From positions 114,119 to 178,118 of the forward strand of contig JACOXD010000004.1 of assembly GCA_016176465.1 (NCBI GenBank): a stretch of DNA of 64,000 nucleotides, read 5' to 3'. The notes below the pieces were generated by a model. The model saw only the letters and a list, made by a program, of their open reading frames with translations, ran no database searches and had not been told where the DNA came from. Within the stretch, counting starts at the first letter, position 1, and each line of letters opens with the position of its first letter. The stretch is from Candidatus Daviesbacteria bacterium (lineage in GTDB: Bacteria > Patescibacteriota > Microgenomatia > Daviesbacterales > UBA10151). The translations under genes and the position numbers were made by a program. Shown one piece after another: positions 1-64,000 of this stretch.

Positions 1-85
1 TTCCTAGATAAAATGCTCCGCCAACAGCAGCAACTATTATCAAAACCCCAACCAAAACTGATACCAGAGCAAATCCTTTTTGCAT
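1..85 (-). CDS. 5' end of a secreted or membrane-anchored hypothetical protein. The start ATG is complementary to 83-85 and the ORF runs off the window start. It is a paralog of the 403..1224 protein.
   Basis: Minus-strand translation begins MQKGFALVSVLVGVLIIVAAVGGAFYL, nearly identical to the N-terminal signal-anchor of ORF 403..1224 (MQKGFAPILALIVIVVFVGVVGGAFYF). The ORF is not in the track because it lacks a stop within the window. Confidence 0.4.
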   Translation of the reverse strand, partial: MQKGFALVSVLVGVLIIVAAVGGAFYLG

Positions 86-122
86 GAATTTATCATAGCA
101 TGAGATGGTATAATAGCCACAT

Positions 123-338
123 ATGAGAAAGGTTCATTCTGTTGTCTGGAAAGAAGATGAATGGTTTGTAGCTAAAGCCTTAGAGGTTGAAGTGGCTAGT
201 CAAGGAAAAAGCGAAAAAGAAGCTTTAGATAATTTAAAAGAGGCTCTAGAGTTATATTTTGAAGATCAAGCACAAATTGATCTAGCTCCAGTTCAAAAAC
301 CTAAACTGCAGGATCTATCTATCCAGGTCAATACCTAA
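123..338 (+). CDS. HicB-like antitoxin (UPF0150 / RNase H-like fold) of a type II toxin-antitoxin pair
   Basis: 71 aa. The pattern VVWKEDEWFVAKALEV...SQGKSEKEALDNLKEALELYFED matches the HicB N-terminal domain consensus (y.a.ie.ddgg.y.a.vpdlpgc.sqGdT.eeAl.n.kEAi). TGgTATAAT (105-113) lies 10 nt upstream of the ATG. Confidence 0.55.
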   Translation: MRKVHSVVWKEDEWFVAKALEVEVASQGKSEKEALDNLKEALELYFEDQAQIDLAPVQKPKLQDLSIQVNT

Positions 339-402
339 GCTTTATTCTGCTAAAAGAGTAATTTCTCAAAGAGGAAGCCACATCAAATTACATAAGGTAA
401 TT
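339..402 (+). pseudogene. HicA-like toxin remnant (N-terminal G-S-H segment only, about 25 codons, no start codon)
   Basis: The frame shifted +1 from hicB translates to IPKLYSAKRVISQRGSHIKLHKVILL*. This resembles the HicA core (GSNHLKLRFHG in E. coli HicA), but only a fragment is present. Confidence 0.3.
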
Positions 403-1224
403 TTACTCTAAAAACTGAGGAAGGTTCCCGCTGCAGCTTTCTACCTTTTCCCAACCATTCGGCACATCACAAGGAGTTGGGAACTCTTTGCACTCACCTG
501 TTTTTGAATTTTTTGCTGGAGTAATAACTTGAATACATACTTCATCATTATTCTCAGAAGTGCTCTGCAAAAATTTGAAACTTTCTAAAATCTCTCCTGT
601 TACTTCTGGTTGATTTTGCGTTGGGAATTTGAGCAAATACATTCTGTCTTTGAATGGCACTAAAATAAACTGAGGTTTGCCATCTCTATAGTCCACAATA
701 TTGTATCCACCTAATTGCCCACTTATTGTAGCAATAAGTGTTGGTGCGATTAAGTTACTCCTTAAAGTAAAATCTCCCCAGATAAATGGGAAATACCAAT
801 ATTTTTTATACCAAGCTTCTGGGTCTAAATTATCAGGATTATTAAATACCCAAATGGTTAAAGGGGCATTTTCAAAATCCCCTTGCTTTTCTAAAAGATT
901 AACTGCCCCTACAAATTTTCCTGGCTCATAACCTACATAAGAGCTAAAGTTTTTTCTAAACTCTCCGTTCCCCCTTTTATTAAACTCTTCTTCAGACTCT
1001 TCTTTTAGAATTAAGTTGGCAGGATAGCTAAACTCAATCCCTAAACTTTGGTTTGAATAACTTTTATCTTTTTCCTTATTTTCCTGGGGTTTTAAATTTT
1101 GGGGAATCAATTTTTGAGGAGAGTCTAAATTTATCTTTTGGCTAAAGTAGAAAGCTCCCCCTACAACTCCAACAAAAACTACTATTACTATTAAAGCTAA
1201 AATTGGGGCAAATCCTTTTTGCAC
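403..1224 (-). CDS. Hypothetical secreted or membrane-anchored protein (N-terminal TM or signal anchor)
   Basis: 273 aa with a hydrophobic N-terminus ILALIVIVVFVGVVGGAFYF and no recognisable catalytic motif. It is paralogous to the truncated ORF at 1..85. Confidence 0.5.
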   Translation of the reverse strand: MQKGFAPILALIVIVVFVGVVGGAFYFSQKINLDSPQKLIPQNLKPQENKEKDKSYSNQSLGIEFSYPANLILKEESEEEFNKRGNGEFRKNFSSYVGYEPGKFVGAVNLLEKQGDFENAPLTIWVFNNPDNLDPEAWYKKYWYFPFIWGDFTLRSNLIAPTLIATISGQLGGYNIVDYRDGKPQFILVPFKDRMYLLKFPTQNQPEVTGEILESFKFLQSTSENNDEVCIQVITPAKNSKTGECKEFPTPCDVPNGWEKVESCSGNLPQFLE

Positions 1225-1246
1225 TGATTTAATTGTACCAAAATTA

Positions 1247-1924
1247 TTAACGGATAGAAGAAATTATTCTCTCAACTTGGGAAGATAAATCTTCCCTGCT
1301 TGAAGCTGGAGCATTATTGTTGGAAACGCGGTGGGAAATAATTAAACCCTTACTACCTATATTTAAACACCATTGATAATTTGTAAGGTATTGATTCCCA
1401 GAAATACTGACATTAGTTTGAGTCAATTTAATTACCTGGTGTTTTCCCAGCTGGACAGTTTCACCCTGACAGTTGGTAGTATTTCCTACTATAACTGTAA
1501 TCGGTTTTATAGCTCTATCACAAACAATTCTTTGGGAAGATAAGTTTACTGGATCAAATTCAAAGTTAGATGAATTAGAGCAAGCTACAGTTCCCCAATT
1601 TTGTTGGTAACTTAACGAAAACCCATCTCCGGTATAAATCTTAACTTGGGTTAAGGATGGGCTGGGCGATGGAGTTTGAGAGGGACGAGGGCTCACTCGT
1701 ACTATTGGGGTTGGACGAGGGGTTGGACTGGGAGAAGGAGTTTGATTGAGGAATTGGCTTGTGGGGGATGGGGTCGCGCTAAATCTAGGCACCTCTGCGT
1801 TTTCAGATATATTATTTCTAAAAGATTGAGTTAAATAATAAATTGTTCCAGCAAGTATTCCTAGGATTAAAATAATTATTATCCCTGCAACAATAAGCCC
1901 CCTTTTTGCCTCCATAGTTTTCAT
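1247..1924 (-). CDS. Hypothetical membrane-anchored protein with a Pro/Ser/Thr-rich linker
   Basis: 225 aa with an N-terminal TM helix (GLIVAGIIIILILGILAG), then a PSPTSQ...TPSPSPTPRPTP...SQTPSPSPS low-complexity linker and a Cys-containing C-terminal domain. Confidence 0.45.
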   Translation of the reverse strand: MKTMEAKRGLIVAGIIIILILGILAGTIYYLTQSFRNNISENAEVPRFSATPSPTSQFLNQTPSPSPTPRPTPIVRVSPRPSQTPSPSPSLTQVKIYTGDGFSLSYQQNWGTVACSNSSNFEFDPVNLSSQRIVCDRAIKPITVIVGNTTNCQGETVQLGKHQVIKLTQTNVSISGNQYLTNYQWCLNIGSKGLIISHRVSNNNAPASSREDLSSQVERIISSIR

Positions 1925-2015
1925 CTTTTACCATAAAATAATAATTTTTTAAAGACCTAGGAAATATACTCTAAGTTTGCTTGTTTAAAACAATCCATTA
2001 TTTTAAAATCAAAAG

Positions 2016-3017
2016 GTGGATTTAAGAGTAATTGATTCTTCTTTAAAAAAAGAATACAACAATTTAGTAACCCATGTTGTCCAATCCTGGCAGTGGGGAG
2101 AATTTAGAGAAAAATTAGGTACTCCTATTTACAGGTATGGAATCTTTGATAAAAATAAGCTTGTTACAGCCTTTACCATCACTTTTCATAAAATCCCCTT
2201 AACCTCTAAATTTATAGGCTACCTCCCTAAGGGAGGAGAACTTACCTCTGACTTAGCTTCCTTCCTTTTGCAAATAGGCAAGGGAAAAAATGCAGCTTTT
2301 ATTAAATTAGAACCTAATATTTTAAAATCAACCAATCTTAAAATAGATAAAAATTTTCATAAATCGCCAAAAAGTATGTTTACTAAATATAATTTTGTCC
2401 TAGATTTAACACCATCTATAGAGGAGTTATTAAAAAAAATGCATCCTAAAACCCGCTATAACATTAGATTGTCTGAAAAAAAGGGGGTAAAAGTAGAAGA
2501 AAGAGTAGATGATGAAGCTTTAGATATTTACTTAAAGTTATATTTTGAAACAACCAAACGCCAGGGCTATTTTGGTCATAATGAAACTTATCATAAAAAA
2601 GTTTGGCAAACTTTAAGGATGAATAATATGGCAAGACTTTTAATTGCTATCTATAAAAACATCCCTCTAACTGCTTGGATGCTTTTTAATTTTAAAGATA
2701 CACTTTATTACCCTTATGGTGGATCATCCAACTTACACCGTGATGTAATGGCATCTAATTTAGTAGCTTTTGAGGCGATTAAATTAGGAAAAAAATTAAA
2801 CTTAAAAAAAATTGATATGTGGGGATCACTTGGTCCTGATGCCAATCCCAAAGATCCTTGGTTTGGATTTCATCGTTTCAAGCAAGGATATGGAGGAGAT
2901 TTAGTTGAATATATTGGCACTTATGATCTAGTTTTTAATAGACCGACTTATTATTTAGTAAGTTATCTAGATCGTTTTACTAAGTTAAAATCAACTCTTC
3001 TTAGATTGTTAGGATGA
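2016..3017 (+). CDS. FemAB-family aminoacyltransferase (peptidoglycan interpeptide-bridge formation), paralog 1
   Basis: 333 aa of FemAB-like size and composition. It is directly coupled to a second paralog by an ATGA overlap. Tandem FemAB pairs of this kind are common in CPR genomes. Confidence 0.45.
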   Translation: MDLRVIDSSLKKEYNNLVTHVVQSWQWGEFREKLGTPIYRYGIFDKNKLVTAFTITFHKIPLTSKFIGYLPKGGELTSDLASFLLQIGKGKNAAFIKLEPNILKSTNLKIDKNFHKSPKSMFTKYNFVLDLTPSIEELLKKMHPKTRYNIRLSEKKGVKVEERVDDEALDIYLKLYFETTKRQGYFGHNETYHKKVWQTLRMNNMARLLIAIYKNIPLTAWMLFNFKDTLYYPYGGSSNLHRDVMASNLVAFEAIKLGKKLNLKKIDMWGSLGPDANPKDPWFGFHRFKQGYGGDLVEYIGTYDLVFNRPTYYLVSYLDRFTKLKSTLLRLLG

Positions 3018-3943
3018 AGGACATACTTTATTCCTCCACCGATGCCCGTCAATCGCCAATGTGGGGAGATTATTTATCTAAAATTGGTTGGAAAATTGAA
3101 TGGGTAGAAAATATTCAAATTTTTATAAGACCACTTCCCTTTTTGCCTTTTTCTATAATTAAAATTCAACATCCACTACCTCCAATTCCCTTTAAAAAAA
3201 TTGATCAAATTGCTAAAAAAAATAAAGCTTTAGCAACTATACTAGAACCTCATAATTTTAAATTCGCTGAAAAAAGTTTTTTAGATAATGGCTACTCAAT
3301 TTCCAAATTAAGATTTGCTCATACTGCTACTACTAAAATAGATTTAACTAAACCTGAAAAAGAAATATTTAAAGATTTCTCAGAAAATGCCAAACGCAAT
3401 ATAAGAAAAGCTCAAGAGAACTTGCTAGTAAAAAACTACTTTCTAAAAGAAATTAAAAACTTTGAAGAGGTATTCCTTCAATTTTTCGCTCTTTTTAGCT
3501 CGATGCAAAAAATAAAAAAAATAATGTTACCAGGTAAAACAGAACAATCTAAAAGATTGAAAGCTTTTGCTAAAAATTCTTTTATCCTCTTTGCCTACTT
3601 AAAAAAATCTAACGGTCCTATTGCAGCTTTATGGATTTTTTTTTATAAAGATGTAGCCTATTATATGCAAACAGGGACAAGTGAGTTAGGTTATAAATTA
3701 ATGGCTAATTATTTACTTACCTTAGAAGCAATTAAGCAATCCAAAAAACTTAAACTAAAAGTCTTTGATTTTGAAGCTATTTATGATCCAAGATATAAAA
3801 GTGACCATAAATCTTGGATTAAATTTTCCGAATTTAAAAAAAGGTTTCATGGCCAAATAATTGAGTATCCCCCATCTTACATAAAATTTTACAATCCTTT
3901 CTTTAAATTATTTTATTTATGTATGACTTATTTTTCCAAATAA
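3014..3943 (+). CDS. FemAB-family aminoacyltransferase, paralog 2
   Basis: 309 aa with weak but collinear similarity to the upstream ORF. The start overlaps the upstream stop (ATGA). Confidence 0.4.
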   Translation: MKDILYSSTDARQSPMWGDYLSKIGWKIEWVENIQIFIRPLPFLPFSIIKIQHPLPPIPFKKIDQIAKKNKALATILEPHNFKFAEKSFLDNGYSISKLRFAHTATTKIDLTKPEKEIFKDFSENAKRNIRKAQENLLVKNYFLKEIKNFEEVFLQFFALFSSMQKIKKIMLPGKTEQSKRLKAFAKNSFILFAYLKKSNGPIAALWIFFYKDVAYYMQTGTSELGYKLMANYLLTLEAIKQSKKLKLKVFDFEAIYDPRYKSDHKSWIKFSEFKKRFHGQIIEYPPSYIKFYNPFFKLFYLCMTYFSK

Positions 3944-4674
3944 TTTTTTTAATAGCCTTAATCTTTTTTTTATTTTTTTTAATTTGGCGGTTAAGACTTA
4001 AAAGATTAAAAAGATATAAATCTTTACTCCTTGGCAATATTGATGTTTATCAAAAATATAATAAAGAGTTGGTCTTAACTATCAATAATTTTGCCCAAGG
4101 AGTATCTATTAATAATGAAAGTATTAAAAATAGTTATTGGTATAGCATAGCTAAAAAAGTAAAAGAACATACTCAAAAAAATAAAAGTCCATGTATTTTA
4201 ATGCTGGGACTTGGTGCAAATACAATTTCCGGATTAGTTAATAAACTAGACCCAAAAATCCATCAAACAATAGTTGAAATTGATCCCTTAATTATTAATG
4301 CTTGTCAGGATTATTTTGATTTAGAGAAAAATAAAAATCTAAAACTAATAAATCAAGATGCCTATAAATTGTTAAATAAAAAGCAAGCATTTGCTGAAAA
4401 ATTTGATTGCATAGTTGTTGATATTTTTATTGGTAAAGCTCCTTATCACTCACTAGATTCCAATAAGCCATTGTTTATAGAAAAGCTACTTAAATATCTT
4501 AAAAGTAACGGCTTGATTATTTTTAATAAGCCAGGTACTTCAAAAGAAACAAAAGAGGATAATCAAATTTTAATAAGTTATCTAAAAAATAACTTTAAAA
4601 ATACTGCAATGGAATATATACACGATCCAAGGGGATATAAGAATTTTATTATTTTTGGCTTTAATAAAAAGTAA
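3919..4674 (+). CDS. Spermidine/spermine synthase-like SAM-dependent transferase with an N-terminal TM helix
   Basis: ILMLGLGANTISG...TIVEIDPLII..A..YF...N..LKLINQDAYKLL...FDCIVVDIF matches the PABS-family pattern (GGGdG...V.vEID..Vi......f...dpR..v...Dg..fl...fDvIivD). Confidence 0.45.
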   Translation: MYDLFFQIIFLIALIFFLFFLIWRLRLKRLKRYKSLLLGNIDVYQKYNKELVLTINNFAQGVSINNESIKNSYWYSIAKKVKEHTQKNKSPCILMLGLGANTISGLVNKLDPKIHQTIVEIDPLIINACQDYFDLEKNKNLKLINQDAYKLLNKKQAFAEKFDCIVVDIFIGKAPYHSLDSNKPLFIEKLLKYLKSNGLIIFNKPGTSKETKEDNQILISYLKNNFKNTAMEYIHDPRGYKNFIIFGFNKK

Positions 4675-5423
4675 TGCCTAAAAAAATCGCTTTAGTGATT
4701 TTCCCAATAATTATTTTACTTTCCTTAGTATTCTTACTTATTAAAATACTATCCACTGATATAAATAATCCTTACAAAATAGTTTTAGTTGGCGATTCCA
4801 TGACCGCAATTTTAGGAGAAAACGTCAGCGAGCTTAAAGATTATTTAAAAAAAGATTTTCCTAATCAAAAGTTTGAAATTATCAATTATAGCCTTGGTTC
4901 AACTAATATCTTTTCTGTTGATGATAGACTGGAGAAGATTTCAACCATATCTGGTAGAATCCATCCTCCTATTTTAAAACAAGACTTTGATTTAATAATT
5001 ATTGAATCCTTTGGACATAACCCGTTGTCTCAATATAAATTAAAAGAAGGGTTAGAAAAACAAACTCACGCTTTAACTTCAGCAATATATAAAATAAAAC
5101 AAACTCACCCAGAATCAAGAATAGTTTTTTTGGCAACAATTGCTCCTCATAAAACCCGCTACGGGGAAGGATCAGTTGTATTAATGCCAGATAAAAGAAT
5201 TGAGTGGGCAAAAGAGAGAGTAGCCTACATAGAAAATCATATTAAATTTGCCAAGGAAAACAACATCCCTTTAGTAAATATTTATCAAAAGTCACTTGAC
5301 GAAAAAGGAGGTGGGAATATTGACTATATTAACACCAAAGACTTTATTCACCCTTCCCCAACTGGTGTATATTTAATTAGCAAAGAGATCGCTGATTTTA
5401 TTAAAAATAATCATCTTTTCTAA
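4674..5423 (+). CDS. SGNH/GDSL-family hydrolase, membrane anchored
   Basis: An N-terminal TM helix, then block I KIVLVGDSMTA (GDS) and block V DFIHPSPTGVYL (DxxH). Confidence 0.55.
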   Translation: MPKKIALVIFPIIILLSLVFLLIKILSTDINNPYKIVLVGDSMTAILGENVSELKDYLKKDFPNQKFEIINYSLGSTNIFSVDDRLEKISTISGRIHPPILKQDFDLIIIESFGHNPLSQYKLKEGLEKQTHALTSAIYKIKQTHPESRIVFLATIAPHKTRYGEGSVVLMPDKRIEWAKERVAYIENHIKFAKENNIPLVNIYQKSLDEKGGGNIDYINTKDFIHPSPTGVYLISKEIADFIKNNHLF

Positions 5424-5448
5424 AAACTTTTTGATATAATCAAAATCC

Positions 5449-6597
5449 ATGAAACTACTTCATTTTTCTGATATTCACATTGGTATGGAAAATTATGCAA
5501 AGCTAGACCCTCAAACTGGACTATCTACTAGATTACTTGATTTTTTTAAAACTTTTGATTTTATAGTGGAAACTGCTTTTGAAAAAGAAGTTGATGCGGT
5601 AGTTTTTGCAGGAGATGCTTATAAAACTAGGGACCCAAATCCAACTCAACAACGAGGCTTTGGAGAGAGAATTAGAAAATTGGCTAAAAAAATTCCAGTT
5701 GTTTTAGTGGTAGGAAACCATGACACTCCAAATGCAGAGGGTAAAGCAAATACTTTAGATATTTACTCCGCTTTGGAAATAGATAATGTCTGGGTTTCAA
5801 GAGTTCCAGAGCTTCTAGAGATTCCAACAAAATCTGGAAATTTACAGATTGTTACTCTTCCTTGGCTTCACAAAAATGATTACAAAACTATTGGAGAAAA
5901 ATTACGTTTACTCTATGATAAAATTCAAAAAAACTCCCCTGCCATATTTTTATCACATGCTGAGGTAATTGGAGCTGAATATGGAAGTGAAAAAGGAATG
6001 ACTATTGCAAATGATGTAACAATTCCTTTGTCAATTTTGCAGGAAAAAAAGCTATCTTATGTCGCACTCGGACACATCCACAAACACCAAGTTTTATCTA
6101 AAGACCCATTAGTTGTATATGCAGGTTCTCCTCATAGGATTGATTTTGGTGAGGAAAAAGAAGAAAAAGGAATTTGTTTGGTTACCATCGATGATGTCAT
6201 TCCCGCGGAAGCGGGAATCCAAAAAAATAGATCCCCGATCAAGTCGGGGATGACATTCCCCGCCACATTCCAATTTACTAAAACTCCTTGTCGAGAGTTT
6301 CTCACCATCATTGTCAATCTAAAAGGGTCTGACCCTAACCCAACTCAAACTATTTTAAATGAGATTGGCAAACAAACTATTAATGAAAAAGTTGTAAAAG
6401 TAATTATTAATATTCCGGCAGAAATATCTGGTGAAATTGAAATGGATAAAATTAAAAAGGCTTTAAACGCTGCACACTACATTGCAGGAATCTCAAGAAA
6501 TGTTGAGAGAAAAGAAAGGATAATTATTGAAACAAAAGGAGTTGAAACTCTTTCTCCAATCCAGGCTTTAGGCAAAAAAATTTACTCCTCTTCATAA
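5449..6597 (+). CDS. sbcD: SbcD/Mre11-family nuclease. It carries an in-frame GC-rich hairpin-element insertion at about 6195-6270.
   Basis: MKLLHFSDIHIG, VVFAGDAYKTRDP, VVLVVGNHDTP and GHIHKHQ are calcineurin-like phosphoesterase motifs typical of SbcD. The segment IPAEAGIQKNRSPIKSGMTFPATFQ is encoded by two GC-rich inverted repeats. Confidence 0.75.
   Translation: MKLLHFSDIHIGMENYAKLDPQTGLSTRLLDFFKTFDFIVETAFEKEVDAVVFAGDAYKTRDPNPTQQRGFGERIRKLAKKIPVVLVVGNHDTPNAEGKANTLDIYSALEIDNVWVSRVPELLEIPTKSGNLQIVTLPWLHKNDYKTIGEKLRLLYDKIQKNSPAIFLSHAEVIGAEYGSEKGMTIANDVTIPLSILQEKKLSYVALGHIHKHQVLSKDPLVVYAGSPHRIDFGEEKEEKGICLVTIDDVIPAEAGIQKNRSPIKSGMTFPATFQFTKTPCREFLTIIVNLKGSDPNPTQTILNEIGKQTINEKVVKVIINIPAEISGEIEMDKIKKALNAAHYIAGISRNVERKERIIIETKGVETLSPIQALGKKIYSSS
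6195..6270. repeat. Pair of GC-rich hairpins (TCATTCCCGC-GGAA-GCGGGAATC and ATCCCCGA-TCAAG-TCGGGGATGAC) inserted in frame in sbcD
   Basis: Perfect inverted repeats of 8-9 bp. The same two hairpins, in the same relative order and in the same orientation with respect to the coding strand, occur at 7075-7176 inside the RT gene. A related ATTCCCG...CGGGAATGACA hairpin is at 26298-26345 in murB. Confidence 0.6.
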
Positions 6598-6628
6598 GAA
6601 AAAATTAGAAGAATATGCTGCAAAGTTA

Positions 6629-7441
6629 CTAGAAAATTAACTTTTGCCTTAATTTAAAACTGTTTGCATGACTTAAATAACCTAAATAAGATTGAAGTGG
6701 CCGATTAAAATTCTCTGATCCTAATTCTTTTAATTTTCTAAAAATTCTTCTTTTTGTTTCTGTTCTAGGCAATCTATAGTGGAGCAAAACAATATATCCT
6801 AAAAAATCAATTCCCCAATCAAGCTTTCTTAGTACAATTTTTTTAGGATGCAACTCAAGTTTTAGATGATCTTTTAGGAATTCACTGATCTGATCTATTA
6901 ATTTAGTATGATAGACTAGTCTATTAGAACTTAATAAAATTAAAAAATCATCAGCATATCTTAAATAATACTTAACTTTTAATTTGTGCTTGATAAATTG
7001 ATCTAACTCATTCATGTAAATATTAGCAAAGATTTGGGAAGTTAAATTACCTAGAGGAATACCCTTACATCCTTTGTCATCCCCGACCCATTTCGCCGAA
7101 GCGGGAGCGAGGCGAGCCTGATCGGGGATCCATGAATATTGTCTGTTTATTATATTCCCGCTTCTGCGGGAATGACATGTACAGAAACTGCTAATTACTT
7201 GTTTTAGTAACCAGGTAATACTCTCATTTGGATCATTAACATAAAAAGAAAAATAATCTCCGTGTCTGTATGTTTTACTCTTTAACATTTCATAAAGACT
7301 AAAAAGATTGTCCTCTAAGTTTCTTTCAAAAGCTTGAATATCAGCTCGTTTCTTTTTTCCTTTTCTAAACTCATTCCATGCTTGAAACAAATTATCTATC
7401 ACACTGCCTGATTTTAGCCTTGACATACCAATTTTTACCAA
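6629..7441 (-). CDS. Reverse transcriptase (group II intron-like or retron-like, 270 aa). The fingers region is replaced by GC-rich hairpin-element sequence, so it is probably inactive.
   Basis: An RT0-like N-terminus (DNLFQAWNEFRKGKKKRADIQAFERNLEDNLFSLYEMLKSKTYRHGDYFSFYVNDP) is followed by RT motifs: GIPLGNLTSQIFANIYMNELD (motifs 3-4), YLRYADDFLIL (motif 5, YADD) and GIDFLGYIV (motif 7). The expected K.R.I...DR...HA block is absent. Two GC-rich palindromes (7075-7132, 7153-7176) occupy that position. Confidence 0.7.
   Translation of the reverse strand: MVKIGMSRLKSGSVIDNLFQAWNEFRKGKKKRADIQAFERNLEDNLFSLYEMLKSKTYRHGDYFSFYVNDPNESITWLLKQVISSFCTCHSRRSGNIINRQYSWIPDQARLAPASAKWVGDDKGCKGIPLGNLTSQIFANIYMNELDQFIKHKLKVKYYLRYADDFLILLSSNRLVYHTKLIDQISEFLKDHLKLELHPKKIVLRKLDWGIDFLGYIVLLHYRLPRTETKRRIFRKLKELGSENFNRPLQSYLGYLSHANSFKLRQKLIF
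7075..7176. repeat. Pair of GC-rich hairpins (TGTCATCCCCGAC...GATCGGGGATCC and ATTCCCGC-TTCT-GCGGGAATGACA) inside the RT ORF
   Basis: See 6195-6270. This copy is the reverse complement of the sbcD copy, with a larger loop (CGCCGAAGCGGGAGCGAGGCGAG) in the first hairpin. Confidence 0.6.
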
Positions 7442-7553
7442 ACTTTATGATTTTTACAAAAATTTAAGTCAGGCAGTTACTACTTTTCCCAAAACTAAAC
7501 GTTATAGGGTATTTGTCAACATTTTACTTCCAAGCTATACTACAAAAACTTAA

Positions 7554-7982
7554 ATGGAAAAAAAGAAATTAAAAAAAGCTGTGATTTTTATTTTTTTAAA
7601 AGATAGAAAAGTCTTAGTAGAAAAGCGGATAAGAGATGCAGAAAAAATATTGAAAAATCAACTTATTTTTCCAGGAGGAGGTTTGGAAGAAAAAGATTTC
7701 GATGATCTAGAAGTTGCGCTGAAACGAGAGATTTTTGAAGAACTCGGAGTATCCGCTTCGAAATTTTCACAATTAGCAAAAGGGTTGAAAATTATTAGTG
7801 CCGGTAAAGATGCCAGTTTACATCCATTTATTATTGAAGCTTGGGAAAATGAAATTCCTGAAAAAATTTTAGATAAAGATGTTCCTCTTTTTTGGGTGGA
7901 TATAGAAGTTATGCTAGAATCCAAAATTGCTCCAACTAAAAAAATAGCAGAATTGGTAAAAGACTATTTAGAAAATGTATGA
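7554..7982 (+). CDS. NUDIX hydrolase
   Basis: A Nudix box FPGGGLEEKDFDDLEVALKREIFEELGV (GGx5Ex7REuxEExGu). A 4-nt overlap (ATGA) couples it to the sbcC start. Confidence 0.65.
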   Translation: MEKKKLKKAVIFIFLKDRKVLVEKRIRDAEKILKNQLIFPGGGLEEKDFDDLEVALKREIFEELGVSASKFSQLAKGLKIISAGKDASLHPFIIEAWENEIPEKILDKDVPLFWVDIEVMLESKIAPTKKIAELVKDYLENV

Positions 7983-10179
7983 TTCCTGTTTTACTGAAAC
8001 TATCTAATTTTACAAGCTATGGAGAAAAAGCGCCTGAATTAAATTTTACAAAATTTAAGCTCGCTGCAATTTCCGGTCCTAATGGTGCTGGTAAATCTTC
8101 ACTTCTTGATGCAATAACATGGTGTCTTTGGGGAACCTCAAGAGCTGGGGACTCATCAGATGAGTTGGTTAGGCTAGGGAGCGATAAAATGTTTGTGCAG
8201 TTTAGTTTTGAACTTGACGGAAATCTTTATACTGTTAAAAGAGCAAGATCTAAAAAAAGCGGTGGAAATACTAGCTTAGAGGTTTGGTCTGGAACAGAGA
8301 AAAAGCCAGAAACACACAATTTAACAGAAGGGACAATTAAAGCGAGCCAGCAAAAAATAATTGATACGCTACACTTAAGTTTTGAAACTTTTACCAACTC
8401 CTCTTTTTTGCGACAGGGTCATGCTGATGAGTTTACTACCAAAGGTCCAACAGATAGAAAAAGAATCTTAGCTAAGAAAAAATAAAAGAAGCGGAGATTA
8501 AATTAACACTTTTGGACTATCAACTTCTGGAAATAGAAGCAGAGCTTTCTTTAAAAAAAGATCGGGAAAAAAATTTTAGTCAAATCCAAAACGAGGTAAA
8601 TTCAGCTAAAAAAGGGGTTTTAGAGATCGAAAGTTTAATAAAAACAATTGAGGAGGAAAAACAATCTATACAGGTAAAGGTCAGTACCTTACTTGAATCC
8701 AAAAAACGCTTTGAGGATTTAAACAAAGAGATTGAGGATTTAAAACTGCAAATTAAGTTAAAGGAAAATACGAAGGAGGAATACCAGCTAATTTTAGATC
8801 AAAAGCAAGTTATTGAGAAAAATTATCAAATGTTACAGAAGTTACAAGAGAAGAAAAAAACTTTGGATAACAAAAGATCACATTTAATAAAACTTAAAGA
8901 TGAGTTGGTTTTGATAGAAAAACAAATTAATGAAAGAGAGGACAAAAGGAAACAAACTATTGCCCATTTAGAAATAGAAGGTAAGGAATTTGAAACAAAA
9001 AATGAACAATTAAAACTTCAAAATGAAAAACTAAGTAAAGAAAAAACCCTATGCCCTACTTGTAATCAACCTATTAGCGGAGAAAAAAACAGGGAAATAA
9101 TTTTAAATAATAAAAAACAAATTGAAGAAAATAACGAAAAACTAAAGGATTTAAGGCAAAAAATTGAAAAATATAAAGTGGTTATTTTGCCAGAATATCA
9201 ACTGGCCAAGGGAAAAGATATGGAGGTTAAAAAATTAGAAGAGGAAACTAAAGAATATTTTGAAACAACCAAAACCCTTTTAGAATTAGATAAGTACTCC
9301 CAAGCATATATGAAACTACAGCAAGCAGAAGTTGCTGTTAAAACCCACCAAGAAACTCTAATTGATTTAGAGAAAATATATAAGATAAAAAGTAAGGATT
9401 TAGAAAAATCCCAAAACTTTAAGGAAAACCTGGATAAGTTTTCAAAGACGTTAGAGGAAATTGAGGAAAAATTAGAAGGCAAGATGGAAGTTAAAAAAGA
9501 ACTCTCCCAAAAGGTTTTAGATCTCTCAGGAAGAGCTGGTGAAGCAAAACAATTAATAGATAGAACCATCCAAATAGAAAATTTATTCAACTTGAAAAAG
9601 AAAGAGAAAAATAAATTAACTAAAGAAAAAGAAATATTTGAGGAGTTAAGCTTAGCTTTTGGTAAAAGAGGCATTCAGGCAATGATTATTGAGGCAGCTA
9701 TTCCAGAAATTGAGGATGAAGCAAATAGGCTACTTAATAAATTAACTGAAGGCAGGATGAAGGTTCGCTTTGAAACTCAAAAAGAAACAAAAACTAAAGT
9801 TCAAACTAGTGAGGGAAAAGTTCATGCTTTAGTTGAGACTTTAGATATCATCATCTCAGATGAAATGGGTGAGAGAAATTATGATCTATATTCAGGAGGA
9901 GAAACTTTTCGGGTCAATTTTGCAATAAGATTGGCAATCTCCAAATTATTAACTCATCGAGCTGGAGCAAAGTTACAATTTTTAATTATTGATGAAGGAT
10001 TTGGTACTCAAGATGCAACAGGTAGAGCAAGATTAATAGAAGTAATTGATGCTATTAAAGATGATTTTGAGAAAATTTTAATTATTACTCATCTTGAGGA
10101 GTTAAAAGACGAGTTTCCGGTAAGAATTGAGGTTTCAAAAGATGCTTCAGGATCCACTTTTGAAATGGTCGGCGCTTAA
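7979..10179 (+). CDS. sbcC: SbcC/Rad50-family ATPase, split into two ORFs (7979..8485 and 8512..10179) by a -1 frame break at an A-run (8477-8485)
   Basis: N-terminal ORF: Walker A GPNGAGKSSLLDAITWCL. C-terminal ORF: a long coiled coil, a zinc-hook CPTC, the ABC signature LSGGETFRVNFAIRLA, and Walker B/D-loop LIIDEGFGTQD. A -1 shift after AAA (8480-8482) reads ...RILAKKK-IKEAEIKLTLLDYQLL..., which fuses both parts collinearly. The second ORF otherwise starts at TTG. Confidence 0.7.
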
Positions 10180-10193
10180 TATACAATTTAAAG

Positions 10194-10616
10194 GTGAGAA
10201 TTTTCAAAAAACTTCTACCTCTAATCCTCTCTATTGTAATTTTAGGATACATTATATATTTTACAAAACCTCCTAATTCTTGGCCTGAGGCATCTAGCTT
10301 TCAAATTTTATCTTTCTTTATCCCCTTTTTACTTTTTACAACTTTCACAATAAATTTATTTATTAGTTATTTGCCCAGAAGTTTCGCTATTGCGCTATCT
10401 TTAATGTTACTTTTAGTATTAAAGGCAGTTAATGAATTAAATCTATTAACAACTGCTGAAGTTTCGCTTTTAGTTTTTTTATTTTTTATTTTTCTTAAAA
10501 AGCCTCCCTTTTCCAGAAAAGATAGGTCTATAAATAAAGATGTACCAATTCCTAAATTAAGATTGAATAATGAAGCAAGTAGGAGTAAACTTAAGAATCT
10601 TGGAAGGAGAAATTAA
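10194..10616 (+). CDS. Small hydrophobic membrane protein (hypothetical)
   Basis: 140 aa with several predicted TM segments and a basic C-terminus. Placed between sbcC and metG. Confidence 0.35.
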   Translation: MRIFKKLLPLILSIVILGYIIYFTKPPNSWPEASSFQILSFFIPFLLFTTFTINLFISYLPRSFAIALSLMLLLVLKAVNELNLLTTAEVSLLVFLFFIFLKKPPFSRKDRSINKDVPIPKLRLNNEASRSKLKNLGRRN

Positions 10617-11984
10617 GTGAATAAATTTTATGTAACCAACTCTATACCATATGTTAATGCCAAACCTCATGTGGGATTAGCCTTGGAGTATACTCAATCA
10701 GATACAATTTATAGGTATCATAAGCTTTTAGGGGAAGAGTGCTTACTTCTTTGCGGTGCAGATGAAAATGCTTTGAAAAATGTTCAAGCTGCTGAAGCTG
10801 CTGGTGAAGATGTCCAAAGTTTTGTTGATAAAAATGCTAAATTTTTTCAGGATTTAGCTGAAAAGTTATACATCCACTTTGATGTTTTCCAAAAAGGAAG
10901 CGATCGTAAACACCATTTAGCTAGCCAAAAGTTATGGCAGCTTTGCAATAAAAGTGGCGATATCTATAAAAAATCCTATAGAGGTCTTTACTGCGTCGGT
11001 TGCGAACAGTTTTATACTAAGGAGGAATTAAATGAAAGTGGTGAGTGCTTTGAACATCCGGGTAAAAAACTTGATGAGGTTTCAGAAGAGAACTATTTTT
11101 TCAAACTATCAAAATACCAAGATAAACTCTTACAATTAATAGCGTCTGATGAATATCAAATCATTCCTGAATTTAGAAAAAATGAGATGCTTATCTTTAT
11201 CAAAAGCAGCTTACAGGATTTTAGTATTTCCAGAAGTAATGAAAGGGCTAAAAACTGGGGGGTGCAGGTTCCAGGAGATCCAACACAGCGAATTTATGTA
11301 TGGTTTGACGCTTTAAATATTTACCAATCAGGTATTGGGTTTGGATCTGATGAAGAAAAATATAACAAATGGTGGCCGGCTAATTTACATGTTATTGGCA
11401 AAGGTATTATTAGATTTCATGCAATTTATTGGCCAGCAATTTTGCTTTCTGCTGGGCTAAAGTTACCTAAAAAGTTATTTGTCCATGAATATTTCACTGT
11501 TAATGGTCAAAAGATTTCCAAAACCTTAGGTAACGTTATAGATCCAACTCCCCTAACTTCGCAGTTTGGTGCTGACGGACTAAGATATTATTGTTTAGCT
11601 AAAGTCTCCCCCTTCCAAGATGGAGATTTTACAATTGATAAGTTAAAAGAAGCATATAACTCTGATCTAGCTAATGGTTTAGGCAACTTAGTTTCAAGAG
11701 TTGCTAAGCTTTGTGAGAAAATTAATTTTGAAGCTCCAAAATTAGAGGAAAAATTTGATCCAGAAGTAAAGCAGTTACTTGAGGAATATAAATTTAATGA
11801 GGCACTAGCTTGGATCTGGGAGATTATTTCTATTGCAGATTCTAGGGTAAATGAAGAAAAACCTTGGGAAAAAGAGGGTCTAGATTTAAAAGAAGATTTA
11901 GATGAATTAGTTAGATTAATTCAACGTATTGCTTTTAATTTACAACCCTTTCGGCTCTTTTTCCCAGGATATAATGATATTTAA
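10617..11984 (+). CDS. metG: Methionyl-tRNA synthetase, minimal form lacking a C-terminal tRNA-binding extension
   Basis: The class I HIGH-region variant NAKPHVGLALEY, the CVGCEQF zinc knuckle, the KMSKS motif KISKTLGNVIDP, and an anticodon-binding helix region. Confidence 0.8.
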   Translation: MNKFYVTNSIPYVNAKPHVGLALEYTQSDTIYRYHKLLGEECLLLCGADENALKNVQAAEAAGEDVQSFVDKNAKFFQDLAEKLYIHFDVFQKGSDRKHHLASQKLWQLCNKSGDIYKKSYRGLYCVGCEQFYTKEELNESGECFEHPGKKLDEVSEENYFFKLSKYQDKLLQLIASDEYQIIPEFRKNEMLIFIKSSLQDFSISRSNERAKNWGVQVPGDPTQRIYVWFDALNIYQSGIGFGSDEEKYNKWWPANLHVIGKGIIRFHAIYWPAILLSAGLKLPKKLFVHEYFTVNGQKISKTLGNVIDPTPLTSQFGADGLRYYCLAKVSPFQDGDFTIDKLKEAYNSDLANGLGNLVSRVAKLCEKINFEAPKLEEKFDPEVKQLLEEYKFNEALAWIWEIISIADSRVNEEKPWEKEGLDLKEDLDELVRLIQRIAFNLQPFRLFFPGYNDI

Positions 11985-12675
11985 AAATTTTTCTAATTTA
12001 ATTTATGCAGTCTCTACTATTAGTGATGCAAATATGTCTTTTAAAACCGGTCCAAAAGAGGAGGTTTTAGCTAATCGTCAAAGGTTTGCTCAAAAGATTG
12101 GGATTGAACCAAACTTTATCAGTGTTCATCAAGTTCATGGCAATAAGGTCCTAGTTGTTTCTAATAACGACTTAGGTAAGTCAGAAAAAGAAGCAGATGC
12201 CATAATTACTAAAGAGCCAAATATTTTTTTACTTATAGGCAGCGCTGATTGTTTGGCAATCTCTTTCTCTGATCCAAAAAATAAAACCATTGGCCTATCT
12301 CATGCAGGCTGGAGGGGTCTGGATAAAAAAATTATTAAACAAACAATTTTTAAAATGAAGCAACATTTTAAAACCGATCCTAGAGATTTAATTATTGAGA
12401 TCTCCCCATCAATTGGTCCTTGCCATTATGGCAACTTAAGTTTGAAAAATAAAAAATCCTGGGAAAAATATTTCAGTAAAGATGCAGATAATAGCAAGGG
12501 CCTAGATTTATGGCAAGCGGCTAAGGATCAGTTAACGAAAGAAGGAGTTCCAGATAAAAACATTGCCAATTTAAAAGTTTGCACTTTTGATAATAAAAAT
12601 TACTTCTCTAACAGAAGATCTAACTTAACAAAAGAACCAGATTCCCGTTTTGCTACAATATTGGGGGTTAAATGA
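11974..12675 (+). CDS. YfiH/PgeF-family (DUF152, laccase-domain) protein
   Basis: QVHGNKVLVV, GSADCLAISFSDP, GLSHAGWRGL and a CH dyad are signature residues of the YfiH family. The track ORF begins at 11929, but an ATG at 11974 avoids a long overlap with metG. Confidence 0.6.
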   Translation: MIFKNFSNLIYAVSTISDANMSFKTGPKEEVLANRQRFAQKIGIEPNFISVHQVHGNKVLVVSNNDLGKSEKEADAIITKEPNIFLLIGSADCLAISFSDPKNKTIGLSHAGWRGLDKKIIKQTIFKMKQHFKTDPRDLIIEISPSIGPCHYGNLSLKNKKSWEKYFSKDADNSKGLDLWQAAKDQLTKEGVPDKNIANLKVCTFDNKNYFSNRRSNLTKEPDSRFATILGVK

Positions 12676-13322
12676 AACCAAAATTAAATAAAGAAGAAAA
12701 GCTAACTTTAAACACATATAAAAAAATCGCTAGACAATGGGCAAGAGAACATTCAGATAATATTTGGTCTAAAGAGATCGCAATTTTTAAAAAATACTTA
12801 CCTAAGGGTAAAATTTTAGAAATAGGTTCTGGTGATGGTCGGGATGCAAAGCAGTTAATTAAAATGGGTTATCAATATATTGGTACTGATATTTCTAAAG
12901 AGCTTCTAAAAGTAGCTAAAATGAATAACCCAAAAGCTAAATTTTATAATCAAAGCGTCTATGAGCTAGATTTCCCTGATAATTATTTTGATGGTTTTTG
13001 GGCCTCAGCAGTACTACTACACATACCAAAGGTAAGAATTAACGAAGCTTTAAAAAGAATTCAATATGTAACTAAGAATAAAGGACTGGGATTTATTACT
13101 TTAAAAAGAGGCGAGGGCGAAAAAATTGTAGAAGAAGTTACAGAAACTGGAATGAAATATAAACGGCTTTTCTCATATTATTTATTGGATGAATTTAAGA
13201 AAATTCTTAAGAAGAATGGGTTTGATATCATAAAAAGTTCTCAGAAAAGGATGGGTAAAACAACCTGGCTAATATATTTTGTAAGAGCGATAAAAAGGGA
13301 TAAAAAATTGGAGCTATTTTGA
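12672..13322 (+). CDS. Class I SAM-dependent methyltransferase
   Basis: Motif I ILEIGSGDGRDAKQL, followed by an acidic post-I residue (GTDIS) and motif II/III spacing. Confidence 0.55.
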   Translation: MKPKLNKEEKLTLNTYKKIARQWAREHSDNIWSKEIAIFKKYLPKGKILEIGSGDGRDAKQLIKMGYQYIGTDISKELLKVAKMNNPKAKFYNQSVYELDFPDNYFDGFWASAVLLHIPKVRINEALKRIQYVTKNKGLGFITLKRGEGEKIVEEVTETGMKYKRLFSYYLLDEFKKILKKNGFDIIKSSQKRMGKTTWLIYFVRAIKRDKKLELF

Positions 13323-13405
13323 TACAACAAACTGCTATAGCTTATCTGTGTATCAACTCCTAATTAATTTTATAAGTTTAGACTCTTAATTGATATAATC
13401 TTTTT

Positions 13406-14242
13406 ATGATTACTGACACTCATGCACATCTTTTTTGGGATTCATTTAAGAAAGATTTTGATGACGTTATAAAAAGGGCACTTGAGAACAAGGTAACTAC
13501 TATAATTAATGTAGGAACTGATCTGGAAACTTCTCAGGAGGCCCTTGATCAAGTTCAAGGTGAACTCTCAAATTTTCCAGAACTTTCAACTTACTCGACT
13601 ATTGGTATTCACCCGCATGAGGCCATCAAATACCTAGGTGATAAGAGATACAGGATACGTAATAAGTTAGAAAAAGACATTGAAATATTAGAACAAATTT
13701 ATAAATCTAATCCCAAGAAAGTAATAGCTGTCGGTGAGTGTGGGTTGGATTATTTTTTTGTTCCAGAATATATTCCCCCTTCCTTATCTATTGAGCAAAT
13801 TAAACATTTACAAGGAAAATTATTTCTGGCTCAAGTAAAGTTAGCTCATAAACTAAATTTACCCTTATTAGTCCACTGTAGAAAAGCTTGGGATGATATC
13901 TGGGAGTATCTTGATAATTTAAGTGGAATTATGCACTGTTTTAGTGGAGATTTAGAATCTGCAAAAAAAGCTATTAATATGGGGTTTTTAATCTCTTTTG
14001 CAGCAACCTTAACTTATCCTAAAAATGAAAACTTAAGAGAAGTTGCTCAAAAAATCCCACTAGATAAAATTGTTTTAGAAACTGATTGCCCATTCTTACC
14101 ACCCCAATCCAAAAGAGGACAGCGCAATGAACCATCATCAGTTTTAGAAATTGCAAAGTTAGTTGCAAATTTGAAAGGAATAACTATAGATAAAGTTGCT
14201 ACCCAAACTACAATTAACTTCAAAAATCTAGTTAAAGTCTAA
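13406..14242 (+). CDS. TatD-family metal-dependent hydrolase
   Basis: MITDTHAHL (HxH), GECGLDY, LVHCR, and the C-terminal D of the TatD consensus. Confidence 0.7.
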   Translation: MITDTHAHLFWDSFKKDFDDVIKRALENKVTTIINVGTDLETSQEALDQVQGELSNFPELSTYSTIGIHPHEAIKYLGDKRYRIRNKLEKDIEILEQIYKSNPKKVIAVGECGLDYFFVPEYIPPSLSIEQIKHLQGKLFLAQVKLAHKLNLPLLVHCRKAWDDIWEYLDNLSGIMHCFSGDLESAKKAINMGFLISFAATLTYPKNENLREVAQKIPLDKIVLETDCPFLPPQSKRGQRNEPSSVLEIAKLVANLKGITIDKVATQTTINFKNLVKV

Positions 14243-14299
14243 TTTTTCATTTGCAATCAACCTTTAAATTCCTTAAACTTTAGTGTACCTTCCCAAAAT

Positions 14300-16069
14300 A
14301 TGCGCTTACTTTTAAGCTTTTTTATAGGTGTCATCGGCTTTTTTTATTTGGGGGAATTATACAAAAGAACCTTCAAAAAACCGCCCCACCCTCTTCCCGG
14401 ATTACTCTTGATCTTGAGTGGATTTTTAGTCGGTTTTTGGGGTAAGGGTTATTTTCAGAAACCTTTAGATATTTTTATAGCTTTATTTTTACTAGGAGCA
14501 GGTGTGGGTTTAACTGCTTATCGCCTTTTATCTTCGCGCTATATTATCTCTGAGAAAGCGGAAAAAGGCTTTATCCACCGCCATGAAACTACACTGGAAC
14601 GATTCTTAGAAATTATTCCAGGAGCTTTAACTTGGATTGCACTCACCTCTCCTTTCTGGCTTTCCTTCACTCTACCTTTCGCTCTGGCTTATCTTTTAAT
14701 TATTGCAGATGTTTACTGGTTAATTAGCTCTGTAAAAACTGCTATATTAATTTATTTAGGATATAAAAAACTAAACTGGGCTAAAAAGCAACCATGGTTA
14801 GAAAAATTAAAAAAAGATTTTCCAAATGAATGGAAAGATTATTATCATCTATTAGTTATCCCAACTTATAAAGAAAATTTAAAAGTTTTAGCGCCTGTTT
14901 TTGATGCCATAGTTAATTCAAATTATCCTAAAGATAAAATTTTTTTAGGGTTAGGATTTGAAGCGTGGGATGATCCACAAAAAATTAAAGAGGTAAAAAA
15001 TTATTTAAAACAAGTTGAGAAAAAAATTGGTGGAGTTTTAACCACTATCCATGAACTTCAACCAGGTGAAGTTAAAGGTCCAGGTTCTAATCGAAACTGG
15101 ATGATTAAAGAAGCTCTAAAAGAGTTTGCAAAAAGAAAAATTGAGATAGACAAAATTTTTGTTACCACAATGGATGCAGATTTTGTGTTACATCCTGAGT
15201 TTTTAGGTGGAGCTTTGCATAAATATCTTTCCACCCCAGAGGAAATAAGAAATAAAAGAACTTATACAGGTTCGTTTCTCTACTACAACAACTATTGGCA
15301 AGCCCCAGCTCCAATGCGGATGATTGCTGTGGGAACTGCTTTTTGGCAATTAACAGAGATGCTATCATCCGATAAGTATCGGAACTTTTCTTCCTTTTCT
15401 ATTAACCTTAAATCACTACTTGATATTGGACTCTGGATGCCTGATAAAGTCAACGATGATTCCGGTTTTTATTGGAAAGCCTATTATCATTTTAAAGGAG
15501 ACTATAAAGTCATACCTCATTTTGTCCCGTTAAATGCTGATACTGTTTTGGATGAATCATTATTTAAAACTGTTATAAATCAATACCAACAATTAAAAAG
15601 ATGGGCTTACGGGGTGGAGTTTTACCCATATATTGTTAAAGAGTATTTTAGAAGATCTGATATTGATTTTTGGGATAAAACAGATAAGTTATTTTTTGCT
15701 CTCTGGGGTTATTGGAAATGGGGAACGTTAGCTTTATTTGTGACCTTTGGTGGAATACTAATTCCTATATTAAATCCCAACTATAAACAATCAGTCATTG
15801 CTGTTAATTTGCCCATCATCTCTTCCTGGATTCTAACTGCTGCTTTCCTTGGATTATCAGCAACTATTTTTGTCCATGAAAAAACAGTCCCTCCCCGCCC
15901 CAAAGAATGGGGGCTGCTAAAGCGAGCCTGGTCTTATTTGCAATTTTTACTCGTTCCGATAATTGTTGTTACCATCTCCTCAATCCCTCCTATACATGCC
16001 CAAACTTCTTTAATGTTTGGTCGATACTTAGAATTTAGGGTTACTAGGAAAGCCAGGGTTGAGGAATGA
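14300..16069 (+). CDS. Polytopic membrane glycosyltransferase (GT2-like)
   Basis: 589 aa. N-terminal and C-terminal TM bundles flank a cytoplasmic domain. Its motifs include VIPTYKEN, TMDAD (DxD-like) and QQLKRW (QxxRW-like). Confidence 0.45.
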   Translation: MRLLLSFFIGVIGFFYLGELYKRTFKKPPHPLPGLLLILSGFLVGFWGKGYFQKPLDIFIALFLLGAGVGLTAYRLLSSRYIISEKAEKGFIHRHETTLERFLEIIPGALTWIALTSPFWLSFTLPFALAYLLIIADVYWLISSVKTAILIYLGYKKLNWAKKQPWLEKLKKDFPNEWKDYYHLLVIPTYKENLKVLAPVFDAIVNSNYPKDKIFLGLGFEAWDDPQKIKEVKNYLKQVEKKIGGVLTTIHELQPGEVKGPGSNRNWMIKEALKEFAKRKIEIDKIFVTTMDADFVLHPEFLGGALHKYLSTPEEIRNKRTYTGSFLYYNNYWQAPAPMRMIAVGTAFWQLTEMLSSDKYRNFSSFSINLKSLLDIGLWMPDKVNDDSGFYWKAYYHFKGDYKVIPHFVPLNADTVLDESLFKTVINQYQQLKRWAYGVEFYPYIVKEYFRRSDIDFWDKTDKLFFALWGYWKWGTLALFVTFGGILIPILNPNYKQSVIAVNLPIISSWILTAAFLGLSATIFVHEKTVPPRPKEWGLLKRAWSYLQFLLVPIIVVTISSIPPIHAQTSLMFGRYLEFRVTRKARVEE

Positions 16070-16440
16070 TGAATTTATTTAACAAAATATTCAGTTTAGG
16101 GCTATCCCCAAAAACTGATCGGTTAAACCTTTATGCCTTTTTACTCTGTCTTTTTTTAGCTTTAATAACTTTAATCTTTTTTTTAATTAATAGGTCAGAC
16201 TTGCCTTTACAGCTACCACTTTTTTACTCACTGCCTTGGGGGGAAGGACAACTTATATTTCCTGATCAATTTTTAATTTTACCCCTTATAATTATTTTAA
16301 TAACCATGATTAATTCAATTATCTCTTGGCATTTACATGAGTCCCAACTATTACTTAAAAGAATATTGCTTATTAGTAGCGCTGCTTGCGCTTTTTTAAT
16401 ATTTATAACTGCCTTAAGAATTATTTATATCTATGTTTGA
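16066..16440 (+). CDS. Small membrane protein (hypothetical)
   Basis: 124 aa with three or four hydrophobic helices. It is translationally coupled to its neighbours (ATGA and ATG overlaps). Confidence 0.3.
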   Translation: MMNLFNKIFSLGLSPKTDRLNLYAFLLCLFLALITLIFFLINRSDLPLQLPLFYSLPWGEGQLIFPDQFLILPLIIILITMINSIISWHLHESQLLLKRILLISSAACAFLIFITALRIIYIYV

Positions 16441-17557
16441 TATAAGTTTTTTTATCCAGCTTTTAATTCCAGCCTTTATGGCATTTATGCTAACTTTACT
16501 TGCAATTCCCATTACAATTAAGTTAGCTTATAAATACAAATTAGTTGATGATCCAAATTTAAGACCCCATCCAGCTCATTTACATAAAAAAATAATTCCC
16601 AGGGCTGGAGGTTTACCTATTTTTTTAGCAATTTTTATATCTAGTTTACTTTTTTTACCACTTGAAAAACAACTTTTAGGAATTTTGCTTGGGGCTTCAC
16701 TCTTATTGGTCGTAGGATTAGTCGATGATCGAATATTAAATTTTAACCCTTATTTGCGATTATCTCTTTTATTTATTGCAGCGTTTATAGCAGTTTCCTT
16801 TGGGGTTGGGATCTCTTTTATAACTAATCCATTTTTTAACTTAAACATTCCTTTTTTACCCTGGAAGGAGGCAGTAATTCCTTTTGAGCAAATTAAATTT
16901 TTTGATGAAATAGGTTTTTCAAGCGCTTATATTTTTGCTTTTTTACTAATAGTGTCTTTAACTCAAGTGATTAACTTTTCTAAGGGCGTTGATGGGCAAA
17001 TGCCAGGTCTTACTTTAGTTACATCTTTGACCTTAGGATTACTTTCACTAAAACTTTTTTTTGCAGGAGATCCTAATCAACTAAATTTAGCTAAACTCTC
17101 ATTTATTTTAGCTGGTGGCTCACTTGGTTTTTTAATTTTCAATTGGCATCCGGCCAAAATTTTACCTGGCTTTTCCGCCTCCACTATCTTAGCTTTTATG
17201 TTAGCTAACCTAGCTATTTTATCCGGTGCTAAAGTTGCAACTACCCTTTTAGTCCTTGCTATTCCAGCAATTGATTTTAGTTATACCATTTTACGAAGAA
17301 TTCTATCAGGCCGTTCACCAGTTTGGGGAGATCGAGGCCATCTGCATCATAAATTATTGGATATGGGCTGGTCCCATACACAAATTAGCTTGTTTTACAT
17401 AAGTGTTTCTGCTATTTTAGGGACAGTTGCGTTATTTGTTGATACCCAAAGTAAGTTTTTTGGTGGCTTGGTAGTAATGCTTATATTTGTTATTTTTATT
17501 TTATGGATAAATTCATTTGGGGGATTATCAAAGCGATCCGACCCAGACAATGGATAA
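16433..17557 (+). CDS. Glycosyltransferase family 4 polyprenol-phosphate sugar-1-phosphate transferase (MraY/WecA family)
   Basis: About 10 TM helices, a DD motif (LVDDRILN), cytoplasmic loop motifs (GVDGQMPGL, NWHPAKILPG) and a C-terminal HLHH segment typical of MraY/WecA. Confidence 0.55.
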   Translation: MFDISFFIQLLIPAFMAFMLTLLAIPITIKLAYKYKLVDDPNLRPHPAHLHKKIIPRAGGLPIFLAIFISSLLFLPLEKQLLGILLGASLLLVVGLVDDRILNFNPYLRLSLLFIAAFIAVSFGVGISFITNPFFNLNIPFLPWKEAVIPFEQIKFFDEIGFSSAYIFAFLLIVSLTQVINFSKGVDGQMPGLTLVTSLTLGLLSLKLFFAGDPNQLNLAKLSFILAGGSLGFLIFNWHPAKILPGFSASTILAFMLANLAILSGAKVATTLLVLAIPAIDFSYTILRRILSGRSPVWGDRGHLHHKLLDMGWSHTQISLFYISVSAILGTVALFVDTQSKFFGGLVVMLIFVIFILWINSFGGLSKRSDPDNG

Positions 17558-18435
17558 AAAATTTAAGCTTGTTTGCGGGCTTAATTTTCTCCGGCCAACT
17601 TATTAGCAGCCAATCAGTATTTATTTCAATATATGCATTTTTAATTTTTTGTGGAATTACCTCTGCTACTTATTTACTAAATGATTTATTTGATATTGAA
17701 AGAGATAGGTTACACCCTTTTAAAAGTAAGCGTCCAATTGCATCAGGAGTGATCCCAATTCCTTTTGCTACTGCTTTAAGTCTAGGGCTAATTGTTATTT
17801 TACTTCCACTTTCATATTCTCTGTCTCCATCATTTTTCCTGGCTTGTTTGGCTTATTTAACTTTGCATCTTTTTTATTCAGCTTATCTTAAAACCGTCAT
17901 TTTACTTGATGTAATGATGATTGCTGCTGGATTTGTACTGCGAATTTACGCCGGTATGTGGGTAATTGATGCTCATTTAAACGTTTGGTTTTTACTGACT
18001 GTTTCATCATTCGCTTTGTTTTTGGCAATTGGAAAGAGGCGCTCTGAGCTAACTTTACTTCAAGGACAAGCGGCTAAACATCGCGAAACGCTGCTTCACT
18101 ATCCAGAGAATTTATTAGACATTTTAACTTCGATGTTTGCCACAGCTACTTGGATCTCTTATGCCTTTTTTGCCTTCTTGCAAACTCCTATTTCAGTAAG
18201 AGAAAGCTTAAGAGGAGTTTTTGCCAATCTTTCAATTCCTATTAATGAGGCTAAATATTTTATGATTACAGTTCCGCTAGTGATTTATGGCGTGATGAGA
18301 TATCTATATATAATTTATGAAAAAAAAGAAGGTGAATCTCCAGAGCGGGTTATTTTAACTGATAAACCGCTTCTTTTTACAACTATACTTTGGATTTCAA
18401 TGATTGTTGTGATAATTTACTATATTGGTGGCTAA
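17503..18435 (+). CDS. UbiA-family prenyltransferase (decaprenyl-phosphate phosphoribosyltransferase-like)
   Basis: The NDLFDIERDRLHP motif (NDxxDxxxD) and a second Asp-rich region, with 8-9 TM helices. Confidence 0.6.
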   Translation: MDKFIWGIIKAIRPRQWIKNLSLFAGLIFSGQLISSQSVFISIYAFLIFCGITSATYLLNDLFDIERDRLHPFKSKRPIASGVIPIPFATALSLGLIVILLPLSYSLSPSFFLACLAYLTLHLFYSAYLKTVILLDVMMIAAGFVLRIYAGMWVIDAHLNVWFLLTVSSFALFLAIGKRRSELTLLQGQAAKHRETLLHYPENLLDILTSMFATATWISYAFFAFLQTPISVRESLRGVFANLSIPINEAKYFMITVPLVIYGVMRYLYIIYEKKEGESPERVILTDKPLLFTTILWISMIVVIIYYIGG

Positions 18436-19229
18436 AGTTTTTCCGCGTACAAAAAAGAAATATAACCTTCTTTGCTATCTTTTAATCTGACTTTGTACCA
18501 ATCAGGGATCTCCTCAAGTAAAATTAAAGTTTCACCTGATGATACCTTACTAATTTCATTACTTGTAAGGGAAGGTTTCTCTCTAACTCTTAGAAATCCG
18601 GTTGGGGTTGTTTTTATTTTAACGGACTTTGTTAAATCAACAGGGCTTGAGGTAATTGCTGTTAAATCAGCCTCAGAAATTGCCAAATCCACTTTTAAAT
18701 TTAGCGCATAACCCAAGGTTTTAGCAATTCTTATAGAGCGTTTTAAAAAATTATTATGTGATATCAAAAAAGTATGCTCGCCCTGCGCTAAATTATCGAT
18801 CTTAATCGGGGTTTTACCATAAAGTTTACCATCAATCTCTAAAGTAGCGCCTTGGGGTGTAGAGATAATAATTGCCCCTTCTCCTTCTTCTAATCCAATT
18901 ATTTCACCCGATGACTTGGCATTATTTTCATTAATCTCTCTATTAACAACAGTTAAAGTTCCAGATGTAAGTTTGACATATCCTTGCCAAGAGCCTTTAT
19001 CATTTTTAATGGTTATTAAATATTCACCAGGCGTATAATCTTCTTTTTGGAGTGGAGTTTTTCCTAATTCCTGATTATTAACTAAAACTGAAGACTCAGG
19101 TAGCGCCTCTACTCTTAATCCAGCACGGCTTTTAATACCAATAGCTTCTGTTAGTGGTTCATAGCCATACCTCACTAAAATGGCAATTAAAGCAATTAAT
19201 ACTAAAATTATAAACAAAGCTTTTTTCAT
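18432..19229 (-). CDS. Membrane-anchored protein with two PEGA domains and a C-terminal bacterial SH3 domain
   Basis: An N-terminal TM helix. PEGA-like repeats (EALPESSVLVNNQELGKTPL..., STPQGATLEIDGKLYGKTPIKIDNLAQGEHTF). A C-terminal SH3b-like region (VREKPSLTSNEISKVSSGETLILLEEIPDWYKVRL...GYIS). Confidence 0.5.
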   Translation of the reverse strand: MKKALFIILVLIALIAILVRYGYEPLTEAIGIKSRAGLRVEALPESSVLVNNQELGKTPLQKEDYTPGEYLITIKNDKGSWQGYVKLTSGTLTVVNREINENNAKSSGEIIGLEEGEGAIIISTPQGATLEIDGKLYGKTPIKIDNLAQGEHTFLISHNNFLKRSIRIAKTLGYALNLKVDLAISEADLTAITSSPVDLTKSVKIKTTPTGFLRVREKPSLTSNEISKVSSGETLILLEEIPDWYKVRLKDSKEGYISFLYAEKL

Positions 19230-19252
19230 ATAATTTTAAATTATATACTGAT

Positions 19253-19316
19253 TTGACTTCTTAAGGCTACATTTGATAAAATTAACTCTCATCCTGCCAG
19301 TCAGCAGGATTTTTTA
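19253..19316 (+). promoter_or_regulatory. Promoter-like TTGACT-N18-TAAAAT, immediately followed by a hairpin (ATCCTGC-CAGTCA-GCAGGAT) and a T6 run, upstream of the M23 peptidase gene
   Basis: -35 at 19253-19258, -10 at 19277-19282, a perfect 7-bp stem at 19291-19310, and T-run 19311-19316. A further inverted repeat TTGCCCAAGGCAA follows. Confidence 0.35.
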
Positions 19317-19383
19317 TGTTTTGCCCAAGGCAAAAAATAAAAATTGAGGATCACCTCGAAGCAGTTTGGGGGAAGGGGTTTAG

Positions 19384-20061
19384 ATGTTACTAAAACCCCC
19401 TATTATTAGATTTCCTAGGCTAGCTGATCTTTTAAGAATCCCTACCTTTTTAGCAATGGGGGGGATTTTGCTGCTTTTTTTGCTTAACTACCAACCTGCC
19501 TGGCAGTTCCCACCTGTTAAAAAAGCTAAAGTTTTAGCCCAAGCGGAGCCGGCTCAAACAATTACTGTTGCTAGCTTACCTATTGAATTTCAGCTACCCC
19601 ATCCTGGCTATTTAAGTACCCCATTTTCTTCCTATCATCCAGGGGTTGATATTGCCACGGGTTTAGGTATGCCTATTCATTCTATTGCAAAGGGAGTTGT
19701 GACTAACACTGGTTTAAATTTTTGGGGGTTAGGGTTATTTGTAGAGATTGACCATGGTTTTAATTACCGCTCTATTTACGCTCATATGGGGAAAATTTAT
19801 ATTAAAAAAAATCAAATTGTAAAGGAAACGGATTTTATTGGAGAGGTAGGTTTAACTGGATTTACCAGCGGACCACATACTCACTTAGAATTAATTAAAG
19901 AAGATAAAAAGATTGACCCACAAACTGTTTTACCTAAAATAAGGCAAAGCCCAGAGGAAGCTGACTTTAAACCAGCAGATACTAATTCCATCATTAATCC
20001 ATCTTTAACTGAAACAAAATTACCTAAAATTTTAAGCGCTAATTCTAATCTACTCCACTAA
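19384..20061 (+). CDS. M23-family metalloendopeptidase
   Basis: HPGVDIA (HxxxD) and HMGKIYIKKNQIVKETDFIGEVGLTGFTSGPHTHLE (HxH) are canonical M23 motifs. A TM or signal segment is at the N-terminus. Confidence 0.65.
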   Translation: MLLKPPIIRFPRLADLLRIPTFLAMGGILLLFLLNYQPAWQFPPVKKAKVLAQAEPAQTITVASLPIEFQLPHPGYLSTPFSSYHPGVDIATGLGMPIHSIAKGVVTNTGLNFWGLGLFVEIDHGFNYRSIYAHMGKIYIKKNQIVKETDFIGEVGLTGFTSGPHTHLELIKEDKKIDPQTVLPKIRQSPEEADFKPADTNSIINPSLTETKLPKILSANSNLLH

Positions 20062-20643
20062 TTCCCCCTCCAAAGTAGTAACAGGTCCTGTTACCCTACC
20101 ATATTGCTCTCTTTCCCTATTAATTAATCTCTCAAGTAAATTTTTGAATTCCACAGGCGAATCTACAAATTCTAAAATAATCTCATCTTTACTGGTACCC
20201 GCAGTATTAATAATGATTTTCCCATGCCTCATGATGAAACGGTCTATAAGACCTTGGTCTACCTCCATATGGGTGATCTTATCGTATAAAGCTGAAGTTA
20301 GCTTAACATTAAAAAACCCAATTTTTATAATTACTCGTCTGGTGGTGAGGATATAGCGATGAGAGTGATAGGTAAGAAGAGTTTTTAAATAGGCTATTAA
20401 AGATGCTCCTATCAATCCAATTAACAATCCATATCCTAAATTGCCTCCTAAAAAATACATCGCCCCTAAACCAAGTAAAATAAAAATAGTTCCGGGAAAT
20501 AGAAAGTAAAGTACAAACCTATGTCTTAAGTAATTGGCGCCATAGCCTGTAGCTATTACTAACTCCTCATCTTCTGCTAAAAACTTAGCAAAGGATTGTT
20601 TCTCTTTTTGAGAAGGACTGTCCTTATATTTTGGTTTTCCCAT
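20050..20643 (-). CDS. Membrane protein with a bacterial PH domain (YdbS/YdbT-like)
   Basis: Two TM helices are followed by a PH-like segment (YILTTRRVIIKIGFFNVKLTSALYDKITHMEVDQGLIDRFIMRHGKIII). Confidence 0.5.
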   Translation of the reverse strand: MGKPKYKDSPSQKEKQSFAKFLAEDEELVIATGYGANYLRHRFVLYFLFPGTIFILLGLGAMYFLGGNLGYGLLIGLIGASLIAYLKTLLTYHSHRYILTTRRVIIKIGFFNVKLTSALYDKITHMEVDQGLIDRFIMRHGKIIINTAGTSKDEIILEFVDSPVEFKNLLERLINREREQYGRVTGPVTTLEGELVE

Positions 20644-20653
20644 CTAAGATAAA

Positions 20654-21841
20654 TCATACTACAGATTGAGGATCTACCCATACTCTATCTGTTTTCAAAA
20701 GAGTGACAAGGCTTGATAAACCTTCTTCTTGAGGAATACCTCTTTTAAAAACCTCTCCTTTTTTATATAAAGTTATTTTCCCTCCACCCTCTCCTACATA
20801 ACCATAGTCAGCATCTATCATCTCCCCTGGCCCATTGACAATACAACCCATCACAGCAATATTAAGACCAGCTGGTAGGTGAGCTGTGGCATCTTGAACC
20901 TCAGTTAAAACTAATTCTAAATCAAATTTAGTTCTACCACAGGATGGACAGCCTATATATTCCGGTTTTGTACGCCTTAACCCTACAGACTGCAATAAAT
21001 CATAACAAACAGCTATCTCATTAATTGGATCCTCCGAGAGAGAAACTCTAATTGTATCTCCTAATCCTTCCATTAATAAAGTTGCTATCCCAGCGCTAGA
21101 TTTTATTCTGGCATACTGACCTTTTCCAGCCTCAGTTACTCCCAAGTGAAGTGGGTAGCTCATTCCTTCTTGATCCATTCTCACCACCATTAAGCGATTG
21201 GCGGCGATCATCACTGGAACTCTAGAGGATTTAAGGGAAATAACTAAATTATAAAAATTATTTCTTTCACAGATTCTTAGGTATTCCATGGCAGATTCAA
21301 CCATCCCCTCTGGTGTGTCACCATACATTACCAGTAATCTATTAGACAGACTGCCATGGTTGACACCTATTCGCAAGGTAGCATCATTTTCCCGACAAGC
21401 AGCTAAAACAGGGCGCAAGGAATCCTCAATTGCTTGCAATTGATCAGAAACCTCTAGGGGTGTATAATCATCCTTTTCAGCTCTACCTCTGTCCACAAAT
21501 AGCCCTGGATTAATTCTTACTTTATCCACGTAAGGTGCCGCTGCTATTGCAATTTTGCTACCCTTATGATGGACATCAGCTACTAAGCCTACTCTTAAAT
21601 TAAAACTATTTATTTTAGCTCTGATTTGAGAAAGGGGTTCAATGTCATGAAAGGTTGGAGCAGTAATTCTAATAATTTCTGCTCCCGCTCTGGCTAAATT
21701 AACTACTTGGTTAACCACAGCTTCTACATTAGCAGTTGGAGCAGTTACCATAGTTTGAACTGCAATGGGATTATCTCCACCTACTAATACCTCTCCTATT
21801 CTGACAACCCGAGTTATTCTGCGTTCAAAAAACTCTTGCAT
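20654..21841 (-). CDS. ispG: 4-hydroxy-3-methylbut-2-enyl diphosphate synthase IspG/GcpE (MEP pathway)
   Basis: A TIM-barrel N-domain (RIGVNHGSL) and a C-terminal 4Fe-4S domain with CPSCGR...GCIVNGPGE cysteines. Confidence 0.8.
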   Translation of the reverse strand: MQEFFERRITRVVRIGEVLVGGDNPIAVQTMVTAPTANVEAVVNQVVNLARAGAEIIRITAPTFHDIEPLSQIRAKINSFNLRVGLVADVHHKGSKIAIAAAPYVDKVRINPGLFVDRGRAEKDDYTPLEVSDQLQAIEDSLRPVLAACRENDATLRIGVNHGSLSNRLLVMYGDTPEGMVESAMEYLRICERNNFYNLVISLKSSRVPVMIAANRLMVVRMDQEGMSYPLHLGVTEAGKGQYARIKSSAGIATLLMEGLGDTIRVSLSEDPINEIAVCYDLLQSVGLRRTKPEYIGCPSCGRTKFDLELVLTEVQDATAHLPAGLNIAVMGCIVNGPGEMIDADYGYVGEGGGKITLYKKGEVFKRGIPQEEGLSSLVTLLKTDRVWVDPQSVV

Positions 21842-21946
21842 TAAATAATTGGTCTGATAACTATCAGAAATCCCACAATTTATTAGAGTTAGATTATTAA
21901 AACTAACTTAATTTAGGACAAAAAGACTGCTATACCCATAAAAGGC

Positions 21947-23575
21947 TTAATATTCACCCATTCCAGGCATACCTCCAGGAGGTCCGCCAGCTGGCGGAGG
22001 GGGTTCTGGTTGATCTGTTATAAGCACATTTGTTGACATTACCATGATAGCAACAGATGAAGCATTTTGCAGTGCAGTCCTGGTTACTTTAACAGGATCA
22101 ATAATTCCTGCCTTGACCAAATCTTTTAATTTTCCATCATTGACATCTATTCCTAAATTCCCTGATGCTTCTAGTACTTTAGCTAATGCTACTCCCTCAT
22201 CTAAGCCTGCATTTTGGATTAACCTTCTAAAAGGCTGTTCAATTGCTTTTTTAACTATCTCTACTCCTACTTTCTCCTCATCCAATGCAACTTTTAAAGC
22301 ATCTAATGTCTTAGCTACTCTTAGCAAAGCTATCTCTCCTCCAGCAACTATGCCTTCCTCAATAGCAGCCTTGGTTGCAGCAACAGCATCTATTACTCTT
22401 TCTTTCTTCTCCTTCATCTCAAGCTCTGTGGCAGCTCCGACATTAATCACTGCTACACCACCTGTTAGTTTAGCGAGTCTCTCTTGCAGTTTTTCTTTAT
22501 CAAATTCAGAATCAGAACTTTCAATTTCTCTCCTGATTTGAGCAATTCTAGCCTCAATTTTCCCCTTAACTCCTTTACCATCTACAATTAGAGTATTATC
22601 TTTATCCGATGTCACTCTTGCGGCTCTACCCAAATCATCAACCTCTATTGATTCAAATTTTTTACCGGTATCTTCGGAAATTACAGTTCCCCCTGTTAAA
22701 ATAGCAATATCTTCTAACATCTCTTTTCTCCTATCCCCAAACCCGGGTGCTCCAACTGCTAATACATTTATAGTTCCTCTTAATTTATTAACAATAAGCA
22801 AAGCTAATGCTTCACTTTCTACTTCATCAGCAATAATTACCAAGTTTTTAGAAACTTGGACAAATTTTTCTAAGAAAGGTACTAAATCTGAGGCAGCGGA
22901 GATTTTTTTATCAGTAATTAAAATATGTACATCCTCAATTGATGATTCCATCTTATCTGAATCAGTTACAAAATAAGGAGAAGCAAAACCTTTATCAAAC
23001 TCCATCCCTTCTTTATAATCAACGCTCAATTCTAAAGTTTTTCCCTCCTCAACTGTAATTACCCCATCTTTACCTACTTTAGCAATAGCTTCAGAAATTA
23101 ACTGCCCAATTTGGCTATCTTGAGCAGAGATAGTGGCTACTTGAGTGTATTCTTCCTGGGTAGTAAGTTTTTTACTCATTTTTCGAAGCTCTGAAACTAA
23201 AGTATTAATTGCCAGCTCAATTCCCCGCCTTAATATCATAGGATTTGCGCCTGCTTGAATATTTTTTAAGCCTTCAGAAACAATAGCTTGAGCTAAAATA
23301 GTAGCTGTAGTTGTTCCATCTCCTGCTACATCATTAGTTTTAGAAGCTGCTTCTTTAATAAGCTGAGCTCCCATATTCTCAAATGGATCTTCAAGTTCTA
23401 TCTCTTTAGCAACAGTTACTCCATCATGTACTACATTAGGAGCTCCCCATTTTTTATCCAAAGCTACATTTCTACCCTTAGGTCCTAGCGTTGAGGCCAC
23501 AGCATCTGTTAGGGTATTAATACCTTTAAGTAGTTTTTCTCTAGCGCTACTATCAAATAATAATATTTTAGCCAT
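21947..23575 (-). CDS. groEL: Chaperonin GroEL (Cpn60)
   Basis: MAKILLFD...[13 protein letters not shown]...[13 protein letters not shown]..., the apical and equatorial signatures, and a C-terminal Gly/Pro/Met-rich tail. Confidence 0.9.
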
Positions 23576-23578
23576 AAT

Positions 23579-24007
23579 TTATTTTTCAGAACCAGGCAGA
23601 AGGGTTTCTTCCATACTAGATTTTACATCTTGCCCTGTTCCAGCTATAGGAAATTCCCAACCGATTCCAGGATGTTTAGGTGCTCCCTCAATTTTTGGTC
23701 TTTTTCCTACTTCTGTTCCTGCAGCTGTCCTAGCTAACTCCCTCTCATCATCTAAAACTGCTTCCGGATCAGCTATTAATTTCCATCGTTCTCTTGCCTC
23801 ATCAAGTACTGGGTTTGAACCTACCACACCAACTGAATCTAATAAATCACCTATTCTTATGGCTAAACTTTTAACTAACTCATTAGCGACTCCTTCAAAC
23901 TCCAAAACACCTCCCAGTGTATTTTTTTCACCACTTCTAGCCAAAGACCAGGCCGACCTAGCAAGAGTATCAGCTGTATATGCTATATCCATCATTTGTT
24001 CATTCAT
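23579..24007 (-). CDS. Hypothetical protein inserted between groES and groEL, translationally coupled to groEL
   Basis: 142 aa with no recognisable motif. Its stop is 3 nt before the groEL start. Its GC content is higher than that of the flanks. Confidence 0.4.
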   Translation of the reverse strand: MNEQMMDIAYTADTLARSAWSLARSGEKNTLGGVLEFEGVANELVKSLAIRIGDLLDSVGVVGSNPVLDEARERWKLIADPEAVLDDERELARTAAGTEVGKRPKIEGAPKHPGIGWEFPIAGTGQDVKSSMEETLLPGSEK

Positions 24008-24100
24008 ATTTATTCTAAAACTCCCATTAAATCATCAAACAGATCCTTCGCTACTCTCAGGATGACAATTTGATTTGAGAAATTATACTCAAATTGTTAT

Positions 24101-24430
24101 CTACTCCAAAATAGCCATCAGATCGTCGAACTTAACGAGCTTGTACTCCTTTCCTCCTACTTTAATCTCATCTCCACCCCATTTTTTAAAAACTACTTTA
24201 TCTCCCACCTTAACTGGTGCAACCATTACTTTGCCATTTTCCAAAATTAAATCATCACCAACAGCTACCACCACTCCTTGAGCGGGTTTTTCTTGAGCTG
24301 ATTCTGGTAGATAGATGCCTGATGCAGTTTGAGTATCTGCAGCTGATGGCTCAATTAGAGCATATCCCATTAAGGGGCGAAGATTAACTTTAGTAGCATT
24401 ACTTGCTTTATTATTTTTTTGTTTAACCAT
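24101..24430 (-). CDS. groES: Co-chaperonin GroES (Cpn10)
   Basis: VNLRPLMGYALIEP...ASGIYLPESAQEKPAQGVVVAVG...KVGDKVVFKKWGG shows typical GroES mobile-loop and roof motifs. Confidence 0.85.
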   Translation of the reverse strand: MVKQKNNKASNATKVNLRPLMGYALIEPSAADTQTASGIYLPESAQEKPAQGVVVAVGDDLILENGKVMVAPVKVGDKVVFKKWGGDEIKVGGKEYKLVKFDDLMAILE

Positions 24431-24483
24431 TTTAAGTTCAATCCTTTGGAGCAGCGGATGATAGAGGCAGTTTTGTGCCTGAA

Positions 24484-24523
24484 TTTATACCAAAAACTAG
24501 CAGACTTTGTCAAGACCTGCTAA
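24484..24523 (-). promoter_or_regulatory. Sigma70-type promoter (TTGACA-N18-TATAAA) upstream of groES, overlapped by a CIRCE-like inverted repeat (TAGCAG-N13-CTGCTA)
   Basis: Minus strand: TTAGCAGGTCTTGACAAAGTCTGCTAGTTTTTGGTATAAAT. The -35 is the complement of 24508-24513, and the -10 is the complement of 24484-24489. The inverted-repeat arms resemble degenerate HrcA CIRCE half-sites (TTAGCACTC). Confidence 0.4.
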
Positions 24524-24602
24524 TTTTTTTACCTATTTCTTACCTTTTCTAAACCAAAAATTGATGCGCTGAATATAAACTTAAGCTTCAGAAAGGAGGA
24601 AA

Positions 24603-24755
24603 TATGTCTATCCAGGTTTTAAATATCTATTCATTTAAGCTAGGGGAGAATCCTAATAAAGAATCTATCTTAACTGAAATAAAACAAGCTTTATCTCAGG
24701 CTAAAGAAAGTTTTTTAAGTTTTCTAACATATGCATTCAAAATTGAACTGCGATA
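24603..24755 (+). CDS. Unannotated small ORF (50 aa) with a strong Shine-Dalgarno sequence
   Basis: AGAAAGGAGGAAATATG gives a perfect AAGGAGG with 6-nt spacing. The ORF reads MSIQVLNIYSFKLGENPNKESILTEIKQALSQAKESFLSFLTYAFKIELR*. It is convergent with, and overlaps by about 60 nt, the end of ORF 24696..25592. It was below the ORF-track length cut-off. Confidence 0.35.
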
Positions 24756-25592
24756 ATCCTTAGGTAAAAAGTATAGCGCTCCATTACTAATCCGCTCTAA
24801 TCCTTGAGGTTTACCCATATATCTTATCTGTAGCCATCTAGCCATAGTTTCTAAAGCTTTTAAAGTATTTTCTATTATGTATCTATTTTGGGAACTTTTT
24901 TTCTTTAGATCCAAAATAGGCAATACTTGATACTTACTACCACTACTTGTTATCCAGTTAGGTAAGTACTTAAAAGCCCAATTATTTTCTGCTAGAAAGC
25001 GAGAATATATATTGTTCTTTTGGTATAAAATCCGCATCTGTAAAACTTCATGTGCAACATAGATATCTTTATTTAACTGGACTAAATTATCTTCATCGAG
25101 TATTATATTTGTACATATCTTTCCAATAGCTTTTTTTCTAGTATACCCTTTTTTCCTTCGTAGTCCAAGCAAATTAAGTAAAAAGATTAGAAGCAATCTG
25201 GAAAACCAGACACTTTTACTAGACGTGATAATAAATAAATCAATGTCATCTTTCTTCCCGCTATTTCCAATTGCTAGTCCTCCAGATATTCCAATTAATT
25301 TTAAAGTGGGGATTAATTTTAGAAAATACAAAATTAAATTTATTTTTTTTAGATATTTTTTAGATATTTTTTCTTTTTGCAACCTTAATCTAACTATTTT
25401 TTTTCTTTTTTTTAAAAAAAAGTATTGTTTATCTTCATCTACTTTTCCTTTTTTCACTAGTTTTTGCAAAATCTTATCAATTTGTTTTAAAGTGCCTTTT
25501 TTCTCTATTAGCCACTTATGAATCTCCCAAGCTTTAAGGGGGTAATCAAAAATATCAGAATAGATTAAAGTCTTTAAAATTGCTTTCTCCAT
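24696..25592 (-). CDS. Hypothetical protein, possibly a nucleotidyltransferase-fold protein
   Basis: GISGGLAIGNSGKKDDIDLFIITS resembles the GS...D.D motif of the Pol-beta-like NTase fold. The rest is Lys-rich and unassigned. Confidence 0.35.
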   Translation of the reverse strand: MEKAILKTLIYSDIFDYPLKAWEIHKWLIEKKGTLKQIDKILQKLVKKGKVDEDKQYFFLKKRKKIVRLRLQKEKISKKYLKKINLILYFLKLIPTLKLIGISGGLAIGNSGKKDDIDLFIITSSKSVWFSRLLLIFLLNLLGLRRKKGYTRKKAIGKICTNIILDEDNLVQLNKDIYVAHEVLQMRILYQKNNIYSRFLAENNWAFKYLPNWITSSGSKYQVLPILDLKKKSSQNRYIIENTLKALETMARWLQIRYMGKPQGLERISNGALYFLPKDYRSSILNAYVRKLKKLSLA

Positions 25593-25602
25593 GAAGATAA
25601 TT

Positions 25603-25687
25603 TAACACATTATGTCATTCTGATACGTCAGTGAAGAATCTAATTAGATCCTTCTCCCCTCCGGGGGCCCGCACTAAGGATGACAAA
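25603..25687. repeat. Bipartite GC-rich hairpin element (module X, gtcattctga...gaagaatc, plus module Y, gatccttc...cccgcact.aggatgacaaa), intergenic copy upstream of murB
   Basis: Module Y at 25637-25686 is about 85% identical to 38161-38204 (inside valS) and is reverse-complementary to 60746-60783. Module X recurs at 38206-38246 and 60790-60817. A short Y-like copy is at 24043-24070. Confidence 0.6.
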
Positions 25688-25704
25688 ATGCTAAAATTGA
25701 TTTC

Positions 25705-26847
25705 ATGAATGGCTTAGATAGCAAATTCAAAGAAAAAATTGTTAAAGATTTACCCTTTTCAAATCTAACAACCTTAAAAATTGGTGGACCTATCAAGTAT
25801 TTTTTTGAAGCTAAAACTGAGGATGAGTTAATAGAAGCTGTTAAATTTGCTCAAAAAAATTCTCTTCCCTATTTAGTAATTGGTGGCGGATCTAATCTTT
25901 TGGTATCTGATAAAGGATATGATGGACTAGTTATAAAAAATTCCATAACTGGAATAGCGAGGGGTGACAGCGAGGAGAGGTCTTGGCGCGTACCCGCAGC
26001 GATCAGGCAACGACCTGAGAGTGAGGATACACGACGAGAAACCGAGCTGGCAGGACCCGGAGCAATTTTGAAGGTAAAAGGCGGGACTGTTTTACAAGAT
26101 TTAGTGGATTATTCTATAAAAAATGGTTTATCTGGTTTACAAAAGATGACTGGGATCCCAGGAACTATAGCTGGGGCAGTTTATGGAAATGCAGGTGCTT
26201 ACGGCCAAACTATTTCTGACCATATAGTAAAGGTGACCATTCTAAAACCAACAACAGGGTCATCTTTCAACTTAATTGGAGGATCCAGTCAGATAGATTC
26301 CCGCTGGAGTTTACCCCGTACCTCGATACGGGACGGGAATGACAATACTGAAATTAAGACCCTAACCAAAGACGCATGTGGATTTGATTACCGCCATAGT
26401 TCCTTTAAAGAAAACAAATCCATTATTTTAGAAGTAATTTTTGAGCTGGAACAGGGAAATCCTAAAACTTTAAAGAAAGAATCTGAAGAAATTTTAGAAA
26501 AAAGATTAGTTAAATATCCAAAAGGAATTAAATGTCCTGGTAGTTTTTTTATGAATATAGTTACTGAAAATTTGCCAAAGGATGTTTTAGAAAAAATTCC
26601 CCAAAATATGATTATGTATGGAAAAATCCCTGCAGGAGCACTTTTAGAAGAAGTTGGAGCAAAAGGAGATTCAATTGATGGAATAGAAATAGCTCCTTAT
26701 CATGCTAATTTATTTGTTAATAAAGGTGGTGGTAAGGCTGAAGATTTTTACAATTTAGCTAAAAAATATTTTCAAAAAGTTAAAGAAAAATTTGGAATTA
26801 CCCTTGAACCAGAAGTCCAATTAATTAATTTACCAGCCTTAAATTAA
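25705..26847 (+). CDS. murB: UDP-N-acetylenolpyruvoylglucosamine reductase MurB, with in-frame insertions
   Basis: An FAD-binding N-terminus (LTTLKIGGPIKYFFEAKTEDELIEAVKFAQKNSLPYLVIGGGSNLL) and a MurB C-terminal domain. A GC-rich segment of about 105 nt at 25955-26063 (ARGDSEERSWRVPAAIRQRPESEDTRRETELAGPG) interrupts conserved blocks, and it is homologous to an insert in tsaD. Confidence 0.75.
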   Translation: MNGLDSKFKEKIVKDLPFSNLTTLKIGGPIKYFFEAKTEDELIEAVKFAQKNSLPYLVIGGGSNLLVSDKGYDGLVIKNSITGIARGDSEERSWRVPAAIRQRPESEDTRRETELAGPGAILKVKGGTVLQDLVDYSIKNGLSGLQKMTGIPGTIAGAVYGNAGAYGQTISDHIVKVTILKPTTGSSFNLIGGSSQIDSRWSLPRTSIRDGNDNTEIKTLTKDACGFDYRHSSFKENKSIILEVIFELEQGNPKTLKKESEEILEKRLVKYPKGIKCPGSFFMNIVTENLPKDVLEKIPQNMIMYGKIPAGALLEEVGAKGDSIDGIEIAPYHANLFVNKGGGKAEDFYNLAKKYFQKVKEKFGITLEPEVQLINLPALN

Positions 26848-26909
26848 TTCTTTATTCTGAAGCTATTTTTGATACACTAGAATGCTATAGCTTTTTAGTG
26901 CATCACTGC

Positions 26910-27311
26910 TTAAAAATAATCAACTTCTCTTTTAGCCTGGAAGTGGGTACCATTTTTACTATTGCGAACTTTTTGTACGATTAACCAATAAGTTTTAAAA
27001 GTATTAGGATCATCTAATTTTGGCCGAGCATAGCCTGCTACTAAAATTGCTTGTTTTATCTTTAAATCTAGATTTTCTAATACGCTAAGTTGAAGTGGAC
27101 ACCCAGCTGAATGCCCAATCAAAACAGTCTCAGGAGTGTAGGTTTCTTTTAAAGCAACAGGCAGCCATTTTTTAATACCTGGGTGATTTGCATCAGGCAA
27201 TTGTGGGAGAGAAACGCTATAACCTCTTTTTTCTAATTCTTTAGTTAGCCATGGAAACCAAAAAGAATCCTTTGTCTCCCCAGTTCCATGTAGTATAACA
27301 ACATTTTTCAT
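26910..27311 (-). CDS. Small alpha/beta hydrolase (YdeN/RBBP9-like serine hydrolase)
   Basis: VVILHGTGE near the N-terminus, a GHSAGC nucleophile elbow (GxSxG), and a short alpha/beta-hydrolase fold of 133 aa. Confidence 0.5.
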   Translation of the reverse strand: MKNVVILHGTGETKDSFWFPWLTKELEKRGYSVSLPQLPDANHPGIKKWLPVALKETYTPETVLIGHSAGCPLQLSVLENLDLKIKQAILVAGYARPKLDDPNTFKTYWLIVQKVRNSKNGTHFQAKREVDYF

Positions 27312-27843
27312 TTTATTTTCTCTTTAGGAACTTCTTGTCTTTCTTCACCAAAAATTTTGCTATTAAAATAATAGATGCTTTCTGGAATTATTTTGACAAA
27401 TAACCAACTGGGATTATCTATAAAAGGCTCATTTTGCTCTAAACTACCAACTCTACGATAATAAATTTTGTGCGCTTTTTTCTTTTCTTGCTGGTCTTTA
27501 AGAATATAAGCTTTTCCTTCTAGCTGAATACCTATTACATCTCCTTTTTGTTGTGTTGAATAAACTGCTACAGCTACTTTAGGATTTTTAGAAATATTTT
27601 GCATATGCCTTACATGAGACATTGAGATAAAATAAAGATTAAATTTGCTATCCCAAGCAAAGTACACTGGATTTGCCCAAACACTTCCATTATCAATAGT
27701 TGCTATACAACAATAGTCTGTTGATTTAAGACAATCTAATAAATATTTTCTCCAATTAAAATCTTTTATTTTAATAACTCCTTTAACATCTTTAAGCTTA
27801 TCTTGTCTGTAATAATACGATAACTTAAAATTTGTGTTTGCAT
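27308..27843 (-). CDS. Pyridoxamine 5'-phosphate oxidase-like FMN-binding protein (general stress protein 26-like). The N-terminus requires a -1 frameshift at the complement of 27763-27772.
   Basis: The track ORF (27308..27667) begins mid-domain at MYFAWDSKFNLYFIS. The upstream -1 frame encodes the missing strands: KDFNWRKYLLDCLKSTDYCCIATIDNGSVWANPVYFAWDS. The only ATG (complement of 27841-27843, 20 nt after the upstream gene) is in another frame and terminates at TAA inside the A-run TTA TTA AAA TAA AAG. Confidence 0.45.
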
Positions 27844-27863
27844 GAGGTTATTTTAAACACTCT

Positions 27864-29186
27864 TTATTCCTCACTTGGAGCAGGTAAGGGATTGATGTAT
27901 TTATCCAAAACTTGTTTAACACCTTGCTCTGTAGTTTGCAAAGCGTTTAGGGGATCTCTTCCTTCAAGTGTAGCATTAATTGCATCCTCATAGTATTTAA
28001 TCATCTCATCATTTATTCCCTGATCAAAGGTTCTTGATGCTAAATACCAGGATTTAAAGGTAGGCGCCTGTGCAACAAAAGCCCCTGCTATTGGATCATT
28101 GATTATCTCTTTTTGCAAGTCTACCCTCGAGTAAGGCTGACCGAATAATCTTGTCCTTGATGCTTCTTGATAAAGCAGTTTTTCAACCTCTTTGGAGGTT
28201 AGAAAATTTAAAAATTCCCAAGCTTTTTTTTGGTTTGATGATTTATTAGAAACTGCTAGTGCCCAATAAGTTGCCCAACCAATATTTCTGCCAGGCAAAT
28301 GAGGAACAGGAGCAGTTTTGAAATTTAACTCAGGATTAGCTACCCTTAACTCATGGGCTCTCCAAGAGGGGGCAAAATAAAATGCTAATTTTCCTGAAAA
28401 AAAAGCTTGGGTTGAGCCTTCCATCGCCACACTCCAAACTCTTTTTGCTGGATCTTCATTTTTAATAAAACTGGTATAAAACCTTAAAACGTCTGCGCCT
28501 GCTTTAGTGGCTGGTTTTTCTAAATTGGCATTTGGTTGCTGGGAAAAAAGTAACCCCACTATATCGCTCCAATGATCAACATTTGAAGTAGTTCCCATAG
28601 CAGCACCAGCTATTTGGATATTACTCTTCTCATCTTTAACAGTTAGTTTGGAAGCTGCATCCATAAACTCATCCCAGTTTTGGGGTATTTTTATATTTTT
28701 TTGGCTTAAAAGGTCTTCATTATAAAAAAGCGCTAATCCATCTACCTCTAAAGGCAGGGCATAAATTTGGTTATTTTTAATAAAATTATCAGTAGCGATT
28801 GGGTAGAAGGTTTTTTTGAACTGATCAATACTCATTAAATCCAAAGGTATTGCTGCTATAGTGCTTTTTTGTAAAAACATTGGTACCCAGCTATTGTGAA
28901 TCATTAAAATATCCGGCCCGTTTTCACTTTGTAGGATTTGAGTTTGTACCCTGGTTCGATAATTTACTGAGGATTGATGAGTATATTCAACTGTTACACT
29001 TGGATTTCTCTTCTGATATAAATCAATCGCCCCTTTTATCAAACTCTCATCTTCCCAAAGTCCCCAAACTTTTAAAGTCACTGGTTGATTCAAGTTAGAT
29101 GTTCCTTTTAGTAAATATCCAAACCGCCAAAAAAGTATTCCCAAAATTACACTAATTACTAAAACTACTATAATTATTATCTTCAT
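27864..29186 (-). CDS. ABC transporter extracellular solute-binding protein (family 1 sugar/oligosaccharide-type), membrane anchored
   Basis: An N-terminal TM helix, then about 400 aa typical of SBP_bac_1 (VWGLWEDE..., aromatic-rich binding cleft). Confidence 0.6.
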   Translation of the reverse strand: MKIIIIVVLVISVILGILFWRFGYLLKGTSNLNQPVTLKVWGLWEDESLIKGAIDLYQKRNPSVTVEYTHQSSVNYRTRVQTQILQSENGPDILMIHNSWVPMFLQKSTIAAIPLDLMSIDQFKKTFYPIATDNFIKNNQIYALPLEVDGLALFYNEDLLSQKNIKIPQNWDEFMDAASKLTVKDEKSNIQIAGAAMGTTSNVDHWSDIVGLLFSQQPNANLEKPATKAGADVLRFYTSFIKNEDPAKRVWSVAMEGSTQAFFSGKLAFYFAPSWRAHELRVANPELNFKTAPVPHLPGRNIGWATYWALAVSNKSSNQKKAWEFLNFLTSKEVEKLLYQEASRTRLFGQPYSRVDLQKEIINDPIAGAFVAQAPTFKSWYLASRTFDQGINDEMIKYYEDAINATLEGRDPLNALQTTEQGVKQVLDKYINPLPAPSEE

Positions 29187-29251
29187 TGAGTTTATTTATT
29201 ATAACTTAAATTTAGCATCATTTTTTCCTATTCTTATCTTTTTTTGTTAAA

Positions 29252-30997
29252 ATGTGGCCCATGAGTAAACTGAGAGTTATTATTTTTATAATCATAATTA
29301 GCCTTTTTTTAAGCTTTAAACTAATATTTTTAAATAAGATTTATCCCGGGGTAAAGGTGGCAAGCGTGGACTTAATGGGATTAACCAAGGCAGAAGCAAG
29401 AGAAAAAATTGAGAAAAAAATATTTAAAGATCGCGCCAAACTTTTATCATTTAAACAAAGCGAACAAAACTATCATATTGATTTATCAAAAGGGTTTATT
29501 ATTGAAAGCGATCAAGCAATAGATGAAGCATATCAGTTTGGTAGAACCAAATTTAGCTACCCGCCGCCAAATGTAAAAATCCATACAAATTTCAATAAAC
29601 AATTTGAAAGCAGTATTCAAAATATCGCTTTTGCAATTAATATCGAAGCGATTGATTCTCAATTAAAAGTTGACGATTCCCAAATTAATGTTACTCCATC
29701 TCAAGACGGATTGGTTTTGGATGAAGATGAACTAAAAGTAAAAATTACTAACTATCTAAATACTGGCTTGATTGATAATACTATTCCCACTAAAAAGAAA
29801 CTACCAAATTTGAACTATGAGCAGGCTTTATCTCTAAAGCAGTCTTTAGATGAGATTAAGCTCTCCCCCATTCAACTTAAATTTAAAGATAGGCTCTGGT
29901 TACTGGATTTAGAAACAGCGCTAAATTTAATAGATATTGAAAGTTCAAATCCTTCCTTAGCATCCTTAGTAATAAATGATCAAAATATCAATATCCCCAA
30001 AATTAAAGTAGGTAAAGAGGTTATTGAAGATCGAAAGATAGTTTTAAATCAAAAAGCCCTAGATGATTACTTAAATGAACTATCTTTAGACATCAACCAA
30101 GCAGTTGAGGAACCGCTATTTAACTTTGACGGAGTGAAAGTTGTGGAGTTTCGCCCACCCCTTGAGGGTAGAAAATTAAATAAAGATATTAGCGCATCTT
30201 TGATAACAAATGCTATTTTAGCTAAGCAAAAGCAAATTGAATTGCCTGTTGATATAACTTTACCTAAAAATAAACTAACTAATGATCTAGGTATTAAAGA
30301 GTTAGTTGGTAGAGGATTCTCAAACTTTGCTGGATCAATTCCCAATAGAGTGTTTAATATCTCTTTAGCTGCATCAAGAATTAACGGAGTTTTAATTGCA
30401 CCTAATGAGGAGTTTTCTTTTAATAAAACAGTCGGTGATATATCAAGCGCATCTGGTTATAAACAAGCTTATGTTATTAAATCAGGCAGAACTGTTTTAG
30501 ATGATGGAGGGGGTGTATGCCAAGTATCAACCACACTTTTTAGAACTGTTCTAAATTCAGGATTACCGGTAATAGCAAGAACAGCACATGCATATAGAGT
30601 AGGTTACTATGAGCAAGGATTCCCTCCAGGACTTGATGCAACTATTTTTTCACCTAATGTTGACTTTAAATTTAAAAATGACACAAGCCATCACATTCTG
30701 ATTCAGGCTTATATAATAGGAAACTCTTTATATATAGATTTTTACGGTACAAAAGATGGTAGGGTCGCTAAAATCTCAACTCCTGTAGTTACTAACCAAA
30801 CTCCTCCACCACCAGAGTTAAGACAAGATGATCCAACCCTACCTAAAGGAGTGGTAAAACAAGTAGATTTTGCAGCCTGGGGAGCAAATGTAGTATTTTC
30901 AAGAACAGTTATAAGAAATGGTGAGACTATAATTAATGAGTCATTTAGATCAAACTTCCGCCCATGGCAAGCAGTCTACCTTGTAGGAACTCAATAA
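29252..30997 (+). CDS. VanW-family protein with an N-terminal TM helix
   Basis: The C-terminal VanW signature region GGGVCQVSTTLFRTVLNSGLPVIARTAHAYRVGYY. Confidence 0.6.
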   Translation: MWPMSKLRVIIFIIIISLFLSFKLIFLNKIYPGVKVASVDLMGLTKAEAREKIEKKIFKDRAKLLSFKQSEQNYHIDLSKGFIIESDQAIDEAYQFGRTKFSYPPPNVKIHTNFNKQFESSIQNIAFAINIEAIDSQLKVDDSQINVTPSQDGLVLDEDELKVKITNYLNTGLIDNTIPTKKKLPNLNYEQALSLKQSLDEIKLSPIQLKFKDRLWLLDLETALNLIDIESSNPSLASLVINDQNINIPKIKVGKEVIEDRKIVLNQKALDDYLNELSLDINQAVEEPLFNFDGVKVVEFRPPLEGRKLNKDISASLITNAILAKQKQIELPVDITLPKNKLTNDLGIKELVGRGFSNFAGSIPNRVFNISLAASRINGVLIAPNEEFSFNKTVGDISSASGYKQAYVIKSGRTVLDDGGGVCQVSTTLFRTVLNSGLPVIARTAHAYRVGYYEQGFPPGLDATIFSPNVDFKFKNDTSHHILIQAYIIGNSLYIDFYGTKDGRVAKISTPVVTNQTPPPPELRQDDPTLPKGVVKQVDFAAWGANVVFSRTVIRNGETIINESFRSNFRPWQAVYLVGTQ

Positions 30998-31004
30998 GTT
31001 AGCT

Positions 31005-31427
31005 TTACTCAGAAATGTTAAATTTATTTTCAAGAAAACATCGAATTAAATTTTTAGTGGCGGGAAATAGGTTTTGAGGAATCTTTTTGATATCTACCCA
31101 TTGCCATTTTTCCCAATCTTTAGGTTTGAGCAGTTTTATTTTACCTTTAATATTTGCTATTAACCCAATACCGATATAATGATTATTGAACTCATAATTT
31201 GCGTTCACTGAGATAATTTTGTAATTTATTACTTTGCAACCTATCTCTTCTTTAATATTCCTTTTGACAGCCTCACCAATACTTTCGTTGAACTTTAAAT
31301 CTCTTCCCGGAACCCCATAAACTTGTGTATTTTGATATAGCCACTCTTTGGTCAGAAAACCAAGCAATACTTTATTGCCTTTCTTAACCAAAATATCAAC
31401 ATTAACTCTTGGGAGCTTGGGGCTCAT
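31005..31427 (-). CDS. NUDIX hydrolase
   Basis: A Nudix-box-like segment GVPGRDLKFNESIGEAVKRNIKEEIGC (a variant of Gx5Ex7REuxEExGu). Confidence 0.5.
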   Translation of the reverse strand: MSPKLPRVNVDILVKKGNKVLLGFLTKEWLYQNTQVYGVPGRDLKFNESIGEAVKRNIKEEIGCKVINYKIISVNANYEFNNHYIGIGLIANIKGKIKLLKPKDWEKWQWVDIKKIPQNLFPATKNLIRCFLENKFNISE

Positions 31428-31470
31428 AATTTTTCACCTCTTTCCTTTTAGATTTTTATATCTGCATACC

Positions 31471-31887
31471 TTACCAATCGCAATAAAGTGATGTTGTATC
31501 GAGTTTTGGACTCTGATCATGCTGCGGACTTTCCGTTGTTACAACCTCTAAGTGCTCAACTAAAGACCTAGCCACCCCAAAAGGCAACTCTGCTAGATCT
31601 TGTTGATGGGCAATTGGTCTATAGGCAATAGGTCTGGTCGAATCTTGTGGAACTTCTCCAACTCCAAGTACACAATTTGTGACTTCTGTTAAAACTAGAG
31701 GCTGATTTGGGTCGCTAGCTAATCCTCTTGGATATCTAAAAAGCCAAACCACTGCACTGTATCTTCTACCATCTGCGCTAAACTCACCTAAATTTATAGA
31801 TCCTAAAAGACTTCTTGGCTCTTCAAAACTCAAAAAAGTCCTAGCTCCTTCTAGTTTTCCGAATAATTCTTCTATTTCACTTACCAT
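31471..31887 (-). CDS. Hypothetical protein (138 aa) in a region of elevated GC
   Basis: An intact ORF with the SD AAGGGGG 6 nt upstream. It has no recognisable motifs. An intrinsic terminator lies immediately upstream of it. Confidence 0.35.
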   Translation of the reverse strand: MVSEIEELFGKLEGARTFLSFEEPRSLLGSINLGEFSADGRRYSAVVWLFRYPRGLASDPNQPLVLTEVTNCVLGVGEVPQDSTRPIAYRPIAHQQDLAELPFGVARSLVEHLEVVTTESPQHDQSPKLDTTSLYCDW

Positions 31888-31911
31888 TTATTTACCCCCT
31901 TTCAAAACATA

Positions 31912-31938
31912 AAAAAACCTCTCCTTTAAGGAGAGGCA
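31912..31938 (-). terminator. Rho-independent terminator (perfect 9-bp stem CCTCTCCTT/AAGGAGAGG followed by T7) on the minus strand
   Basis: Minus-strand sequence GCCTCTCCTTAAAGGAGAGGTTTTTTTATG. It sits 25 nt upstream of the start of ORF 31471..31887, in the geometry of an attenuator or the end of a small RNA. Confidence 0.55.
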
Positions 31939-32110
31939 TAAAAAAATTGTTTTCCTTCGATTTCTCTCAGGACTAATCCTTCCCTTACAGGGTTGGGTTT
32001 AGCACCTTAGTTTACTGCTAGGTTGCTGGATGGATCATCAGGCCAAATCCTGCGTCCTTCATAGCTTTACGCAAAGAAGGATCTCCCCATCACTCTTGAT
32101 TTATTTAAAT
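31939..32110 (-). ncRNA. Candidate structured RNA or riboswitch-like leader (unclassified)
   Basis: A non-coding tract of about 170 nt with GC content well above background and multiple internal complementary segments (ATCCT..CCTTC / GAAGGATC, CTTTGCGTAAAG, GGTGCTAAACC..). It ends at the intrinsic terminator. The class could not be assigned by eye (not obviously tRNA, tmRNA or RNase P). Confidence 0.3.
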
Positions 32111-32164
32111 ATATAAAATAATCTTACATCTAGTTATTTATTCTGTCAAACTAAACTTAATTTC

Positions 32165-32725
32165 ATGAGATTTTTTATTGCTTTAGAAATCCCTGAGGAA
32201 AGTAAGCAAGAGCTAAAGGTTATCCAATCTCAGATTAAAGAAATTATTCCTCAAGTTAGGTTAACCGATAATGATAAGCTACATTTAACCATTACCTTTA
32301 TTGGTGAGCAACCGGAGAATCTTAAAGATAAATTAATAGAGCTTATCAATAATTCTGTTGTTGATATTTCACCCTTTATCGTAACTCCAGCACTTATAGA
32401 TGGATTTCCCAATATTCACAATCCTAAAATTTTATGGATTGGTATTAAAGGAGATATAGATAAAATACTTTTAATCAGGGAGCGGATAAAAGATAGTTTA
32501 GCTAGTTTAAATTTAGATGTGGATATCAGAAGATTCATTCCTCATATCGCTGTAGCAAAAGTTACAAATTTTAAAATTTCTAAGCTGCAGGAAGCTCAAA
32601 TACAAAAAATTATGCAAAAAGAGTTTGAACCAATTAAAGTAAAATCAATTAAACTTTTTGAATCAGTACCTAATCTGGGTTTTCACAAACATAATACCTT
32701 AGCAGAAATCTTTTTAACCTCTTAA
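32165..32725 (+). CDS. 2'-5' RNA ligase / 2H phosphoesterase (LigT/ThpR family)
   Basis: Two H-x-T/S-x motifs (HLTITF and HIAVAK) about 80 aa apart in a 186-aa protein. Confidence 0.55.
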   Translation: MRFFIALEIPEESKQELKVIQSQIKEIIPQVRLTDNDKLHLTITFIGEQPENLKDKLIELINNSVVDISPFIVTPALIDGFPNIHNPKILWIGIKGDIDKILLIRERIKDSLASLNLDVDIRRFIPHIAVAKVTNFKISKLQEAQIQKIMQKEFEPIKVKSIKLFESVPNLGFHKHNTLAEIFLTS

Positions 32726-32774
32726 ATTTGCTTTAATTTGCTTGCTAGTTGTATAATATGTCTTATAGTAATAT

Positions 32775-34196
32775 ATGTCTATATACACTCTGGAAAGTGA
32801 AAGAGCTTCACCCTACAACCGAGTAGGGAAAGACCCCTTAAGGTATTTTAAAGATTTAAGTTTGGCTGTTTTAGATCAGTTGATCACCCCCGAGGGAATT
32901 TTCGCCTCTACTTTTAAAGGCCATGAGGGTATCTTTTATGGTAGATTCCGAAGAGACAGTGCAAAAATTGCCAAATTCGTCTTAGCAGCCCTGCCTAATC
33001 ATTCAGCAAAACTTATTTCCAACACTGTGGATGGATTTTTATGGTTAGATCAATTTCGAGGTAAACAAAACGTTTCCAAACGAGGGGAGGAACAAGATAA
33101 AGAACCTCATGAAGTCCGCTCCCCAGGGTACTATGATCATTTAACAACTGGTAGGGTAAATCAAAGACAAAAACCTTTTTTTGTTGATAAAAGCAGCGGA
33201 TTTATGATTAACTGGGATAGTGTTGATGCTACCCCTTTAGCCGGTTTAATTAGGTGTGAATTTTTGAATTTAGGATTGGTTGATCCCAATGAACAAATCC
33301 CACTTTTAAAAAAAAGCTTAGAATGGTCCTTAAGAAATCTCCACGAAAGTAGTGGATTTCCCGGTTTTGCTTATAATCCCAGGCGTCCTTATGCTTGTTT
33401 GCCTAATCAACATTGGGCAGATAGTGAATTTACAATGTATCATCGTGATGGCCGCCCCGCTGCTTACCCTCGCAAACCTGTTGAAGTGGCAGGTTATACC
33501 TGGGCATTTTTTCTCCATGGGGCGGACCAGCTAGATCGAGAAAACCACCAACATACAGACCATGCTTTTGCAAAAAAATTAAGAGTTGTGGCAGCTGACC
33601 TTAAGAAAAGATTTAATAGTCCGCAAGGATTTTTAATGCCTGATAATAAAGTCGGAGCATACTTTGCTGAGTTTATAGATGGAAATGGGCAGCAAGGAAC
33701 TAATGTTACTTCTCAAGTAGGTTTGGGAATGAGTTTTACCTATCAAGGTGAGTCAATAGTTGAGGAGAGATATCTAGCTTCAACTGTGGCAAGAATTATG
33801 CAACCTGATCTATTTGATCCAACTGCAGGTCTGAGAATTTATAGTAATGAAGAAAGTACTACTTTTGATCCAGATGGCTATCATAGCTCATCCGATACTT
33901 ACTGGCCTTTTGAACCTCCTTTAGTAGCAATCGGTTTTGAGCAATTACAATTTGAGTCAGAGGCTAAAAATTTAATGCTTTCAATTTTTCCTCCAATTAC
34001 CCATTTTGGTTGTTGTATAGAGCAATTTCGCGTGAGAAATGGAATTTATGATCGCTTTAGGAACTCCCAAACTGGTCAAACCAGCTCTACTGATCAAGGA
34101 TGGACAGCCGCTGGTTTATATTATGCTGCTACCCATCCTTTGGTCAGAGAGTTTTTTGCTTCCTTAAGACCCCAACCTCACCTCTTTGTTGCTTAA
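32775..34196 (+). CDS. Hypothetical protein (473 aa), possibly an (alpha/alpha)6-barrel glycoside hydrolase-like enzyme, in a region of elevated GC
   Basis: A Trp/Tyr-rich composition (WADSEF, GYTWAFFLHGADQ, DTYWPFEPPL) reminiscent of six-hairpin glycosidases. No firm motif assignment. Confidence 0.3.
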   Translation: MSIYTLESERASPYNRVGKDPLRYFKDLSLAVLDQLITPEGIFASTFKGHEGIFYGRFRRDSAKIAKFVLAALPNHSAKLISNTVDGFLWLDQFRGKQNVSKRGEEQDKEPHEVRSPGYYDHLTTGRVNQRQKPFFVDKSSGFMINWDSVDATPLAGLIRCEFLNLGLVDPNEQIPLLKKSLEWSLRNLHESSGFPGFAYNPRRPYACLPNQHWADSEFTMYHRDGRPAAYPRKPVEVAGYTWAFFLHGADQLDRENHQHTDHAFAKKLRVVAADLKKRFNSPQGFLMPDNKVGAYFAEFIDGNGQQGTNVTSQVGLGMSFTYQGESIVEERYLASTVARIMQPDLFDPTAGLRIYSNEESTTFDPDGYHSSSDTYWPFEPPLVAIGFEQLQFESEAKNLMLSIFPPITHFGCCIEQFRVRNGIYDRFRNSQTGQTSSTDQGWTAAGLYYAATHPLVREFFASLRPQPHLFVA

Positions 34197-34232
34197 CTTG
34201 CTAATTTAGATACCCTTTTTTAGAATTACTCC

Positions 34233-35396
34233 ATGAATAAATTTAAATTAATTTTAGGGATTGAGACATCTTGTGATGAAACAGCAGCTGCAATACTAAA
34301 AAAGGATGAAGGTCAGATTACTATTTTATCTAATATTGTTGCCTCTTCAGCTAAATTACAAGAAAAATATGGAGGAATTATTCCAGAACAGGCTGCTAGA
34401 GAACAGATTAAAGCTATCATTCCTGTTATTACTGAAGCGCTTAAAAAGGCACGAGTAACAAGTGATAAGTTAGATGCCATAGCAGTTACCCAAGGACCTG
34501 GTTTAATAGGTTCCTTGCTAGTAGGGGTCGAAACAGCTAAAGTTTTAAGTTTAATTTGGGAAAAACCTTTAATTCCTATAAATCATTTATTAGGACATTT
34601 TTATGCAAATTGGATAGCGACGGAGGGTGACAGGGAGGAGAGATCTCGGCGCACCCCCGCAGCGAAGTTGTTACGAGACGAGGAGGTACGACGAGAAACC
34701 GAGCTGGCAGGACCCCCAAGCGTACCAGAGTTCCCCTATCTTGGACTTTTAGTCTCTGGTGGCCATACAGATTTAGTTTTATTTAAAAATCACAATGAAT
34801 ATGACTACCTAGGTGGAACAAGGGATGATGCAGCTGGTGAATGCTTTGATAAATGCGCCAGGTTACTGGGATTTCCCTATCCTGGTGGACCAAAGATTTC
34901 TAAACTGGCAGAGAATGGAAATCCCAAGGCTTTTAAATTCCCAAGACCTATGGAAAAATCTAATGATTTTGATTTTTCTTTTTCCGGCTTAAAGACTTCT
35001 TTTGCTAATTTAGTTAATAGTTCAGAGTTTAAAGTTCAGAGTAAAAAATCAATAAGCTACAAACTCAAAGCGAAGCGTACTCATAACTTAGTCTCTGACT
35101 TAGCTGCATCTTTGGAACAAGCCATTATTGATTCACTCATTACTAAAACCATTAAAGCTGCTCAAAAATATAACATTAAACAAATCATTATTGCAGGAGG
35201 AGTTGCTGCTAATAAAAAACTAATTTCAGAGTTACAATTAGCTATTAACAATGAACTATTAACTATTAAACTCTTTGTTCCTCCACCCTATCTTTGTACA
35301 GATAACGCTGCAATGATTGCCTCCCGTGCTTTTTTTGAAAAAGAGATTAAAGATCCTATATCTTTACAAGCAGATCCAAATTTATCCTTAGCTTGA
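34233..35396 (+). CDS. tsaD: tRNA N6-adenosine threonylcarbamoyltransferase TsaD (Kae1/Gcp family), with a 35-aa in-frame insertion
   Basis: LGIETSCDETAAAI, the HLLGH metal-binding motif, and LVSGGHT. A GC-rich segment at 34612-34722 (ATEGDREERSRRTPAAKLLRDEEVRRETELAGPP) lies between the two conserved motifs and is homologous to the murB insert. Confidence 0.8.
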   Translation: MNKFKLILGIETSCDETAAAILKKDEGQITILSNIVASSAKLQEKYGGIIPEQAAREQIKAIIPVITEALKKARVTSDKLDAIAVTQGPGLIGSLLVGVETAKVLSLIWEKPLIPINHLLGHFYANWIATEGDREERSRRTPAAKLLRDEEVRRETELAGPPSVPEFPYLGLLVSGGHTDLVLFKNHNEYDYLGGTRDDAAGECFDKCARLLGFPYPGGPKISKLAENGNPKAFKFPRPMEKSNDFDFSFSGLKTSFANLVNSSEFKVQSKKSISYKLKAKRTHNLVSDLAASLEQAIIDSLITKTIKAAQKYNIKQIIIAGGVAANKKLISELQLAINNELLTIKLFVPPPYLCTDNAAMIASRAFFEKEIKDPISLQADPNLSLA

Positions 35397-35432
35397 CAAG
35401 CAATTCTCTTTAATATACTCTATAGGATTGAT

Positions 35433-35972
35433 ATGGCAAGAAGAAATCCAGAAGGTTTTTCAGAAATAGCCTCAGCTGCATTTGTGACAAATTATGAGGT
35501 TATGCTTGGGATAGCATATAGGCTGGTTTCAAACCCTGAACGAGTTGACGATTTATTACAGAACACAGCCTTAAGAGTACGGCATACTTTAGATCCTACA
35601 CGCTCTCCTCGATCCTATTTAGCTAGAGCTATTAAACTTCAATATTGGGACGAAGGAAGAATTCTTCTAAGAGAAGGTCGCTACCTTGATCCCACTCCTT
35701 TGGAAGATTTAGTAAACTTGCCAGATCAAACTCCATCCCCAGAACAGCAGCTTTTACAAGCAGAAAGAAGGGCAATATTAGATAAATTAATTAATTCGTT
35801 ACCCAGCAAGCAAAGGAGGCTTTTGGAATTAGCAAGAATTGGCTTAAGTCAACCAGAAATAGCTGATGCTACTCATCTCCCTTTGGGGACAGTAAAGTCA
35901 AGAATCCGCTCAGCCATACAGCACATGTCTACCCACCCAGCAGTAAGAAAATATTTGGAGCAAACCACCTAA
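35433..35972 (+). CDS. Sigma-70-family (ECF-like) factor or HTH regulator
   Basis: The C-terminal region-4-like HTH LPSKQRRLLELARIGLSQPEIADATHLPLGTVKSRIRSA. The N-terminal part is a weak match to region 2. Confidence 0.4.
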   Translation: MARRNPEGFSEIASAAFVTNYEVMLGIAYRLVSNPERVDDLLQNTALRVRHTLDPTRSPRSYLARAIKLQYWDEGRILLREGRYLDPTPLEDLVNLPDQTPSPEQQLLQAERRAILDKLINSLPSKQRRLLELARIGLSQPEIADATHLPLGTVKSRIRSAIQHMSTHPAVRKYLEQTT

Positions 35973-36044
35973 TAATTCTAACTTGATTTTTGCTAAAATA
36001 TTTGAAGACTTAAAGATACATGAATAAAGTAGCGGAGGATTAAT

Positions 36045-36302
36045 ATGTCTGAATTTGAAGGACCATGGGATATTGAAATGGAAAAAATTTGGGAGCAATA
36101 CAAAGGTCAAAGGACTCCAGATGTACCAACAAACAGGTATTTAGAATTTGGAGAAGATGGTCAACCCTTAGAAGATTACAGGCTCAATCAGCTACCTCCA
36201 ACAGCCCAATATATTTCTAAGCAGCCAAATAGACTTAAGATATTTGCTACTTTCCCTTACCATGTAGTTACCCAAGCAAATTTAGAAGGCAGAAATGGAT
36301 AA
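36045..36302 (+). CDS. Small hypothetical protein downstream of the sigma-like gene
   Basis: 85 aa, overlapping the valS start by 8 nt. It could be an anti-sigma-like partner, but there is no motif support. Confidence 0.2.
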   Translation: MSEFEGPWDIEMEKIWEQYKGQRTPDVPTNRYLEFGEDGQPLEDYRLNQLPPTAQYISKQPNRLKIFATFPYHVVTQANLEGRNG

Positions 36303-38550
36303 AACTCAAAATACTGAGGAAAAATGGTACAAGTTTTGGGAAAATCAGGGACTTTTTAAAGCAGACCCTGATTCTTCCAAGCCTTCATATTCTATTTTAA
36401 TGCCTCCTCCTAATTTAACTGGTGAACCACACGCTGGGCACACAATCCAACATTTAATAATGGACGGCTTAGCCAGATTTAAAAGAATGCAAGGATTTGA
36501 TGTTTTATTTCAACCCGGTGTTGATCATGCAGGGATTCAATTTGAAGGAACTTTAAATAAGTTATTAGAAAAAGAAGGTTTAAGGAAGATAAGTTTGGGT
36601 AGAGAGAAATGGATGGAAAGAGCCTGGCAATTTAAAGGTGAGATTTATAAGTCTTTCCATAAAACCTGGAGAGCTATGGGGATTTCAGCTGACTGGAAAA
36701 GAGAAGTTTTTACTCTAGATCCTAAAATGCAGCGAGCTGTTTTAGAGGAATTTAAAACTTTTTGGGAACAAGATCTTTTATACAAAGGAGCATATATTGT
36801 CCAGTGGTGCCCTAAAGATGCTACTGCTATTGAGGATTTGGAAATGGAGTATGAGGAAAGGACTGAAAAGCTCTACTATGTTAAATATAAAGTAGCAGGA
36901 GACCCTAGATATCCTAACGAAGAATACATTGTGGTAGCTACTGCTCGTCCAGAAACAATTTACGCCGATGTCGCTATTGCTGTTCATCCTGAATCTAGAT
37001 ACAAAGATTATGCAGGAAGAGATGCTTATAAACCTCTCGCTCCTAGTGAAAAACTCGTAGATAGAGAGATTAAAATAATTACAGATGATAGGGTTAATAA
37101 AGAATTTGGAACAGGTGCTTTAAAAATAACTCCTGGCCATGATCCTCTAGATTATAAGATAGGCAAAGACCACAACTTATCTATCTTACATGCTGTTGAT
37201 AAAGCAGGAGGGATGACAGATTTGGCAGGCGATCTTAAAGGATTATCTGTTTCAGAAGCTCGAGAAAAAACAGCTGAGATGTTAGACAAACAAGGATCTA
37301 TTGACCACATTGAGGAATACACTCATTCAGTGCCAGTTTGTGAAAGGTGTAAATCTACTATTGAACCCTTAGTTTCCGAGGAATGGTTTGTAAAAATGAA
37401 GCCTCTTGCCCAAAAAGCCCTAAAATCCCTAAAGGATATCAACTTTTTTCCAAAGAATTTTGAAAAAGTAATTGCTGATTGGTTAGAAGAAATTCATGAC
37501 TGGTCAATTTCTAGGTCTTTGTGGTGGGGACACAGAATCCCTGTTTGGTATTGTCAAAAGTGTAATTCAAACCACGAAGTAGGAAAAGATAAAGATATGG
37601 TTATATCCTTGACTCACCCAGAGCAAAATTGCCAAACTTGTAAGCTAAATCAATGGGTCCAGGATGATCAGATTTTAGATACCTGGTTTTCATCAGGTCT
37701 TTGGCCCATGGCAACCTTAGGCTGGCCCTCCTCCGCTGAAGCTTCGGAGGGTAAACCAGACGAGTGGTTAAACATGAAGAAATATTACCCATATGATTTT
37801 GAAATATCTGCTCCAGAAATTAAATTTTTATGGATTGCTAGAATGATTATGCTGGGGGTTTGGTTTGCTCAGGATATTCCTTTTAAAAATATGTTTTTTA
37901 CAGGGACACTGCGAGACCTTCAAGGAAGAAAGTTTTCTAAGTCTTTAGGAAATGGGGTTTTTCCTTTGCCTTTAATTGATACTTGGGGAGTGGATGCTTA
38001 TAGAATGGCTATTTTTGGCTTTGCAGCTCCTGCAAGAGATGGAAGGGCAAGCAGACAAACTTTGGATGAAAGGTGTAAGAACTTTAGAAATTTTGTAACA
38101 AAGCTTAAAAACATTGCTAAGTTTATAGTTGATTTAAAACCAAAAGGAACGCAGTCATTAGATCCTTCCTCCTTAAAGGGACCCGCACTTCAGGATGACC
38201 AAACAGAGAATGTCATTCTGAGCGCCAGAGAAGAATCCAATCCAGAAGATATTGAAATTCTTGAGAAACTTAATAAAACAATTAAAAATGTAACAAAAGA
38301 ACTAAATAAGTTTAACTTTCATTTAGCCTCTGATTTTATTTATGAATTTATTTGGCATGAATTTGCAGATAAATATATTGAATCATCTAAAAATAGAAGA
38401 AAAGATGCTCAACCAGTTTTAGAATATATCTTTAAAACTTCTTTAGAGCTTCTTCATCCTTTCATGCCCTTTATTACGGAGGAAATTTGGCAAAGGCTCC
38501 CACATGCGGAAAAATCCATAATGATCGCCAAGTGGCATGAAGTTAAATAA
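36295..38550 (+). CDS. valS: Valyl-tRNA synthetase, short form (751 aa, no C-terminal coiled coil), carrying a hairpin-element insertion at 38161-38247
   Basis: The HIGH motif PPPNLTGEPHAGH, an editing domain, KMSKS KFSKSLGN, and an anticodon-binding domain. The segment SLDPSSLKGPALQDDQTENVILSAREESNPEDIE is encoded by the GC-rich bipartite element. Confidence 0.8.
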   Translation: MDKTQNTEEKWYKFWENQGLFKADPDSSKPSYSILMPPPNLTGEPHAGHTIQHLIMDGLARFKRMQGFDVLFQPGVDHAGIQFEGTLNKLLEKEGLRKISLGREKWMERAWQFKGEIYKSFHKTWRAMGISADWKREVFTLDPKMQRAVLEEFKTFWEQDLLYKGAYIVQWCPKDATAIEDLEMEYEERTEKLYYVKYKVAGDPRYPNEEYIVVATARPETIYADVAIAVHPESRYKDYAGRDAYKPLAPSEKLVDREIKIITDDRVNKEFGTGALKITPGHDPLDYKIGKDHNLSILHAVDKAGGMTDLAGDLKGLSVSEAREKTAEMLDKQGSIDHIEEYTHSVPVCERCKSTIEPLVSEEWFVKMKPLAQKALKSLKDINFFPKNFEKVIADWLEEIHDWSISRSLWWGHRIPVWYCQKCNSNHEVGKDKDMVISLTHPEQNCQTCKLNQWVQDDQILDTWFSSGLWPMATLGWPSSAEASEGKPDEWLNMKKYYPYDFEISAPEIKFLWIARMIMLGVWFAQDIPFKNMFFTGTLRDLQGRKFSKSLGNGVFPLPLIDTWGVDAYRMAIFGFAAPARDGRASRQTLDERCKNFRNFVTKLKNIAKFIVDLKPKGTQSLDPSSLKGPALQDDQTENVILSAREESNPEDIEILEKLNKTIKNVTKELNKFNFHLASDFIYEFIWHEFADKYIESSKNRRKDAQPVLEYIFKTSLELLHPFMPFITEEIWQRLPHAEKSIMIAKWHEVK
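38161..38247. repeat. Bipartite GC-rich hairpin element (Y+X modules) inserted in frame in valS
   Basis: GATCCTTCCTCCTTAAAGGGACCCGCACTTCAGGATGACCAAACA plus GAGAATGTCATTCTGAGCGCCAGAGAAGAATCC. These are homologous to 25603-25687 and inverted relative to 60745-60818. Confidence 0.6.
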
Positions 38551-39067
38551 TCTCCTTTTTATATTTAATCCTTTGCTTAAAAAGGTTTTCTCTAAACCCC
38601 CCTTCATTAATAAATTTTTTCTTTAAAGCTTCTATTTGTCTTGAGAGTAAAAAAGTTTCCATTTGGCAAAAAGTCAAAAGCATATTAGCTGCCTCTTCGG
38701 GATTATGAGGAAGATTTGGGGTGTTAGGAATATTAGGCTTAACCCAAACAGCCCTAAACTCCCTAAAAACTCTAATCCTAGGATCGCTCTTATCCCAAAT
38801 CCTTAAGTTCCTCTGTCTTAGGAAATCCTCAAAATCGGCTGTTAATTCTTTAAAAGATCCATGGGCAACACCACAAAGCTTTATATAACTTTCCAGGCTT
38901 TGCATAGTATATCCTTCAACTATGTTTTGCTTTCCAGACCTAGCTGCCTGCTCCATCTGATCAACAGTTCTGGACTTAGGGTTTATCCAGCGCGTTACAA
39001 ACTGAACAGTTAGATCATGAATAACAGTAGCTAGAATATATGTAGAGAGATTTTTGTACCCTTCCAC
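38543..39067 (-). CDS. Four-helix-bundle protein (TIGR02436-like, the family often found in 23S rRNA intervening sequences)
   Basis: MEQAARSGKQNIVEGYTMQSLESYIKLCGVAHGSFKEL matches the Q..RA..SI..NIAEG........F...A.GS..E core. Confidence 0.45.
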   Translation of the reverse strand: MEGYKNLSTYILATVIHDLTVQFVTRWINPKSRTVDQMEQAARSGKQNIVEGYTMQSLESYIKLCGVAHGSFKELTADFEDFLRQRNLRIWDKSDPRIRVFREFRAVWVKPNIPNTPNLPHNPEEAANMLLTFCQMETFLLSRQIEALKKKFINEGGFRENLFKQRIKYKKEII

Positions 39068-39135
39068 TATTTGATTTTAGCAAAAATTACAAAGCCCAGT
39101 TAGATTTAAACCTATCAGATATTATTTGTAGTGAT

Positions 39136-39906
39136 TTATTTTTTTTCCTCATCAGCAGATTCTGCAGGGGTTTCTTCTTTAGCTTCTCCATCTTCTTCGA
39201 CTGCCTCTTCACCCGCTGCCTTCTCTCCCTCTGCTACCTCCTCACCTTCCACTGGGGCCTCAGCACCCTCCTCAGCTGCTTGCTCTGCAGCTACAGCAGC
39301 TGCTTCAGCTGCTTGCTCTTCTAATAACTTCTTCATCTCCTCAGTTATTGCAGGAGCTAACTTAACCACTACCTCTTCTGGTTCAAGATGAATAGTTAAT
39401 TTAGATTTATCATAGTTTAACTCTCCTACAGTTATAGCATCATCAATATTTTTAAGCGGGGTTATATCAACCTCAATATTTTCTACTAAATCAGTAGGCA
39501 ATGCTTCAACCTCAACCTCACTTAAGGTTTGCAAAATTACTGCCTCCCCCATTTTTACTGCCTCTATCTCTTCTCCAGTAATAATTATTGGTACTGGAAC
39601 TTTTACTTTTTCTGATAAATTTACTTGATAAAAATCAATATGTAAAAGGTTACCTGTTAGAGGATGAACCTGAACATCCCTAATTAAAACCGGTCTAATT
39701 TTTTTTGCACCAATTTTTAAATCAATTAATCCTGTTTCTCCTGCTTGGTGAAGCACAGGTAAAAAATCTTTTAGAAAAACAGAAACATGTTCTGTTTCCT
39801 CATTTTTGCCAAATACATGAGCGGGAATTAAACCCATCATGCGTAGCTTTTTAACTTTTTTACCCAAAACTTCCCGTTCTTTAGCGTTAAGTAAAGTTCG
39901 CTCCAT
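39136..39906 (-). CDS. rplY: Ribosomal protein L25 / general stress protein Ctc, with a long acidic Ala/Glu-rich C-terminal tail
   Basis: The N-terminal L25 domain (LNAKEREVLGKKVKKLRMMGLIPAHVFGK...), the Ctc-type C-domain, and a 60-aa AEEGAEAPVEGEE tail. Confidence 0.65.
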   Translation of the reverse strand: MERTLLNAKEREVLGKKVKKLRMMGLIPAHVFGKNEETEHVSVFLKDFLPVLHQAGETGLIDLKIGAKKIRPVLIRDVQVHPLTGNLLHIDFYQVNLSEKVKVPVPIIITGEEIEAVKMGEAVILQTLSEVEVEALPTDLVENIEVDITPLKNIDDAITVGELNYDKSKLTIHLEPEEVVVKLAPAITEEMKKLLEEQAAEAAAVAAEQAAEEGAEAPVEGEEVAEGEKAAGEEAVEEDGEAKEETPAESADEEKK

Positions 39907-39953
39907 TTTGGTAATTTACCATAATGTGAGCCTATATTCAAGGAGCTAAGGAG

Positions 39954-42902
39954 TTATTTAAGTGTAAATTTAATCTCAATGGTACGATCAAACTTTAAGT
40001 CAGTTTTAACACTAATCTCTTGAATTGGGAAAGAATCACTACCTCCAGATAGATTAGCCTGCATATTAATTGGATAAGTTAATATTGGATCGCCGCTTGT
40101 CCCTGGCTGTTTTAAAACATCTAATCTATACCTGTTTTCTTTACCTTTAAAGGCAAGCGGGTTTTGCAATGAATAATTAAGTGTTAAAATCTGCTGCTTT
40201 CTAGGTAAAACCTCAATTAGAGTAGAAAATCCAGTTCTACCATAATCAGAAAAGGGTAAAACTTTAGAGGTAATATCCAAACTTCCAAGTGTTGCTTTAT
40301 CAAGCTTAGTGCCAGATGGCAGATAAACTCTTAATCGGTTTTTATATTTTCCAGCAGGGAAAACATCTGATGGGCTATTGTTTTTATAATTTATTACTAG
40401 CGTATGAAATATTTGGCCTTCTTTGCCAATTAAGGAATTTAGCTTAAAACTTCTTTCTAAATAATAATTTGACTTATTAGCTCCCAAATTAGCATCTATT
40501 ACTGCTAAAAAGTCATCAGTTTGCCCATCAATAATATTGGGCTGTCTTGGTAATACTCCTGCCCAATTTTGGGAGGTTAAGTAAGAAAAAGCCTCTTGAT
40601 TTGTAAGATAAACAAGTAGGTGTTTTTCCTCTAAAGACTCCCCTACTGCTTTAACAATTGCCGGCCAGTTTTGATCATCAAGAAAAAATATTTTATTAAA
40701 CAGTTCGCTTGTAAGTGAGGTTAAAAAATTTTTCTTAGCCTGGGACCCTGGAAAAAAATTTACTTCAGCATGAGAAATTGCTTTTTCAAATAAGTTTTTA
40801 GAAGTTATGGTCTCTTTATAATCACTCAAGGCTAAACCTCCTACTGCTTCAACCAGCTTACTTGATGCCATCAGATCAAGTGCTATAACTCCTTGGAGCT
40901 GTTCCCCAGTTATTTTTTTATATAAAAACTCAGCTTGCCTAGCTGATGTGGGAAAATCAGGTTCAAAATTAGAATCCCTTAAAAATAATCTATTTTGGCC
41001 CAAATCGTTTTTTAAATCTATAGGAGGCTCAATTATTTCTTTTAACTCTCCATCCAAATTATAAATATCATCAACAGCGATTTTTTTAATCTTACCCTTT
41101 TCAAACTCCAATTTGGCAAAAGAACCAATAAACCCACCAGTTGGCCTAAGCTCAAAATTATTTTGCAGTAATATTAAATATTTTTTAGATCCATTAACTG
41201 CTGTCACCTCAGGCAGTAAATATGCTGCTGCTTTAGCTTTCTCTACTAATTCAAGATAAGAATCTAACTTTTTTGTTAAATCCTCAATTCTTACTTTAAG
41301 TTGTCCCGGAGAGGAATCTAAAAGATTTTTATCAGATAAACCTAATTTAACTTTAGCAATTTTTTCACCTGATGAGGTTAGTTCAAGCTGAGCTTTTTGA
41401 TACAAAGCTTGAGGATCTTCGTTTAATTCACCAGAAATTATTTTTGTAGTTTTAAATAACACCTCCATTCCAATTACAGCATGATTAACTCCTTCAATAC
41501 CCTCCTCTGTTAAACTAAAAAGTTCCTCTAAATAATTAAAAACTCCATCAAGTAATCCAATCCTTTTTAAAATTTGAAAGGAATTAATTACCTCCTTACT
41601 TTGCTTAATAGCTTGCATCGCTGCCTTTGTTTCTACTGAGGCTTTCTCAAATTGCCCTAAAGCTATAGCATCCTGAGCAATTTCCAAATGCTGCCTAATT
41701 GTAAAAGCCCCAACTGTTAAAGTTATCAAAGGATATAAAAGTCCAAAAAGAATAATTGCTAATCCTAAAAAAGCTAAAAACTTTCCCTTTGATGGCAATA
41801 TTACTTTTAACTTCTTTTTTTCCTTCCCTTCTTCACCAGAAAAAGGCAAGCCATGCTTCTTTTTAAACTCTTCATGACTTATTTTCAGCTCATTTAAGAG
41901 TTTTCTAACCTCGGATGATGGAGTTTGCATAGCTAAATTCTCACTGGAAGCTTCACCTTTTTTTGGGATTATATCTTCCCTATCAATAAATTCTTTACTG
42001 ATTTGGAAATATTTAAGAGTTTTTTTAAGGGCGTTAATCCATGAGGTTTTTGGTTTCCAGGAAAGCTCTTTAATGGTTTTAGATAAATTAGGAGTTGACC
42101 AGATAGGAAGCGAGGTAAATTTTAACCCATAATTTTCATACCAAATAGGATCATTTAAAACTTTTTTAATTTCTTCCAACTTAATTGGGTCTGGATTTAC
42201 TCCATCGTAAATTTTATTGGCGGTTCCGTTTAAAAATGCGGTTTTTAATATTAGATCAACGGCATCATCTATATATAAAGCCCGAGTGCTAAACTCATCC
42301 AAACTGCCCCCATCAGATAAATTATTAGTTAATGCTTGTCTAATTAAAGAAACTAGTGAATCGTCACTTTTAAGGTTCATTCGCTCTCCAAAAACGCTAC
42401 CTAATCTTATGATTCTTGCATTTAATCTATGCTCTTTAGCATACTTTGCTAAACTAATTTCTAAATGTTTTAGATCAGCGAATTTTCCCAAATTGCGTTT
42501 ATAAAGCTCAATTGAGGAAATTAAAACAAAACGAGGGGAAGTTTCATTATTTTTTTGATAGCGATAAAGAAGTTCAAGAGTATTTAAAAGCTCTGTTAAA
42601 TGAGGAATACCCTCATTGGCTACAAAAAATAAATAATCAATTCTAGCTAATTTAAGATGTATTGCCTCTGTCCCTAAATGATTAATAAAATGAAAATTTT
42701 TATCTTTATTAGCATTTTCCAAAAAAAATTTGTTAGAGCTGCTCAATTGGTCAATGGCAACAACTTGAATGTTTTTCTCAAGTAACCTCTCAGCTAAATG
42801 AGAACCTAAAAAAGAAGCAGCTTTCACGATTAAGGCTACTGGGCGGTTTCGCGAAAGGGATATATTGTAATCTGAGTTAATATTATTAAGTGAGTCTTGC
42901 AC
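39954..42902 (-). CDS. Large membrane protein (982 aa): an N-terminal NAD(P)-binding epimerase/dehydratase-like Rossmann domain, a TM helix, and a long extracytoplasmic domain (DUF4012-like)
   Basis: An N-terminal Rossmann region (VALIVKAASFLGSHLAERLLEKNIQVVAID), a hydrophobic segment (FLAFLGLAIILFGLLYPLITLTVGAF), and then a beta-rich domain of about 600 aa. Confidence 0.45.
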   Translation of the reverse strand: MQDSLNNINSDYNISLSRNRPVALIVKAASFLGSHLAERLLEKNIQVVAIDQLSSSNKFFLENANKDKNFHFINHLGTEAIHLKLARIDYLFFVANEGIPHLTELLNTLELLYRYQKNNETSPRFVLISSIELYKRNLGKFADLKHLEISLAKYAKEHRLNARIIRLGSVFGERMNLKSDDSLVSLIRQALTNNLSDGGSLDEFSTRALYIDDAVDLILKTAFLNGTANKIYDGVNPDPIKLEEIKKVLNDPIWYENYGLKFTSLPIWSTPNLSKTIKELSWKPKTSWINALKKTLKYFQISKEFIDREDIIPKKGEASSENLAMQTPSSEVRKLLNELKISHEEFKKKHGLPFSGEEGKEKKKLKVILPSKGKFLAFLGLAIILFGLLYPLITLTVGAFTIRQHLEIAQDAIALGQFEKASVETKAAMQAIKQSKEVINSFQILKRIGLLDGVFNYLEELFSLTEEGIEGVNHAVIGMEVLFKTTKIISGELNEDPQALYQKAQLELTSSGEKIAKVKLGLSDKNLLDSSPGQLKVRIEDLTKKLDSYLELVEKAKAAAYLLPEVTAVNGSKKYLILLQNNFELRPTGGFIGSFAKLEFEKGKIKKIAVDDIYNLDGELKEIIEPPIDLKNDLGQNRLFLRDSNFEPDFPTSARQAEFLYKKITGEQLQGVIALDLMASSKLVEAVGGLALSDYKETITSKNLFEKAISHAEVNFFPGSQAKKNFLTSLTSELFNKIFFLDDQNWPAIVKAVGESLEEKHLLVYLTNQEAFSYLTSQNWAGVLPRQPNIIDGQTDDFLAVIDANLGANKSNYYLERSFKLNSLIGKEGQIFHTLVINYKNNSPSDVFPAGKYKNRLRVYLPSGTKLDKATLGSLDITSKVLPFSDYGRTGFSTLIEVLPRKQQILTLNYSLQNPLAFKGKENRYRLDVLKQPGTSGDPILTYPINMQANLSGGSDSFPIQEISVKTDLKFDRTIEIKFTLK

Positions 42903-42992
42903 GTTTACATCCTAATCTAGTACATGCAAAGTAGCAAGAGAGATCAAAAGTATCGTAATATAGCTGCTGGAATAATTAGAAGTGAAAACCCC

Positions 42993-43454
42993 CTAAAGAC
43001 TTTGTTTAGCTATCAATATAAAAATTATAGAGGTTAAAAAAAACCCTACCAGGAGAAAAATTTTATCTGTATTTTTATACTCCATTAGTTGATCTTGCTT
43101 AAAGGTTGTTGCAGTGTATTTACTTTCTATAAACCCTTTAACTTTATCACTTAGAAAAAATATATTTTCTTTATTTTTTCCTCTTACTTCACTTTCTATA
43201 TGATTTGGACCATATTTAAAAATATAGATTCTTGTATCATTTAACTCTAAAGATGTGGAATTCTTAATATCTTCACGAAGCTTTTTAACTACTTCATCAA
43301 TTGAGGTTTGACTTGAGCTAAATCTTAGCTCAAAATATGAGTTAACCTTTATCTGCTTGGGTTCCATAATATAAAGATAAAAGGGCAAGCATAGGGCAAA
43401 AATTATTAGAATAAAAAGTACACTTATCTTTTTAACAGTTTTATGAATACTCAT
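42993..43454 (-). CDS. Hypothetical membrane-associated protein
   Basis: 153 aa with N-terminal and C-terminal hydrophobic helices. Confidence 0.3.
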   Translation of the reverse strand: MSIHKTVKKISVLFILIIFALCLPFYLYIMEPKQIKVNSYFELRFSSSQTSIDEVVKKLREDIKNSTSLELNDTRIYIFKYGPNHIESEVRGKNKENIFFLSDKVKGFIESKYTATTFKQDQLMEYKNTDKIFLLVGFFLTSIIFILIAKQSL

Positions 43455-43854
43455 CTAACGCCTTATTTGCCAGCCTATCGGCAATAAAATTTTCTCTTCT
43501 GGGCACATTTTTATAACTTATCACTCCCAAGTTCTCTTCCACCTCTTTAATTTTTGAGAAATACTCTTTGAGTTTTAAGTTTTTAATTTTATAGACTCCG
43601 GAGAGTTGTTTTGTAATTAACTGTGAATCAGAAATAATCTTCACTTCATGAGGAGCTTTTCTACTAAAATAAGTCTTTATATATTCCAGCGCCTTTAATA
43701 CTGCTACATATTCTGCAATATTATTGGTAGCAGTGCCAATTGTTTTTCCTTCCTGATGCAAAATTACACCCAAGTGGGTTTTAATTATAAAACCATAAGA
43801 GGAGGGACCTGGATTACCCCTGGATGCACCATCAGTGTTAACTATTAATTTCAT
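43441..43854 (-). CDS. rnhA: Ribonuclease HI
   Basis: MKLIVNTDGASRGNPGPSSYGFII (catalytic D), E in EYVAVLKALEY, and D in ISDSQLI, the RNase H DEDD motifs. Confidence 0.7.
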   Translation of the reverse strand: MKLIVNTDGASRGNPGPSSYGFIIKTHLGVILHQEGKTIGTATNNIAEYVAVLKALEYIKTYFSRKAPHEVKIISDSQLITKQLSGVYKIKNLKLKEYFSKIKEVEENLGVISYKNVPRRENFIADRLANKALDEYS

Positions 43855-45073
43855 CTTTGAATTTAAAGTAGAGGATAGTTAGAAGTAAAAATAAAATCAA
43901 GTACTCAGAAATACCGGTAATGGCTGATGCAGCAATGAAGGAATAGGAAGGAATGAAGACTAAATTAAGAAAAATATTGATAATTAAACCAAAAGCATAA
44001 ATTAAAGCTAACGATTTATACTCCTTTAAAGTCAAAAAAACCCACATTAAAAGCGAGGACAGAAAATAAGCCGGAAAGGATAAGGAAAGAATTTTTAAAC
44101 TTAGAGAAGCTGGCTGAAAACCACTATTAGCAATTATTTTAATAACTAAATCAGCTAAAGTAAAAATAACTAGGCTTGCTAAAATTGAAATTAAAAATAA
44201 AATTACTCCCGCTAGTTTAATCTCCTTAAAAAATTTTATTTTGTTAAAAGAGAAACTTTGGACCATTAGGGGATAGAAACCATTCATAATAAAGGTAGGT
44301 ATAACTAATATGTTTTGAAAAACTTGATAGGCAAGGTTGTAATTTCCGGAACTGGAAATCCCATGATAAAAAGAAAGAATAAACGTATCAATTCGAAAAT
44401 ATAGTGAATTTAAAACAAGAGTAAGCGAGATAGGCCAAGAAACTAAAAGCAAGCCTTTAATATATAAAAAAGAGGGCACTTCTAATTTAAAACGATAAAA
44501 CTTTTTTATTAAAATAAAGGAAGTAGTATTACTCATCAAATCACCCAAAACCAATCCCAAATTAAGTAGATACACGGGCAGTTTCATCAGTCCAAGGGCA
44601 ATAATTAAAGGTATTTGAACCAATGAATCAAGTGAAGAAGCAATTACAGAAAGGTTATATTTTAACCTGTATTGAAAAATTAAATTAAATGAATTATATA
44701 AAGCCATTCCTGTAATAGTTAAGGAACCAAATAAAACAGCTAGCTTAAAATCGTCACTTCCTAGAGGAAGTAAAAAAGCAACAACACTAGATCCCACTAC
44801 CAAAACTAAACTCCAAATCAATCTAAAGTTAAAAAGCTTATTAGCCTCATTGGGAGAACTCTTTAATCTTGGCAAGACAATAGCATTTAATCCTAAATCA
44901 GAGGCTAAATAAAAAAAGGAGAGAAATGTCAAAGCTAAAGTAAAAACCCCAGTTCCGTCTTCTCCATAAAAACGAGCAATAAATCCTAAAATAAATAAAG
45001 TGGCCAGGCTGTTTACTACTTTACCCAGTATTTGGTAACTTGTTTGCTGAAATACTTTTCTTAAAATTTCCAC
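43838..45073 (-). CDS. Polysaccharide biosynthesis flippase (Wzx / MOP superfamily)
   Basis: 411 aa with about 12 TM helices and an N-terminal pattern typical of Polysacc_synt proteins. Confidence 0.5.
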   Translation of the reverse strand: MEILRKVFQQTSYQILGKVVNSLATLFILGFIARFYGEDGTGVFTLALTFLSFFYLASDLGLNAIVLPRLKSSPNEANKLFNFRLIWSLVLVVGSSVVAFLLPLGSDDFKLAVLFGSLTITGMALYNSFNLIFQYRLKYNLSVIASSLDSLVQIPLIIALGLMKLPVYLLNLGLVLGDLMSNTTSFILIKKFYRFKLEVPSFLYIKGLLLVSWPISLTLVLNSLYFRIDTFILSFYHGISSSGNYNLAYQVFQNILVIPTFIMNGFYPLMVQSFSFNKIKFFKEIKLAGVILFLISILASLVIFTLADLVIKIIANSGFQPASLSLKILSLSFPAYFLSSLLMWVFLTLKEYKSLALIYAFGLIINIFLNLVFIPSYSFIAASAITGISEYLILFLLLTILYFKFKDEINS

Positions 45074-46334
45074 TTTTTAATTCTAGCATGCTAAAACCCC
45101 AGACTAAAAAGAACAATCTTTGACCTTGGGGAAGCGTTAAAAAATAATGGTCAAACATTCCCAAAATTAATATACTAAACCAAGTAAAAATTAAAACATT
45201 TTTTAAAAATACAGGCTTAATCTTTAAAAGTTTATAAAGAGGAAAAAATATTAAAATAGAAAATCCTAAAAAACCTACAATTCCAGTTTCTGCTAAGCTT
45301 AATAAGAAAATATTATGTACAGGTTGCAAAAAACGAGTTTGACCAGCTATTACCGAAGATGCCGACGTTGCATTAATAAAATTATTAAGTCCGATTCCAA
45401 ATATCGGGGAGTTAAAAAAATGAATTAGAGAAACTTCTGCTAATTGTTCTCTGCGGATTAATGAGATGTAATCAAAACTAAATGTAGAAAAAAACCTAGT
45501 AAATAAAAAGGGAGAGGCAAGGGCAAGTAGTATTAAAATCAAAAGTAATCTTTTTTTTCTGAAAAAGAGAATAATTTGTAAGAAAAAAATAGCTAGAGCG
45601 ATTCTTGAAAAAGTCAGTATGATAAGCAAAGCTCCAAGGACTTGAATAGAAAAATTTATTTTAGATTTAACCAATAAATTTATTATTGGCAAAGTAATTA
45701 CTAAAAAACCAGCAAAGACATTAGGATGAGGGAAAGTACCATATGGTCGCAAAAAAATCTGATCAAAGTAATTAAACTTTGCAATAGAGGGAGTTGATAG
45801 GTTAAATTCTCTCTCTCCTAATATCCAAAACCCTAAAGAGTGGGATAAAAAAAATTGCCCTAACCCTAAAAAACACTCAAGCAAAATGGAACTACTCAAA
45901 CCCAAGAAAAGATTTTTTTTAATATCTGATAGATTTTTACTTGCGATATAAATTCCTAAAAAGGATGCTAAAAATAGCTGCTCCAAACGAAATAAACTAG
46001 CTCCTAAATTACTGGTATTAAATAAAGATAAAACTTGCGTGAGAAGGAAAAAGAGAGTCAAAAGTAGCGCTTTAGAGTTAATTTTTGATTTATTTCTGGA
46101 AGAAACTATATTTAAAAGAAAACAAAATAGCAAACTTAAAATTAAAAGATCCCAAAAAAAGATTGTTGGGGATAGATAATCAATTTTTAAAGAATAAATA
46201 TAACTAAAATCAAACCAAAAGTGTCTGCCAAGCTGAGTGGGAAGAAAAAATATAATTAAAAAAAATAAATAGCTTTCTAATTTTGCAAAAAAATTAAGAT
46301 CCCTTGGAAGTAACTTTTTTAGAGGATTTTTCAT
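45021..46334 (-). CDS. O-antigen ligase-like (Wzy_C) polytopic membrane protein
   Basis: 437 aa with about 10-12 TM helices and a central loop containing the R...H-like Wzy_C pattern (RIALAIFF, FDHYFLTL). Confidence 0.45.
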   Translation of the reverse strand: MKNPLKKLLPRDLNFFAKLESYLFFLIIFFLPTQLGRHFWFDFSYIYSLKIDYLSPTIFFWDLLILSLLFCFLLNIVSSRNKSKINSKALLLTLFFLLTQVLSLFNTSNLGASLFRLEQLFLASFLGIYIASKNLSDIKKNLFLGLSSSILLECFLGLGQFFLSHSLGFWILGEREFNLSTPSIAKFNYFDQIFLRPYGTFPHPNVFAGFLVITLPIINLLVKSKINFSIQVLGALLIILTFSRIALAIFFLQIILFFRKKRLLLILILLALASPFLFTRFFSTFSFDYISLIRREQLAEVSLIHFFNSPIFGIGLNNFINATSASSVIAGQTRFLQPVHNIFLLSLAETGIVGFLGFSILIFFPLYKLLKIKPVFLKNVLIFTWFSILILGMFDHYFLTLPQGQRLFFLVWGFSMLELKSGNFKKSISANKLPNTG

Positions 46335-46839
46335 TTACTTTTTCCCCTGGGGCAGGCTTAATAATTATATGACGGTTAATCCCTTCACCTAAACTTTCTG
46401 ATTCTACACCTTCAGTGCCAGAAATTGTTAGATGAATTACTCTTCTTTCCCAAGCAGGCATTGGTTCAAGCTCCATTTGCTCACTTGTTTCTATCACTTT
46501 TTGCGCCCAAGCTCTAGCCTTATGAGCTAAATCTTCCTCTCTTGATTTTCTCCAATTAGAAACATCAATGACCACTTTTTTAAATTCTTCTCCTTCTTTG
46601 AGGGATTTTGCTAAAATTTGATTAACTATTAGCTGAAGGGCAGATAAAGTCTCTCCATGCCTGCCTATTAATTTACCAGCATCGATAATCTCAATAGAGG
46701 CAGCTATATAATCGGCGCTTTCTTCAACCTCAAATGAACCCTCAAGCGAGAGTAAACCTAATATATTTTCTAAAATCTCAGAAACTTTATTTTCGTAGAA
46801 AACCTTATTCTCCATGAGAACCTCCTTTTCCATTAACAC
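46294..46839 (-). CDS. jag: Jag/KhpB-like RNA-binding protein (KH + R3H domains)
   Basis: Conserved position immediately downstream of yidC. KH-like IAASIEIIDAGKLIGRHGETLSALQLI and R3H-like LEPMPAWERRVIH. Confidence 0.6.
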   Translation of the reverse strand: MLMEKEVLMENKVFYENKVSEILENILGLLSLEGSFEVEESADYIAASIEIIDAGKLIGRHGETLSALQLIVNQILAKSLKEGEEFKKVVIDVSNWRKSREEDLAHKARAWAQKVIETSEQMELEPMPAWERRVIHLTISGTEGVESESLGEGINRHIIIKPAPGEKVNEKSSKKVTSKGS

Positions 46840-47665
46840 CCCTTAATCTATTAATAATCCCATCCATTCCACCCCATCCTGAAAGTAGGTACTGTTGGAT
46901 TATGCCGATTAATGTAAACATATTCCAGTAAACAGAAAGGCCGGTCGGGAATTGCCAGGAGAAAAAACCAATCATAACCGGCATCATATAAACCATTTGC
47001 CCCTGGATAGCACTCATAGCATCCTCAGCTTTCTCTTTCTCTTTCATCTCTTTAGGTAAATCTGAAGGATATTTTTTAACAGGCTTTGGCATAATCATTT
47101 TTGATTGAATAAAGGTCAATACCGCTGTTAAGAGTGGGATCAAAAGCAAGAGGTAACCGTGTTGGACAAACTCAGCAGGCTTATAAGTTAGGTTGATCCC
47201 TAAAAAATTAGGATCAGGGGGGGAAGATAACTTCATGACAGGAAAATATAGCATTTCGTTAATTTGTTTTAAACCACTCGGACCGGAAAAAAAAGCAAAA
47301 ATCGCCTGATAAAGCGCGATTAGAATTGGAAACTGAATTAAAGTAGGCAGACACCCAGCAGCAGGATTGACCCCATGTTCTTTATATAACTGCATTTGGG
47401 CTTTGGCAAAAGCTTGTTTATCCCCTGCATGCTTTTTTTTAAGCTCATCCATATGAGGCTTTAAATCAGCCATTTTTTTAGCAGATTTTAATTGCCGAGA
47501 AATTGCCGGCCAAGTAACTAGCCTTATAAGTAAAGTTAAAATAATAATGGAAAATCCTAACGCTCCTGGGATTCCCAGGTATTGAAGTGTATTGATTAAA
47601 AATACCAACAAGTTAATTAAGGGAGCTAAAAAAACAGTATTGAATAAATCAAAAATTACCTGCAC
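46805..47665 (-). CDS. yidC: Membrane protein insertase YidC (short, Gram-positive/CPR type)
   Basis: The YidC/Oxa1 60-kDa-IMP core (GVNPAAGCLPTLIQFPILIALYQAI..., WQFPTGLSVYW). The order rpmH-rnpA-yidD-yidC-jag is conserved. Confidence 0.8.
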   Translation of the reverse strand: MQVIFDLFNTVFLAPLINLLVFLINTLQYLGIPGALGFSIIILTLLIRLVTWPAISRQLKSAKKMADLKPHMDELKKKHAGDKQAFAKAQMQLYKEHGVNPAAGCLPTLIQFPILIALYQAIFAFFSGPSGLKQINEMLYFPVMKLSSPPDPNFLGINLTYKPAEFVQHGYLLLLIPLLTAVLTFIQSKMIMPKPVKKYPSDLPKEMKEKEKAEDAMSAIQGQMVYMMPVMIGFFSWQFPTGLSVYWNMFTLIGIIQQYLLSGWGGMDGIINRLRGVNGKGGSHGE

Positions 47666-47874
47666 GAAATTATCCTCCTTAATCCTAAATAAACTCCTCT
47701 AATGCTGCCATACTCAGCAATCATTTGCTTTGTATACTGCGAACAAGTTGGGTAATTTCGACAACTTCCTCCCGGAGCAAAGTAAGATAAAACACCATGA
47801 TCAAATGAAAGGAATTTTTGGTAAAAATCAATTAGGGATAATAATATCTTGGACATTTTGTAAATCTTTAGCAA
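47656..47874 (-). CDS. yidD: Membrane protein insertion efficiency factor YidD
   Basis: CRNYPTCSQY...RCHP-like Cys motif (CRxxPTCSxY) in a 72-aa protein, in the conserved position. Confidence 0.7.
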   Translation of the reverse strand: MLKIYKMSKILLSLIDFYQKFLSFDHGVLSYFAPGGSCRNYPTCSQYTKQMIAEYGSIRGVYLGLRRIISCR

Positions 47875-48163
47875 CCAAAGTAGGATTTGCTTTTAAAATA
47901 TTGACTTTAGGCATGATAACTAAATTCAAATTTTTAATCAATAGCGGATAAGTTAGGTCAGTAGCGCTGAAAGCTAATCTTTTAGCCTTGTTTCGCTGTG
48001 TTGATTTAGGAAAGTATATTTTAGAAAGGGCAATTCCAATTAAGGGATTTTCATTTTCTCCGAGTCTAAAATTAAGTTTTAAATATTTTGTTTCTTTTTT
48101 ATCTCCTTTGGCTACCCACTTAAAACTTTTTGATAAATTTAGCCTTTTATTTTTAGGAAGCAT
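47828..48163 (-). CDS. rnpA: RNase P protein component RnpA
   Basis: A basic 111-aa protein with a KNKRLNLSKSFK RNR-like motif, located between rpmH and yidD. Confidence 0.7.
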   Translation of the reverse strand: MLPKNKRLNLSKSFKWVAKGDKKETKYLKLNFRLGENENPLIGIALSKIYFPKSTQRNKAKRLAFSATDLTYPLLIKNLNLVIMPKVNILKANPTLVAKDLQNVQDIIIPN

Positions 48164-48173
48164 AGGAAAAAGT

Positions 48174-48314
48174 TTAGATTGTTAAACGATGAGCACCTTT
48201 TAACCGTCTTCGTTTCAAAATTAACTGTCCGGTTTTAGAAGACATTCGAGCCCTAAATCCATGTTTTTTTTGGCGCTTAGCTTTTTTAGGCTGGTAGGTA
48301 CGTTTAGTAGACAT
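48174..48314 (-). CDS. rpmH: Ribosomal protein L34
   Basis: [46 protein letters not shown] is near-consensus L34. The longer track ORF (to 48401) is a spurious 5' extension through oriC sequence. Confidence 0.85.
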
Positions 48315-48401
48315 GGGGACAAGTATACTATACTTACCCGGGATACGAAATATGTAATATGAAATATGTTTACTTATTGTGTCTCGTATTCCGTATCTCA
48401 T

Positions 48402-48488
48402 ATCACATATCCCAAAAATATATTTGATCCATTAATTAATAGTTTCTCTCTCTTTACCTGTTGATAACTTATCCACTAATATAGCTTC
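48402..48488. promoter_or_regulatory. rpmH-dnaA intergenic region with DnaA-box-like 9-mers (oriC part 1 / dnaA promoter)
   Basis: TTATCCACT at about 48466-48474, and TTGATAAC (the complement, TTATCAACA-like) at about 48457-48465. An adjacent AT-rich repeat tract (ATACGAAATATG / ATATGAAATATG) lies at 48330-48400. Confidence 0.45.
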
Positions 48489-49820
48489 ATGGACGAAAAG
48501 GAGAGAAAAAAGATCTGGACGAAGATAACTGATGTTATTAAAGAAGAAATCTCATCAGCCAATTTTAGAACCTGGTTTTCTCAAACAGTGCTGGGAGAAA
48601 TAAGTAATGAAAAGATGGTGATATTTGTCACTTCTGCATTCATTAAAAACCAGCTCTTATCACGCTATCAATCTTTACTTGAAGAGGCTATTGAAAAAAC
48701 TTTGGGCAAAAAAATGGTGGTTGAATGTAAAATAAACACCACAATCAACTCAATTTCGGAAGAAAGTTTTGAGCTGGAAACTCCTCCACGACTACAATCT
48801 TTTGTAGGCCTTAACCCAAGATATACTTTAGCCAATTTTGTGGTTGGATTAACCAATAACTTAGCTTATGCAGCGGCTCAAGCCGTTGTCCAAAACCCAG
48901 GCATCTCTTATAACCCTTTATTTATTTACGGTCCATCAGGGGTAGGGAAGACTCACCTGATGCAAGCTATTGGTAATGCCATTTTTGGCAAAAATTCCTA
49001 CTCAAAAATAGTTTATGCTCCCTCAGAACGCTTTATGGTTGATTTTGTGGATTCAATTCAAAATAAAAAAACAGGAGATTTCCGCTCAAAATACCGATCC
49101 TCCAATTTATTATTAATAGATGATATCCAGTTCATAGCTGGAAAAGATTCCACACAGGAGGAGTTTTTCCATACTTTTAATGAATTACACTCCAAAAATT
49201 GCCAGATTGTTTTGACTTCAGATAGACCTCCTAATGAAATGGTAAAATTAGAATCCAGGTTACTCTCCAGATTCCAAGGGGGATTAATGGTGGACATTCA
49301 ATTACCTGACTTTGATACCCGGATGGCAATATTAAAAACTAAATTAAAAGAGCGAGAAGAAACCCTTCCTGAGGAATATCTTAAGCTAATTGCTGAAAAT
49401 ATAGAATCCAACACAAGAGAGCTTGAAGGGAAGCTTATTCAAATACTGCAAATGAGCAAACTAAGCAACCAACCCCTAAATGAAGACTCGGTTAGGAAGT
49501 TTTTGGGATCTAGACATAAACAATTATCAGCTAATATAGATCATAAAAAAGTTCTAACAACTTTAAATAACTATTTTAATATAAAAACAGCGGATTTAAC
49601 TGGTCCTAGACGGCAAAAAGAATTAGTTTTACCCAGGCATTTGGCAATGTATATTCTTTACGAAGAGTGCAAAATTCCCATGGAAAAGATTGGTCAAATT
49701 TTAGGAGGTAGGGATCACACTACTATTTTGCATGGGATTGAAAAAATAAGGGGTAATTTAGGAAGGGACCGGGAAGTACAAAGACTACTGATTGAAATAA
49801 AACAACAGCTTCTAAATTAA
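48489..49820 (+). CDS. dnaA: Chromosomal replication initiator DnaA
   Basis: AAA+ motifs: Walker A GPSGVGKTHL, Walker B LLLIDDIQF, sensor and arginine-finger regions. The C-terminal DNA-binding domain (LTGPRRQKELVLPRHLAMYIL..., IGQILGGRDHTTILHGIEKI). Confidence 0.9.
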   Translation: MDEKERKKIWTKITDVIKEEISSANFRTWFSQTVLGEISNEKMVIFVTSAFIKNQLLSRYQSLLEEAIEKTLGKKMVVECKINTTINSISEESFELETPPRLQSFVGLNPRYTLANFVVGLTNNLAYAAAQAVVQNPGISYNPLFIYGPSGVGKTHLMQAIGNAIFGKNSYSKIVYAPSERFMVDFVDSIQNKKTGDFRSKYRSSNLLLIDDIQFIAGKDSTQEEFFHTFNELHSKNCQIVLTSDRPPNEMVKLESRLLSRFQGGLMVDIQLPDFDTRMAILKTKLKEREETLPEEYLKLIAENIESNTRELEGKLIQILQMSKLSNQPLNEDSVRKFLGSRHKQLSANIDHKKVLTTLNNYFNIKTADLTGPRRQKELVLPRHLAMYILYEECKIPMEKIGQILGGRDHTTILHGIEKIRGNLGRDREVQRLLIEIKQQLLN

Positions 49821-50002
49821 ATATCCACATTTCCCCTTTAGTTATCCACATACTTTTCCACAATTTTAAAGTATTTTTCAACACGAAAAAAGTTCGAAAT
49901 CTATTCTTAAATTGCTTGGTTTTTAAACTTATGCACATGCTCTATAATAGCTATTACTAATTTGAATATATTATATTTATCTAGAAATAAGTGGACAACT
50001 AA
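49821..50002. promoter_or_regulatory. oriC DnaA-box cluster with an AT-rich unwinding region, between dnaA and dnaN
   Basis: ATATCCACA (49821-49829), TTATCCACA (49842-49850), TTTTCCACA (about 49854-49862), TTATGCACA (about 49928-49936), and an inverted TTGTCCACT (about 49989-49998). These are interspersed with AT tracts (TTTTAAAGTATTTTT, TATAATAGCTATTACTAATTTGAATATATTATATTTAT). Confidence 0.65.
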
Positions 50003-50461
50003 ATGGAAATAAATTGGGTTGTTATTTTATTTATTGTACTTGGGTTGATAATTGCTTATTTAATCGGCAGACTGCAAGCAAAACCAAAATCAAGCGATAT
50101 TCCACAAGATTTCATAGATTTGTATAAACAAGTTGAAGGACTACCTTTAAGAGTTTTACAAACCATTCAAGGCTCAATTAATCCCCAGAAAGGAAAAATG
50201 GCAGAGCTTTTAACCTATGCAGAGCTTAGATATGATTATGATCGGATCATTCCGCTAGGTTGGCCAATTGATTTTATTGGAATTAAAAATAATGAGCGGA
50301 TTGATTTTATAGAAGTTAAATCAGGAAACTTTGCACTCTTGACAGATGAGGAAAAACACATTAAAAACCTTATAGTTAAAGGATCTGTTCATTTTAGATT
50401 AATTAAAGTAACAGAAGAAGAAATTTCTAAATTTATTTCTGCCCAAAAGGAAGGAAATTGA
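50003..50461 (+). CDS. Membrane-anchored PD-(D/E)xK nuclease-fold protein (YraN/Hjc-like), inserted between dnaA and dnaN
   Basis: An N-terminal TM helix (WVVILFIVLGLIIAYLIG). The pattern GKMAELLTYAELRYDYDRIIPLGWPIDFIGIKNNERIDFIEVKSG matches the E...(x)GEiDlia....e..fVEVK.R arrangement of YraN (UPF0102) and Hjc nucleases. Confidence 0.45.
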   Translation: MEINWVVILFIVLGLIIAYLIGRLQAKPKSSDIPQDFIDLYKQVEGLPLRVLQTIQGSINPQKGKMAELLTYAELRYDYDRIIPLGWPIDFIGIKNNERIDFIEVKSGNFALLTDEEKHIKNLIVKGSVHFRLIKVTEEEISKFISAQKEGN

Positions 50462-50477
50462 CAGTAATCAATTAACA

Positions 50478-51587
50478 ATGAAGATTACAATACTCCAGCA
50501 GGATTTGGTTGGTCCTCTCCAGGCAGTTTCCCGCTCAACCGGAAAGAGTAATTTACCAGTGCTTGCTAATATCTTAATCCAAACAGAAGCAGGTAAACTT
50601 AAACTCTCTGCCACTAACTTAGAGATAGGGGTTATAAAAAAAGTTAATGCAAAGGTGGAAGAAGATGGAGAAATCACTGTCCCATCAAGAACCTTTCTTG
50701 ATGTTATAACCTCACTAACAGGTGAAAAAATAACTTTAGAGGGCTCACTTGACCAATTAAAAATTTCTACCAGTAGTTTTAAAGCATCCATTAATGGGAT
50801 CCCAGCTAATGAATTTCCCTCAATTCCTTTAGCATCAGAGCAATCAGTTGTTTTAGATGCTTTTATACTAAAGCAGTCTTTGCCTGAGATTACTTTTGCA
50901 GCAGCTGTTGATGAGGGAAGGCCTATTTTAACTGGAATTTTAACTGAAATAAAAAAGGATTCCCTAGAACTTGTTGCAACAGATGGTTTTAGATTGGCTC
51001 ATAAGAAGGTTAAGATATTAGGAGAAGGGGAGTTTAAAGCTTTAATTCCCAGAAAGACTTTTGAAGAAATTGTTAGGTTAATTGATGAAGATTTAGTAAA
51101 CAGTAAAGAAGAAAAAGTGGAAATGGCAACAGCCGAAGGTCAAAACCAGATTATTTTTAAAATTGGCCAAACTGAACTTTCCTCTCGCTTAATTGAAGGA
51201 AATTTCCCATCCTGGGATAAAATAATCCCAAAAGAGTTTGAAAACAGAACTATTATTGAAAAGGGGGAACTTGCCAAAGCTGTCAAGCTGGCCTCAGTCT
51301 TTGCAAAAGACGTCGCTAATATTATAAAGATCCAAACCAGTGAAAATAAAATTATAGTCTCATCAGAGACAAAGGAGTTAGGTTCACAGGAAAGTGAAGT
51401 TGAATGCCTTGTTGAGGGCTCCCCTTTAATTATTGCTTTTAATGGTCGCTTTTTATCAGACGTACTAGCAGCTTGTTCCACTTCGCAAATTGCCATAGAA
51501 TTTTCCGGATCTTTATCAGCTGCGCTGCTTAAGCCAGTTGGGGAAGAGGGGTTAGAATATATTATTATGCCTGTTCGCTTAACTTAG
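50478..51587 (+). CDS. dnaN: DNA polymerase III beta sliding clamp DnaN
   Basis: MKITILQQDLVGPLQAVSRSTGKSNLPVLANILIQTEAGKLKLSATNLEIGV... with three-domain clamp architecture, in the conserved position after dnaA. Confidence 0.85.
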   Translation: MKITILQQDLVGPLQAVSRSTGKSNLPVLANILIQTEAGKLKLSATNLEIGVIKKVNAKVEEDGEITVPSRTFLDVITSLTGEKITLEGSLDQLKISTSSFKASINGIPANEFPSIPLASEQSVVLDAFILKQSLPEITFAAAVDEGRPILTGILTEIKKDSLELVATDGFRLAHKKVKILGEGEFKALIPRKTFEEIVRLIDEDLVNSKEEKVEMATAEGQNQIIFKIGQTELSSRLIEGNFPSWDKIIPKEFENRTIIEKGELAKAVKLASVFAKDVANIIKIQTSENKIIVSSETKELGSQESEVECLVEGSPLIIAFNGRFLSDVLAACSTSQIAIEFSGSLSAALLKPVGEEGLEYIIMPVRLT

Positions 51588-52051
51588 GCACCCCTATACT
51601 CAATGGTTTTAAAATGGAAAATTACCGGATCGCTTAAGGTTTTATTATTTTCAAACTTGGTACCTACTTGAATATTTAATGTATATCCCTGGCCTAAGGA
51701 AAAAGGATCATTTGGAATAATTTTTAAGGTTTTATTATTATTAGTTAGCTCAACTTTAAAGTCTATATTGGGTTCAATAACTATTCTGGTTTCAGGGATA
51801 TTTACCAAGGGTTGGTTAAAATTAATCTCCAAAGTCTGTGTAGGTAAAATAGTAGCTTCCTCTAGTGGGGAAGGGTTAGTTGAGATAACCTTGGGAGTTT
51901 CATCTTTAGGTTCTTGGTCAGCTGTAATAGGAAAATCTTTAACAGGAGTTTCACTTTTTGAGTAAAGTCCACCTTGGAAAATAGCAATTAGTAAAAGTCC
52001 TAAAACAGTAATTATAATTATTAATGGTTTTTTTAATAAAGAGAATTTCAT
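51584..52051 (-). CDS. Membrane-anchored extracytoplasmic protein (hypothetical), the last gene of the T4SS-like cluster
   Basis: 155 aa with an N-terminal TM helix (LLKKPLIIIITVLGLLLIAIF) and a beta-rich ectodomain. Confidence 0.35.
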   Translation of the reverse strand: MKFSLLKKPLIIIITVLGLLLIAIFQGGLYSKSETPVKDFPITADQEPKDETPKVISTNPSPLEEATILPTQTLEINFNQPLVNIPETRIVIEPNIDFKVELTNNNKTLKIIPNDPFSLGQGYTLNIQVGTKFENNKTLSDPVIFHFKTIEYRGA

Positions 52052-52656
52052 TCTCTGATTAAGTCTTCTTTAATAGGTCCTGATTCATTAATATCCTCAC
52101 CAAATTCTCTAATGTATTTCTCAGCAGTGCTTGGTTTAAATAATTGTATTTCATAAACTTCCTCTGTAAAAGGATTCGCAATCAAGGCAACGCCTTTAGA
52201 GCTATAAATATGAGTTTCGATTAAGGGTCCATATGTCTTAGAGCCTTTTTTGATACTTTCCACTTCGCCAAATCTTTCCTTGAAGTAGGAAAGCTTGACA
52301 TAAGATGGATGATTTGTTTGTTCTGGAATATTTATTCTTTCAAAGATAACTTGGCCATCTTTAACAATTACTTGATCTGGTCTTACAGGATTAATGTAAG
52401 TTTCTAAATTATATTCAACCTTTCCCTCTCCCAGCTCTTTTTTCTCCTTTATTATTAAGTTTTTTTCTATCTCTTGGGAGTTGGTTTTCCCAATTATTGT
52501 TTTTTGTAAATCAGAAATTTTAGGTGGGGTTAAACTCTCTTGTGGTTTTTTTAAAAATATAATTAGTAAAAGTATTAATATTAAAATTAAAAGTAAAACT
52601 AAAATCAATATGAAAACTGGCTTATTTTTAGGTATTAAAAAATAAAATTTATCCAT
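52048..52656 (-). CDS. Membrane-anchored extracytoplasmic protein (hypothetical, in the T4SS-like cluster)
   Basis: 202 aa with an N-terminal TM helix (VFILILVLLLILILILLLIIFL). ATGA overlaps give translational coupling. Confidence 0.35.
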   Translation of the reverse strand: MDKFYFLIPKNKPVFILILVLLLILILILLLIIFLKKPQESLTPPKISDLQKTIIGKTNSQEIEKNLIIKEKKELGEGKVEYNLETYINPVRPDQVIVKDGQVIFERINIPEQTNHPSYVKLSYFKERFGEVESIKKGSKTYGPLIETHIYSSKGVALIANPFTEEVYEIQLFKPSTAEKYIREFGEDINESGPIKEDLIRE

Positions 52657-52657
52657 A

Positions 52658-53401
52658 TTAATAGTTTCCTAATATATAGTTTGCCACATTATAGTGAAGA
52701 GGGAAATCCTCTCTTAAGTTTGGCGGGTGATAATCTGGTGAACAAAGGACTGTTTGCAATTTAGTTTCTGGGTTTAAGTAGTAAGCAATAGTTTCTGCAA
52801 AATCCTCAGAAATGTTATTACTTTTAGTGCATTCATATGCGTGGTTGCCATACCAAGTAACTCCTTTCTCAACCGCATGGGCCCTGAGATAATCTGACCA
52901 GCGAATCTGTTCCCGGTTATTACAGTTTGCAATAACATGGCCTAGTTCGTGGATTAATATTAACTTAAAAAGGGTTTCATCTTGGTAGGTTCCTACGTAT
53001 ACACTAACGCCTTTGAAACATCCCACTTGGGAAGAATCACGAGGGACTGAAGCAAATATTGTTGAGCCACGTACGTAATCAAAAAATTTTGTGTGAGAAA
53101 CATCCCAAAATTTTTCCCAAGCCCAGCGTAAGTGCCTGGTTCCATAATTTCTCATGGTAATTCCAAATTTTTCTTTAATTGCCCCTTCCAATGCAGCATC
53201 AGGAATATCTGGAGCAGTAGCCCTTACTCCTAGCTGAAGGGAGTTAGATACTTGTGGTTTTTGATCTAAGGGAGCATCACCAACCCTGGTGATTACTGGG
53301 TTACTCTTAACTGATTCCTGTGCAAAAACCAAACTAATAGTTGGTGATACTAAAAATGATAATAAAATTAAGATGTAAGTTAGGATTTTCATAATTAACA
53401 A
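52658..53401 (-). CDS. Secreted HExxH zinc metallopeptidase-like protein
   Basis: An N-terminal signal peptide (MKILTYILILLSFLVSPTISLVFAQE) and the LILIHELGHVIANC HExxH motif. Cys-rich. Confidence 0.45.
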   Translation of the reverse strand: MLIMKILTYILILLSFLVSPTISLVFAQESVKSNPVITRVGDAPLDQKPQVSNSLQLGVRATAPDIPDAALEGAIKEKFGITMRNYGTRHLRWAWEKFWDVSHTKFFDYVRGSTIFASVPRDSSQVGCFKGVSVYVGTYQDETLFKLILIHELGHVIANCNNREQIRWSDYLRAHAVEKGVTWYGNHAYECTKSNNISEDFAETIAYYLNPETKLQTVLCSPDYHPPNLREDFPLHYNVANYILGNY

Positions 53402-53973
53402 CCCGGCGCCATCGGATCAAATTTATATCCGCTTCCGCGCAGCTTATTGGAGACTTCAAAATTCAGATAAAATACTGCCGGAACCTGGCAAATCCCCTCA
53501 TCGCTAAAACCTTGTTCTTTAAACCAGCTAACCGTCTCCTCTTTAGCAAGGTCAATATCTGTAGTTAAAATTTCTACCATAAATTCATCCGCTGCTTTTA
53601 CATACTCTACCTTAAAGGTAGAAGTTGTAATTAAAATAGAAGATTGGTTTCCAATTGATGAAAGCAAAGAATCTTTAGCCGCCTGGTCCAAAGAAGAGAG
53701 GGTTTGACGATTTTCTAATCTATCAAGCAATTTTTTGGTCTTTGGGCTTTCATAAGTTATTGGAGGTTGTGTAATTTCTGATGAAGGAGCTGGGGAGAAA
53801 CTTGGAACACTAGATGGCAAGGGAGAAGTTCTCAACTCTTTTTTAGAAAAAAGGCTAGAGATTATTATAAAAACTAACCCTAAGATGGCAATTAATAAAA
53901 TAATTATTAAAATTTTAGTATTTCCAGGAATTAAACTTAGCATCTTATTATCGCCTATACTTATCTTGGGCAC
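53395..53973 (-). CDS. Membrane-anchored extracytoplasmic protein (possible VirB8-like bitopic component)
   Basis: 192 aa with an N-terminal TM helix (ILIIILLIAILGLVFIIISSLF), a Ser/Pro linker and a globular C-domain. The topology matches VirB8-like proteins, but there is no motif evidence. Confidence 0.3.
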   Translation of the reverse strand: MPKISIGDNKMLSLIPGNTKILIIILLIAILGLVFIIISSLFSKKELRTSPLPSSVPSFSPAPSSEITQPPITYESPKTKKLLDRLENRQTLSSLDQAAKDSLLSSIGNQSSILITTSTFKVEYVKAADEFMVEILTTDIDLAKEETVSWFKEQGFSDEGICQVPAVFYLNFEVSNKLRGSGYKFDPMAPGC

Positions 53974-55713
53974 AGGCCCAGTAACCCCAGGTTCTACCTT
54001 TGGTTGCTAAGAAATTATTGTAATTGATTGCATTAGTCGTTTGTAAGGTCCAAACCACATCTCCATGGTCATACTGGCCATTTCTTCCTCTGCCCATCTG
54101 ATAAAGTCCCCATGCACCTTGCGGATCAGGTGACCCACTGAAGAAATCATTTGGGTTATAACTACTTTCACAAGGGATAATTACATTAAACCAGAAATAA
54201 GCGTTAGTTGGATCATTTTGCTCTATGAGGGTATATAAATCATCTTTAGTAAAATTACATTGGGGGTCACCATAATTTTGCCCCAATGGGTTATTTAACT
54301 TATACCTTCCACTACATGTGTCATTATTTGCAGGAACATTTCCGGTAGTTGGAATGGTTCCAGCTCCACTAGTTGAGGTTATCTTTGCATCAGCACTGTT
54401 TACTACCCAAATATTATCATCAAGTGGGGCAACAACTAAAGCTAGTTGTTTAGTTTGACCTGAGGAAAGAGAGAATTGCCAGGTGACCACCTTACCTCTG
54501 CATTATCAGGGATAATATCTGTTACCTCAATATTAGCTATTCCTTGACCTAGGTATCCAACATTAATTGTGTATACAATAGGTTGTCCATTAGCAACCGC
54601 TCCATCAACCCCCCCTGGCCCTGTTTTAGAAATTGCTAATTGTTTGGAAGAAGATAGATTTTGGCCAGGAACTCCTCCTCCAAAAAGATTTAAAAGCATT
54701 GCCCCAAAAATTATCAAAAAAAGTAATCCTATAAAAAGTAGAGCTAATCTTTTATCAGCGATGGTCCTGGTTGGACCAAAGCGCCTAAACCTTCCAAAAA
54801 ACCGCCCTCCATTCCCTAGAAGTCTACCTCTTCCTGAGAAAATTCTTCCCAGATTAATATTTGGCCGCCAGGAGAACATATTTCTTAAAGGCATCCTAAA
54901 AGTTCTGGAGCTACCACTACTGCCTCTAAGGATGCCCATAAAACCTAAAATTCGATTACTAAAAAAAGCACCGCCTAATCCGCCAATGGCAGCGCCACCC
55001 CAGCTTCCGACTATTCCACCCATGACTGCCCCAGCACCGCCAGTCCATAAAGCAGGCTTACTTAAGATTTTTTTAAATGGAACAGTGTTAATTTTATTGA
55101 GAGGAATTTTAGAGAGGAGGTTGCTACTTCTTTGAAAAAAACTCCCTAAATTTTGCCTAATATTAATTGGTGCTCGCGGAATAGGACTTGGAGCAGGAGG
55201 CGAAGAAGGAGTAGGTGTTGTTGGAGTTGGAGGTTGACTCGGTTGGGGCTGAGGAGGGCTGGCGGGTGGCTGTGGAGGTTGTTGGGGAGGAAAGGGGGCT
55301 TGGTGGGGGAGGCTTGCTGGTGCAGAAGCTCCTCCATGAGATGGAGTAGGAGATGGTGTTTCTTGTTGTGACTGCTGGGCTAACTCAGCTTGTTCTGCCT
55401 CTGCTTCTTGTCTAAATTGCTCAATAACCTCTTTTGGCTCCTCAATTACTTTATTGGAATTCCAAATTTCATTTAGGTCAGGATCATTTCTTGCATAAGC
55501 AGTAGCAACAGTATCAATATAGCCTTCAGTTGTTGGCAAAACCTTAAATTTTGCTGGTAGAAATCTCTTGGAGTATTTAACAGCTAATTTTCGTGAAATG
55601 CGAGATGGAAACCCAGGGATGTTTAGGCTCCTAAATTGATCCTGCTTATTTTTATGAAACCTTAAAATTACGTTTAAAAGTGCTTTATGTAAACTAAACT
55701 GGACTAAAGCCAT
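53948..55713 (-). pseudogene. Surface protein with a Pro-rich region, a TM helix, a DUF11 conserved-repeat domain and a C-terminal VirB1-like lytic transglycosylase (SLT) domain. It is interrupted by a -1 frameshift at about 54442-54490 (track ORFs 54442..55713 and 53948..54490).
   Basis: Upstream ORF: PQQPPQPPASPPQPQPSQPPTPTTPTPSSPPAPSP, a Gly-rich segment, the TM LALLFIGLLFLIIFGAMLL, then a DUF11-like IVYTINVGYLGQGIANIEVTDIIPDNAEV. The DUF11 unit continues in the -1 frame as VVTWQFSLSSGQTKQLALVVAP. Downstream: SLT motifs CESSYNPN (ES), GAWGLYQM (GLMQ-like) and NAINYNN (AYN-like). Confidence 0.5.
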
Positions 55714-55715
55714 TT

Positions 55716-57497
55716 TTATCCTCCTTTAATTAAATCCTCAGGGTTAGCGGTTATTAACTGGTGCTCCTCAGGGGAAGCAATTACAGACATCGCAACATGT
55801 GTTGGCCCGGCAAAAAATAACCCCTGGCCTACCCCAGCAGATAATAAAAGCCTCATCTCTCCCTCTGATAGATTAAATACTTCCCCAATGCGTTCAATTG
55901 AGGCAGGGCTTTGTTTTAATAGAATTTGAATTGATGAATTAGAGATAATCTCTTTTCCCCGATCTCCTCCTAAGAAATCCTCTACATCTTGAGTAATGGT
56001 TGTTACTCCCAAAAAATATTTCCTTGCTCTTTTAGCAATTTCTACTAAAAAATCAGCTGAGTCAGGATTTTTCATCATATACCAGGCCTCATCTACAACC
56101 AGCAATCTTTTTTTACGCTTAATCCTGATTTTAGTCCAGATATAATCTAGTATTAGATACATAGCTAGCGGCCGCAGCTGATCTGCTAAATCCCTGACAG
56201 AAAATACAGTTAAAGAGTTAGATAAATCAATATTTGAAGGAGCGGAAAAAATCCCAGCCAGCGATCCTTTAATAAACCTCTCTAGTCTAAAATTTAATTC
56301 CAATGCTTGAGGTTCTTCCATACCAGCTAAAACTTTGTACAAATCTTCCATCAAAGGAGGTGGGTTTTTTTGAGTTTTTGGATCAGGGGTAATGCCTTTT
56401 AATCTATAGGTAGTAGTTATTGCTCTATCGAGTATTGCTGCTTGCCCGGCATCTAAACTTCCCAGCACTAATTTTAAAAACCCGGTTAATGATAAAATCT
56501 TTCTACCCAACTCATTTTCACCAGTCATGGCAACAGATGATAAATCAAAAGGGTTAATTTTAATTGGGGAATCAGATGAGAAATTAATATAATTTCCACC
56601 AATGGCTTTAGATAAACTTAGATACTCTTGTTCAGGATCAATTACTATAGCATCTGTCCCAAACATTAAAGAACGCAGCGTTTCTAATTTTACTAAATAT
56701 GATTTTCCCGCGCCTGACTTGGCGAAGATCGTACTGTTCCCATTCTCTAAACTAAACCTGTCAAAAATAATTAGTGAATCATTGTGCTCATTAATTCCAT
56801 ACATTATTCCCTCATTAGCAGTTAGTTCTGAGGAGGTAAATGGAAAAGTAGTAGCTAGGGATGTAGTATCCATATTATGGTTAAGAAGTAAAAGGTCTGC
56901 TCCTAAAGGTAGTGTTGAGATAAAAGAGTCCTCCATCTGCAAGGTTAGAGGATAAGCGTTTATGGAAAGTGAAGCTAGGGTGGATTGTAAAATCTTTGAG
57001 GTATTATCCAGTTCTTCTTTGGAGCTTGAAGGTAGTGTAATATATAACCCCAATTGGAAAAATCTTTCCGCCCCTCTGGCTAGTTGATCTTGCAGCGCTC
57101 TGGCATCATCCAAGGAAACTTGAACTGAAGGGTCTATATCCCTACCTCTTTCCAAATCAGTTTGGATGGTTGCTTCCATTTCAGCAATCTTTCTTTTTAG
57201 ATCATCCAAAATATCTTTTGAGGTAGATGGATAAATAAACATGGAAATATTTAACGAATGATCAAAAGATACTAGTGGTTCAAGCCAGTTTGGGCCAATA
57301 TAACGAGGGTAGCCTGCCACAAAAAAAGAACGAAAATATGTAGTGTTGATTCTTAAATGATTAAAATCAATCTCCATATCTTTAGGAGATAAAACATCAA
57401 CCAAAGAGACTGAATTGTTCACTGTTAATGGCGCATTGTTAATAGAAGTACTTTGAGTTTTTTTAGGCTTAATAAGATCAAGTAAAGGTATTTTCAT
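55716..57497 (-). CDS. VirB4/TraE/PrgJ-family type IV secretion ATPase (C-terminal ATPase domain)
   Basis: Walker A FAKSGAGKSYL, Walker B RLLVVDEAWYMM, and a length of 593 aa. Overall collinear with the CagE/TrbE/VirB4 C-terminal region. Confidence 0.75.
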   Translation of the reverse strand: MKIPLLDLIKPKKTQSTSINNAPLTVNNSVSLVDVLSPKDMEIDFNHLRINTTYFRSFFVAGYPRYIGPNWLEPLVSFDHSLNISMFIYPSTSKDILDDLKRKIAEMEATIQTDLERGRDIDPSVQVSLDDARALQDQLARGAERFFQLGLYITLPSSSKEELDNTSKILQSTLASLSINAYPLTLQMEDSFISTLPLGADLLLLNHNMDTTSLATTFPFTSSELTANEGIMYGINEHNDSLIIFDRFSLENGNSTIFAKSGAGKSYLVKLETLRSLMFGTDAIVIDPEQEYLSLSKAIGGNYINFSSDSPIKINPFDLSSVAMTGENELGRKILSLTGFLKLVLGSLDAGQAAILDRAITTTYRLKGITPDPKTQKNPPPLMEDLYKVLAGMEEPQALELNFRLERFIKGSLAGIFSAPSNIDLSNSLTVFSVRDLADQLRPLAMYLILDYIWTKIRIKRKKRLLVVDEAWYMMKNPDSADFLVEIAKRARKYFLGVTTITQDVEDFLGGDRGKEIISNSSIQILLKQSPASIERIGEVFNLSEGEMRLLLSAGVGQGLFFAGPTHVAMSVIASPEEHQLITANPEDLIKGG

Positions 57498-57500
57498 ATC

Positions 57501-58271
57501 TTAATCCTCTAGTTCCTCAACAACAAATGGTGTAGTAGTTCTTGGTTCACTAGGATAAGCTATCGGTGCTGTTTTTGGTGTAGTAGTTGCCTGAGGGCTA
57601 GTTATTGGAGGTGTTGAGGGTTGAGTTGTTGCCATCTGAGCAGGTGGATTAGGGGTAGAAAGTGAAGAAGCGAGGGGTAAGTTTAAATTAGTTGATTCAA
57701 CTTCTAAAACAGTTTCTTGAAATTCACTAGGGTTATAAATATCATAAAATAATTCAATTAACTTAGCACTGTTTAATTGCTGCGCTCGCAAGCCTATTCT
57801 CCATAATTGACGGATAATATGGTCTCGCCTTGGAATTAAAATAGTCAAAGCTTTTTGGCTGTTTTTGGTACTATTTTTTGTTAAGCCAAGTTCTAGATAA
57901 GAGAGGGGAATGATTATAAAAAATTGTTTATCCAAAACATCATTTTCTTTTACTGTTTGGGAGATAAAATTTTTATACCTTAAAATCATTGATGCAAGTA
58001 AGGGGTTACTTTGTTTTTTGTGTGCCTCTTCAAGCTTTTCCAAATAAGAGGTGACATTTAATCTTTTAGACCTAATCATAATTTGAATTGAAAAAGAAAG
58101 TGAGTTTAAAAGTCCGGCAAAACCGCTAATGATAGAAAGCTGTTCTCGCTCAGATAGTAAGCCAAAGTTAACAGCGCTTGTCTCCAATATAAGTGCTAAG
58201 CTAGAATCTTTTAAAATGACTAAATCACCTTGGATATCTTGGATTGGTAAATGTTCTTGAGTAGTAGCCAT
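57501..58271 (-). CDS. VirB4 N-terminal-domain-like protein (a separate ORF immediately upstream of the ATPase ORF), with a Pro/Thr-rich C-terminal tail
   Basis: LPIQDIQGDLVILKDSSLALILETSAVNFGLLSEREQLSIISGFAGLLNSLSFSIQIMIRS matches the N-terminal pattern of Gram-positive VirB4 homologs (ip.~~i~dgii~~kdGsy~kil~v~~iN~~L~s~~E). A TAA stop and a 3-nt spacer precede the ATPase ORF. Confidence 0.45.
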   Translation of the reverse strand: MATTQEHLPIQDIQGDLVILKDSSLALILETSAVNFGLLSEREQLSIISGFAGLLNSLSFSIQIMIRSKRLNVTSYLEKLEEAHKKQSNPLLASMILRYKNFISQTVKENDVLDKQFFIIIPLSYLELGLTKNSTKNSQKALTILIPRRDHIIRQLWRIGLRAQQLNSAKLIELFYDIYNPSEFQETVLEVESTNLNLPLASSLSTPNPPAQMATTQPSTPPITSPQATTTPKTAPIAYPSEPRTTTPFVVEELED

Positions 58272-58308
58272 AATAATAGTTAATAGTTCACAGTTAATAG
58301 TTTATTGT

Positions 58309-59490
58309 TCATAGATTTTTGGCATGGATACTTATAGGAGGAATTACTTTTCCATCAAGCGTTATCTCTAAAGTGTCAAAGTAAAATCCTTCTTTTTCAA
58401 GGGTAATTGTGTAAGTTCCATTAGGTAGGGGTGTTGCCGCTAAGAATTGGCCTAATTTGTTTGATTTTAGGGCTCTAACGGGTAATCCTTGCTTATCATG
58501 GGTTACAATAATTACGCCATCCAAATAATTACCCTGGTTATCAGTTACTATCCCATTAATACTATTGGGTGTGGAAGTTAAAGTGATCTTAGTATCTTTG
58601 CTTGATGCAAGCTCTGGTGCTACTACTACTTTTTTGGGAGTAGGGCTAATTGGGGTTTGGGCAAGCAAAGCTAATTTATGGGAGATTTCTGCTTGCTGAT
58701 TATTTAATGCTGACAAAGTTTCTAAAGCTAGTTGAAGCTGTGCAGCAAAATAGGTAGTATTAGTACCTGGTTGGACAGCCGCAGCTTTTATGCGGTTAAT
58801 CAAATTTTGCGTTTCTATAATTTTAGTTTGGATAATTTGAGCTTGCTTGGCTAGCTCCACTTCCAAATGTAGTTGTTCACTGCTAGGCAAATGGGGAGGC
58901 ATAAAAGTTTTTGGTACCTCAGGAGGAATTTGTGGTTGAGAGAGAGTTGAGGGTTGTTTTGGAGGAGTTGTTAGGGGAGGAGTAATGGGCTGGTTAATAG
59001 CTTGAGGGGCAGGGATATTAATAGTTGAAGCGGTAGGAGTGTTTACAGGTGAGACTGTAGCAGTTATTGGAGCTGCTTGCTGGTCAAACCTAGCTATGGT
59101 TGTTATTTTAGGAGTAGTTGAGTTTTGAGGTCTTGGGGCAAAACTTAAGAGGTAATAAGCTAAGCGGTTTTTAAAAAACAATTCATCTTTTTTAATGTTT
59201 TTAGATTGCCAGGTTCTTTTTGTTGGATTAAATATTGCTTTAAAAAAAGTTATTGCCCAATGATCTAGAGGTCTTTCATAAATGGGTAAAAAAGCAAAAG
59301 CTGCTCCAAATGAAGCTGAGATTATAATAATAGGCCAGGCAATTAAAGGAAGCTTAGGAGCAATTAAAATAAAAGTTAAATAAGCAGTTGCGAGTCCTGC
59401 TGCCAGATAAAGAAACTGCTTTAGTGTCATATCGCCAACTAGATGAAATTCAAATTGGCTGACATTTTTAGGTACAGGGTGTCCGTCCAT
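58309..59490 (-). CDS. PrgI/VirB3-like two-TM membrane protein with a Pro/Thr-rich linker, a coiled coil and a C-terminal carboxypeptidase-regulatory-like beta-sandwich domain
   Basis: The N-terminus FEFHLVGDMTLKQFLYLAAGLATAYLTFILIAPKLPLIAWPIIIISASFGAAFAFLP shows the PrgI-family hairpin topology. The C-terminus GIVTDNQGNYLDGVIIVTHDKQGLPVRALKSNKLGQFLAATPLPNGTYTITLEKEGFYF is a CarboxypepD_reg-like fold. Confidence 0.45.
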   Translation of the reverse strand: MDGHPVPKNVSQFEFHLVGDMTLKQFLYLAAGLATAYLTFILIAPKLPLIAWPIIIISASFGAAFAFLPIYERPLDHWAITFFKAIFNPTKRTWQSKNIKKDELFFKNRLAYYLLSFAPRPQNSTTPKITTIARFDQQAAPITATVSPVNTPTASTINIPAPQAINQPITPPLTTPPKQPSTLSQPQIPPEVPKTFMPPHLPSSEQLHLEVELAKQAQIIQTKIIETQNLINRIKAAAVQPGTNTTYFAAQLQLALETLSALNNQQAEISHKLALLAQTPISPTPKKVVVAPELASSKDTKITLTSTPNSINGIVTDNQGNYLDGVIIVTHDKQGLPVRALKSNKLGQFLAATPLPNGTYTITLEKEGFYFDTLEITLDGKVIPPISIHAKNL

Positions 59491-59639
59491 AACACAACAA
59501 GCTTATAATGTGAAAATTTTACTGTCCAGCCACTCAAAATAGATCATTTTCCACACAATATCTTGGATCTTGAAAAACTTAACTAAACCCTATACGCTAA
59601 GTAATAACTAAATACTTAAAGGATAGATTGGATCAGACC

Positions 59640-59820
59640 AATCTTTAATCAGGGGAAAAGCGATGACCCGCTTCGCAGCGAGGCGAGAATTTCGCTGTTG
59701 TGCCGCAACCGTATAACCGGACTGCCTGAATCCTTTTTCTCTTCGAGCAAAGAGTCCGCAAGAAGCGGATGGGTTTACCAACTTAAACCTCCTCGAAGGG
59801 GGTATTTTTTTGCTAAAAAT
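59640..59820. repeat. GC-rich repeat-derived leader region. It contains partial copies of the hairpin-element family (gcgatgacccgcttcgcagcgaggcgag) and a GATTGG-N6-CCAATC inverted repeat.
   Basis: It shares AGCGAGGCGAG and CGCTTCGC cores with 7095-7120. The track ORF start at 59698 lies in this repeat (MCRNRITGLPES...), so the true start of the downstream gene is probably ATG 59821. Confidence 0.45.
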
Positions 59821-61098
59821 ATGAAAGAATCCCTTGCTCAAACCCCACATTATTTAGGGGAAAATTCTATATTAGATGGGACAGGCTTTGATTTATATAA
59901 AGAAGTCCAAAGATTTTTTTTAAACTTAAATCAAGCTAACAATCCTACACCTGAGCTTGAAGCTAATATTAGAACTTATGTAGTGGAATATATCTTTAAC
60001 GGAACAGTAATACCTCATTTAGTTGATCAAGACGGCGAGGGAAATGTAATTAACAGCTATGACAAACAAAGAATAGTTAATAAAATTACCCCAAGTGAAA
60101 GAAGAGGTGTAATTTTAAGAGCTTCAGAAAAAATTGATGAGTTTTTTAGGAATTTGAGAAGAACAGGCAGAAAAGGTCTTGCAGCAGTCAATAGTCCTGA
60201 AGGTTGGACAGGAATGAGAGATAGTGAAGGAGACTTAATTGAATATGTTAATCATCAAATCCCCATTTTTTGGACGAGGGAGGATAAAAGGTTTAGGGGT
60301 TTAACTTTAGTAACTGATTTAACGCCTGAGCAATCAAAACAATTATCAATTAACTTAGGAATTAATGAGATAAAGTTATCAAGACAAGGTGAGGATTTAA
60401 TTTGCGATATTGTGGAAAACCCAGCAACATTTAGTTATCCAAGATCCCGAATTAAAACACCAGAAGATGTTTTCCAAGAGATCTTAAGAGTTAGAGGCTC
60501 TGGTGATTTTGCCTTTAAACAACAGGATGGGTCTATAAAGTATGTACCTGTTAAAAAGATGCTTGAGGATATTAGAAGGTTTGATGAGCTGCTTGAGTTT
60601 AGTGAAGAGATAGAAGTATATATTGCAAATTTAAAACAGTTTATTTTAGATAATACAATAGATTTTAAAAATCATTTTACTCAAAAAAGATTAGTGAGTG
60701 AAATAGAAAGAACAATTCTGAAAATAACAAGGGTAACTCTTATATCAAGTACAAATGTCATCCTGACCCGCCTGGGCGGGGAAGGATCCACAAAATTAGA
60801 TTCTTCGCCTTCGGCTCAGAATGACAAACACGCTTTGAATGACAATGATTATTTTCCATCTCCAGATAATTTTAAAAAAGAGATTGCTTATTTAAAGATG
60901 CAAGCAGGCTGTGCTGGAGGGGGTAAAGGAAAAAGAAAGGTTTTACTATCTGATAGTGCTAAAGTTTTAGAAAATTTAAACTCTTTTGGGGTTGGTAAAG
61001 GAAGAAGGTGTAAAATGTGTGGGGAGATAAATTATTGTAGTGAGAGTTGCTGGAAAGAGGATTGTGGTGGAGATTTGGATTTTGCAGCTGCAGCATAA
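59821..61098 (+). CDS. Hypothetical protein with a C-terminal Cys-rich zinc-ribbon-like motif. It carries an internal hairpin-element insertion (60745-60818).
   Basis: MKESLAQTPHYLGEN... and a C-terminal CKMCGEINYCSESCWKEDCGGD (C-x2-C...C-x3-C-x4-C). The segment TNVILTRLGGEGSTKLDSSPSAQNDKHAL is encoded by the bipartite GC-rich element. Confidence 0.45.
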   Translation: MKESLAQTPHYLGENSILDGTGFDLYKEVQRFFLNLNQANNPTPELEANIRTYVVEYIFNGTVIPHLVDQDGEGNVINSYDKQRIVNKITPSERRGVILRASEKIDEFFRNLRRTGRKGLAAVNSPEGWTGMRDSEGDLIEYVNHQIPIFWTREDKRFRGLTLVTDLTPEQSKQLSINLGINEIKLSRQGEDLICDIVENPATFSYPRSRIKTPEDVFQEILRVRGSGDFAFKQQDGSIKYVPVKKMLEDIRRFDELLEFSEEIEVYIANLKQFILDNTIDFKNHFTQKRLVSEIERTILKITRVTLISSTNVILTRLGGEGSTKLDSSPSAQNDKHALNDNDYFPSPDNFKKEIAYLKMQAGCAGGGKGKRKVLLSDSAKVLENLNSFGVGKGRRCKMCGEINYCSESCWKEDCGGDLDFAAAA

Positions 61099-61133
61099 GT
61101 GAAAGTTATTTCTTTGCCTGTTTATCAGTATCT

Positions 61134-61335
61134 TCAAGTATCTGCTTTATATTTTATCTCTGCAACGTCAAAAAGACTTAACCCCTTTGGCAATTCTACT
61201 AAAATATCAATATCACTGTCTTCTTTTGCTTCTCCTCGCACATACGAACCAAAGAGAACAGAACGAGTCACTCCCGCCTCTTTTGGGTGAAAAGATGCAT
61301 TTGAAGCTAGCTTAGGGTATAATTTAAAAACAATG
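61134..61335 (-). pseudogene. Truncated MNT-type (Pol-beta-like) nucleotidyltransferase gene fragment without a start codon
   Basis: The minus strand encodes ...IVFKLYPKLASNASFHPKEAGVTRSVLFGSYVRGEAKEDSDIDILVELPKGLSLFDVAEIKYKADT*, which contains the GS-x9-DxD minimal-NTase motif (LFGSYARGEA.EDSDIDLLV). There is no in-frame ATG. The 137-aa track ORF extends antisense through the Pro-rich 5' end of the large plus-strand gene. Confidence 0.4.
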
Positions 61336-64000
61336 GCTGATGGACCTGCCAATAAAGAAGCCGACGGAAACAATGCACCGCCTGAACCCCAAGCAGGTGC
61401 GACTCCAATTGTTCCTTTAAGACCTCCTGGTTCACTAGGTGGATTTAGAAGAGGACCAGTAACTTTAGGGCCTCCAACAGAGCCTGTTACTGAAGCCCCG
61501 GATGCTGAGCCAGAAGAGGAGGAAGAAACAGCTCCATCCCAACCCATACCCCCTTCAGTGACTCCTCCTGAAGTAGTACCAAGTCCACCAGTTGCTTCCC
61601 CTTGGTGGAAAGATGCAGAACCTACTCCAGTTGCGCCTCTTGTCGCTCCACCCCTTATTCCTCCCAGTGGAGGACCTCCAGCCCCTCCTATTCCACCTAC
61701 TGGACCTCTCCCAGAAGAAGCTGGTGATGGGAAATATGAACCGGCTACTCCTTTATCTGAAATGCAAAGACAATATAATTTCCAACATATTCTAAGAGAA
61801 ATTCAGTATGTTGAGGCTACATATCCTGATGCAACCACAAGGCCGGCCGAATGGCAATCTTCTTATGAAGAGGCATTATACTTAAGGGACGCTTATTTAC
61901 AAGATGCTCAAAATAGAAATTTGTTTGCTGACTTACAAAGAGAACTCGATTTTAGCTATGTTGAATTACAAAATGAGTTCTCTCAAAACCCAGCAGCAGG
62001 TTTTCGTTTGGTTAGGAAATTAAGACAGCAAGATGTTGAAGGGGGTATTTGGAGAGATCCCAGATTTGCTGGATTCAAGAGCTGGGGAGAAGGTATCCCA
62101 GATATATATTGGCATACTGGCATAAATAGAATACTACAAGCTTTGGAAGGAAATCCAGCTACTGCTTTTGCTGCTTGGGAATGGCAATCTCCTGCTCTGA
62201 CACCGGAACAAAAGAAAGCTTCCGAAATTCCCCGTGGCAGCTCAGAGTTTAAAGAATTAATGAAAAAAATTAATATTCTTTCTAGAAAATTGTTGTCAAA
62301 AACTATCCCTGTGGATATTAGAATCCAACTAGAGACAGAGCTTACTCAAGCAAAAGAGGCTCGAGATAAACTTGTTGTTGAAGCGAACGACCTAGGTCTA
62401 ATTAGTAATGAATTAAAATGGTTTTTATATAGCCGCTGGAGGTATTTTAGAATCAGGTTGCCTTTGGATCAAAGAAGGGATGAATTTGAACAATATAAAA
62501 ATGATGCTAAACTAAGATCACAAGAAAACCCAGCATTTTGGGAGCAAAATATGGGAGAAAATGGAGAAGATCTTTTTGTTAAGTATGGGGGAGTTATTGA
62601 TTACTTTTGGCAGGAAGGTTGGGATTTAATGGGTTTAGCTATTTTTAAAGATAGATGGGATGATTTTTCTAAAAAAGTTCAGGAGTCAGCAGTGGGTAAA
62701 ATTTGGAATATAGAGGATTTGAAGGGAAATCCAGTAGTAGGAGTAGAGGCTATAAAAAATCTGATTGAAAAAATCAGAATATCTAGAAAACGGTATGCTT
62801 ATTCGCGTGAACGAATAGGTAGTCTAGTTCCTCTAGTCGATGATATTGATGAGCTTCCGGATGTAGTCCTGGATTACTTTAGAAGATCAGCAAAGGCTTT
62901 AGGTAAGGCTAGAATAGATGTACTAATTCAAAATATTGAGCAAAAGAAAAACACTGAGGGGGCAACTTTATTTGATGAATTTTTGCAACTTTTTCCAGAG
63001 TATGAAAATGACCCCCGGGTAGAGCGAGCTCAGGCTTTGATGAATGCAATGTTTAGTATGTTTGGGGCTGAAGCTATTGCTGGAAAAGGTAAAGAAGCAT
63101 GGCCAGGATTTTTCCATTTCTTAAAAGATTTTGTTCAAGATTGGCAAAGCAATTTTGATGCGTTATATTTCAAGCCATTAGTTGCAAGAGCTTTGTATTT
63201 ATTTGCTCAAAACGATGGCGAGTATTTTCGGTTAGGTGCGGTTAGTGAAGAAGATCCTGAACTAGGAGAAATGGAGGCTTTTAAAAAAGCTAAAAAAAGA
63301 GAATTTGTTGAGGATCTAGTAAGACATAAATTAAGAGGTACTAAAGATTTACTAAATAATCATCCTGTTTTCCAACGTTTAAAGAAAAAATTGGATGATT
63401 TAGATAGAAATGATCCAGACTACAATAGTCCAGATTTTGTACCCAGATGGGAAGAATATACCCAAAAAGCCTTGGCAGCTGCCAGCATGAAAACAGCTGC
63501 AGAACAAGCCATACGTGGTGAGGGAGTTGAGGAGCTAGTTGATGAGAAAGAGGAACGAATTAAATTTGAACATGTATTAGCTAGATCTTTAACTGAGGCA
63601 GAATTTGAGGCTATGTATGAAGAAATACAGATACAAGATGTAGAGGATTTTGCAGCAAAGAAGAAAGAAGCAACAGAGGCTGTTGCTATAGCAGAAAGGA
63701 TGATGATTGTTTTAGGTCCAGGAAACAGATTTGCTGGACCCAGGTTAAAGCCCGATGGTGGTGGATTAAAACTAATGTCTGCTGAGGTAAGAGGCAGACT
63801 AGTTCGCTATCTTGAACTTGATGCGAAGAGACCCGTAGATCAGCAAGTATTTAGAGTTACTCATACTTTACATAAATTGGGAATTCATACAACCTTGCCG
63901 GTCTTTAATATGTTTCATCTAGGGGCAGATGACCCAATCCGAACCGCCTTTGAAAAGCATCTTGATAAAAGTGGATTTGATGTAAGTGGAATGAGATGGA
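61333..64000 (+). CDS. Large hypothetical protein with a Pro-rich disordered N-terminus (more than 889 aa, continuing beyond the window end)
   Basis: A continuous open frame from ATG 61333 to the window end. It is absent from the track because it has no stop in the window. The N-terminus is MADGPANKEADGNNAPPEPQAGATPIVPLRPPGS...PPAPPIPPTGPLPEE, followed by a helical, Trp/Tyr/Glu-rich domain. Confidence 0.55.
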   Translation, partial: MADGPANKEADGNNAPPEPQAGATPIVPLRPPGSLGGFRRGPVTLGPPTEPVTEAPDAEPEEEEETAPSQPIPPSVTPPEVVPSPPVASPWWKDAEPTPVAPLVAPPLIPPSGGPPAPPIPPTGPLPEEAGDGKYEPATPLSEMQRQYNFQHILREIQYVEATYPDATTRPAEWQSSYEEALYLRDAYLQDAQNRNLFADLQRELDFSYVELQNEFSQNPAAGFRLVRKLRQQDVEGGIWRDPRFAGFKSWGEGIPDIYWHTGINRILQALEGNPATAFAAWEWQSPALTPEQKKASEIPRGSSEFKELMKKINILSRKLLSKTIPVDIRIQLETELTQAKEARDKLVVEANDLGLISNELKWFLYSRWRYFRIRLPLDQRRDEFEQYKNDAKLRSQENPAFWEQNMGENGEDLFVKYGGVIDYFWQEGWDLMGLAIFKDRWDDFSKKVQESAVGKIWNIEDLKGNPVVGVEAIKNLIEKIRISRKRYAYSRERIGSLVPLVDDIDELPDVVLDYFRRSAKALGKARIDVLIQNIEQKKNTEGATLFDEFLQLFPEYENDPRVERAQALMNAMFSMFGAEAIAGKGKEAWPGFFHFLKDFVQDWQSNFDALYFKPLVARALYLFAQNDGEYFRLGAVSEEDPELGEMEAFKKAKKREFVEDLVRHKLRGTKDLLNNHPVFQRLKKKLDDLDRNDPDYNSPDFVPRWEEYTQKALAAASMKTAAEQAIRGEGVEELVDEKEERIKFEHVLARSLTEAEFEAMYEEIQIQDVEDFAAKKKEATEAVAIAERMMIVLGPGNRFAGPRLKPDGGGLKLMSAEVRGRLVRYLELDAKRPVDQQVFRVTHTLHKLGIHTTLPVFNMFHLGADDPIRTAFEKHLDKSGFDVSGMRW

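Follow-up and report, generated by a model that had tools for sequence, protein, structure and literature searches.

Rickettsia palindromic elements (RPEs), as treated by Ogata and colleagues in 2000, are reportedly inserted in frame in many protein-coding genes of a small genome, housekeeping genes included, without destroying them; RPE-1 is said to measure approximately 100–150 bp and to occur in Rickettsia only. Much smaller hairpins, the cyanobacterial SDR repeats of 21–27 nt, were reportedly argued to be mobile by Elhai and colleagues in 2008. REP sequences and REPINs, which are associated with the Y1 transposases called RAYTs (TnpA-REP), carry a GTAG or GTGG tag, and the REPs are species-specific (PMC3116915; PMC2817692; PMC3479197; PMC8266576). 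A further superfamily of REPs, reported from five phyla, is recognized by a CGTC tag (often TGTC or CCTC), an A-T stem start and a short 3′ tail with the consensus CCA (Di Nocera, De Gregorio and Rocco, 2013, BMC Genomics 14:522, PMC3733652). Its members form inverted dimers and have no dedicated transposase, and the intragenic dimers add 20–30 aa to their host proteins, among which are tRNA synthetases. The families CGTC-1 to CGTC-4 have a perfect stem of 8–9 bp and a loop of 4–5 nt; CGTC-1 is equated with dRS3 of Neisseria and RPE-6 of Rickettsia, CGTC-4 with RPE-4, and the supplementary peptides of CGTC-1 include VIPAKAGI, SFPRKRES, and DSRFRGND (PMC3733652).

The stretch of DNA analysed here (the window; 64,000 nucleotides of a Candidatus Daviesbacteria contig) contains a family of such hairpins. 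The pattern GTCATYCT-N(5–35)-GAAGRATC matches seven times in the window and zero times in each of 100 dinucleotide-preserving shuffles, so that the similarity between copies, for which a previous sequence-only reading of this DNA had considered low-complexity runs as a trivial cause, rises above the shuffled background. All seven GTCATYCT octamers of the window fall within hairpin units, which are GC-rich islets in a sequence of approximately 34% GC. The sequence-only reading had described a bipartite element of about 85 bp, with modules X and Y, at four places. Copies are present near all four, with the one placed at 60745–60818 off by approximately 7–12 nt, and the occurrence of one repeated hairpin element both between genes and in frame within valS and ORF 59821–61098, with no stop codons, is borne out. 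However, there is no 85-bp module: the basic unit is a single hairpin of 25–39 nt, and X and Y are the same hairpin unit read on opposite strands, in variants with ATTCT (T-type) and ATCCT (C-type) stems.

The seven units comprise one solo unit and three inverted pairs. The solo unit, GTCATCCTGAGAGTAGCGAAGGATC (24042–24066, − strand), has one mismatch to the pan-bacterial consensus and lies between groES and ORF 23579–24007. The pair at 25614–25684, between the divergent ORF 24696–25592 and murB, joins tail-to-tail a T-type unit with the outer stem ATTCT/AGAAT on the left (25614–25640, + strand) and a C-type unit with the outer stem ATCCT/AGGAT on the right (25647–25684, − strand), whose inner hairpin (CCCC/GGGG) is long and which has the private core AGTGCGGGCCCC. 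In valS, the two units stand head-to-head, with a C-type unit on the left (38161–38199, − strand; inner stem CCTT/AAGG; peptide DPSSLKGPALQDD) and a T-type unit on the right (38212–38237, + strand; peptide VILSAREES). In ORF 59821–61098, a C-type unit (60757–60788, + strand; inner hairpin CCCGCC/GGCGGG; peptide VILTRLGGEGS) has a T-type unit as its tail-to-tail partner (60799–60825, − strand; inner hairpin GCC-GAA-GGC; peptide DSSPSAQND). The long Y modules at 25647–25684 and 38161–38199 have in common the inner core AGTGCGGGYCCC, of which no further copy was found in 2.77 Mb of fetched loci, and form a private subfamily whose inner stems differ by compensatory changes (CCCC/GGGG versus CCTT/AAGG).

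The proposal that a single bipartite unit changes its module order with its orientation does not agree with this arrangement. The pair at 60757–60825 repeats the arrangement of 25614–25684 as its reverse complement; in the valS pair, by contrast, the modules keep the same orientations and their order is swapped, which inversion of a rigid unit cannot yield. Since the valS pair is not derivable by inversion from the other two, the modules are independent units and not halves of a rigid element. In addition, three dimers of sister families, at 6196–6254, 7076–7176, and 26259–26343, were missed in the sequence-only reading; they bring at least six sister-family units to the window besides the seven of the GTCATYCT family.

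Each unit opens with a (T/C)GTC tag, which is unpaired. The outer stem begins with AT and holds a covarying Y/R pair; tandem G·A and an inner hairpin, which varies, lie inside it, and a short tail of the form C-Y closes the unit. In the canonical 25-mer, TGTCATYCTGAGCGNAGCGAAGRATCT, the successive elements are T, GTC, AT(Y)CT, GA, GC, GNA, GC, GA, AG(R)AT, C, and t; that is, a 5-bp outer stem, tandem G·A, a 2-bp inner stem, and a 3-nt loop, with GCGNAGC and its GNA triloop as the inner hairpin, which other units replace by a variable one. With its flanks, the consensus reads TGTCATYCTGA … GAAGRATC-YAAT. Among 187 units from 120 genomes, taken from the matches listed, the Y/R pair is T-A in 100, C-G in 78, and mismatched in nine; GTC is preceded by T in 68% and by C in 19% (the TGTC tag is present in six of the seven window units), GA occupies positions 9–10 in 85%, and the C that follows the closing AT is itself followed by T in 76% or C in 18%. 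The tails in the window (CTAAT, CCAAT, and CCACA) resemble CCA and are not identical to it. The AT…AT stem start is invariant, which is partly fixed by the search pattern and also holds in sister-family units that were found without it. Among the 25-mers, the inner pair is G-C in 48, A-T in 14, and C-G in two, and a GNA loop is present in 56 of 68. In the 33 distinct 25-mers, 93.9% of cells are paired and three pairs show changes on both sides; their covariation score was reached by none of 500 shuffles and collapsed in slid registers. G·T pairs are no more frequent than C·A pairs (four versus five). C(GNA)G triloops and tandem sheared G·A in a Y-GA-R context are hallmarks of DNA mini-hairpins with unusually high stability, for example d(GCGAAGC), and a structure with tandem G·A and a GNA triloop is proposed for d(TGTCATCCTGAGCGAAGCGAAGGATCT). 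The pairs fold as long hairpins (z = −3.6 and −4.4). A search of the window and of copy-rich loci against Rfam gave no match at gathering thresholds, and permissive E-values returned only generic miRNA and snoRNA hairpin noise. A reading of CUGA…GAAG as a hammerhead or k-turn was rejected, because the core is without CUGANGA and has no Rfam match.

When the outer pattern was searched for in 185,579 species genomes, at least 120 loci were found. The hosts among the matches listed include Chloroflexota, Acidobacteriota, Nitrospirota, Bacteroidota, Ignavibacteria, Omnitrophota, Saccharibacteria, Paceibacterota, Gracilibacteria, delta-proteobacteria, Clostridia, Spirochaetes, Verrucomicrobia, and others. 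With so many genomes, some matches to the outer pattern alone are expected by chance; however, nearly all matches share the canonical inner sequence, which the pattern did not demand. The canonical 25-mer is found in more than 15 bacterial phyla and, as an exact copy, in more than 120 IMG/VR contigs, which are considered genuine phage because the units sit among phage head genes; thus, the family is not specific to CPR bacteria, among which the sequence-only reading would have sought it. Plasmids of Planktothrix, Gloeothece, Nostoc, Hymenobacter, Phocaeicola, and Granulicella (cyanobacteria, Bacteroidota, and Acidobacteria) also carry the 25-mer, and repeat annotation is absent in all of these plasmid copies. 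Among the units of 243 loci, adjacent units are arranged tail-to-tail in 65 cases, head-to-head in 13, and head-to-tail in 11, with spacers of 2–89 nt, and these pair counts are undercounts in that partners of other families escape the search pattern. At four loci (L054, L089, L105, and L113), a 5′ half-unit (GTCATYCTGA.CG..) stands 3–8 nt before a complete unit that has the same orientation, which could be a footprint of the joining or replacement of units.

The location of the units relative to genes differs between the window and other genomes. Across diverse genomes, an ORF that is open for at least 60 codons on both sides surrounds only 10% of units, compared with 61% of random positions, which indicates classical extragenic repeat behaviour outside the Daviesbacteria genome. 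Convergent gaps are enriched there (30 of 92 extragenic sites, compared with 19% of all gaps) and divergent gaps are depleted, and, relative to the genes beside them, solo units are oriented without bias (16:13). The absence of an orientation bias, together with G·T pairs that do not exceed C·A pairs, argues against a strand-specific RNA motif. In the window, four of the seven units are within such an ORF, compared with 55% of random positions; units are not excluded from genes in the Daviesbacteria genome. When the sister families are considered as well, five of the seven window sites are intragenic, in valS, ORF 59821, murB, a metallophosphoesterase gene, and a reverse-transcriptase fragment. 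All five are in frame and without a stop, as would be expected if the inserts were translated and frame-breaking copies were purged by selection.

The valS insert encodes the peptide DPSSLKGPALQDDQTENVILSAREES and is located in a loop bounded by RNFxTKLxNIxxFI and a conserved DD(K/Q)xI. Among 120 ValRS orthologues, the commonest loop class has 15 aa, compared with 37 aa in the ValRS of the window, which accords with the expectation that the valS copy lengthens the protein; the loop is at least 24 aa long in 39 of the 120, and many orthologues are without an insert. Peptide footprints of five hairpin families, namely VILSEAKD … AQNDK, VIPSxxRNL, VIPAKAGIQ … WIPDQVGDDK, IASS.PRND-VIAS.AKQS, and HPELVSGS … MLKQVQHDD, are present in at least 28 of the 120. 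At the DNA level, the ValRS loop contains a tail-to-tail dimer of the GTCATYCT family in the relative L122, a canonical unit with a decayed partner in L123, a dimer of the ATTCCC and ATCCCC families in L324 (syntenic, 74% identity), and no hairpin in L121 (75% identity). Because the dimers are different or absent in these four relatives, the ValRS loop is a hot spot whose turnover is faster than approximately 25% protein divergence. Metagenomic ValRS loci, which are mostly approximately 40% identical and from other phyla, contained no units within ValRS; the hot spot therefore looks clade-specific. In an AlphaFold2 model of ValRS (mean pLDDT 84), residues 628–645 have pLDDT values below 50 and lie between the confident helices 587–613 and 650–671, and the insert is best read as a disordered surface loop that would be tolerated by the protein.

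Some features of the valS flanks may bear on the choice of site. Native valS codons CAG TCA TTA (38154–38159) form GTCATT directly to the left of the dimer; the T-type unit, 58 nt farther downstream, has GTCATT as its head as well (38212–38217), and the downstream HPDD/QDD codons of valS resemble the repeat head. Across four DNA sequences, these features are suggestive of a target-site preference for head-like sequence, or they are a coincidence. A 23S_rRNA_IVP-like gene for a four-helix bundle is located directly 3′ of valS on the opposite strand (38543–39067, − strand), and this arrangement is kept in both syntenic relatives (L121 5335–5727; L324 10222–10764).

In ORF 59821–61098, the insert encodes the peptide VILTRLGGEGSTKLDSSPSAQNDK, and the sequence-only reading put forward a gain of about 28 aa; the single, distant homologue found (35% identity) is 14 aa shorter in the insert region and contains no repeat peptides. 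The ORF follows a type IV secretion-like cluster and has a Cys-rich C-terminus (a weak zf-MYND match) and almost no homologues. The sister-family dimers are all tail-to-tail and lie in frame within ORFs. The dimer at 6196–6254, in frame in the metallophosphoesterase ORF 5449–6597, encodes VIPAEAGIQ…SGMT and is composed of GTCATTCCCGCGGAAGCGGGAATC (CGTC-1/dRS3 type, peptide VIPAEAGIQ) and, on the − strand, GTCATCCCCGACTTGATCGGGGATC. The dimer in murB (26259–26343) comprises a degenerate unit (26259–26285, + strand) and an ATTCCCG-type unit (26296–26343, − strand), is in frame, and follows residue 183 of MurB, a position at which solved MurB structures show nothing comparable. The dimer at 7076–7176 combines a ATCCCCGA-type and a ATTCCCGC-type unit with CGTC-1/dRS3-like stems in ORF 6629–7441 (− strand). 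Of the RVT_1 reverse-transcriptase domain, this ORF retains the C-terminal half alone (aa 123–218), immediately preceded by the dimer as aa 88–122, and it may be degraded or interrupted. The dimer-bearing metallophosphoesterase is SbcD-like and lies upstream of an SbcC/Rad50-like ATPase that is apparently split (7979–8485, N-terminal AAA_23; 8512–10179, C-terminal Walker B).

A second, unrelated repeat also occurs in frame in the window, at 25951–26065 in murB and 34611–34725 in tsaD, and at 1343–1433 in L121. It is GC-rich, approximately 110–115 nt long, and non-palindromic (DNA fold z of approximately 0). Between its copies in the window, identity is 77%; both contain the perfect 28-mer ACGACGAGAAACCGAGCTGGCAGGACCC and encode similar peptides (GD.EERS.R.PAA...RRETELAGP). 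The tsaD copy is also present in L121, and L324 has a hairpin dimer at the same TsaD position.

The remainder of the window contains ordinary housekeeping genes, the type IV secretion-like cluster, and a replication-origin region, as judged from Pfam. The cluster (52048–59490) includes a VirB4/TraG P-loop ATPase (55716–57497), a weak TraC-like match (57501–58271), and a PrgI-family ORF (58309–59490). The origin region (46294–51587) carries jag/khpB, yidC, and rnpA on the − strand, together with dnaA (48489–49820) and dnaN (50478–51587), and the cumulative GC skew has its minimum near 46–50 kb. C-type units are on the − strand at three sites to the left of the origin and on the + strand at one site to its right, which corresponds to the lagging-strand template at four of four sites; T-type units are opposite. 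A replication-strand bias relative to an origin near 48.3 kb was rejected, as only four sites are concerned and the sister dimers at 6196 and 7076 contradict it. Among other ORFs of the window, ORF 23579–24007 (− strand; 142 aa) has no Pfam match and separates groES (24101–24430) from groEL (21947–23575). ORF 61291–64000 (+ strand) has a proline-rich N-terminus and no Pfam match and runs past the end of the window, and its start is overlapped by ORF 61134–61547 (− strand), the last 45 aa of which match a nucleotidyltransferase domain.

Taken together, these observations are probably best explained by a non-autonomous palindromic mobile element of the REP type that is tolerated in surface loops. 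An enzyme acting in trans would copy or move the units by recognizing the folded single-stranded hairpin and its tag, and insertion would be favoured where hairpins of this kind, or sequences like them, are already present. In the gene-dense Daviesbacteria genome, the survivors would be the frame-preserving copies in surface loops, and surviving intragenic copies would be translated as disordered inserts of approximately 20–30 aa. We infer mobility from comparisons at approximately 75% amino-acid identity; it would be non-autonomous and effected in trans. Movement as folded single-stranded DNA is suggested by analogy with the REP/RAYT and IS200/IS605 systems and by the DNA-type loop motifs. 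Three results count against a mobile element. Pfam scans of nearly all ORFs of the 64-kb window revealed no transposase, Y1/HUH enzyme, or integrase; no gene family recurs beside the units in the 243 loci, in which clustering of 2,859 neighbouring ORFs as candidate mobilisers grouped only phage structural proteins; and no target-site duplication was seen. Furthermore, near-invariance across phyla, as seen in the 25-mer, is not usual among selfish REPs and could point to a function in the cell that is conserved, and the enrichment of convergent gaps also fits a role at transcript 3′ ends.

It is possible, though on balance doubtful, that the true mobile unit is the inverted pair of approximately 70–90 bp, comparable to a REPIN or a MITE, in line with the single mobile unit of the sequence-only reading, and that solo units are its decay products. 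The tail-to-tail arrangement prevails among adjacent units in the 243 loci and recurs in two of the three window pairs, the pairs form long hairpins, and their number is underestimated, all of which would fit this idea; the head-to-head pair in valS, the wide range of spacers, the free variation of partner families and inner hairpins within pairs, and the commonness of canonical solo units do not. The dimers also depart from MITEs in having neither a target-site duplication nor a related parent insertion sequence, and their flanks extend the palindrome by one base only (T…A). A retention of the hairpins mainly as functional RNA, for example as stabilisers of mRNA 3′ ends, attenuators, or translation pausers, with their spread being secondary, seems rather unlikely. 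Such roles have been reported for classical REPs, and they would suit stable hairpins that are mostly extragenic in other genomes and enriched in convergent gaps. On the contrary, the units have no U-tract, no Rfam family match, no preference for G·U over C·A, and no bias in orientation relative to transcription; in addition, the dimer at 25614–25684 lies between divergent genes and most window sites are within coding sequence. That the inserts are protein modules, selected because the peptide they encode has a function, is highly improbable: the frame is kept at every intragenic site and the ValRS loop is repeatedly occupied among orthologues, but the same DNA is also found in non-coding sequence and in both orientations and frames, unrelated peptides of different families occupy one ValRS loop, the insert has low pLDDT in the model, and many orthologues lack it.

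Compared with these alternatives, the REP-type mobile element tolerated in surface loops remains the preferred reading. It is also tempting to speculate, although we regard this as unlikely, that all (T/C)GTC-AT…AT-C hairpins are a single ancient element that crosses phyla and phages, of which the 25-mer is the most conserved form, and that they are spread with no dedicated transposase by a ubiquitous replication or repair activity that acts on stable mini-hairpins at the fork. In CPR bacteria, such an element would be a major source of lineage-specific protein loops, with hot spots in the ValRS anticodon domain and TsaD.

A mobile origin of the units would mean that one class of the lineage-specific insertions in housekeeping proteins of CPR bacteria stems from repeats and is not functional, which matters for annotation, alignment, phylogeny, and structure prediction. 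The hot spots with fast turnover, namely the ValRS and TsaD loops, would provide a natural system for catching insertion junctions in population metagenomes, and junctions caught in this manner would make the long-standing question of how CGTC-type REPs move directly testable. Searches of the literature with sequence and peptide strings returned only unrelated primer matches and found no paper that prints the sequence of the family, and no paper was found that links REPs or RPEs with Patescibacteria/CPR.

The nearest counterparts are the four systems described above. Similar to RPEs, the Daviesbacteria units are palindromic repeats that lie in frame within genes, the host ORF being kept and insert-free orthologues existing, and the high intragenic load in Daviesbacteria recalls that of Rickettsia. 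By contrast, the reported RPE-1 is approximately 100–150 bp long and Rickettsia-restricted, whereas the units described here measure 25–39 nt, have another sequence, and are members of a pan-bacterial family; RPE-4 and RPE-6 (CGTC-4 and CGTC-1) also encode peptides other than those of the GTCATYCT family. The units are like the REP/REPIN-RAYT system in that each is a short hairpin with a tag, that inverted doublets are able to form one longer hairpin, and that mobilisation is presumed to occur in trans via single-stranded DNA. They differ from it in their (T/C)GTC tag, in the absence of a RAYT from the 64-kb window, in a sequence that crosses phyla, and in their many intragenic copies. SDR repeats are likewise reported to be very small hairpins, and the 25-mer also occurs on cyanobacterial plasmids.

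The CGTC superfamily shows the strongest correspondence in the tag, the AT-initiated stem, the habit of forming inverted dimers, the lack of a dedicated transposase nearby, and the in-frame inserts of 20–30 aa. CGTC-1-type units are present in the window and its relatives, the CGTC-1 peptides VIPAKAGI and DSRFRGND recur in the window and in ValRS orthologues, and the CGTC-2 peptide RHSELVSGS (PMC3733652) corresponds to the HPELVSGS family of ValRS loops. However, the ATYCT-GA-…-GA-AGRAT family does not have the perfect 8–9 bp stem of CGTC-1 to CGTC-4; the string VILS is absent from the published peptide tables (PMC3733652), no CGTC family encodes VILSEAK, and the peptides of CGTC-2, CGTC-3, and CGTC-4 differ. 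Because its stem and peptides are unlike those of CGTC-1 to CGTC-4, the GTCATYCT family is best filed as an additional, fifth family of this known superfamily, one that is very conserved and for which Daviesbacteria is a new host clade; it may coincide with one of the cyanobacterial SDR families and so may already have a name. Consequently, a superfamily that had been reported in five phyla, and whose newly recognized family is seen in more than 15 phyla, phages, and CPR bacteria, is extended to the CPR, to many more phyla, and to phages.

Follow-up and report, generated by a model that had tools for sequence, protein, structure and literature searches.

The murB and tsaD genes of this Candidatus Daviesbacteria contig each carry a copy of the same GC-rich hairpin, inserted in frame. 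We suggest that these copies belong to a new family of short (about 95-120 nt), GC-rich, translated and non-autonomous hairpin repeats that inhabits Candidatus Daviesbacteria and related Microgenomates and resembles the Rickettsia palindromic elements. We put the probability of this reading at about 0.65. Copies of the repeat recur in other genes and genomes, they share a covarying hairpin, they are read through in frame, and orthologues exist that have no insert; how the family spread is what we infer from these observations.

Two copies of the element in the window

The window, i.e., the whole 64 kb stretch of DNA analysed here, contains one copy in murB and one in tsaD. The first-pass annotation had proposed that positions 25955-26063 and 34612-34722 are homologous at about 75% nucleotide identity. 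Global alignment agrees with this, since 90 of 120 columns are identical. A 27-mer (CGACGAGAAACCGAGCTGGCAGGACCC) is identical in both copies and is found nowhere else in the window (0 of 100 shuffles matched). The segments are also as GC-rich as described, with a GC content of 0.633 in murB and 0.640 in tsaD against 0.346 for the window, while the rest of each gene is at 0.325 and 0.340, respectively. The further claim, that both are read in the same frame as related peptides, needs one refinement. Both segments lie in long ORFs and the quoted peptides are exact, but the kinship is at the level of nucleotides and structure, not of the peptide. A covariance model of the family (R1), run with filters off, finds these two copies alone in the 64 kb window.

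The window MurB is 100% identical to P0130 (NCBI: UDP-N-acetylmuramate dehydrogenase [Candidatus Daviesbacteria bacterium]) and the window TsaD is 100% identical to P0007 (NCBI MBI2011447.1). In each protein the Pfam match is split in two by the insert. The features are as follows.

25705-26847, + strand: murB ORF, host of copy 1; 380 aa; Pfam FAD_binding_4 (two stretches) and MurB_C
25951-26069, + strand: copy 1, whole hairpin; outer stem GGAAUAGC/GCAAUUUU; R1 score 109.8 bits, E 1e-26
25957-26064, + strand: copy 1, inserted codons; peptide ARGD...AGPGA, with ETELAGPGAILK within the insert
25962-26058, + strand: copy 1, core, GGGUGAC through CAGGACCC
25962-25968, 25994-25999, 26023-26027 and 26050-26058, + strand: copy 1, motifs GGGTGAC, CCGCAG, GAGGA and GCAGGACCC, in this order
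34233-35396, + strand: tsaD ORF, host of copy 2; 387 aa; Pfam TsaD in two stretches
34612-34726, + strand: copy 2, whole hairpin; weak outer stem GGAUAGC/GCGUACC; R1 score 101 bits
about 34617-34721, + strand: copy 2, inserted codons; peptide ATEGD...AGPPS, with ETELAGPPSVPEFPYLGLLVSGGHTDLVLFK within the insert
34625-34715, + strand: copy 2, core
34625-34631, 34656-34661, 34679-34683 and 34707-34715, + strand: copy 2, motifs GGGTGAC, CCGCAG, GAGGA and GCAGGACCC, in this order

Elsewhere in the window, rnpA (-), dnaA (+) and dnaN (+) lie together at 47828-51587, and the cumulative GC skew has its minimum at about 46-48 kb; this region is likely the replication origin. Both copies, the only two of the family that can be placed relative to an origin, lie to the left of the dnaA region with the GGGUGAC strand on +. 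Between a LigT-like gene and tsaD there is a 473-residue ORF without a Pfam match (32775-34196). Since the LigT-like gene and tsaD are adjacent in L142, L143, L144 and L146, this ORF is a local gain in the window lineage. An ORF at 38543-39067 (-) matches the 23S rRNA intervening-sequence protein family, but below threshold (29.6 bits, cut-off 33.8).

The segments are insertions into conserved enzymes

Ortholog alignment bears out the proposal that the segments are lineage-specific insertions, because they are extra with respect to both the solved MurB and TsaD structures and a syntenic relative. Residues 80-124 of MurB (45 residues) face residues 105-119 (15 residues) of 3tx1, and residues 127-163 of TsaD (37 residues) face residues 120-124 (5 residues) of Salmonella Gcp. 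The inserts were rightly placed between conserved motifs of both enzymes, that in TsaD coming directly after the HxxxH motif. On the syntenic Daviesbacteria contig L144 (GCA_016195715.1), a 311-residue MurB without insert reads GIEQNDQTLVVKSG, where the window MurB reads GI[ARGD...AGPGA]ILKVKGG. Among the closest 120 homologues of each protein, the loop is short in 67 for MurB and in about 25 for TsaD. Mapping onto structure, which had been suggested as a check, gives two AlphaFold models, based on the homologue alignments, with mean pLDDT of 88.1 and 86.7, in which the inserts (50-62) are modelled as low-confidence excursions from well-folded cores (>90).

A dispersed family in Daviesbacteria and related Microgenomates

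The search for further copies that the annotation had called for recovered about 20 at the DNA level, which score 55-119 bits with R1, plus others known from proteins alone. The sources are mostly Candidatus Daviesbacteria or Microgenomates sequences. Model R1 was built from 12 copies, and extra copies were found with it in loci reached through proteins. A scan of species-representative genomes with an exact 18-mer gave 17 matches, which equals the chance expectation, and L014 and L015 alone are real. L014 is a Daviesbacteria genome with the copy in a spacer; L015 is a low-GC metagenome-assembled genome labelled Gammaproteobacteria, a label that we doubt. In metagenomes, a two-block pattern detected at least nine real copies on JGI/ENA contigs amid mostly high-GC noise, and two scans of viral contigs gave no real copy. 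A five-frame peptide profile yielded only 6 matches because no more than 8000 candidates were scored. An exhaustive peptide search yielded 3 significant matches, 2 of them real. A second, partial copy lies at L147:1-71, in the gene adjoining murB. This gene is a homologue of the window ORF 24696-25592, which has no element itself, and the element is also present there in P0001 and P0005. Copy density is low, i.e., two per 64 kb window.

At least 12 different genes contain copies, which occur in both orientations and four reading frames (0, 2, a and c); other copies are in spacers. Fifteen of 20 DNA copies are inside an ORF of at least 600 nt. Five copies are in spacers, and one of these provides the last codons and the stop codon of prfA. 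The host genes are as follows.

Sense, frame 0 (GDSEE...ELAGP): MurB, TsaD, a giant surface protein, a UvrD/PcrA-like helicase, ribosomal protein L10, a second TsaD loop and a 97-residue protein
Sense, frame 2 (GVTARR...PSWQDP): a PBP1A-like protein, on two contigs
Antisense: ribosomal proteins L4 and L29, a WecB/TagA glycosyltransferase and homologues of window ORF 24696-25592
Further host gene: a protein of ~300 aa without a Pfam match
Other element frame peptides: GPASSVSRR..SSLSPL and GVLPARFP

A conserved, strand-specific hairpin

Every copy folds as one long imperfect hairpin. In a 16-copy alignment, which was fitted to the model and so favours structure, standard pairs fill 89.8% of cells, compared with 25-42% when the partners are slid by 1-3 columns; RNAalifold on an independent MAFFT alignment gives the same helices. 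Changes on both sides are seen in 15 of 27 pairs, and 0 of 500 shuffles reach the observed values. The RNA fold z-scores of the GGGUGAC strand are mostly -2 to -4. The two strands are asymmetric: the core helices contain 17 G-U pairs as opposed to 2 A-C mismatches, and the fold of the GGGUGAC strand is more stable than that of the complementary strand by 5.4 kcal/mol (p = 0.008). When DNA parameters are used, shuffles fold almost as well.

Four motifs, GGGUGAC, CCGCA(G), GAGGA and CAGGACCC, are invariant in eight copies that were found without a DNA pattern; the apparent invariance of GACAGNGAGGAG and CCGAGCUGGC in the first set was due to the search pattern. There are two internal loops, both asymmetric and conserved, in which GGGUGAC is opposite GCAGGACCC and CCGCAG is opposite GAGGA. 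In L059b, Watson-Crick pairs (CAGUUCCG/CGGAACUG) take the place of the tandem G.A pairs. The flanks beyond the core pair better with their own partner than with the flanks of other copies (p about 0.0015). The element ends, GGGGUGAC... and ...GCAGGACCCC, are complementary only at GGGGU/ACCCC and CAG/CUG (end sequences GCGAGGGGUGAC...GCAGGACCCCGAGC).

Likenesses to known RNAs were considered and rejected. A kink-turn in the basal loop, proposed by eye, would have G.G at position 2b.2n, and the SRP models give no match to the 3' end, AGCUGGCAGG(G/A)CCCC, which recalls E. coli 4.5S RNA. Rfam gives no gathering-score match in the window, and the matches of the two copies at E up to 10 are at chance level only.

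In-frame read-through

Over all copies, 72 of 120 element frames (60%) are open. The host frame is open at about 12 of 12 independent genic loci, for which the chance is 0.6^12, or about 0.002. The element frame that contains TGA is never used by any host gene. In L124, the frame of the tsaD copy shifts internally by one base and is restored at the 3' border (...GQLLQPRRYDGIPSWQDPELNIPTFP). Thus, read-through appears to be under selection for an open frame, and the element is predicted from these frames to be transcribed and translated as an extra ~30-35 residues. The same evidence speaks against removal at the RNA level and against selection for the peptide, whose conservation is broken by changes of frame within the element in related tsaD copies. 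Roughly 8 genic copies lie in the sense orientation of the host mRNA and 4 in the antisense orientation; an orientation bias, at about 11 sense versus 6 antisense, is not significant.

Conservation in place and probable spread

A private signature (loop AGUUGUUAC) is common to the tsaD copies of the window, L124, L142 and L143 and favours descent over re-insertion. The cores of the window, L124 and L142 are 88-91% identical, and L143 is 72-78% identical to those three. The tsaD genes have ~70% protein identity, with four-fold sites at saturation (identity 0.42). The element is 88% identical in the tsaD pair against 42% at four-fold sites, and in the PBP pair the values are 0.89 and 0.39; about 31 of ~90 element positions were forced by the search patterns, and the remainder is still ~82% identical. 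The gene sequence beside the element has no raised identity. Within the tsaD lineage the outer stems are wholly different and yet perfectly complementary over 9-11 bp (GGAUAUUUAG/CUAAAUAUCC, AAUGUAAGC/GCUUACAUU and GGAUUGUGAAC/GUUCACAAUCC), and L143 has CGC/GCG in place of the CAG/CUG of the others.

The window copies are only 75-80% identical to each other, so there is no homogenisation within the genome. Copies across genes and samples (murB of L147 and L148, PBP of L133, the L092 spacer and the giant protein of L052) are 84-92% identical, and such identity between different genes would fit recent spread. Core conservation combined with covarying stems is the pattern expected of a functional structured nucleic acid. 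Arm-to-arm correction could keep the stems paired without selection, but not the unpaired motifs. In-place conservation and recent spread probably both operate.

Weighing the explanations

The GC content, strongly unlike that of the host, might suggest that foreign GC-rich DNA was stitched into the contig during assembly or binning. This is the least probable of the explanations, and we regard it as practically negligible. Both copies are in frame within intact genes, and the identical TsaD and MurB are recorded at NCBI on a 191 kb contig, with TsaD also in Logan; moreover, copies at the same and other sites are present in independent JGI, ENA, Logan and NCBI assemblies. Alternatively, the proteins may not be truly interrupted, if the element were removed from the RNA or skipped by the ribosome in the manner of a mini-intron or of the yeast mitochondrial bypass. 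A GC-rich structured insert in essential genes of an AT-rich genome invites this idea, since such inserts are alike to mitochondrial GC clusters and bypass elements. An open frame would be needless if the element were removed, and every genic copy, antisense copies included, keeps the host frame open and in register. Given also the compensated frameshift of L124, the unused TGA frame and the absence of a match to any ribozyme or intron family, removal or skipping is very unlikely. Slightly less credible still is a protein module selected for its peptide, with the nucleotide similarity as a by-product. The hydrophilic frame-0 peptide does recur in MurB, TsaD, L10 and the UvrD-like protein. However, the same DNA is read in at least four frames on two strands, the spacer copies contain stop codons, the related tsaD copies switch frame midway while their nucleotides are conserved, and the inserts are modelled with low confidence.

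More serious is the alternative in which the host maintains the hairpin as a functional module, either a structured RNA or single-stranded DNA, with its loops under purifying selection and translation merely tolerated. The hairpin could be the docking site of a putative protein or factor, or a mobile hairpin domesticated for a cellular role. We consider this possible, with well under an even chance. It would account for the identity of the tsaD and PBP elements at 88-89% against 39-42% at four-fold sites (~82% without the pattern-forced positions), for a tsaD core conserved while its outer stems turned over fully and stayed paired, for the four invariant motifs in the eight pattern-free copies, and for a strand-specific structure (17 G-U against 2 A-C; 5.4 kcal/mol, p = 0.008) whose DNA fold is near shuffles. 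Against it, the genic copies occur in both orientations, roughly 8 sense and 4 antisense, so that one and the same role at the mRNA level cannot apply to all. No gene is a constant neighbour, no Rfam family matches, many orthologues are without the element, and L146 has apparently lost all but the basal stem. In addition, recent spread would also explain why non-orthologous copies are so similar, and template switching between the arms can keep the stems paired without selection.

We favour a dispersed repeat. According to this proposal, an element without coding capacity of its own landed in many unrelated places and, inside genes, would survive only where the frame stays open and the surface loop is permissive. 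It may have spread by some form of non-autonomous transposition, possibly via a single-stranded hairpin intermediate. Selection on the conserved loops could keep its hairpin in place, as could template switching in quasi-palindromes, by which one arm is corrected against the other; the two may also act together. Some observations sit less easily with a repeat. Identity of 88-91% where four-fold sites are saturated, together with turned-over stems that remain complementary, would not be expected for passive junk. The same two protein loops are hit again and again. A target-site duplication could not be defined, the terminal inverted repeat is weak, no transposase or partner gene is seen among the ten window ORFs put through Pfam, and the copy density is low.

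Comparison with known mobile elements

The likeness to the Rickettsia palindromic elements that the first-pass annotation had pointed out stands up by description, in that a dispersed hairpin repeat is found in many genes and spacers. The Rickettsia palindromic elements (RPE-1 to RPE-10) are interspersed hairpin repeats of ~100-150 bp that are found in spacers and, in frame, in housekeeping genes (PMC10969869, PMC1779305). Their added peptide has been judged compatible with the protein fold, and some copies are older than lineage splits (PMC10969869, PMC1779305). The present element shares the size (here ~95-120 nt), the hairpin and the presence in both genic and spacer loci (here about 12 and 5). 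It also shares in-frame fusion, here predicted from open ORFs and from cores that are intact in the AlphaFold models, and some copies that predate lineage splits. Unlike the Rickettsia elements, it is strongly GC-rich in an AT-rich genome, is read in four frames on both strands, hits the same loops repeatedly, shares these loops with other hairpin families, and is conserved in place well beyond synonymous sites. Its host belongs to a different phylum (Daviesbacteria, Candidate Phyla Radiation), and kinship in sequence would not be expected. Thus, it is an analogue of the Rickettsia palindromic elements and not a member, since Candidatus Daviesbacteria is outside Rickettsiales.

MITEs are small multi-copy elements that form hairpins, do not code for proteins and are occasionally fused in frame to host ORFs (PMC10969869). 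The present element has all of these traits, but its ends show no clear terminal inverted repeat apart from GGGGU...ACCCC. The flanks of the copies contain no consistent direct repeat, and a comparison of filled and empty murB sites shows no target-site duplication. CGAG is constant on both sides and is therefore part of the element, not a duplication. No related autonomous insertion sequence was seen in about 190 kb of Daviesbacteria-type loci, and no transposase is among the ten window ORFs put through Pfam.

REPs and REPINs, which RAYT transposases mobilise, are imperfect palindromes with conserved bulges and fold on a single strand; as doublets they form hairpins of ~100 nt. REPs are almost wholly extragenic, with a 5' GTAG beside the palindrome, and are accompanied by a RAYT gene. 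The element described here is likewise an imperfect palindrome folding on one strand with conserved bulges, but its copies are mostly inside genes (15 of 20). The GC clusters and bypass elements of yeast mitochondria are GC-rich, structured, mobile inserts that interrupt coding sequences in an AT-rich genome. Ribosomes skip the bypass elements, for which no open frame is required, whereas the frame of the present element is always open, which argues for read-through.

The statement that the segments are too short for inteins or introns also agrees with our results, as the insert is ~35 codons, matches no intron family and always preserves the frame. Several other systems were rejected. The core sites are wrongly arranged for an integron attC site, and the 5' flank is not constant as for an IS200/IS605-type target. 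Differences between copies are not adenine-specific, which speaks against a diversity-generating retroelement. The GGGGU ends are reminiscent of Tn3-family inverted repeats; no 5-bp duplication was seen. There is no prior description of the family in Rfam or in the searchable open-access full-text literature.

Loops used by several hairpin families

Among 120 homologues, the TsaD loop between ANWI and PxFP is 4 to 46 residues long. The element family occurs there, with P0019 as a clear-cut example, and so does a diverged form whose termini are the same (ARGDGERGAPLSAR...RQDPE) and which R1 detects in L144 and L145. The loop also holds unrelated hairpin peptides (VIPAKAGI... and ...ATSVASLLPRND...). 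The TsaD loop of L146 (L146:8506-9744) contains another hairpin, GTCATTCCCGCGAAAGCGGGAATC ... GGATCCCCGATTAGATCGGGGATGAC, which encloses a 24-nt unit repeated three times in tandem (AYNKVSSS x3).

At MurB site 1, the element family is found in at least six other homologues. The closest MurB homologue, P0131 of L146 (75% identical over ungapped columns), reads GAGGGTCGGACCC there. This site (MurB at L146:1087-2103) is an apparent remnant with the basal stem only, although GGGT followed by GGACCC within 30 bases is expected 0.69 times per 64 kb; it suggests that the interior was lost by deletion. The loop occupancy across homologues indicates that these loops were gained, lost and re-used repeatedly. 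Either targeting or mere tolerance of the loop to insertion could lie behind this repeated use.

The window murB also has a second, unrelated hairpin insert at 26297-26340 (ATTCCCGCTGGAGTTTACCCCGTACCTCGATACGGGACGGGAAT, peptide IDSRWSLPRTSIRDGNDN, pLDDT 37-59). It is missing from the L144 MurB and common to P0131, and other hairpin families likewise recur at its site, another hot spot. At 7142-7185, inside ORF 6629-7441 (-), there is a hairpin of the same type (ATTCCCGC/GCGGGAATGAC). This ORF encodes 270 residues, is reverse-transcriptase-like (RVT_1, E 1.9e-12) and lies 19 kb from the element, to which no link was found. Similar intergenic palindromes, TTGATACA..GCTATAGC..TGTATCAA, are present at 13319-13356 and 26870-26905, the latter immediately past the stop codon of murB; both may act as terminators or operators.

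Implications

Coding palindromic repeats have been treated as a peculiarity of Rickettsia. Here they are found in a lineage of the Candidate Phyla Radiation with tiny genomes, and several hairpin families share the same permissive loops in its essential enzymes. This bears on how proteins gain loops and on the odd inserts of Candidate Phyla Radiation proteins. Because such inserts inflate alignments and create spurious 'conserved' peptides, they matter for annotation and phylogenomics. If the conservation in place reflects function, the element would be a new structured nucleic-acid motif in an unculturable group.

Follow-up and report, generated by a model that had tools for sequence, protein, structure and literature searches.

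The element described here occupies a 277-nt intergenic gap of the window, the whole 64,000-nucleotide stretch of DNA that was analysed. ORF138 (31471-31887, minus strand) lies on one side of the gap and a divergent ligT/ThpR gene (32165-32725, plus strand) on the other. ORF138 is the NCBI hypothetical protein HYS91_01615 of a Candidatus Daviesbacteria bacterium, which belongs to a CPR lineage, and was assigned by protein searches to an orphan family of five members. It is followed, after 43 nt, by a NUDIX hydrolase gene (31005-31427, minus strand; ORF list and domain searches), which has its own Shine-Dalgarno sequence and forms the second gene of the operon. Read along the minus strand, the gap contains a promoter-like site, a moderately G+C-enriched stretch of about 135 nt, a 20-nt hairpin, an A/U-rich linker and a terminator. 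ARAGORN found no tRNA or tmRNA in the whole window, and metK and the other riboswitch-linked genes were absent from it in tblastn searches. The contig is carried by groundwater sequencing runs of the SRR121134xx series.

On the minus strand, a consensus scan identified a -35 hexamer TTGACA (32144-32149) and a -10 hexamer TAAGAT (32121-32126), giving TTGACA-17-TAAGAT at 32149-32121 with 10 of 12 consensus matches. Transcription would be expected to start at about 32114, roughly 9 nt ahead of the first aptamer helix, P1. A TTGACA-type promoter could also be read at the equivalent upstream place in relatives of the element. At the other end of the gap, the consensus scan placed an intrinsic terminator at 31937-31917, with the T7 run at 31917-31911. 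Together with folding, this defined a feature at 31911-31936 composed of the stem-loop CCUCUCCUUAAAGGAGAGG (31936-31918) and U7 (31917-31911). Its halves, CCTCTCCTT-A-AAGGAGAGG, are a perfect inverted repeat (9+9) centred on a single base, for which steric limits allow 8 bp and a 3-nt loop (-11.8 kcal/mol). A G+C-rich hairpin directly followed by a U tract is the arrangement of a Rho-independent terminator. Between the end of the T run and the ATG of ORF138 (31887) are 23 nt, which include a GGGGG Shine-Dalgarno sequence (31895-31899) 7 nt ahead of the start codon. As read from the sequence, the upstream structure leaves this site free, and control is therefore taken to be transcriptional.

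These results bear on an original prediction for the region, which had proposed a textbook terminator with a 9-bp stem and T7 on the minus strand, preceded by unusually GC-rich non-coding sequence. The terminator is real and does lie upstream of ORF138, at 23 nt and not the 25 nt that had been given. The preceding sequence is indeed non-coding, and its enrichment is only moderate: G+C is 45% in the aptamer and 41% over the span 31912-32110, compared with 34.6% for the whole window. A minus-strand promoter had been anticipated near 32110-32150; it was found at 32149-32121, counted in our analysis as slightly upstream of that range. The region does not serve merely as the promoter of ligT, which is divergent and on the opposite strand.

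The leader matches the SAM-I riboswitch family

Scanning of the whole window at Rfam gathering thresholds returned zero hits. In E-value mode, the only mode in which the match is visible, the SAM-I model RF00162 aligned end to end (model positions 1-108 of 108) with a score of 34.6 bits, below the gathering threshold of 44.4 bits. The E-value was 3.7e-6 in a local search and 5e-4 against the whole window, where it was the top hit. Supported by this match and by covariation, the whole aptamer spans about 135 nt (31971-32105, minus strand). Other weak Rfam matches, including the L10 leader, the PyrG leader and a CRISPR repeat, were dismissed as they match the terminator hairpin only. The Rfam scan by which the prediction was to be checked was thus negative by default and positive in E-value mode; taking the absence of a hit at the default threshold as a refutation would wrongly have discarded the finding, because the match appears only in the latter.

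The printed RF00162 alignment contains the signature motifs AUCAAGAG, GCAACC, GGUGCUAA and GAAGGAU, together with 48 nt inside P2 where the model has 12. In an alignment of 15 sequences, described below, the motifs AUCAAGAG, GCAACC, GGUGC and GAU that make up the ligand pocket were invariant. Conserved bases of P1, J1/2 and P3 reportedly contact SAM in the 2006 T. tengcongensis structure. Folding energy taken alone gave no significant signal for the region (z -1.62; 10 of 200 shuffles folded at least as well), so that the evidence for structure comes from homology and covariation instead.

The window aptamer shares the P1-P4 junction of SAM-I, or S-box, riboswitches (RF00162; Thermoanaerobacter tengcongensis metF, Bacillus subtilis S-box genes). 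It also has their invariant motifs, a complementary pseudoknot between the P2 loop and J3/4, the G.A/A.G kink-turn consensus in P2 and the same platform design, and it has relatives that precede metK. It differs in its 5-bp P2a, its short P1 and P4, its score below the gathering threshold, its CPR host (Candidatus Daviesbacteria) and its genes, an orphan 138-aa protein and a NUDIX hydrolase. SAM-I/IV (RF01725) and SAM-IV (RF00634), which belong to the same Rfam clan, share a SAM-I-like ligand pocket with the window copy, but have no kink-turn and place the peripheral helix and the pseudoknot differently; unlike these, the window copy keeps the kink-turn consensus, a P4 inside the junction and a SAM-I-type pseudoknot. 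Both were rejected for the window, for which SAM-I was the best-scoring clan member and the overlapping lower clan hit was dropped. SAM-I/IV was the best-scoring model for three of the relatives (L010, L019 and L027).

Compensatory changes maintain the four-way junction

A core alignment was assembled from 15 distinct aptamers, comprising the window copy and 14 distinct relatives from mostly CPR-labelled contigs, with the P2 insert excised. When imposed on the SAM-I structure, 94.2% of cells were standard pairs and 14 of 28 pairs had changed on both sides. In 500 column shuffles the observed values were never attained, and 3' partners that had been slid out of register paired in 24-47% of cells. 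The covariation in relatives by which the prediction could be judged was therefore found. RNAalifold, applied unguided to seven unedited aptamers, agreed, predicting P2a, the inserted helix, P2b, P3 and P4 with 12 compensated pairs. The P1-P2-P3-P4 junction is upheld by this covariation, with P1 as its weak member, and the keeping of helices by compensatory changes implies purifying selection on the fold.

P1 is formed by AAUAAAUC (32098-32105, minus strand) pairing with GAUUAGUC at 31971-31978, and comprises four invariant pairs, one mismatch and then two outer pairs; besides the four invariant pairs, a single pair covaries in the alignment. It is short and A-U rich, and only the four inner pairs are solid. 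In P2a, GAUGG (32087-32091) pairs with CCAUC (32029-32033), with compensatory changes at 5/5 pairs and 100% of cells paired. The kink-turn follows. Its non-bulged strand parses as G(3n) G(2n) A(1n) at 32084-32086, the same GGA occurring in the insert-free L005b and L007b, and its bulged strand parses as A U G(1b) A(2b) U(3b) at 32034-32038. Every relative that keeps a G-A on the opposite strand has AUGAU or AUGAC here, as judged from this motif parse. Beyond the kink-turn, P2b (32039-32052) consists of CAGG/CCUG, with three of its four pairs compensated, closed by the loop AUUUGG.

The P2b loop supplies the invariant 5' half of the pseudoknot, UUGG (32043-32046). The 3' half is CCAA (31993-31996) in J3/4, AAACCCAA (31993-32000), to which it is complementary. 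All 15 sequences are complementary in this UUGG/CCAA pairing, which never varies and hence is without covariation support. A first guess that the pseudoknot joins UGGC with GCUA was wrong, the alignment giving UUGG with CCAA. P3 (32001-32027) carries the conserved GCAACC and GGUGC pocket motifs in invariant alignment columns, and P4 (31982-31992) is the hairpin CCC-UGUAA-GGG, as placed by the Rfam alignment and RNAalifold. Additionally, C31997 pairs with G31979 and thereby closes J3/4 to J4/1; this pair is CG in 10 sequences, AU in three and UA in two.

A third helix is inserted into the kink-turn

The excess sequence within P2 is accounted for by an inserted helix, the T helix, with its linkers (32053-32083, minus strand; folding, covariation and RNAalifold). 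It reads GA-UCCUUC-UUU-GC-GUAAA-GC-UAU-GAAGGA-CG, begins directly after A1n and, with the further base C32052, ends before the C helix. On its own the T helix of the window folds at -10.4 kcal/mol (z -2.8). In the absence of the insert, as in L005b, L007b and L012, P2 runs as P2a, G-G-A, AGG, the loop AUUUGG, CCU, GAU-GA-U and P2a', which is the standard SAM-I kink-turn. Thirteen distinct leaders carry inserts at this one site; the inserts are unrelated in sequence, measure 19-54 nt, and in L011a and L023 are made up of two hairpins each. They fold when taken alone with z scores of -2.4 to -4.4, L006b (-1.06) being the exception. In the subclass nearest the window (W, L024, L011a and L020), the architecture is a 6-bp stem, a 3x3 internal loop, a GC/GC stem and an A-rich apical loop of 4-5 nt; four of eight insert stem pairs have changed on both sides with pairing kept. 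At the level of sequence, both the position of the insert and its helical nature are thereby established. Whilst the SAM-I class and its mechanism are already known, this helical insertion into the kink-turn is previously undescribed and recurrent.

The effect of the insert on detection is seen most directly in L005b and L006b, which differ over their shared 260 nt only by a 29-nt insert that L006b carries. The former scores 44.6 bits and the latter 25.9 bits, a pair that explains the low Rfam score of the window copy. All insert-bearing relatives scored here (23-43 bits) fall below the RF00162 threshold, and routine annotation consequently misses riboswitches of this kind. The L006b insert is flanked by an 8-nt duplication, UGGGGAAG, and L011b has a different hairpin at the same place.

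Relatives with a long P2 were collected by scanning genomes and metagenomes with the pattern ATCAAGAG-N34-64-TTGGC-N15-GCAACC-N8-38-GGTGC. This gave 21 hits, of which 13 were real riboswitches; the pattern fixes one spacing (TTGGC-N15-GCAACC) seen in these lineages, and the spread of the insert elsewhere is not readable from the scan. The eight others (L016-L018, L021, L022, L025, L026 and L032) were chance matches discarded by inspection. Real hits came from contigs labelled Daviesbacteria, Nomurabacteria, Falkowbacteria and Parcubacteria, and from unlabelled metagenome contigs. One came from a MAG labelled Gammaproteobacteria.

On the predicted pairing, the insert turns the kink-turn of P2 into a three-way junction with the topology of a k-junction. 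K-junctions, as defined by the Lilley laboratory, are kink-turns interrupted by a further helix that keep the tandem G.A pairs (PMC4005666, PMC10573300), and have so far been described in TPP riboswitches, ribosomal RNA and DUF-3268. The SAM-I kink-turn has been described as simple and standard (PMC4316175, also the source of the 3n/2n/1n nomenclature used here); the window copy would be a k-junction within such a class, the likeness being one of sequence. The tandem G.A/A.G pairs are kept in the window, as G2n-A1n (32085-32084) and as G1b-A2b within AUGAU (32038-32034). All 11 single-hairpin leaders have a base before AGG (C, except for a G in L027) that is able to pair with L1, formerly a loop base, as in CAGG/CCUG; of the four insert-free leaders, three show an A.G mismatch here. 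The window furthermore has G at 3n and U at 3b, in agreement with the rule reported for ion-induced folding (PMC4382518). Its junction differs from those of TPP in that no bulge separates G1b from A2b, where TPP has one; its linkers also differ (GA before and CG after the helix), and its third helix is dispensable in close relatives. The G.A consensus is lost in some relatives, namely L010, L020 and L011a. From these features we infer that the junction may adopt the kinked geometry of a k-junction, in which cross-strand A-minor hydrogen bonds form and the C and T helices are coaxial; for the window copy itself, true k-junction geometry has about even chances.

A competing explanation, equally economical, treats the P2 hairpin as a neutral product of slippage or duplication, leaving a kink-turn with no true k-junction. 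Riboswitches do tolerate non-conserved stem-loops, termed 'variable insertions' by Barrick and Breaker (PMC2258182). The inserts described here range widely in length and sequence, from 19 to 54 nt and with one or two hairpins; they are present or absent between otherwise identical copies, in one case beside the 8-nt duplication of L006b; and some of their bearers are without G.A pairs. A neutral origin, however, does not readily account for the recurrence of the insert at exactly one phosphodiester position across contigs of several CPR lineages, this being the very position that defines a k-junction (PMC4005666). Nor would it predict that the insert is accompanied by a new C able to pair with the former L1, as in the TPP k-junction, or that one subclass keeps a conserved internal architecture. 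We rate neutral insertion at just short of an even chance.

A proposed expression platform pairing the aptamer 3' side with the terminator

The 3' side of the aptamer could act as the 5' strand of an antiterminator. The segment AAGGGAAGG (31986-31978, minus strand), encompassing the 3' half of P4, J4/1 and the first base of the P1 3' strand, is complementary to the 5' strand of the terminator, CCUCUCCUU (31936-31928), with one A.C mismatch and a duplex energy of -7.2 kcal/mol. Use of the 3' side of the aptamer in this way is the classic S-box antiterminator design. In 16 leaders with a terminator found by script, the 5' strand of the terminator likewise complements P4-3'/J4-1, with both segments co-varying. 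Co-changed pairs include GCGCAGAAAG with CUUUCUGCGC in L015 and AUGAGGA with UCCUCA in L014, while the antiterminator duplexes of L011a and L005a are perfect over 7 bp. For L010, in which the script finds no terminator, GCGAAGAGG with CCUCUUCGU was read by eye. Sequence and covariation in relatives thus demonstrate both the family membership of the aptamer and its antiterminator complementarity.

Two further elements lie between the aptamer and the terminator. A spacer hairpin, UCCUGAGAGAAAUCGAAGGA (31953-31972), overlaps the last 2 nt of the P1 3' strand and is present in a single copy in the window; it is followed by the A/U-rich linker AAACAAUUUUUUUAU (31938-31952), read from the sequence, with similar tracts in L012, L010 and L020. 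Near-identical copies of the spacer hairpin occur after P1 in L012 and L005a, and the same 20-mer also sits inside P3 of the L005a riboswitch.

The following sequence of events is proposed. RNA polymerase would start at the sigma-70-type promoter (32149-32121, minus strand), and the nascent RNA would fold into the SAM-I four-way junction P1-P4 (32105-31971), in which the P2 loop would form its pseudoknot with J3/4 and the conserved bases of P1, J1/2 and P3 would make up the SAM pocket. Binding of SAM would lock P1 and P4 and make AAGGGAAGG unavailable; with this segment sequestered, the downstream hairpin and U7 would form and transcription would terminate before ORF138. When SAM is scarce, AAGGGAAGG would instead pair with CCUCUCCUU as an antiterminator, and ORF138 and the NUDIX gene would be transcribed. 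Binding of SAM by the aptamer and OFF logic in vivo are what we infer from this arrangement.

Among the leaders compared, the window copy has the weakest antiterminator: its duplex is worth -7.2 kcal/mol, and the terminator -11.8 kcal/mol. Folding of the whole leader in silico with no ligand favours the terminator conformer by about 5 kcal/mol over one in which the antiterminator is forced. Energetics alone therefore give no proof of switching, the forced antiterminator having stayed less stable than the terminator form. It follows that switching would be kinetic, or that the window copy is leaky or biased towards OFF. Kinetic switching is usual for such riboswitches.

Two other interpretations of the leader as a whole were weighed. 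The original prediction had offered a separate 6S-like or SRP-like small RNA beside a transcription-attenuating riboswitch. An independent RNA ending at the terminator, and not a cis-regulatory leader, would suit the presence of a dedicated promoter and of a strong terminator, with 23 nt separating the latter from the next gene; termination would yield a discrete RNA of about 200 nt. Searches at the gathering threshold and at E<=10 nonetheless matched no 6S, SRP or any other small RNA family; both the four-way junction fold and the invariant nucleotides identify it as SAM-I, the element always stands directly upstream of a gene in the same orientation, and complementarity to an antiterminator is sensible only for a cis switch. 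We regard an independent small RNA as barely credible. Alternatively, the leader could be a drifted SAM-I-like fold, either non-switching with a constitutive terminator or responsive to another ligand such as SAH or another SAM analogue. Such drift would accord with the sub-threshold Rfam score, with an antiterminator weaker than those of the relatives beside a thermodynamically favoured terminator form, with the unassigned function of the regulated gene, and with loss of the G.A kink-turn consensus in the three relatives named above. Against it, the pocket motifs are all invariant over 15 divergent sequences, compensatory changes maintain the helices, the score deficit is explained by the insert, and relatives precede metK; we therefore consider drift very improbable, if a little less so than a small RNA. 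The riboswitch alternative, by contrast, proved right. Given the Rfam E-value match, the covariation and the antiterminator, the region is very probably a SAM-I (S-box) riboswitch acting by transcription attenuation through a terminator/antiterminator platform. The absence of a recognisable tie between the regulated gene and sulfur or SAM metabolism was counted against this reading.

Genes downstream of the riboswitch and its relatives

ORF138, the first regulated gene, had no match in Pfam, NCBIfam or PHROGs, and none among PDB sequences (best E 1.4). Its AlphaFold model, built on only five sequences and of moderate confidence (pLDDT 72.9), has a four-stranded sheet with one helix before it and one after, and Foldseek found no match to the model in the PDB at E<=0.001. 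Searched exhaustively with HMMER, 1.84 billion representatives yielded three real relatives; a fourth match was a spurious repeat protein. A profile search added a fourth relative, P0006, also from Daviesbacteria, bringing the family to five members with 15 invariant positions. All four other members have a SAM-type aptamer upstream on their own contig. Those upstream of P0006, P0004 and P0003 were reported by cmscan, while that of P0002 (L011, 607-770) was identified by motif parse and reading only, cmscan being silent at E<=0.1.

In L012, the riboswitch is followed in order by a 104-aa ORF, the ORF138 homologue and metK, the last with Pfam support from all three S-AdoMet synthetase domains. 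The OFF logic of the riboswitch and this metK neighbour point to a need for ORF138 at low SAM levels. The L014 riboswitch precedes a 380-aa ORF that was read by eye as MetK. Genes for MetK are expected behind SAM riboswitches. A second SAM-I riboswitch occurs directly after the ORF138 homologue in L005, L006, L007 and L011, ahead of another unannotated gene; in L005 this gene was considered by eye as a SAM hydroxide adenosyltransferase, for which Pfam gave no support.

Taken together, these contexts allow a broader proposal: that the kink-turn of P2 is a natural k-junction in SAM-I, that its site is a CPR-associated hot spot at which hairpins of differing sequence are gained and lost, and that the SAM regulon of these organisms consists largely of small orphan proteins. 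We advance this combination tentatively, with the balance somewhat against it. If correct, the regulon would include the ORF138 family and the unrelated proteins of 73-139 aa encoded downstream of L019, L024, L027 and L029, and these orphan proteins might help ultra-small, host-dependent bacteria to acquire methionine or SAM through steps not yet recognised. A riboswitch also serves as a functional label, here implying that ORF138 and several small orphan proteins are wanted at low SAM and providing a testable handle on these otherwise unannotated proteins. A lineage-specific covariance model would recover a regulon from organisms about whose regulation hardly anything is known. The SAM-I kink-turn is a standard test bed for kink-turn biophysics, and a natural three-way-junction kink-turn with insert-free twins would offer a ready system in which to follow the effect of a k-junction on ligand-dependent folding.

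The association of the NUDIX gene with ORF138 is not conserved among the relatives. By eye only, the genes downstream of the L020 and L023 riboswitches resemble a PLP enzyme and an adenosine deaminase.

Variation in the P2 helix of related SAM riboswitches

The P2 kink-turn consensus GGA/GAUGA was absent from four related riboswitches on other contigs (L010, L020 and the first riboswitches of L011 and L005, L011a and L005a). Instead, one strand of P2 carried AUAG or GU, while the opposite strand carried UCAAG, CUAAG or UUAAU. For some of these four riboswitches, SAM-I/IV was the best-scoring model. Given this replacement of the consensus and these best scores, the riboswitch lineage seems to straddle the SAM-I to SAM-I/IV boundary.

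P2 also differed between the L005 and L006 contigs, which belong to a single Daviesbacteria population. Over the 260 nt aligned around their riboswitches (L005 2154-2274 and L006 2154-2303), the two sequences were identical save that one has a 29-nt hairpin inserted into P2, bordered by a duplicated UGGGGAAG. This difference could represent an insertion or slippage polymorphism, or else a difference of assembly.

A candidate portable hairpin in the spacer

Between P1 and the terminator of the window riboswitch lies a 20-nt hairpin, UCCUGAGAGAAAUCGAAGGA (31953-31972, minus strand), in which G-A steps are abundant. An exact copy resides within the P3 stem of another riboswitch, L005a (L005 1468-1487), and near-identical hairpins were found 3' of P1 in both L012 (about 103-122) and L005a. 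The hairpin looks like a candidate portable module.

Gene and RNA content of the window

Across the window (1-64000), ARAGORN detected no tRNA genes and no Rfam family reached its gathering score. Besides the riboswitch itself, the sole weak Rfam match was to rivX (46543-46620); its score of 27 bits, where the threshold is 100, is probably a chance occurrence. In the intergenic region common to the riboswitch and the divergent ligT gene, a promoter scan returned no plus-strand promoters, and a Shine-Dalgarno sequence was not obvious upstream (32127-32164) of the ligT ATG at 32165 (plus strand). The 473-aa ORF directly downstream of ligT (32775-34196, plus strand) had no match in Pfam or NCBIfam.

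Genes downstream of related riboswitches

A tandem layout was observed at L005 1395-2360 and L011 607-1500, whereby a SAM riboswitch precedes a homologue of ORF138 (the first gene regulated by the window riboswitch), followed by a second SAM riboswitch and a gene beginning MSNKEGGYDVCVIADYGVGDPAF, which had no match in Pfam. Each gene of this layout possesses a separate terminator-type switch.

The insert-bearing SAM-I riboswitches of L024, L029, L027 and L019 lie upstream of genes encoding proteins of 73-139 aa (L024 3061-3423, L029 8447-8866, L027 832-1092 and L019 5453-5674, coordinates on the riboswitch-bearing strand). Similarity of ORF138 to these four small proteins was not evident by BLASTP; the L024 protein is a homologue of the L029 protein, with 40% identity.

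The L019 record (CAZJNI010000001.1) is labelled 'uncultured Gammaproteobacteria'. Its riboswitch core is nearly identical to those of Daviesbacteria and the surrounding sequence is AT-rich; the Gammaproteobacteria label may stem from a mistake in binning or labelling.

What the first reader, a model, noticed from the sequence alone, without database searches (positions are those of the whole stretch)
34612..34722. tsaD copy of the in-frame GC-rich insertion
This is the second copy of the element described for murB. It is inserted exactly between the HxxGH metal-binding motif and the LVSGGHT block of TsaD and preserves the frame. It is recorded separately for coordinate-level follow-up.
Basis: seen in the sequence. 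Interest (0 to 1): 0.6.

Follow-up and report, generated by a model that had tools for sequence, protein, structure and literature searches.

The report
In-frame palindromic mobile element in tsaD
A ~100-base GC-rich hairpin-forming repeat sits in frame inside the essential tsaD gene (and again in murB) of an AT-rich Candidatus Daviesbacteria genome; it belongs to a small mobile-element family that lodges in tolerant protein loops, much like the palindromic elements known from Rickettsia but here in an ultra-small CPR bacterium and with an unusually well-preserved hairpin.

Summary
Window 34620-34720 (+) is a 63% GC, ~100-nt insert in a 34.6% GC genome. It is in frame and stop-free in tsaD, between the HLLGH motif and LLVSGGHT. 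A second copy lies in murB (25957-26063).

A covariance model scores these two at 97 and 93 bits; nothing else in the window exceeds 8 bits. Ten more DNA copies were recovered from related Microgenomates contigs. Hosts are tsaD, murB, the gene upstream of murB (antisense to that gene) and rplA. Matches found at protein level only add a glycosyltransferase and a second tsaD site. Related genomes have empty sites.

All copies fold into one imperfect hairpin: 96-98% of cells paired, 11-12 of 23-24 pairs with compensatory changes, 0/500 shuffles as good. The termini GGGTGAC and GGCAGGACCC and the internal loops are invariant.

Orthologous tsaD copies are 84-91% identical, against ~50% at the gene's third codon positions. 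Yet their 3' halves are read in different frames, so conservation is at nucleotide level, not peptide level. AlphaFold places the insert in a low-confidence loop.

Best reading: a non-autonomous palindromic mobile element, translated through, analogous to Rickettsia palindromic elements. It is a new family in a new phylum. The mobilising enzyme is unknown.

The parts
34233..35396 (+). tsaD (tRNA t6A37 threonylcarbamoyltransferase subunit), host gene of copy 1
   Evidence: ORF; PF00814; NCBI name; matches PDB TsaD chains at E 1e-72.
34620..34720 (+). Element copy 1 (core): GC-rich imperfect hairpin, read in frame as TsaD residues ~130-163
   Evidence: Covariance model R1 96.8 bits, E 2e-22. 63% GC. 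Consensus hairpin. AlphaFold pLDDT below 50 for residues 133-161.
34625..34631 (+). Invariant 5' terminal motif GGGTGAC (always read GGT GAC = Gly-Asp when sense to the host gene)
   Evidence: Invariant in all aligned copies; position.
34706..34715 (+). Invariant 3' terminal motif GGCAGGACCC (ACCC pairs with GGGT of the 5' end; GCAGG is a conserved unpaired internal loop)
   Evidence: Invariant in all aligned copies; pairing; position.
25705..26847 (+). murB (UDP-N-acetylmuramate dehydrogenase), host gene of copy 2
   Evidence: ORF; PF01565 and PF02873 plus NCBI name.
25957..26063 (+). Element copy 2 (core), in frame in a beta-hairpin loop of MurB (ITGI[ARGD...ELAGPG]AILKVKGG)
   Evidence: R1 93.1 bits. 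RNA fold z = -3.6. The closest MurB relative P0122 and syntenic L007 are uninserted. AlphaFold pLDDT 51-64 over the insert.

Best explanation
This is one copy of a small, non-autonomous, palindromic mobile DNA element. It is about 100 nt long and GC-rich, in an AT-rich Candidatus Daviesbacteria (Microgenomates, CPR) genome. It has inserted into the coding sequence of tsaD and is translated through as a roughly 35-residue hydrophilic, probably disordered surface loop.

SHOWN:
- The element is a dispersed family. Twelve full DNA copies were found at four gene sites, plus two more host contexts seen at protein level.
- It is read sense in some hosts and antisense in one.
- Related genomes have empty sites.
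- It forms one long imperfect hairpin whose pairing is kept by compensatory changes.
- Its termini (GGGTGAC ... GGCAGGACCC) and asymmetric internal loops are invariant.
- The nucleotide sequence is conserved, not the peptide.
- Every copy inside a gene keeps the frame and has no stop.

INFERRED:
- Copies spread by a trans-acting enzyme (not identified) that recognises the hairpin and its conserved unpaired bases, possibly on single-stranded DNA.
- Insertions that break a gene are purged. Survivors are therefore in-frame copies in structurally tolerant loops. This would explain why the same TsaD and MurB loops accumulate such inserts.
- The hairpin stays intact either because each family is kept transposition-competent (with gene conversion among copies) or because of some added in-situ role.
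For: Repeat and specificity:
- Two window copies score 97 and 93 bits; the next hit scores 8 bits.
- blastn between the two copies gives E 1.7e-16.

Family and mobility:
- Copies occur in tsaD of L007, L012 and L013, and in murB of L009, L011, L014, L015 and L016.
- Copies also occur in the divergent gene upstream of murB in L016 (103 bits), L011 (31 bits) and L014 (cut by the contig end). These are antisense to that gene and read in frame as ARGPAGSVSRR....
- A copy lies in the rplA N-terminal extension (L018, 86.8 bits).
- Peptide-profile hits add a GT4 glycosyltransferase and a second TsaD site.
- Empty sites exist: L007 murB, P0122, and L017 tsaD.
- L014_murB and L016_up are 93% identical, although they lie in different genes of genomes whose MurB proteins are 70% identical. 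The two copies within L016 are only 78% identical.

Structure:
- RNAalifold gives 23 pairs, 12 of them with compensatory changes.
- 97.8% of cells are paired, against 88% in shuffles and 22-42% in slid controls; 0/500 shuffles match on all five measures.
- The 12-copy alignment gives the same picture.

Nucleotide-level rather than peptide-level constraint:
- Orthologous tsaD copies are 0.84-0.91 identical. The gene overall is 0.69-0.75 and third codon positions are 0.47-0.54.
- The bases CCGAGCTGGCAGGACCC are read as ELAGP in the window but as SWQDP in L007 and L012.

Translation through the insert:
- Four copies were found without any protein-based ascertainment: two in the window, plus L016_up and L011_up. 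All four are in frame and stop-free.
- A 1-nt indel in the apical loop of the window tsaD copy is compensated downstream.

Tolerated position:
- AlphaFold TsaD has pTM 0.86, with only residues 133-161 (and 272-274) below pLDDT 50.
- MurB gives a similar result.

Precedent: Rickettsia palindromic elements are 100-150 bp interspersed repeats inserted in frame in genes (PMC1779305, PMC10969869).
Against: - No transposase or other candidate mobilising gene is present in the 64-kb window (Pfam scans).
- No target-site duplication and no consistent target motif is visible at the junctions.
- Copy number is low: two copies in 64 kb.
- The element is conserved more strongly than expected for decaying selfish DNA. 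Compensatory changes are seen even between orthologous tsaD copies. That fits an in-situ function at least as well.
- Translation of the insert is inferred only; no transcript or peptide data were available.
- My genome and metagenome DNA scans used a 20-mer containing a window-specific stretch and found only chance hits. The true distribution and copy number of the family are therefore unknown.
Confidence: 0.68

Rival explanations
1. The element is a host-beneficial structured nucleic-acid module. Whatever its origin, the hairpin (as mRNA or as single-stranded DNA) would now be under purifying selection in place. It could be a binding site for a CPR protein, or a translation-pausing or mRNA-stability signal in essential genes.
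For: - Orthologous tsaD copies are more conserved (0.84-0.91) than the gene's synonymous sites (~0.5), and their divergence tracks the host tree.
- Compensatory changes occur between orthologous copies.
- Unpaired bases (GA bulge, GCAGG loop, GAGGA) are invariant. Simple palindrome self-correction would not preserve these.
- There are 12 G-U against 2 A-C at paired positions on the + strand.
Against: - Three copies are antisense to their host gene, so a sense-mRNA role cannot be general.
- Close relatives do without it at the same sites.
- Host genes are functionally unrelated: tsaD, murB, rplA, a glycosyltransferase and an unknown gene.
- No Rfam family matches.
- The G-U excess could come from C-to-T bias on the non-transcribed strand.
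Confidence: 0.18
2. The insert is a lineage-specific protein insertion, selected for the peptide it encodes (a functional expansion segment of TsaD or MurB).
For: - It is in frame and stop-free.
- It sits in surface loops.
- The peptide is charged and hydrophilic.
Against: - The 3' half is read in two different frames in orthologous tsaD genes while the DNA is conserved.
- The reverse strand is translated in another host.
- The same DNA occurs in unrelated proteins.
- AlphaFold gives pLDDT below 50 for the insert.
Confidence: 0.03
3. The insert is an intervening sequence that never reaches the protein. It would be either a small self-splicing or processed RNA element, or a translational bypass ('hop') element like the GC-rich byps of Magnusiomyces mitochondria.
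For: - It is a GC-rich structured insert in an AT-rich genome within essential coding sequences. This resembles mitochondrial GC clusters and byps (PMC6649704 discussion).
- The hairpin is conserved.
Against: - All copies keep the frame and lack stops, including four found without protein-based ascertainment. Indels are compensated to restore the frame. That constraint is unnecessary if the segment were removed or skipped.
- No ribozyme or intron family matches.
- 100 nt is far below the size of group I or group II introns.
Confidence: 0.04
4. The insert is an assembly or chimera artefact: foreign GC-rich reads mis-joined into an AT-rich contig.
For: - Composition jumps sharply at the insert.
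- Contigs do break at copies of this repeat: the L014 contig ends inside one, and P0244 looks chimeric.
Against: - An identical tsaD with the insert appears in three separate read sets and an NCBI MAG.
- Orthologous copies occur in several other metagenomes with appropriate divergence.
- The frame is preserved.
Confidence: 0.01

Closest known systems
Rickettsia palindromic elements (RPE-1 to RPE-10; Ogata et al. 2000, 2002, as summarised in PMC10969869, PMC1779305 and PMC6649704)
   Same: - About 100-150 bp interspersed palindromic repeats.
- Inserted in frame into unrelated, often essential, genes of a reduced AT-rich genome.
- Translated as extra segments compatible with the protein fold.
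- No transposase of their own.
- Some insertions are older than species splits.
   Different: - Different phylum (CPR/Microgenomates), and no sequence relationship is known.
- GC-rich against an AT-rich background.
- The hairpin is actively maintained, with compensatory changes and invariant loops. RPEs are reported to lose repeat identity with time (PMC6649704).
- Low copy number in the DNA seen here.
- The same loops are re-used by several unrelated families.
[quoted passage not shown]
   Same: Small, non-coding, non-autonomous, able to fold, and occasionally making in-frame fusions (PMC10969869).
   Different: - No target-site duplication was found.
- Terminal inverted repeats are only the 4-5 bp basal stem (GGGGT/ACCCC).
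- No parent insertion sequence was identified.
REP/BIME elements mobilised by RAYT (IS200/IS605-type Y1) transposases
   Same: - GC-rich hairpin with conserved unpaired bases.
- No TIR or TSD in the classical sense.
- Plausible single-strand recognition.
- Possible strand bias.
   Different: - REPs are 20-40 bp, extragenic, and carry a GTAG or CGTC tag at one end (PMC3733652). This element is about 100 nt, intragenic and has no such terminal tag.
- No RAYT gene is present in the window.
Mitochondrial GC clusters, double-hairpin elements and Magnusiomyces 'byps'; coding palindromes of Nematomorpha mitochondria (PMC6649704)
   Same: GC-rich or palindromic mobile inserts within protein-coding genes of AT-rich, compact genomes. 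Structure and coding coexist.
   Different: - Byps are skipped by the ribosome. Here the open frame argues for read-through.
- Nematomorph palindromes encode conserved protein regions on both arms. Here the peptide is unconstrained.
- This element is bacterial, not organellar.

Membership tests
Rickettsia palindromic elements (RPE-type protein-coding palindromes) | Interspersed repeat of about 100-150 bp present at several unrelated loci | tested here: met
   About 100-107 nt. Two copies in the window and ten more in related contigs, in tsaD, murB, the gene upstream of murB and rplA.
Rickettsia palindromic elements (RPE-type protein-coding palindromes) | Palindromic: can form a stable hairpin | tested here: met
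   Consensus hairpin of 23-24 pairs with 96-98% of cells paired.
Rickettsia palindromic elements (RPE-type protein-coding palindromes) | Inserted in frame in protein-coding genes at positions compatible with the fold | tested here: met
   All genic copies are in frame and stop-free. The insert is a low-confidence loop in otherwise confident models. Retained enzyme activity was not testable.
Rickettsia palindromic elements (RPE-type protein-coding palindromes) | Sequence homology to an RPE family, or occurrence in Rickettsiales | tested here: not met
   The host is Candidatus Daviesbacteria, not Rickettsiales. No comparison with RPE profiles was run, because no RPE library was available. Membership in the RPE families proper is therefore not claimed, only analogy.
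MITE | Target-site duplication flanking the element | tested here: not met
   No direct repeats at the junctions of 13 copies. The tsaD copies instead show inverted flank repeats.
MITE | Terminal inverted repeats matching a parent insertion sequence | tested here: inconclusive
   Only a short basal stem GGGGT/ACCCC. No IS or transposase in the window. The rest of the genome was not available.
REP / RAYT system | 20-40 bp extragenic palindrome with a GTAG or CGTC tag at one end (PMC3733652) | tested here: not met
   The element is about 100 nt and intragenic. Its ends are GCGAGGGGTGAC... and ...GGACCCCGAGC.
REP / RAYT system | Associated RAYT (Y1 HUH transposase) gene in the genome | not testable with these tools
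   None in the 64-kb window. The remaining part of the 191-kb contig and the rest of the genome could not be read.
IS200/IS605-derived non-autonomous elements | Insertion 3' of a fixed tetra- or pentanucleotide target; strand bias relative to replication | tested here: inconclusive
   5' flanks vary (..ATA..ATT..GTA..GCA..TTT..ACA), so there is no fixed target. All copies in the murB-tsaD block are on one DNA strand, left of dnaA/dnaN, but that covers only three sites.
Known structured RNA families (Rfam 15), including ribozymes and introns | Match to a curated covariance model | tested here: not met
   No hit at gathering threshold in the window. Only chance-level hits at E above 1 around both copies. 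No tRNA or tmRNA.
Intein | Self-splicing protein domain of at least ~130 aa with conserved splice-junction residues | tested here: not met
   The insert is about 35 aa. The frame of its 3' half differs between orthologs.

The most novel reading that the evidence does not exclude
The hairpin may not be mere selfish DNA. It could be a maintained, strand-specific nucleic-acid signal that CPR bacteria tolerate, or exploit, inside essential genes. It would be recognised by an as yet unknown protein through its invariant unpaired bases. Particular protein loops in TsaD, MurB and L1 would act as recurrent landing pads, where successive families of GC-rich hairpin elements target or nest into earlier ones. 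This would be a previously undescribed layer of genome dynamics in ultra-small bacteria.
Probability: 0.2. Interest if true: 0.8.

Novelty: new member of a known kind. Interest (0 to 1): 0.55.

Why it matters
Protein-coding palindromic repeats were described as a peculiarity of Rickettsia. Finding an unrelated family that behaves the same way in Candidate Phyla Radiation bacteria suggests this is a general outcome in compact, AT-rich genomes with almost no intergenic space, where permissive protein loops are the only safe landing sites.

It has practical consequences:
- The elements inflate and diversify essential proteins.
- They confuse homology-based annotation.
- They break metagenome assemblies: contigs end inside copies.

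The strong nucleotide-level conservation with compensatory changes makes two questions testable: what recognises the hairpin, and whether such inserts are purely parasitic. I found no paper in the searchable library linking palindromic, MITE or REP elements with CPR bacteria.

Tried and rejected
1. Exact 20-mer scans of genome contigs and metagenome contigs with CGAGAAACCGAGCTGGCAGG returned only chance hits in high-GC genes (cytochrome oxidase III and a radical-SAM-like gene). In hindsight the 20-mer included CGAGAAACC, which is specific to the two window copies.

2. A better gapped pattern on viral contigs found nothing.

3. A word-indexed protein search with a two-peptide profile found nothing.

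4. Rfam at gathering and at permissive thresholds, and ARAGORN, found nothing.

5. Single-sequence folding of the tsaD copy is not better than shuffles. Only the comparative evidence supports the hairpin.

6. GC skew of the window follows gene orientation and did not by itself give replication direction. The dnaA/dnaN position was used instead.

7. I looked for a kink-turn-like arrangement of the GA / GCAGG internal loop by eye. It does not fit the canonical tandem G-A pattern, so I dropped it.

8. I suspected that the two window copies share derived stem states through gene conversion. Those states are also in L013, so the evidence is weak.

9. An apparent swap of subfamilies between L014 and L016 is only partial. 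The L014 upstream copy is truncated and is 87-88% identical to all three comparators.

10. One paper (PMC186582, Ogata 2002) was not available.

Full report
**What is there**

The window is AT-rich (34.6% GC). It comes from a Candidatus Daviesbacteria (Microgenomates, CPR) contig, according to the source names of its TsaD and MurB proteins. ORF 34233..35396 (+) is tsaD.

Between the metal-binding HLLGH motif and the LLVSGGHT strand lies a roughly 100-nt stretch of 63% GC. It reads in frame as ATEGDREERSRRTPAAKLLRDEEVRRETELAGPPSV. Against solved TsaD structures, query residues 127-163 stand where the solved chain has five residues. A related genome has the empty site ANWLGETPTFPC (L017).

A second copy lies in murB at 25957-26063, also in frame. 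A covariance model built from family members scores the two window copies at 96.8 and 93.1 bits, and nothing else in 64 kb above 8.3 bits. The identical tsaD occurs in three separate read-set assemblies and an NCBI MAG, so an assembly artefact is excluded.

**It is a dispersed family, not a peptide module**

I aligned 120 TsaD and 120 MurB homologues.
- 11 TsaD and 7 MurB proteins from other metagenomes carry the same kind of insert at the same loops. It starts ..RGD/EGD.. and ends ..ELAGP.. or ..QDPE.
- 25/120 TsaD and 76/120 MurB proteins have the bare loop.

I fetched DNA for nine relatives and recovered ten further full copies:
- tsaD in L007, L012 and L013;
- murB in L009, L011, L014, L015 and L016;
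- the N-terminal extension of ribosomal protein L1 (L018, 86.8 bits);
- the gene transcribed divergently upstream of murB in L016 (103 bits).

Weaker or partial copies lie in that same upstream gene in L011 (31 bits, same termini, different interior) and L014 (cut by the contig end).

The copies in the upstream gene lie on the same DNA strand as the murB copy. They are therefore antisense to their host gene, and are still in frame (ARGPAGSVSRRAPSLTSFAAATRRDPSSPSP).

A profile of the sense peptide searched against 1.84 billion representatives gave 12 hits. These were L1 proteins, a GT4 glycosyltransferase, a TsaD carrying the element at its second variable site, and several short ORFs.

The syntenic relative L007 has the tsaD copy but an empty murB site. 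The closest MurB relative (P0122, 70% identity) is also empty.

L014_murB and L016_up are 93% identical, although they sit in different genes of genomes whose MurB proteins are only 70% identical. The two copies within L016 are 78% identical. Together these facts indicate movement, or conversion, between sites.

**Anatomy**

All copies share an invariant 5' GGGTGAC and 3' GGCAGGACCC, further invariant blocks (CCG.A, GAGGA), and a variable apex.

RNAalifold predicts one long imperfect hairpin of 23 pairs, 12 of which show compensatory double changes. On the independent MAFFT alignment:
- 97.8% of cells are standard pairs, against 88.1% after shuffling and 22-42% when partners are slid;
- none of 500 shuffles reaches the observed value on any of five measures.

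A 12-copy model-based alignment gives 96.5% paired and 11 compensatory pairs.

The unpaired GA bulge and the GCAGG internal loop never vary. Self-templated palindrome correction would tend to remove such asymmetry, so it looks like a recognition feature.

The reverse strand folds almost as well (alifold -23.6 against -25.9 kcal/mol). Paired positions carry 12 G-U against 2 A-C on the + strand. That could mean selection for folding of that strand, or C-to-T bias on the non-transcribed strand.

The tsaD copy on its own is not distinguishable from shuffled sequence (z 0 to -0.8). The murB copy is (z -3.6). No Rfam family, tRNA or tmRNA matches.

I saw no target-site duplication and no fixed target sequence. 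In L007, L012 and L013 the hairpin continues into the AT-rich flanks as perfect 9-11 nt inverted repeats.

**Nucleotide-level, not peptide-level, conservation**

Among the four tsaD orthologues:

| Measure | Identity |
|---|---|
| Gene, nucleotide level | 0.68-0.75 |
| Gene, third codon positions | 0.39-0.54 |
| Element, W / L007 / L012 | 0.84-0.91 |
| Element, L013 vs the others | ~0.70 |

The element's divergence follows the host's.

Yet the 3' half is read in different frames. CCGAGCTGGCAGGACCC gives ELAGP in the window and SWQDP in L007 and L012. The cause is a 1-nt indel in the apical loop, which is compensated downstream of the core.

This rules out a selected peptide. It also shows that the reading frame must be restored, meaning the insert is translated. 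The four copies found without protein-based ascertainment (two in the window, plus L016_up and L011_up) are all in frame and stop-free.

**Where it sits in the proteins**

AlphaFold models are confident overall (TsaD pTM 0.86; MurB pTM 0.81).
- The tsaD insert (residues 133-161) has pLDDT below 50. It lies between the helix after HLLGH and the LLVSGG strand.
- The murB insert has pLDDT 51-64.

The L1 copies lie in the lysine-rich N-terminal extension. These are positions where extra disordered residues are likely to be harmless.

**Context**

Pfam scans of about 60 window ORFs found no transposase. They did locate rnpA, yidC, dnaA and dnaN at 46.8-51.6 kb, which places oriC near 48.3 kb.

tsaD and murB therefore lie on the left replichore, transcribed head-on to replication. 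The element's top strand is the leading-strand template. All three sites in this syntenic block share that orientation, but three sites are too few for a conclusion.

**Interpretation**

The best-supported explanation (about 0.68) is a non-autonomous palindromic mobile element, translated through as a disordered loop. It would be mechanistically analogous to the Rickettsia palindromic elements: 100-150 bp interspersed repeats inserted in frame into unrelated genes (PMC1779305, PMC10969869, PMC6649704).

It is not a member of the RPE families proper, since the host phylum differs and no homology is known. It fails the defining features of MITEs (no TSD) and of REPs (wrong size, intragenic, no GTAG/CGTC tag; PMC3733652).

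The main rival (about 0.18) is that the hairpin is maintained in place for a host or protein-binding function. The unusual conservation favours this. The antisense copies, the empty sites in close relatives and the unrelated hosts count against it.

I consider three other readings unlikely, for the reasons given in the rival list:
- a selected peptide;
- an excised or bypassed intervening sequence;
- an assembly artefact.

The mobilising enzyme and mechanism remain unknown. A hairpin-recognising single-strand transposase is my inference, not a result.

**Novelty**

I found no paper in the searchable library that connects palindromic, MITE or REP elements with CPR/Patescibacteria. I rate this as a new member of a known kind (RPE-like protein-coding palindromes).

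Two features go beyond the precedent:
- the hairpin is maintained by compensatory evolution;
- the same TsaD and MurB loops are re-used by at least five unrelated GC-rich palindromic families.

**Limits**

- My DNA scans of the genome and metagenome collections used a poorly chosen 20-mer and are uninformative.
- Only 64 kb of the genome and short related contigs were visible.
- No expression data were available.

Noticed in passing
TsaD homologues P0001-P0120 (loop HFYANWI|..|PxFPC); MurB homologues P0121-P0240 (loop ITGI|..|LKVKSGT): Both loops are insertion hotspots across Microgenomates. 67/120 TsaD and 16/120 MurB proteins carry at least 14 extra residues there. The inserts come from at least five other repeat types shared between the two genes: VIPAKAGI..(S)GMTD..IATS..LLPRNDx, HLRGE..HLGG / HLPGVKAHLEGV, NTNYIIHNT-like, and TSKVGxDSFEV.
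   Followed up: partly
MurB homologues P0161, P0222, P0230: Nested inserts: a further segment sits inside the short palindromic insert TSKVG|DSFEV (for example TTSKVG[FLVPSEGKSDFPEVE]GDSFEV). This suggests that hairpin apices are themselves re-used as insertion points.
   Followed up: no
window 26297-26345 (murB, residues ~186-212): murB carries a second, different GC-rich palindromic insert (ATTCCCG..CCCGTA..TACGGG..CGGGAAT, read as IDSRWSLPRTSIRDGNDN). AlphaFold pLDDT is below 50 there. A short relative of the same motif (ATTCCCGC....GCGGGAATGACA) lies at about 7155-7180 (I19).
   Followed up: partly
window 6632-7441 (-), with 7052-7185: A 270-aa ORF matches only the C-terminal half of the reverse-transcriptase domain (RVT_1, E 2e-12). 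It is itself interrupted in frame by GC-rich palindromes (GTCATCCCCGA...TCGGGGATC). The type of reverse transcriptase was not determined.
   Followed up: no
window 46808-51584: A replication-origin neighbourhood: yidC and rnpA on the - strand, then dnaA (48489-49817) and dnaN (50478-51584) on the + strand. oriC is probably in the 48164-48488 gap. Genes left of it are mostly co-oriented with replication, but tsaD and murB are head-on.
   Followed up: partly
window 32775-34196 (+): A 473-aa ORF with no Pfam hit and higher GC (up to 0.48) lies between ligT and tsaD. In L007, L012 and L013 ligT is directly followed by tsaD, so this gene looks like a lineage-specific insertion.
   Followed up: no
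window ~35016-35090 (TsaD residues ~262-285): TsaD has a second variable, low-confidence region (NSSEFKVQSKKSISYKLKAKRTHN; pLDDT 57-73) that varies in length among orthologues. In another genome (P0244) this second site carries the same element family.
   Followed up: partly
L007 7996-8118, L012 3095-3220, L013 1761-1880: In the tsaD copies of relatives, perfect 9-11 nt inverted repeats continue the hairpin into the AT-rich flanks: GGATATTTAG/CTAAATATCC, AATGTAAGC/GCTTACATT, GGATTGTGAAC/GTTCACAATCC. They involve the host codons for Trp-Ile and Ile-Pro. It is unclear whether this is part of the element or in-situ palindrome extension.
   Followed up: no
window 34608-34616; L016 ~386-400; window 25944-25956: The host motif Asn-Trp-Ile (AATTGGAT) directly precedes the insert both in TsaD and, on the other strand, in the 298-aa gene upstream of murB (LPNWIxD). 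murB has ACTGGAATA. This could be a weak target preference or coincidence.
   Followed up: no
L014 1-61; P0244: A contig ends inside a copy of the element (L014). One protein (P0244) fuses a pyruvate:ferredoxin oxidoreductase N-terminus to the C-terminal part of TsaD close to a copy. This suggests the repeats break or mis-join metagenome assemblies.
   Followed up: no
window 13319-13356 and 26870-26905: Two similar AT-rich intergenic palindromes centred on GCTATAGC (TGATACA...GCTATAGC...TGTATCA) lie just after convergent or terminal gene ends, one of them right after murB. They may be a shared terminator or another small repeat (I4 and I9).
   Followed up: no
window 55719-59490 (-): VirB4/TraG-like P-loop ATPase and PrgI-like genes are present, the type IV secretion-like cluster typical of CPR bacteria. 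The neighbouring ORF 54445-55713 contains very GC-rich, low-complexity Gly/Pro-rich coding sequence.
   Followed up: no
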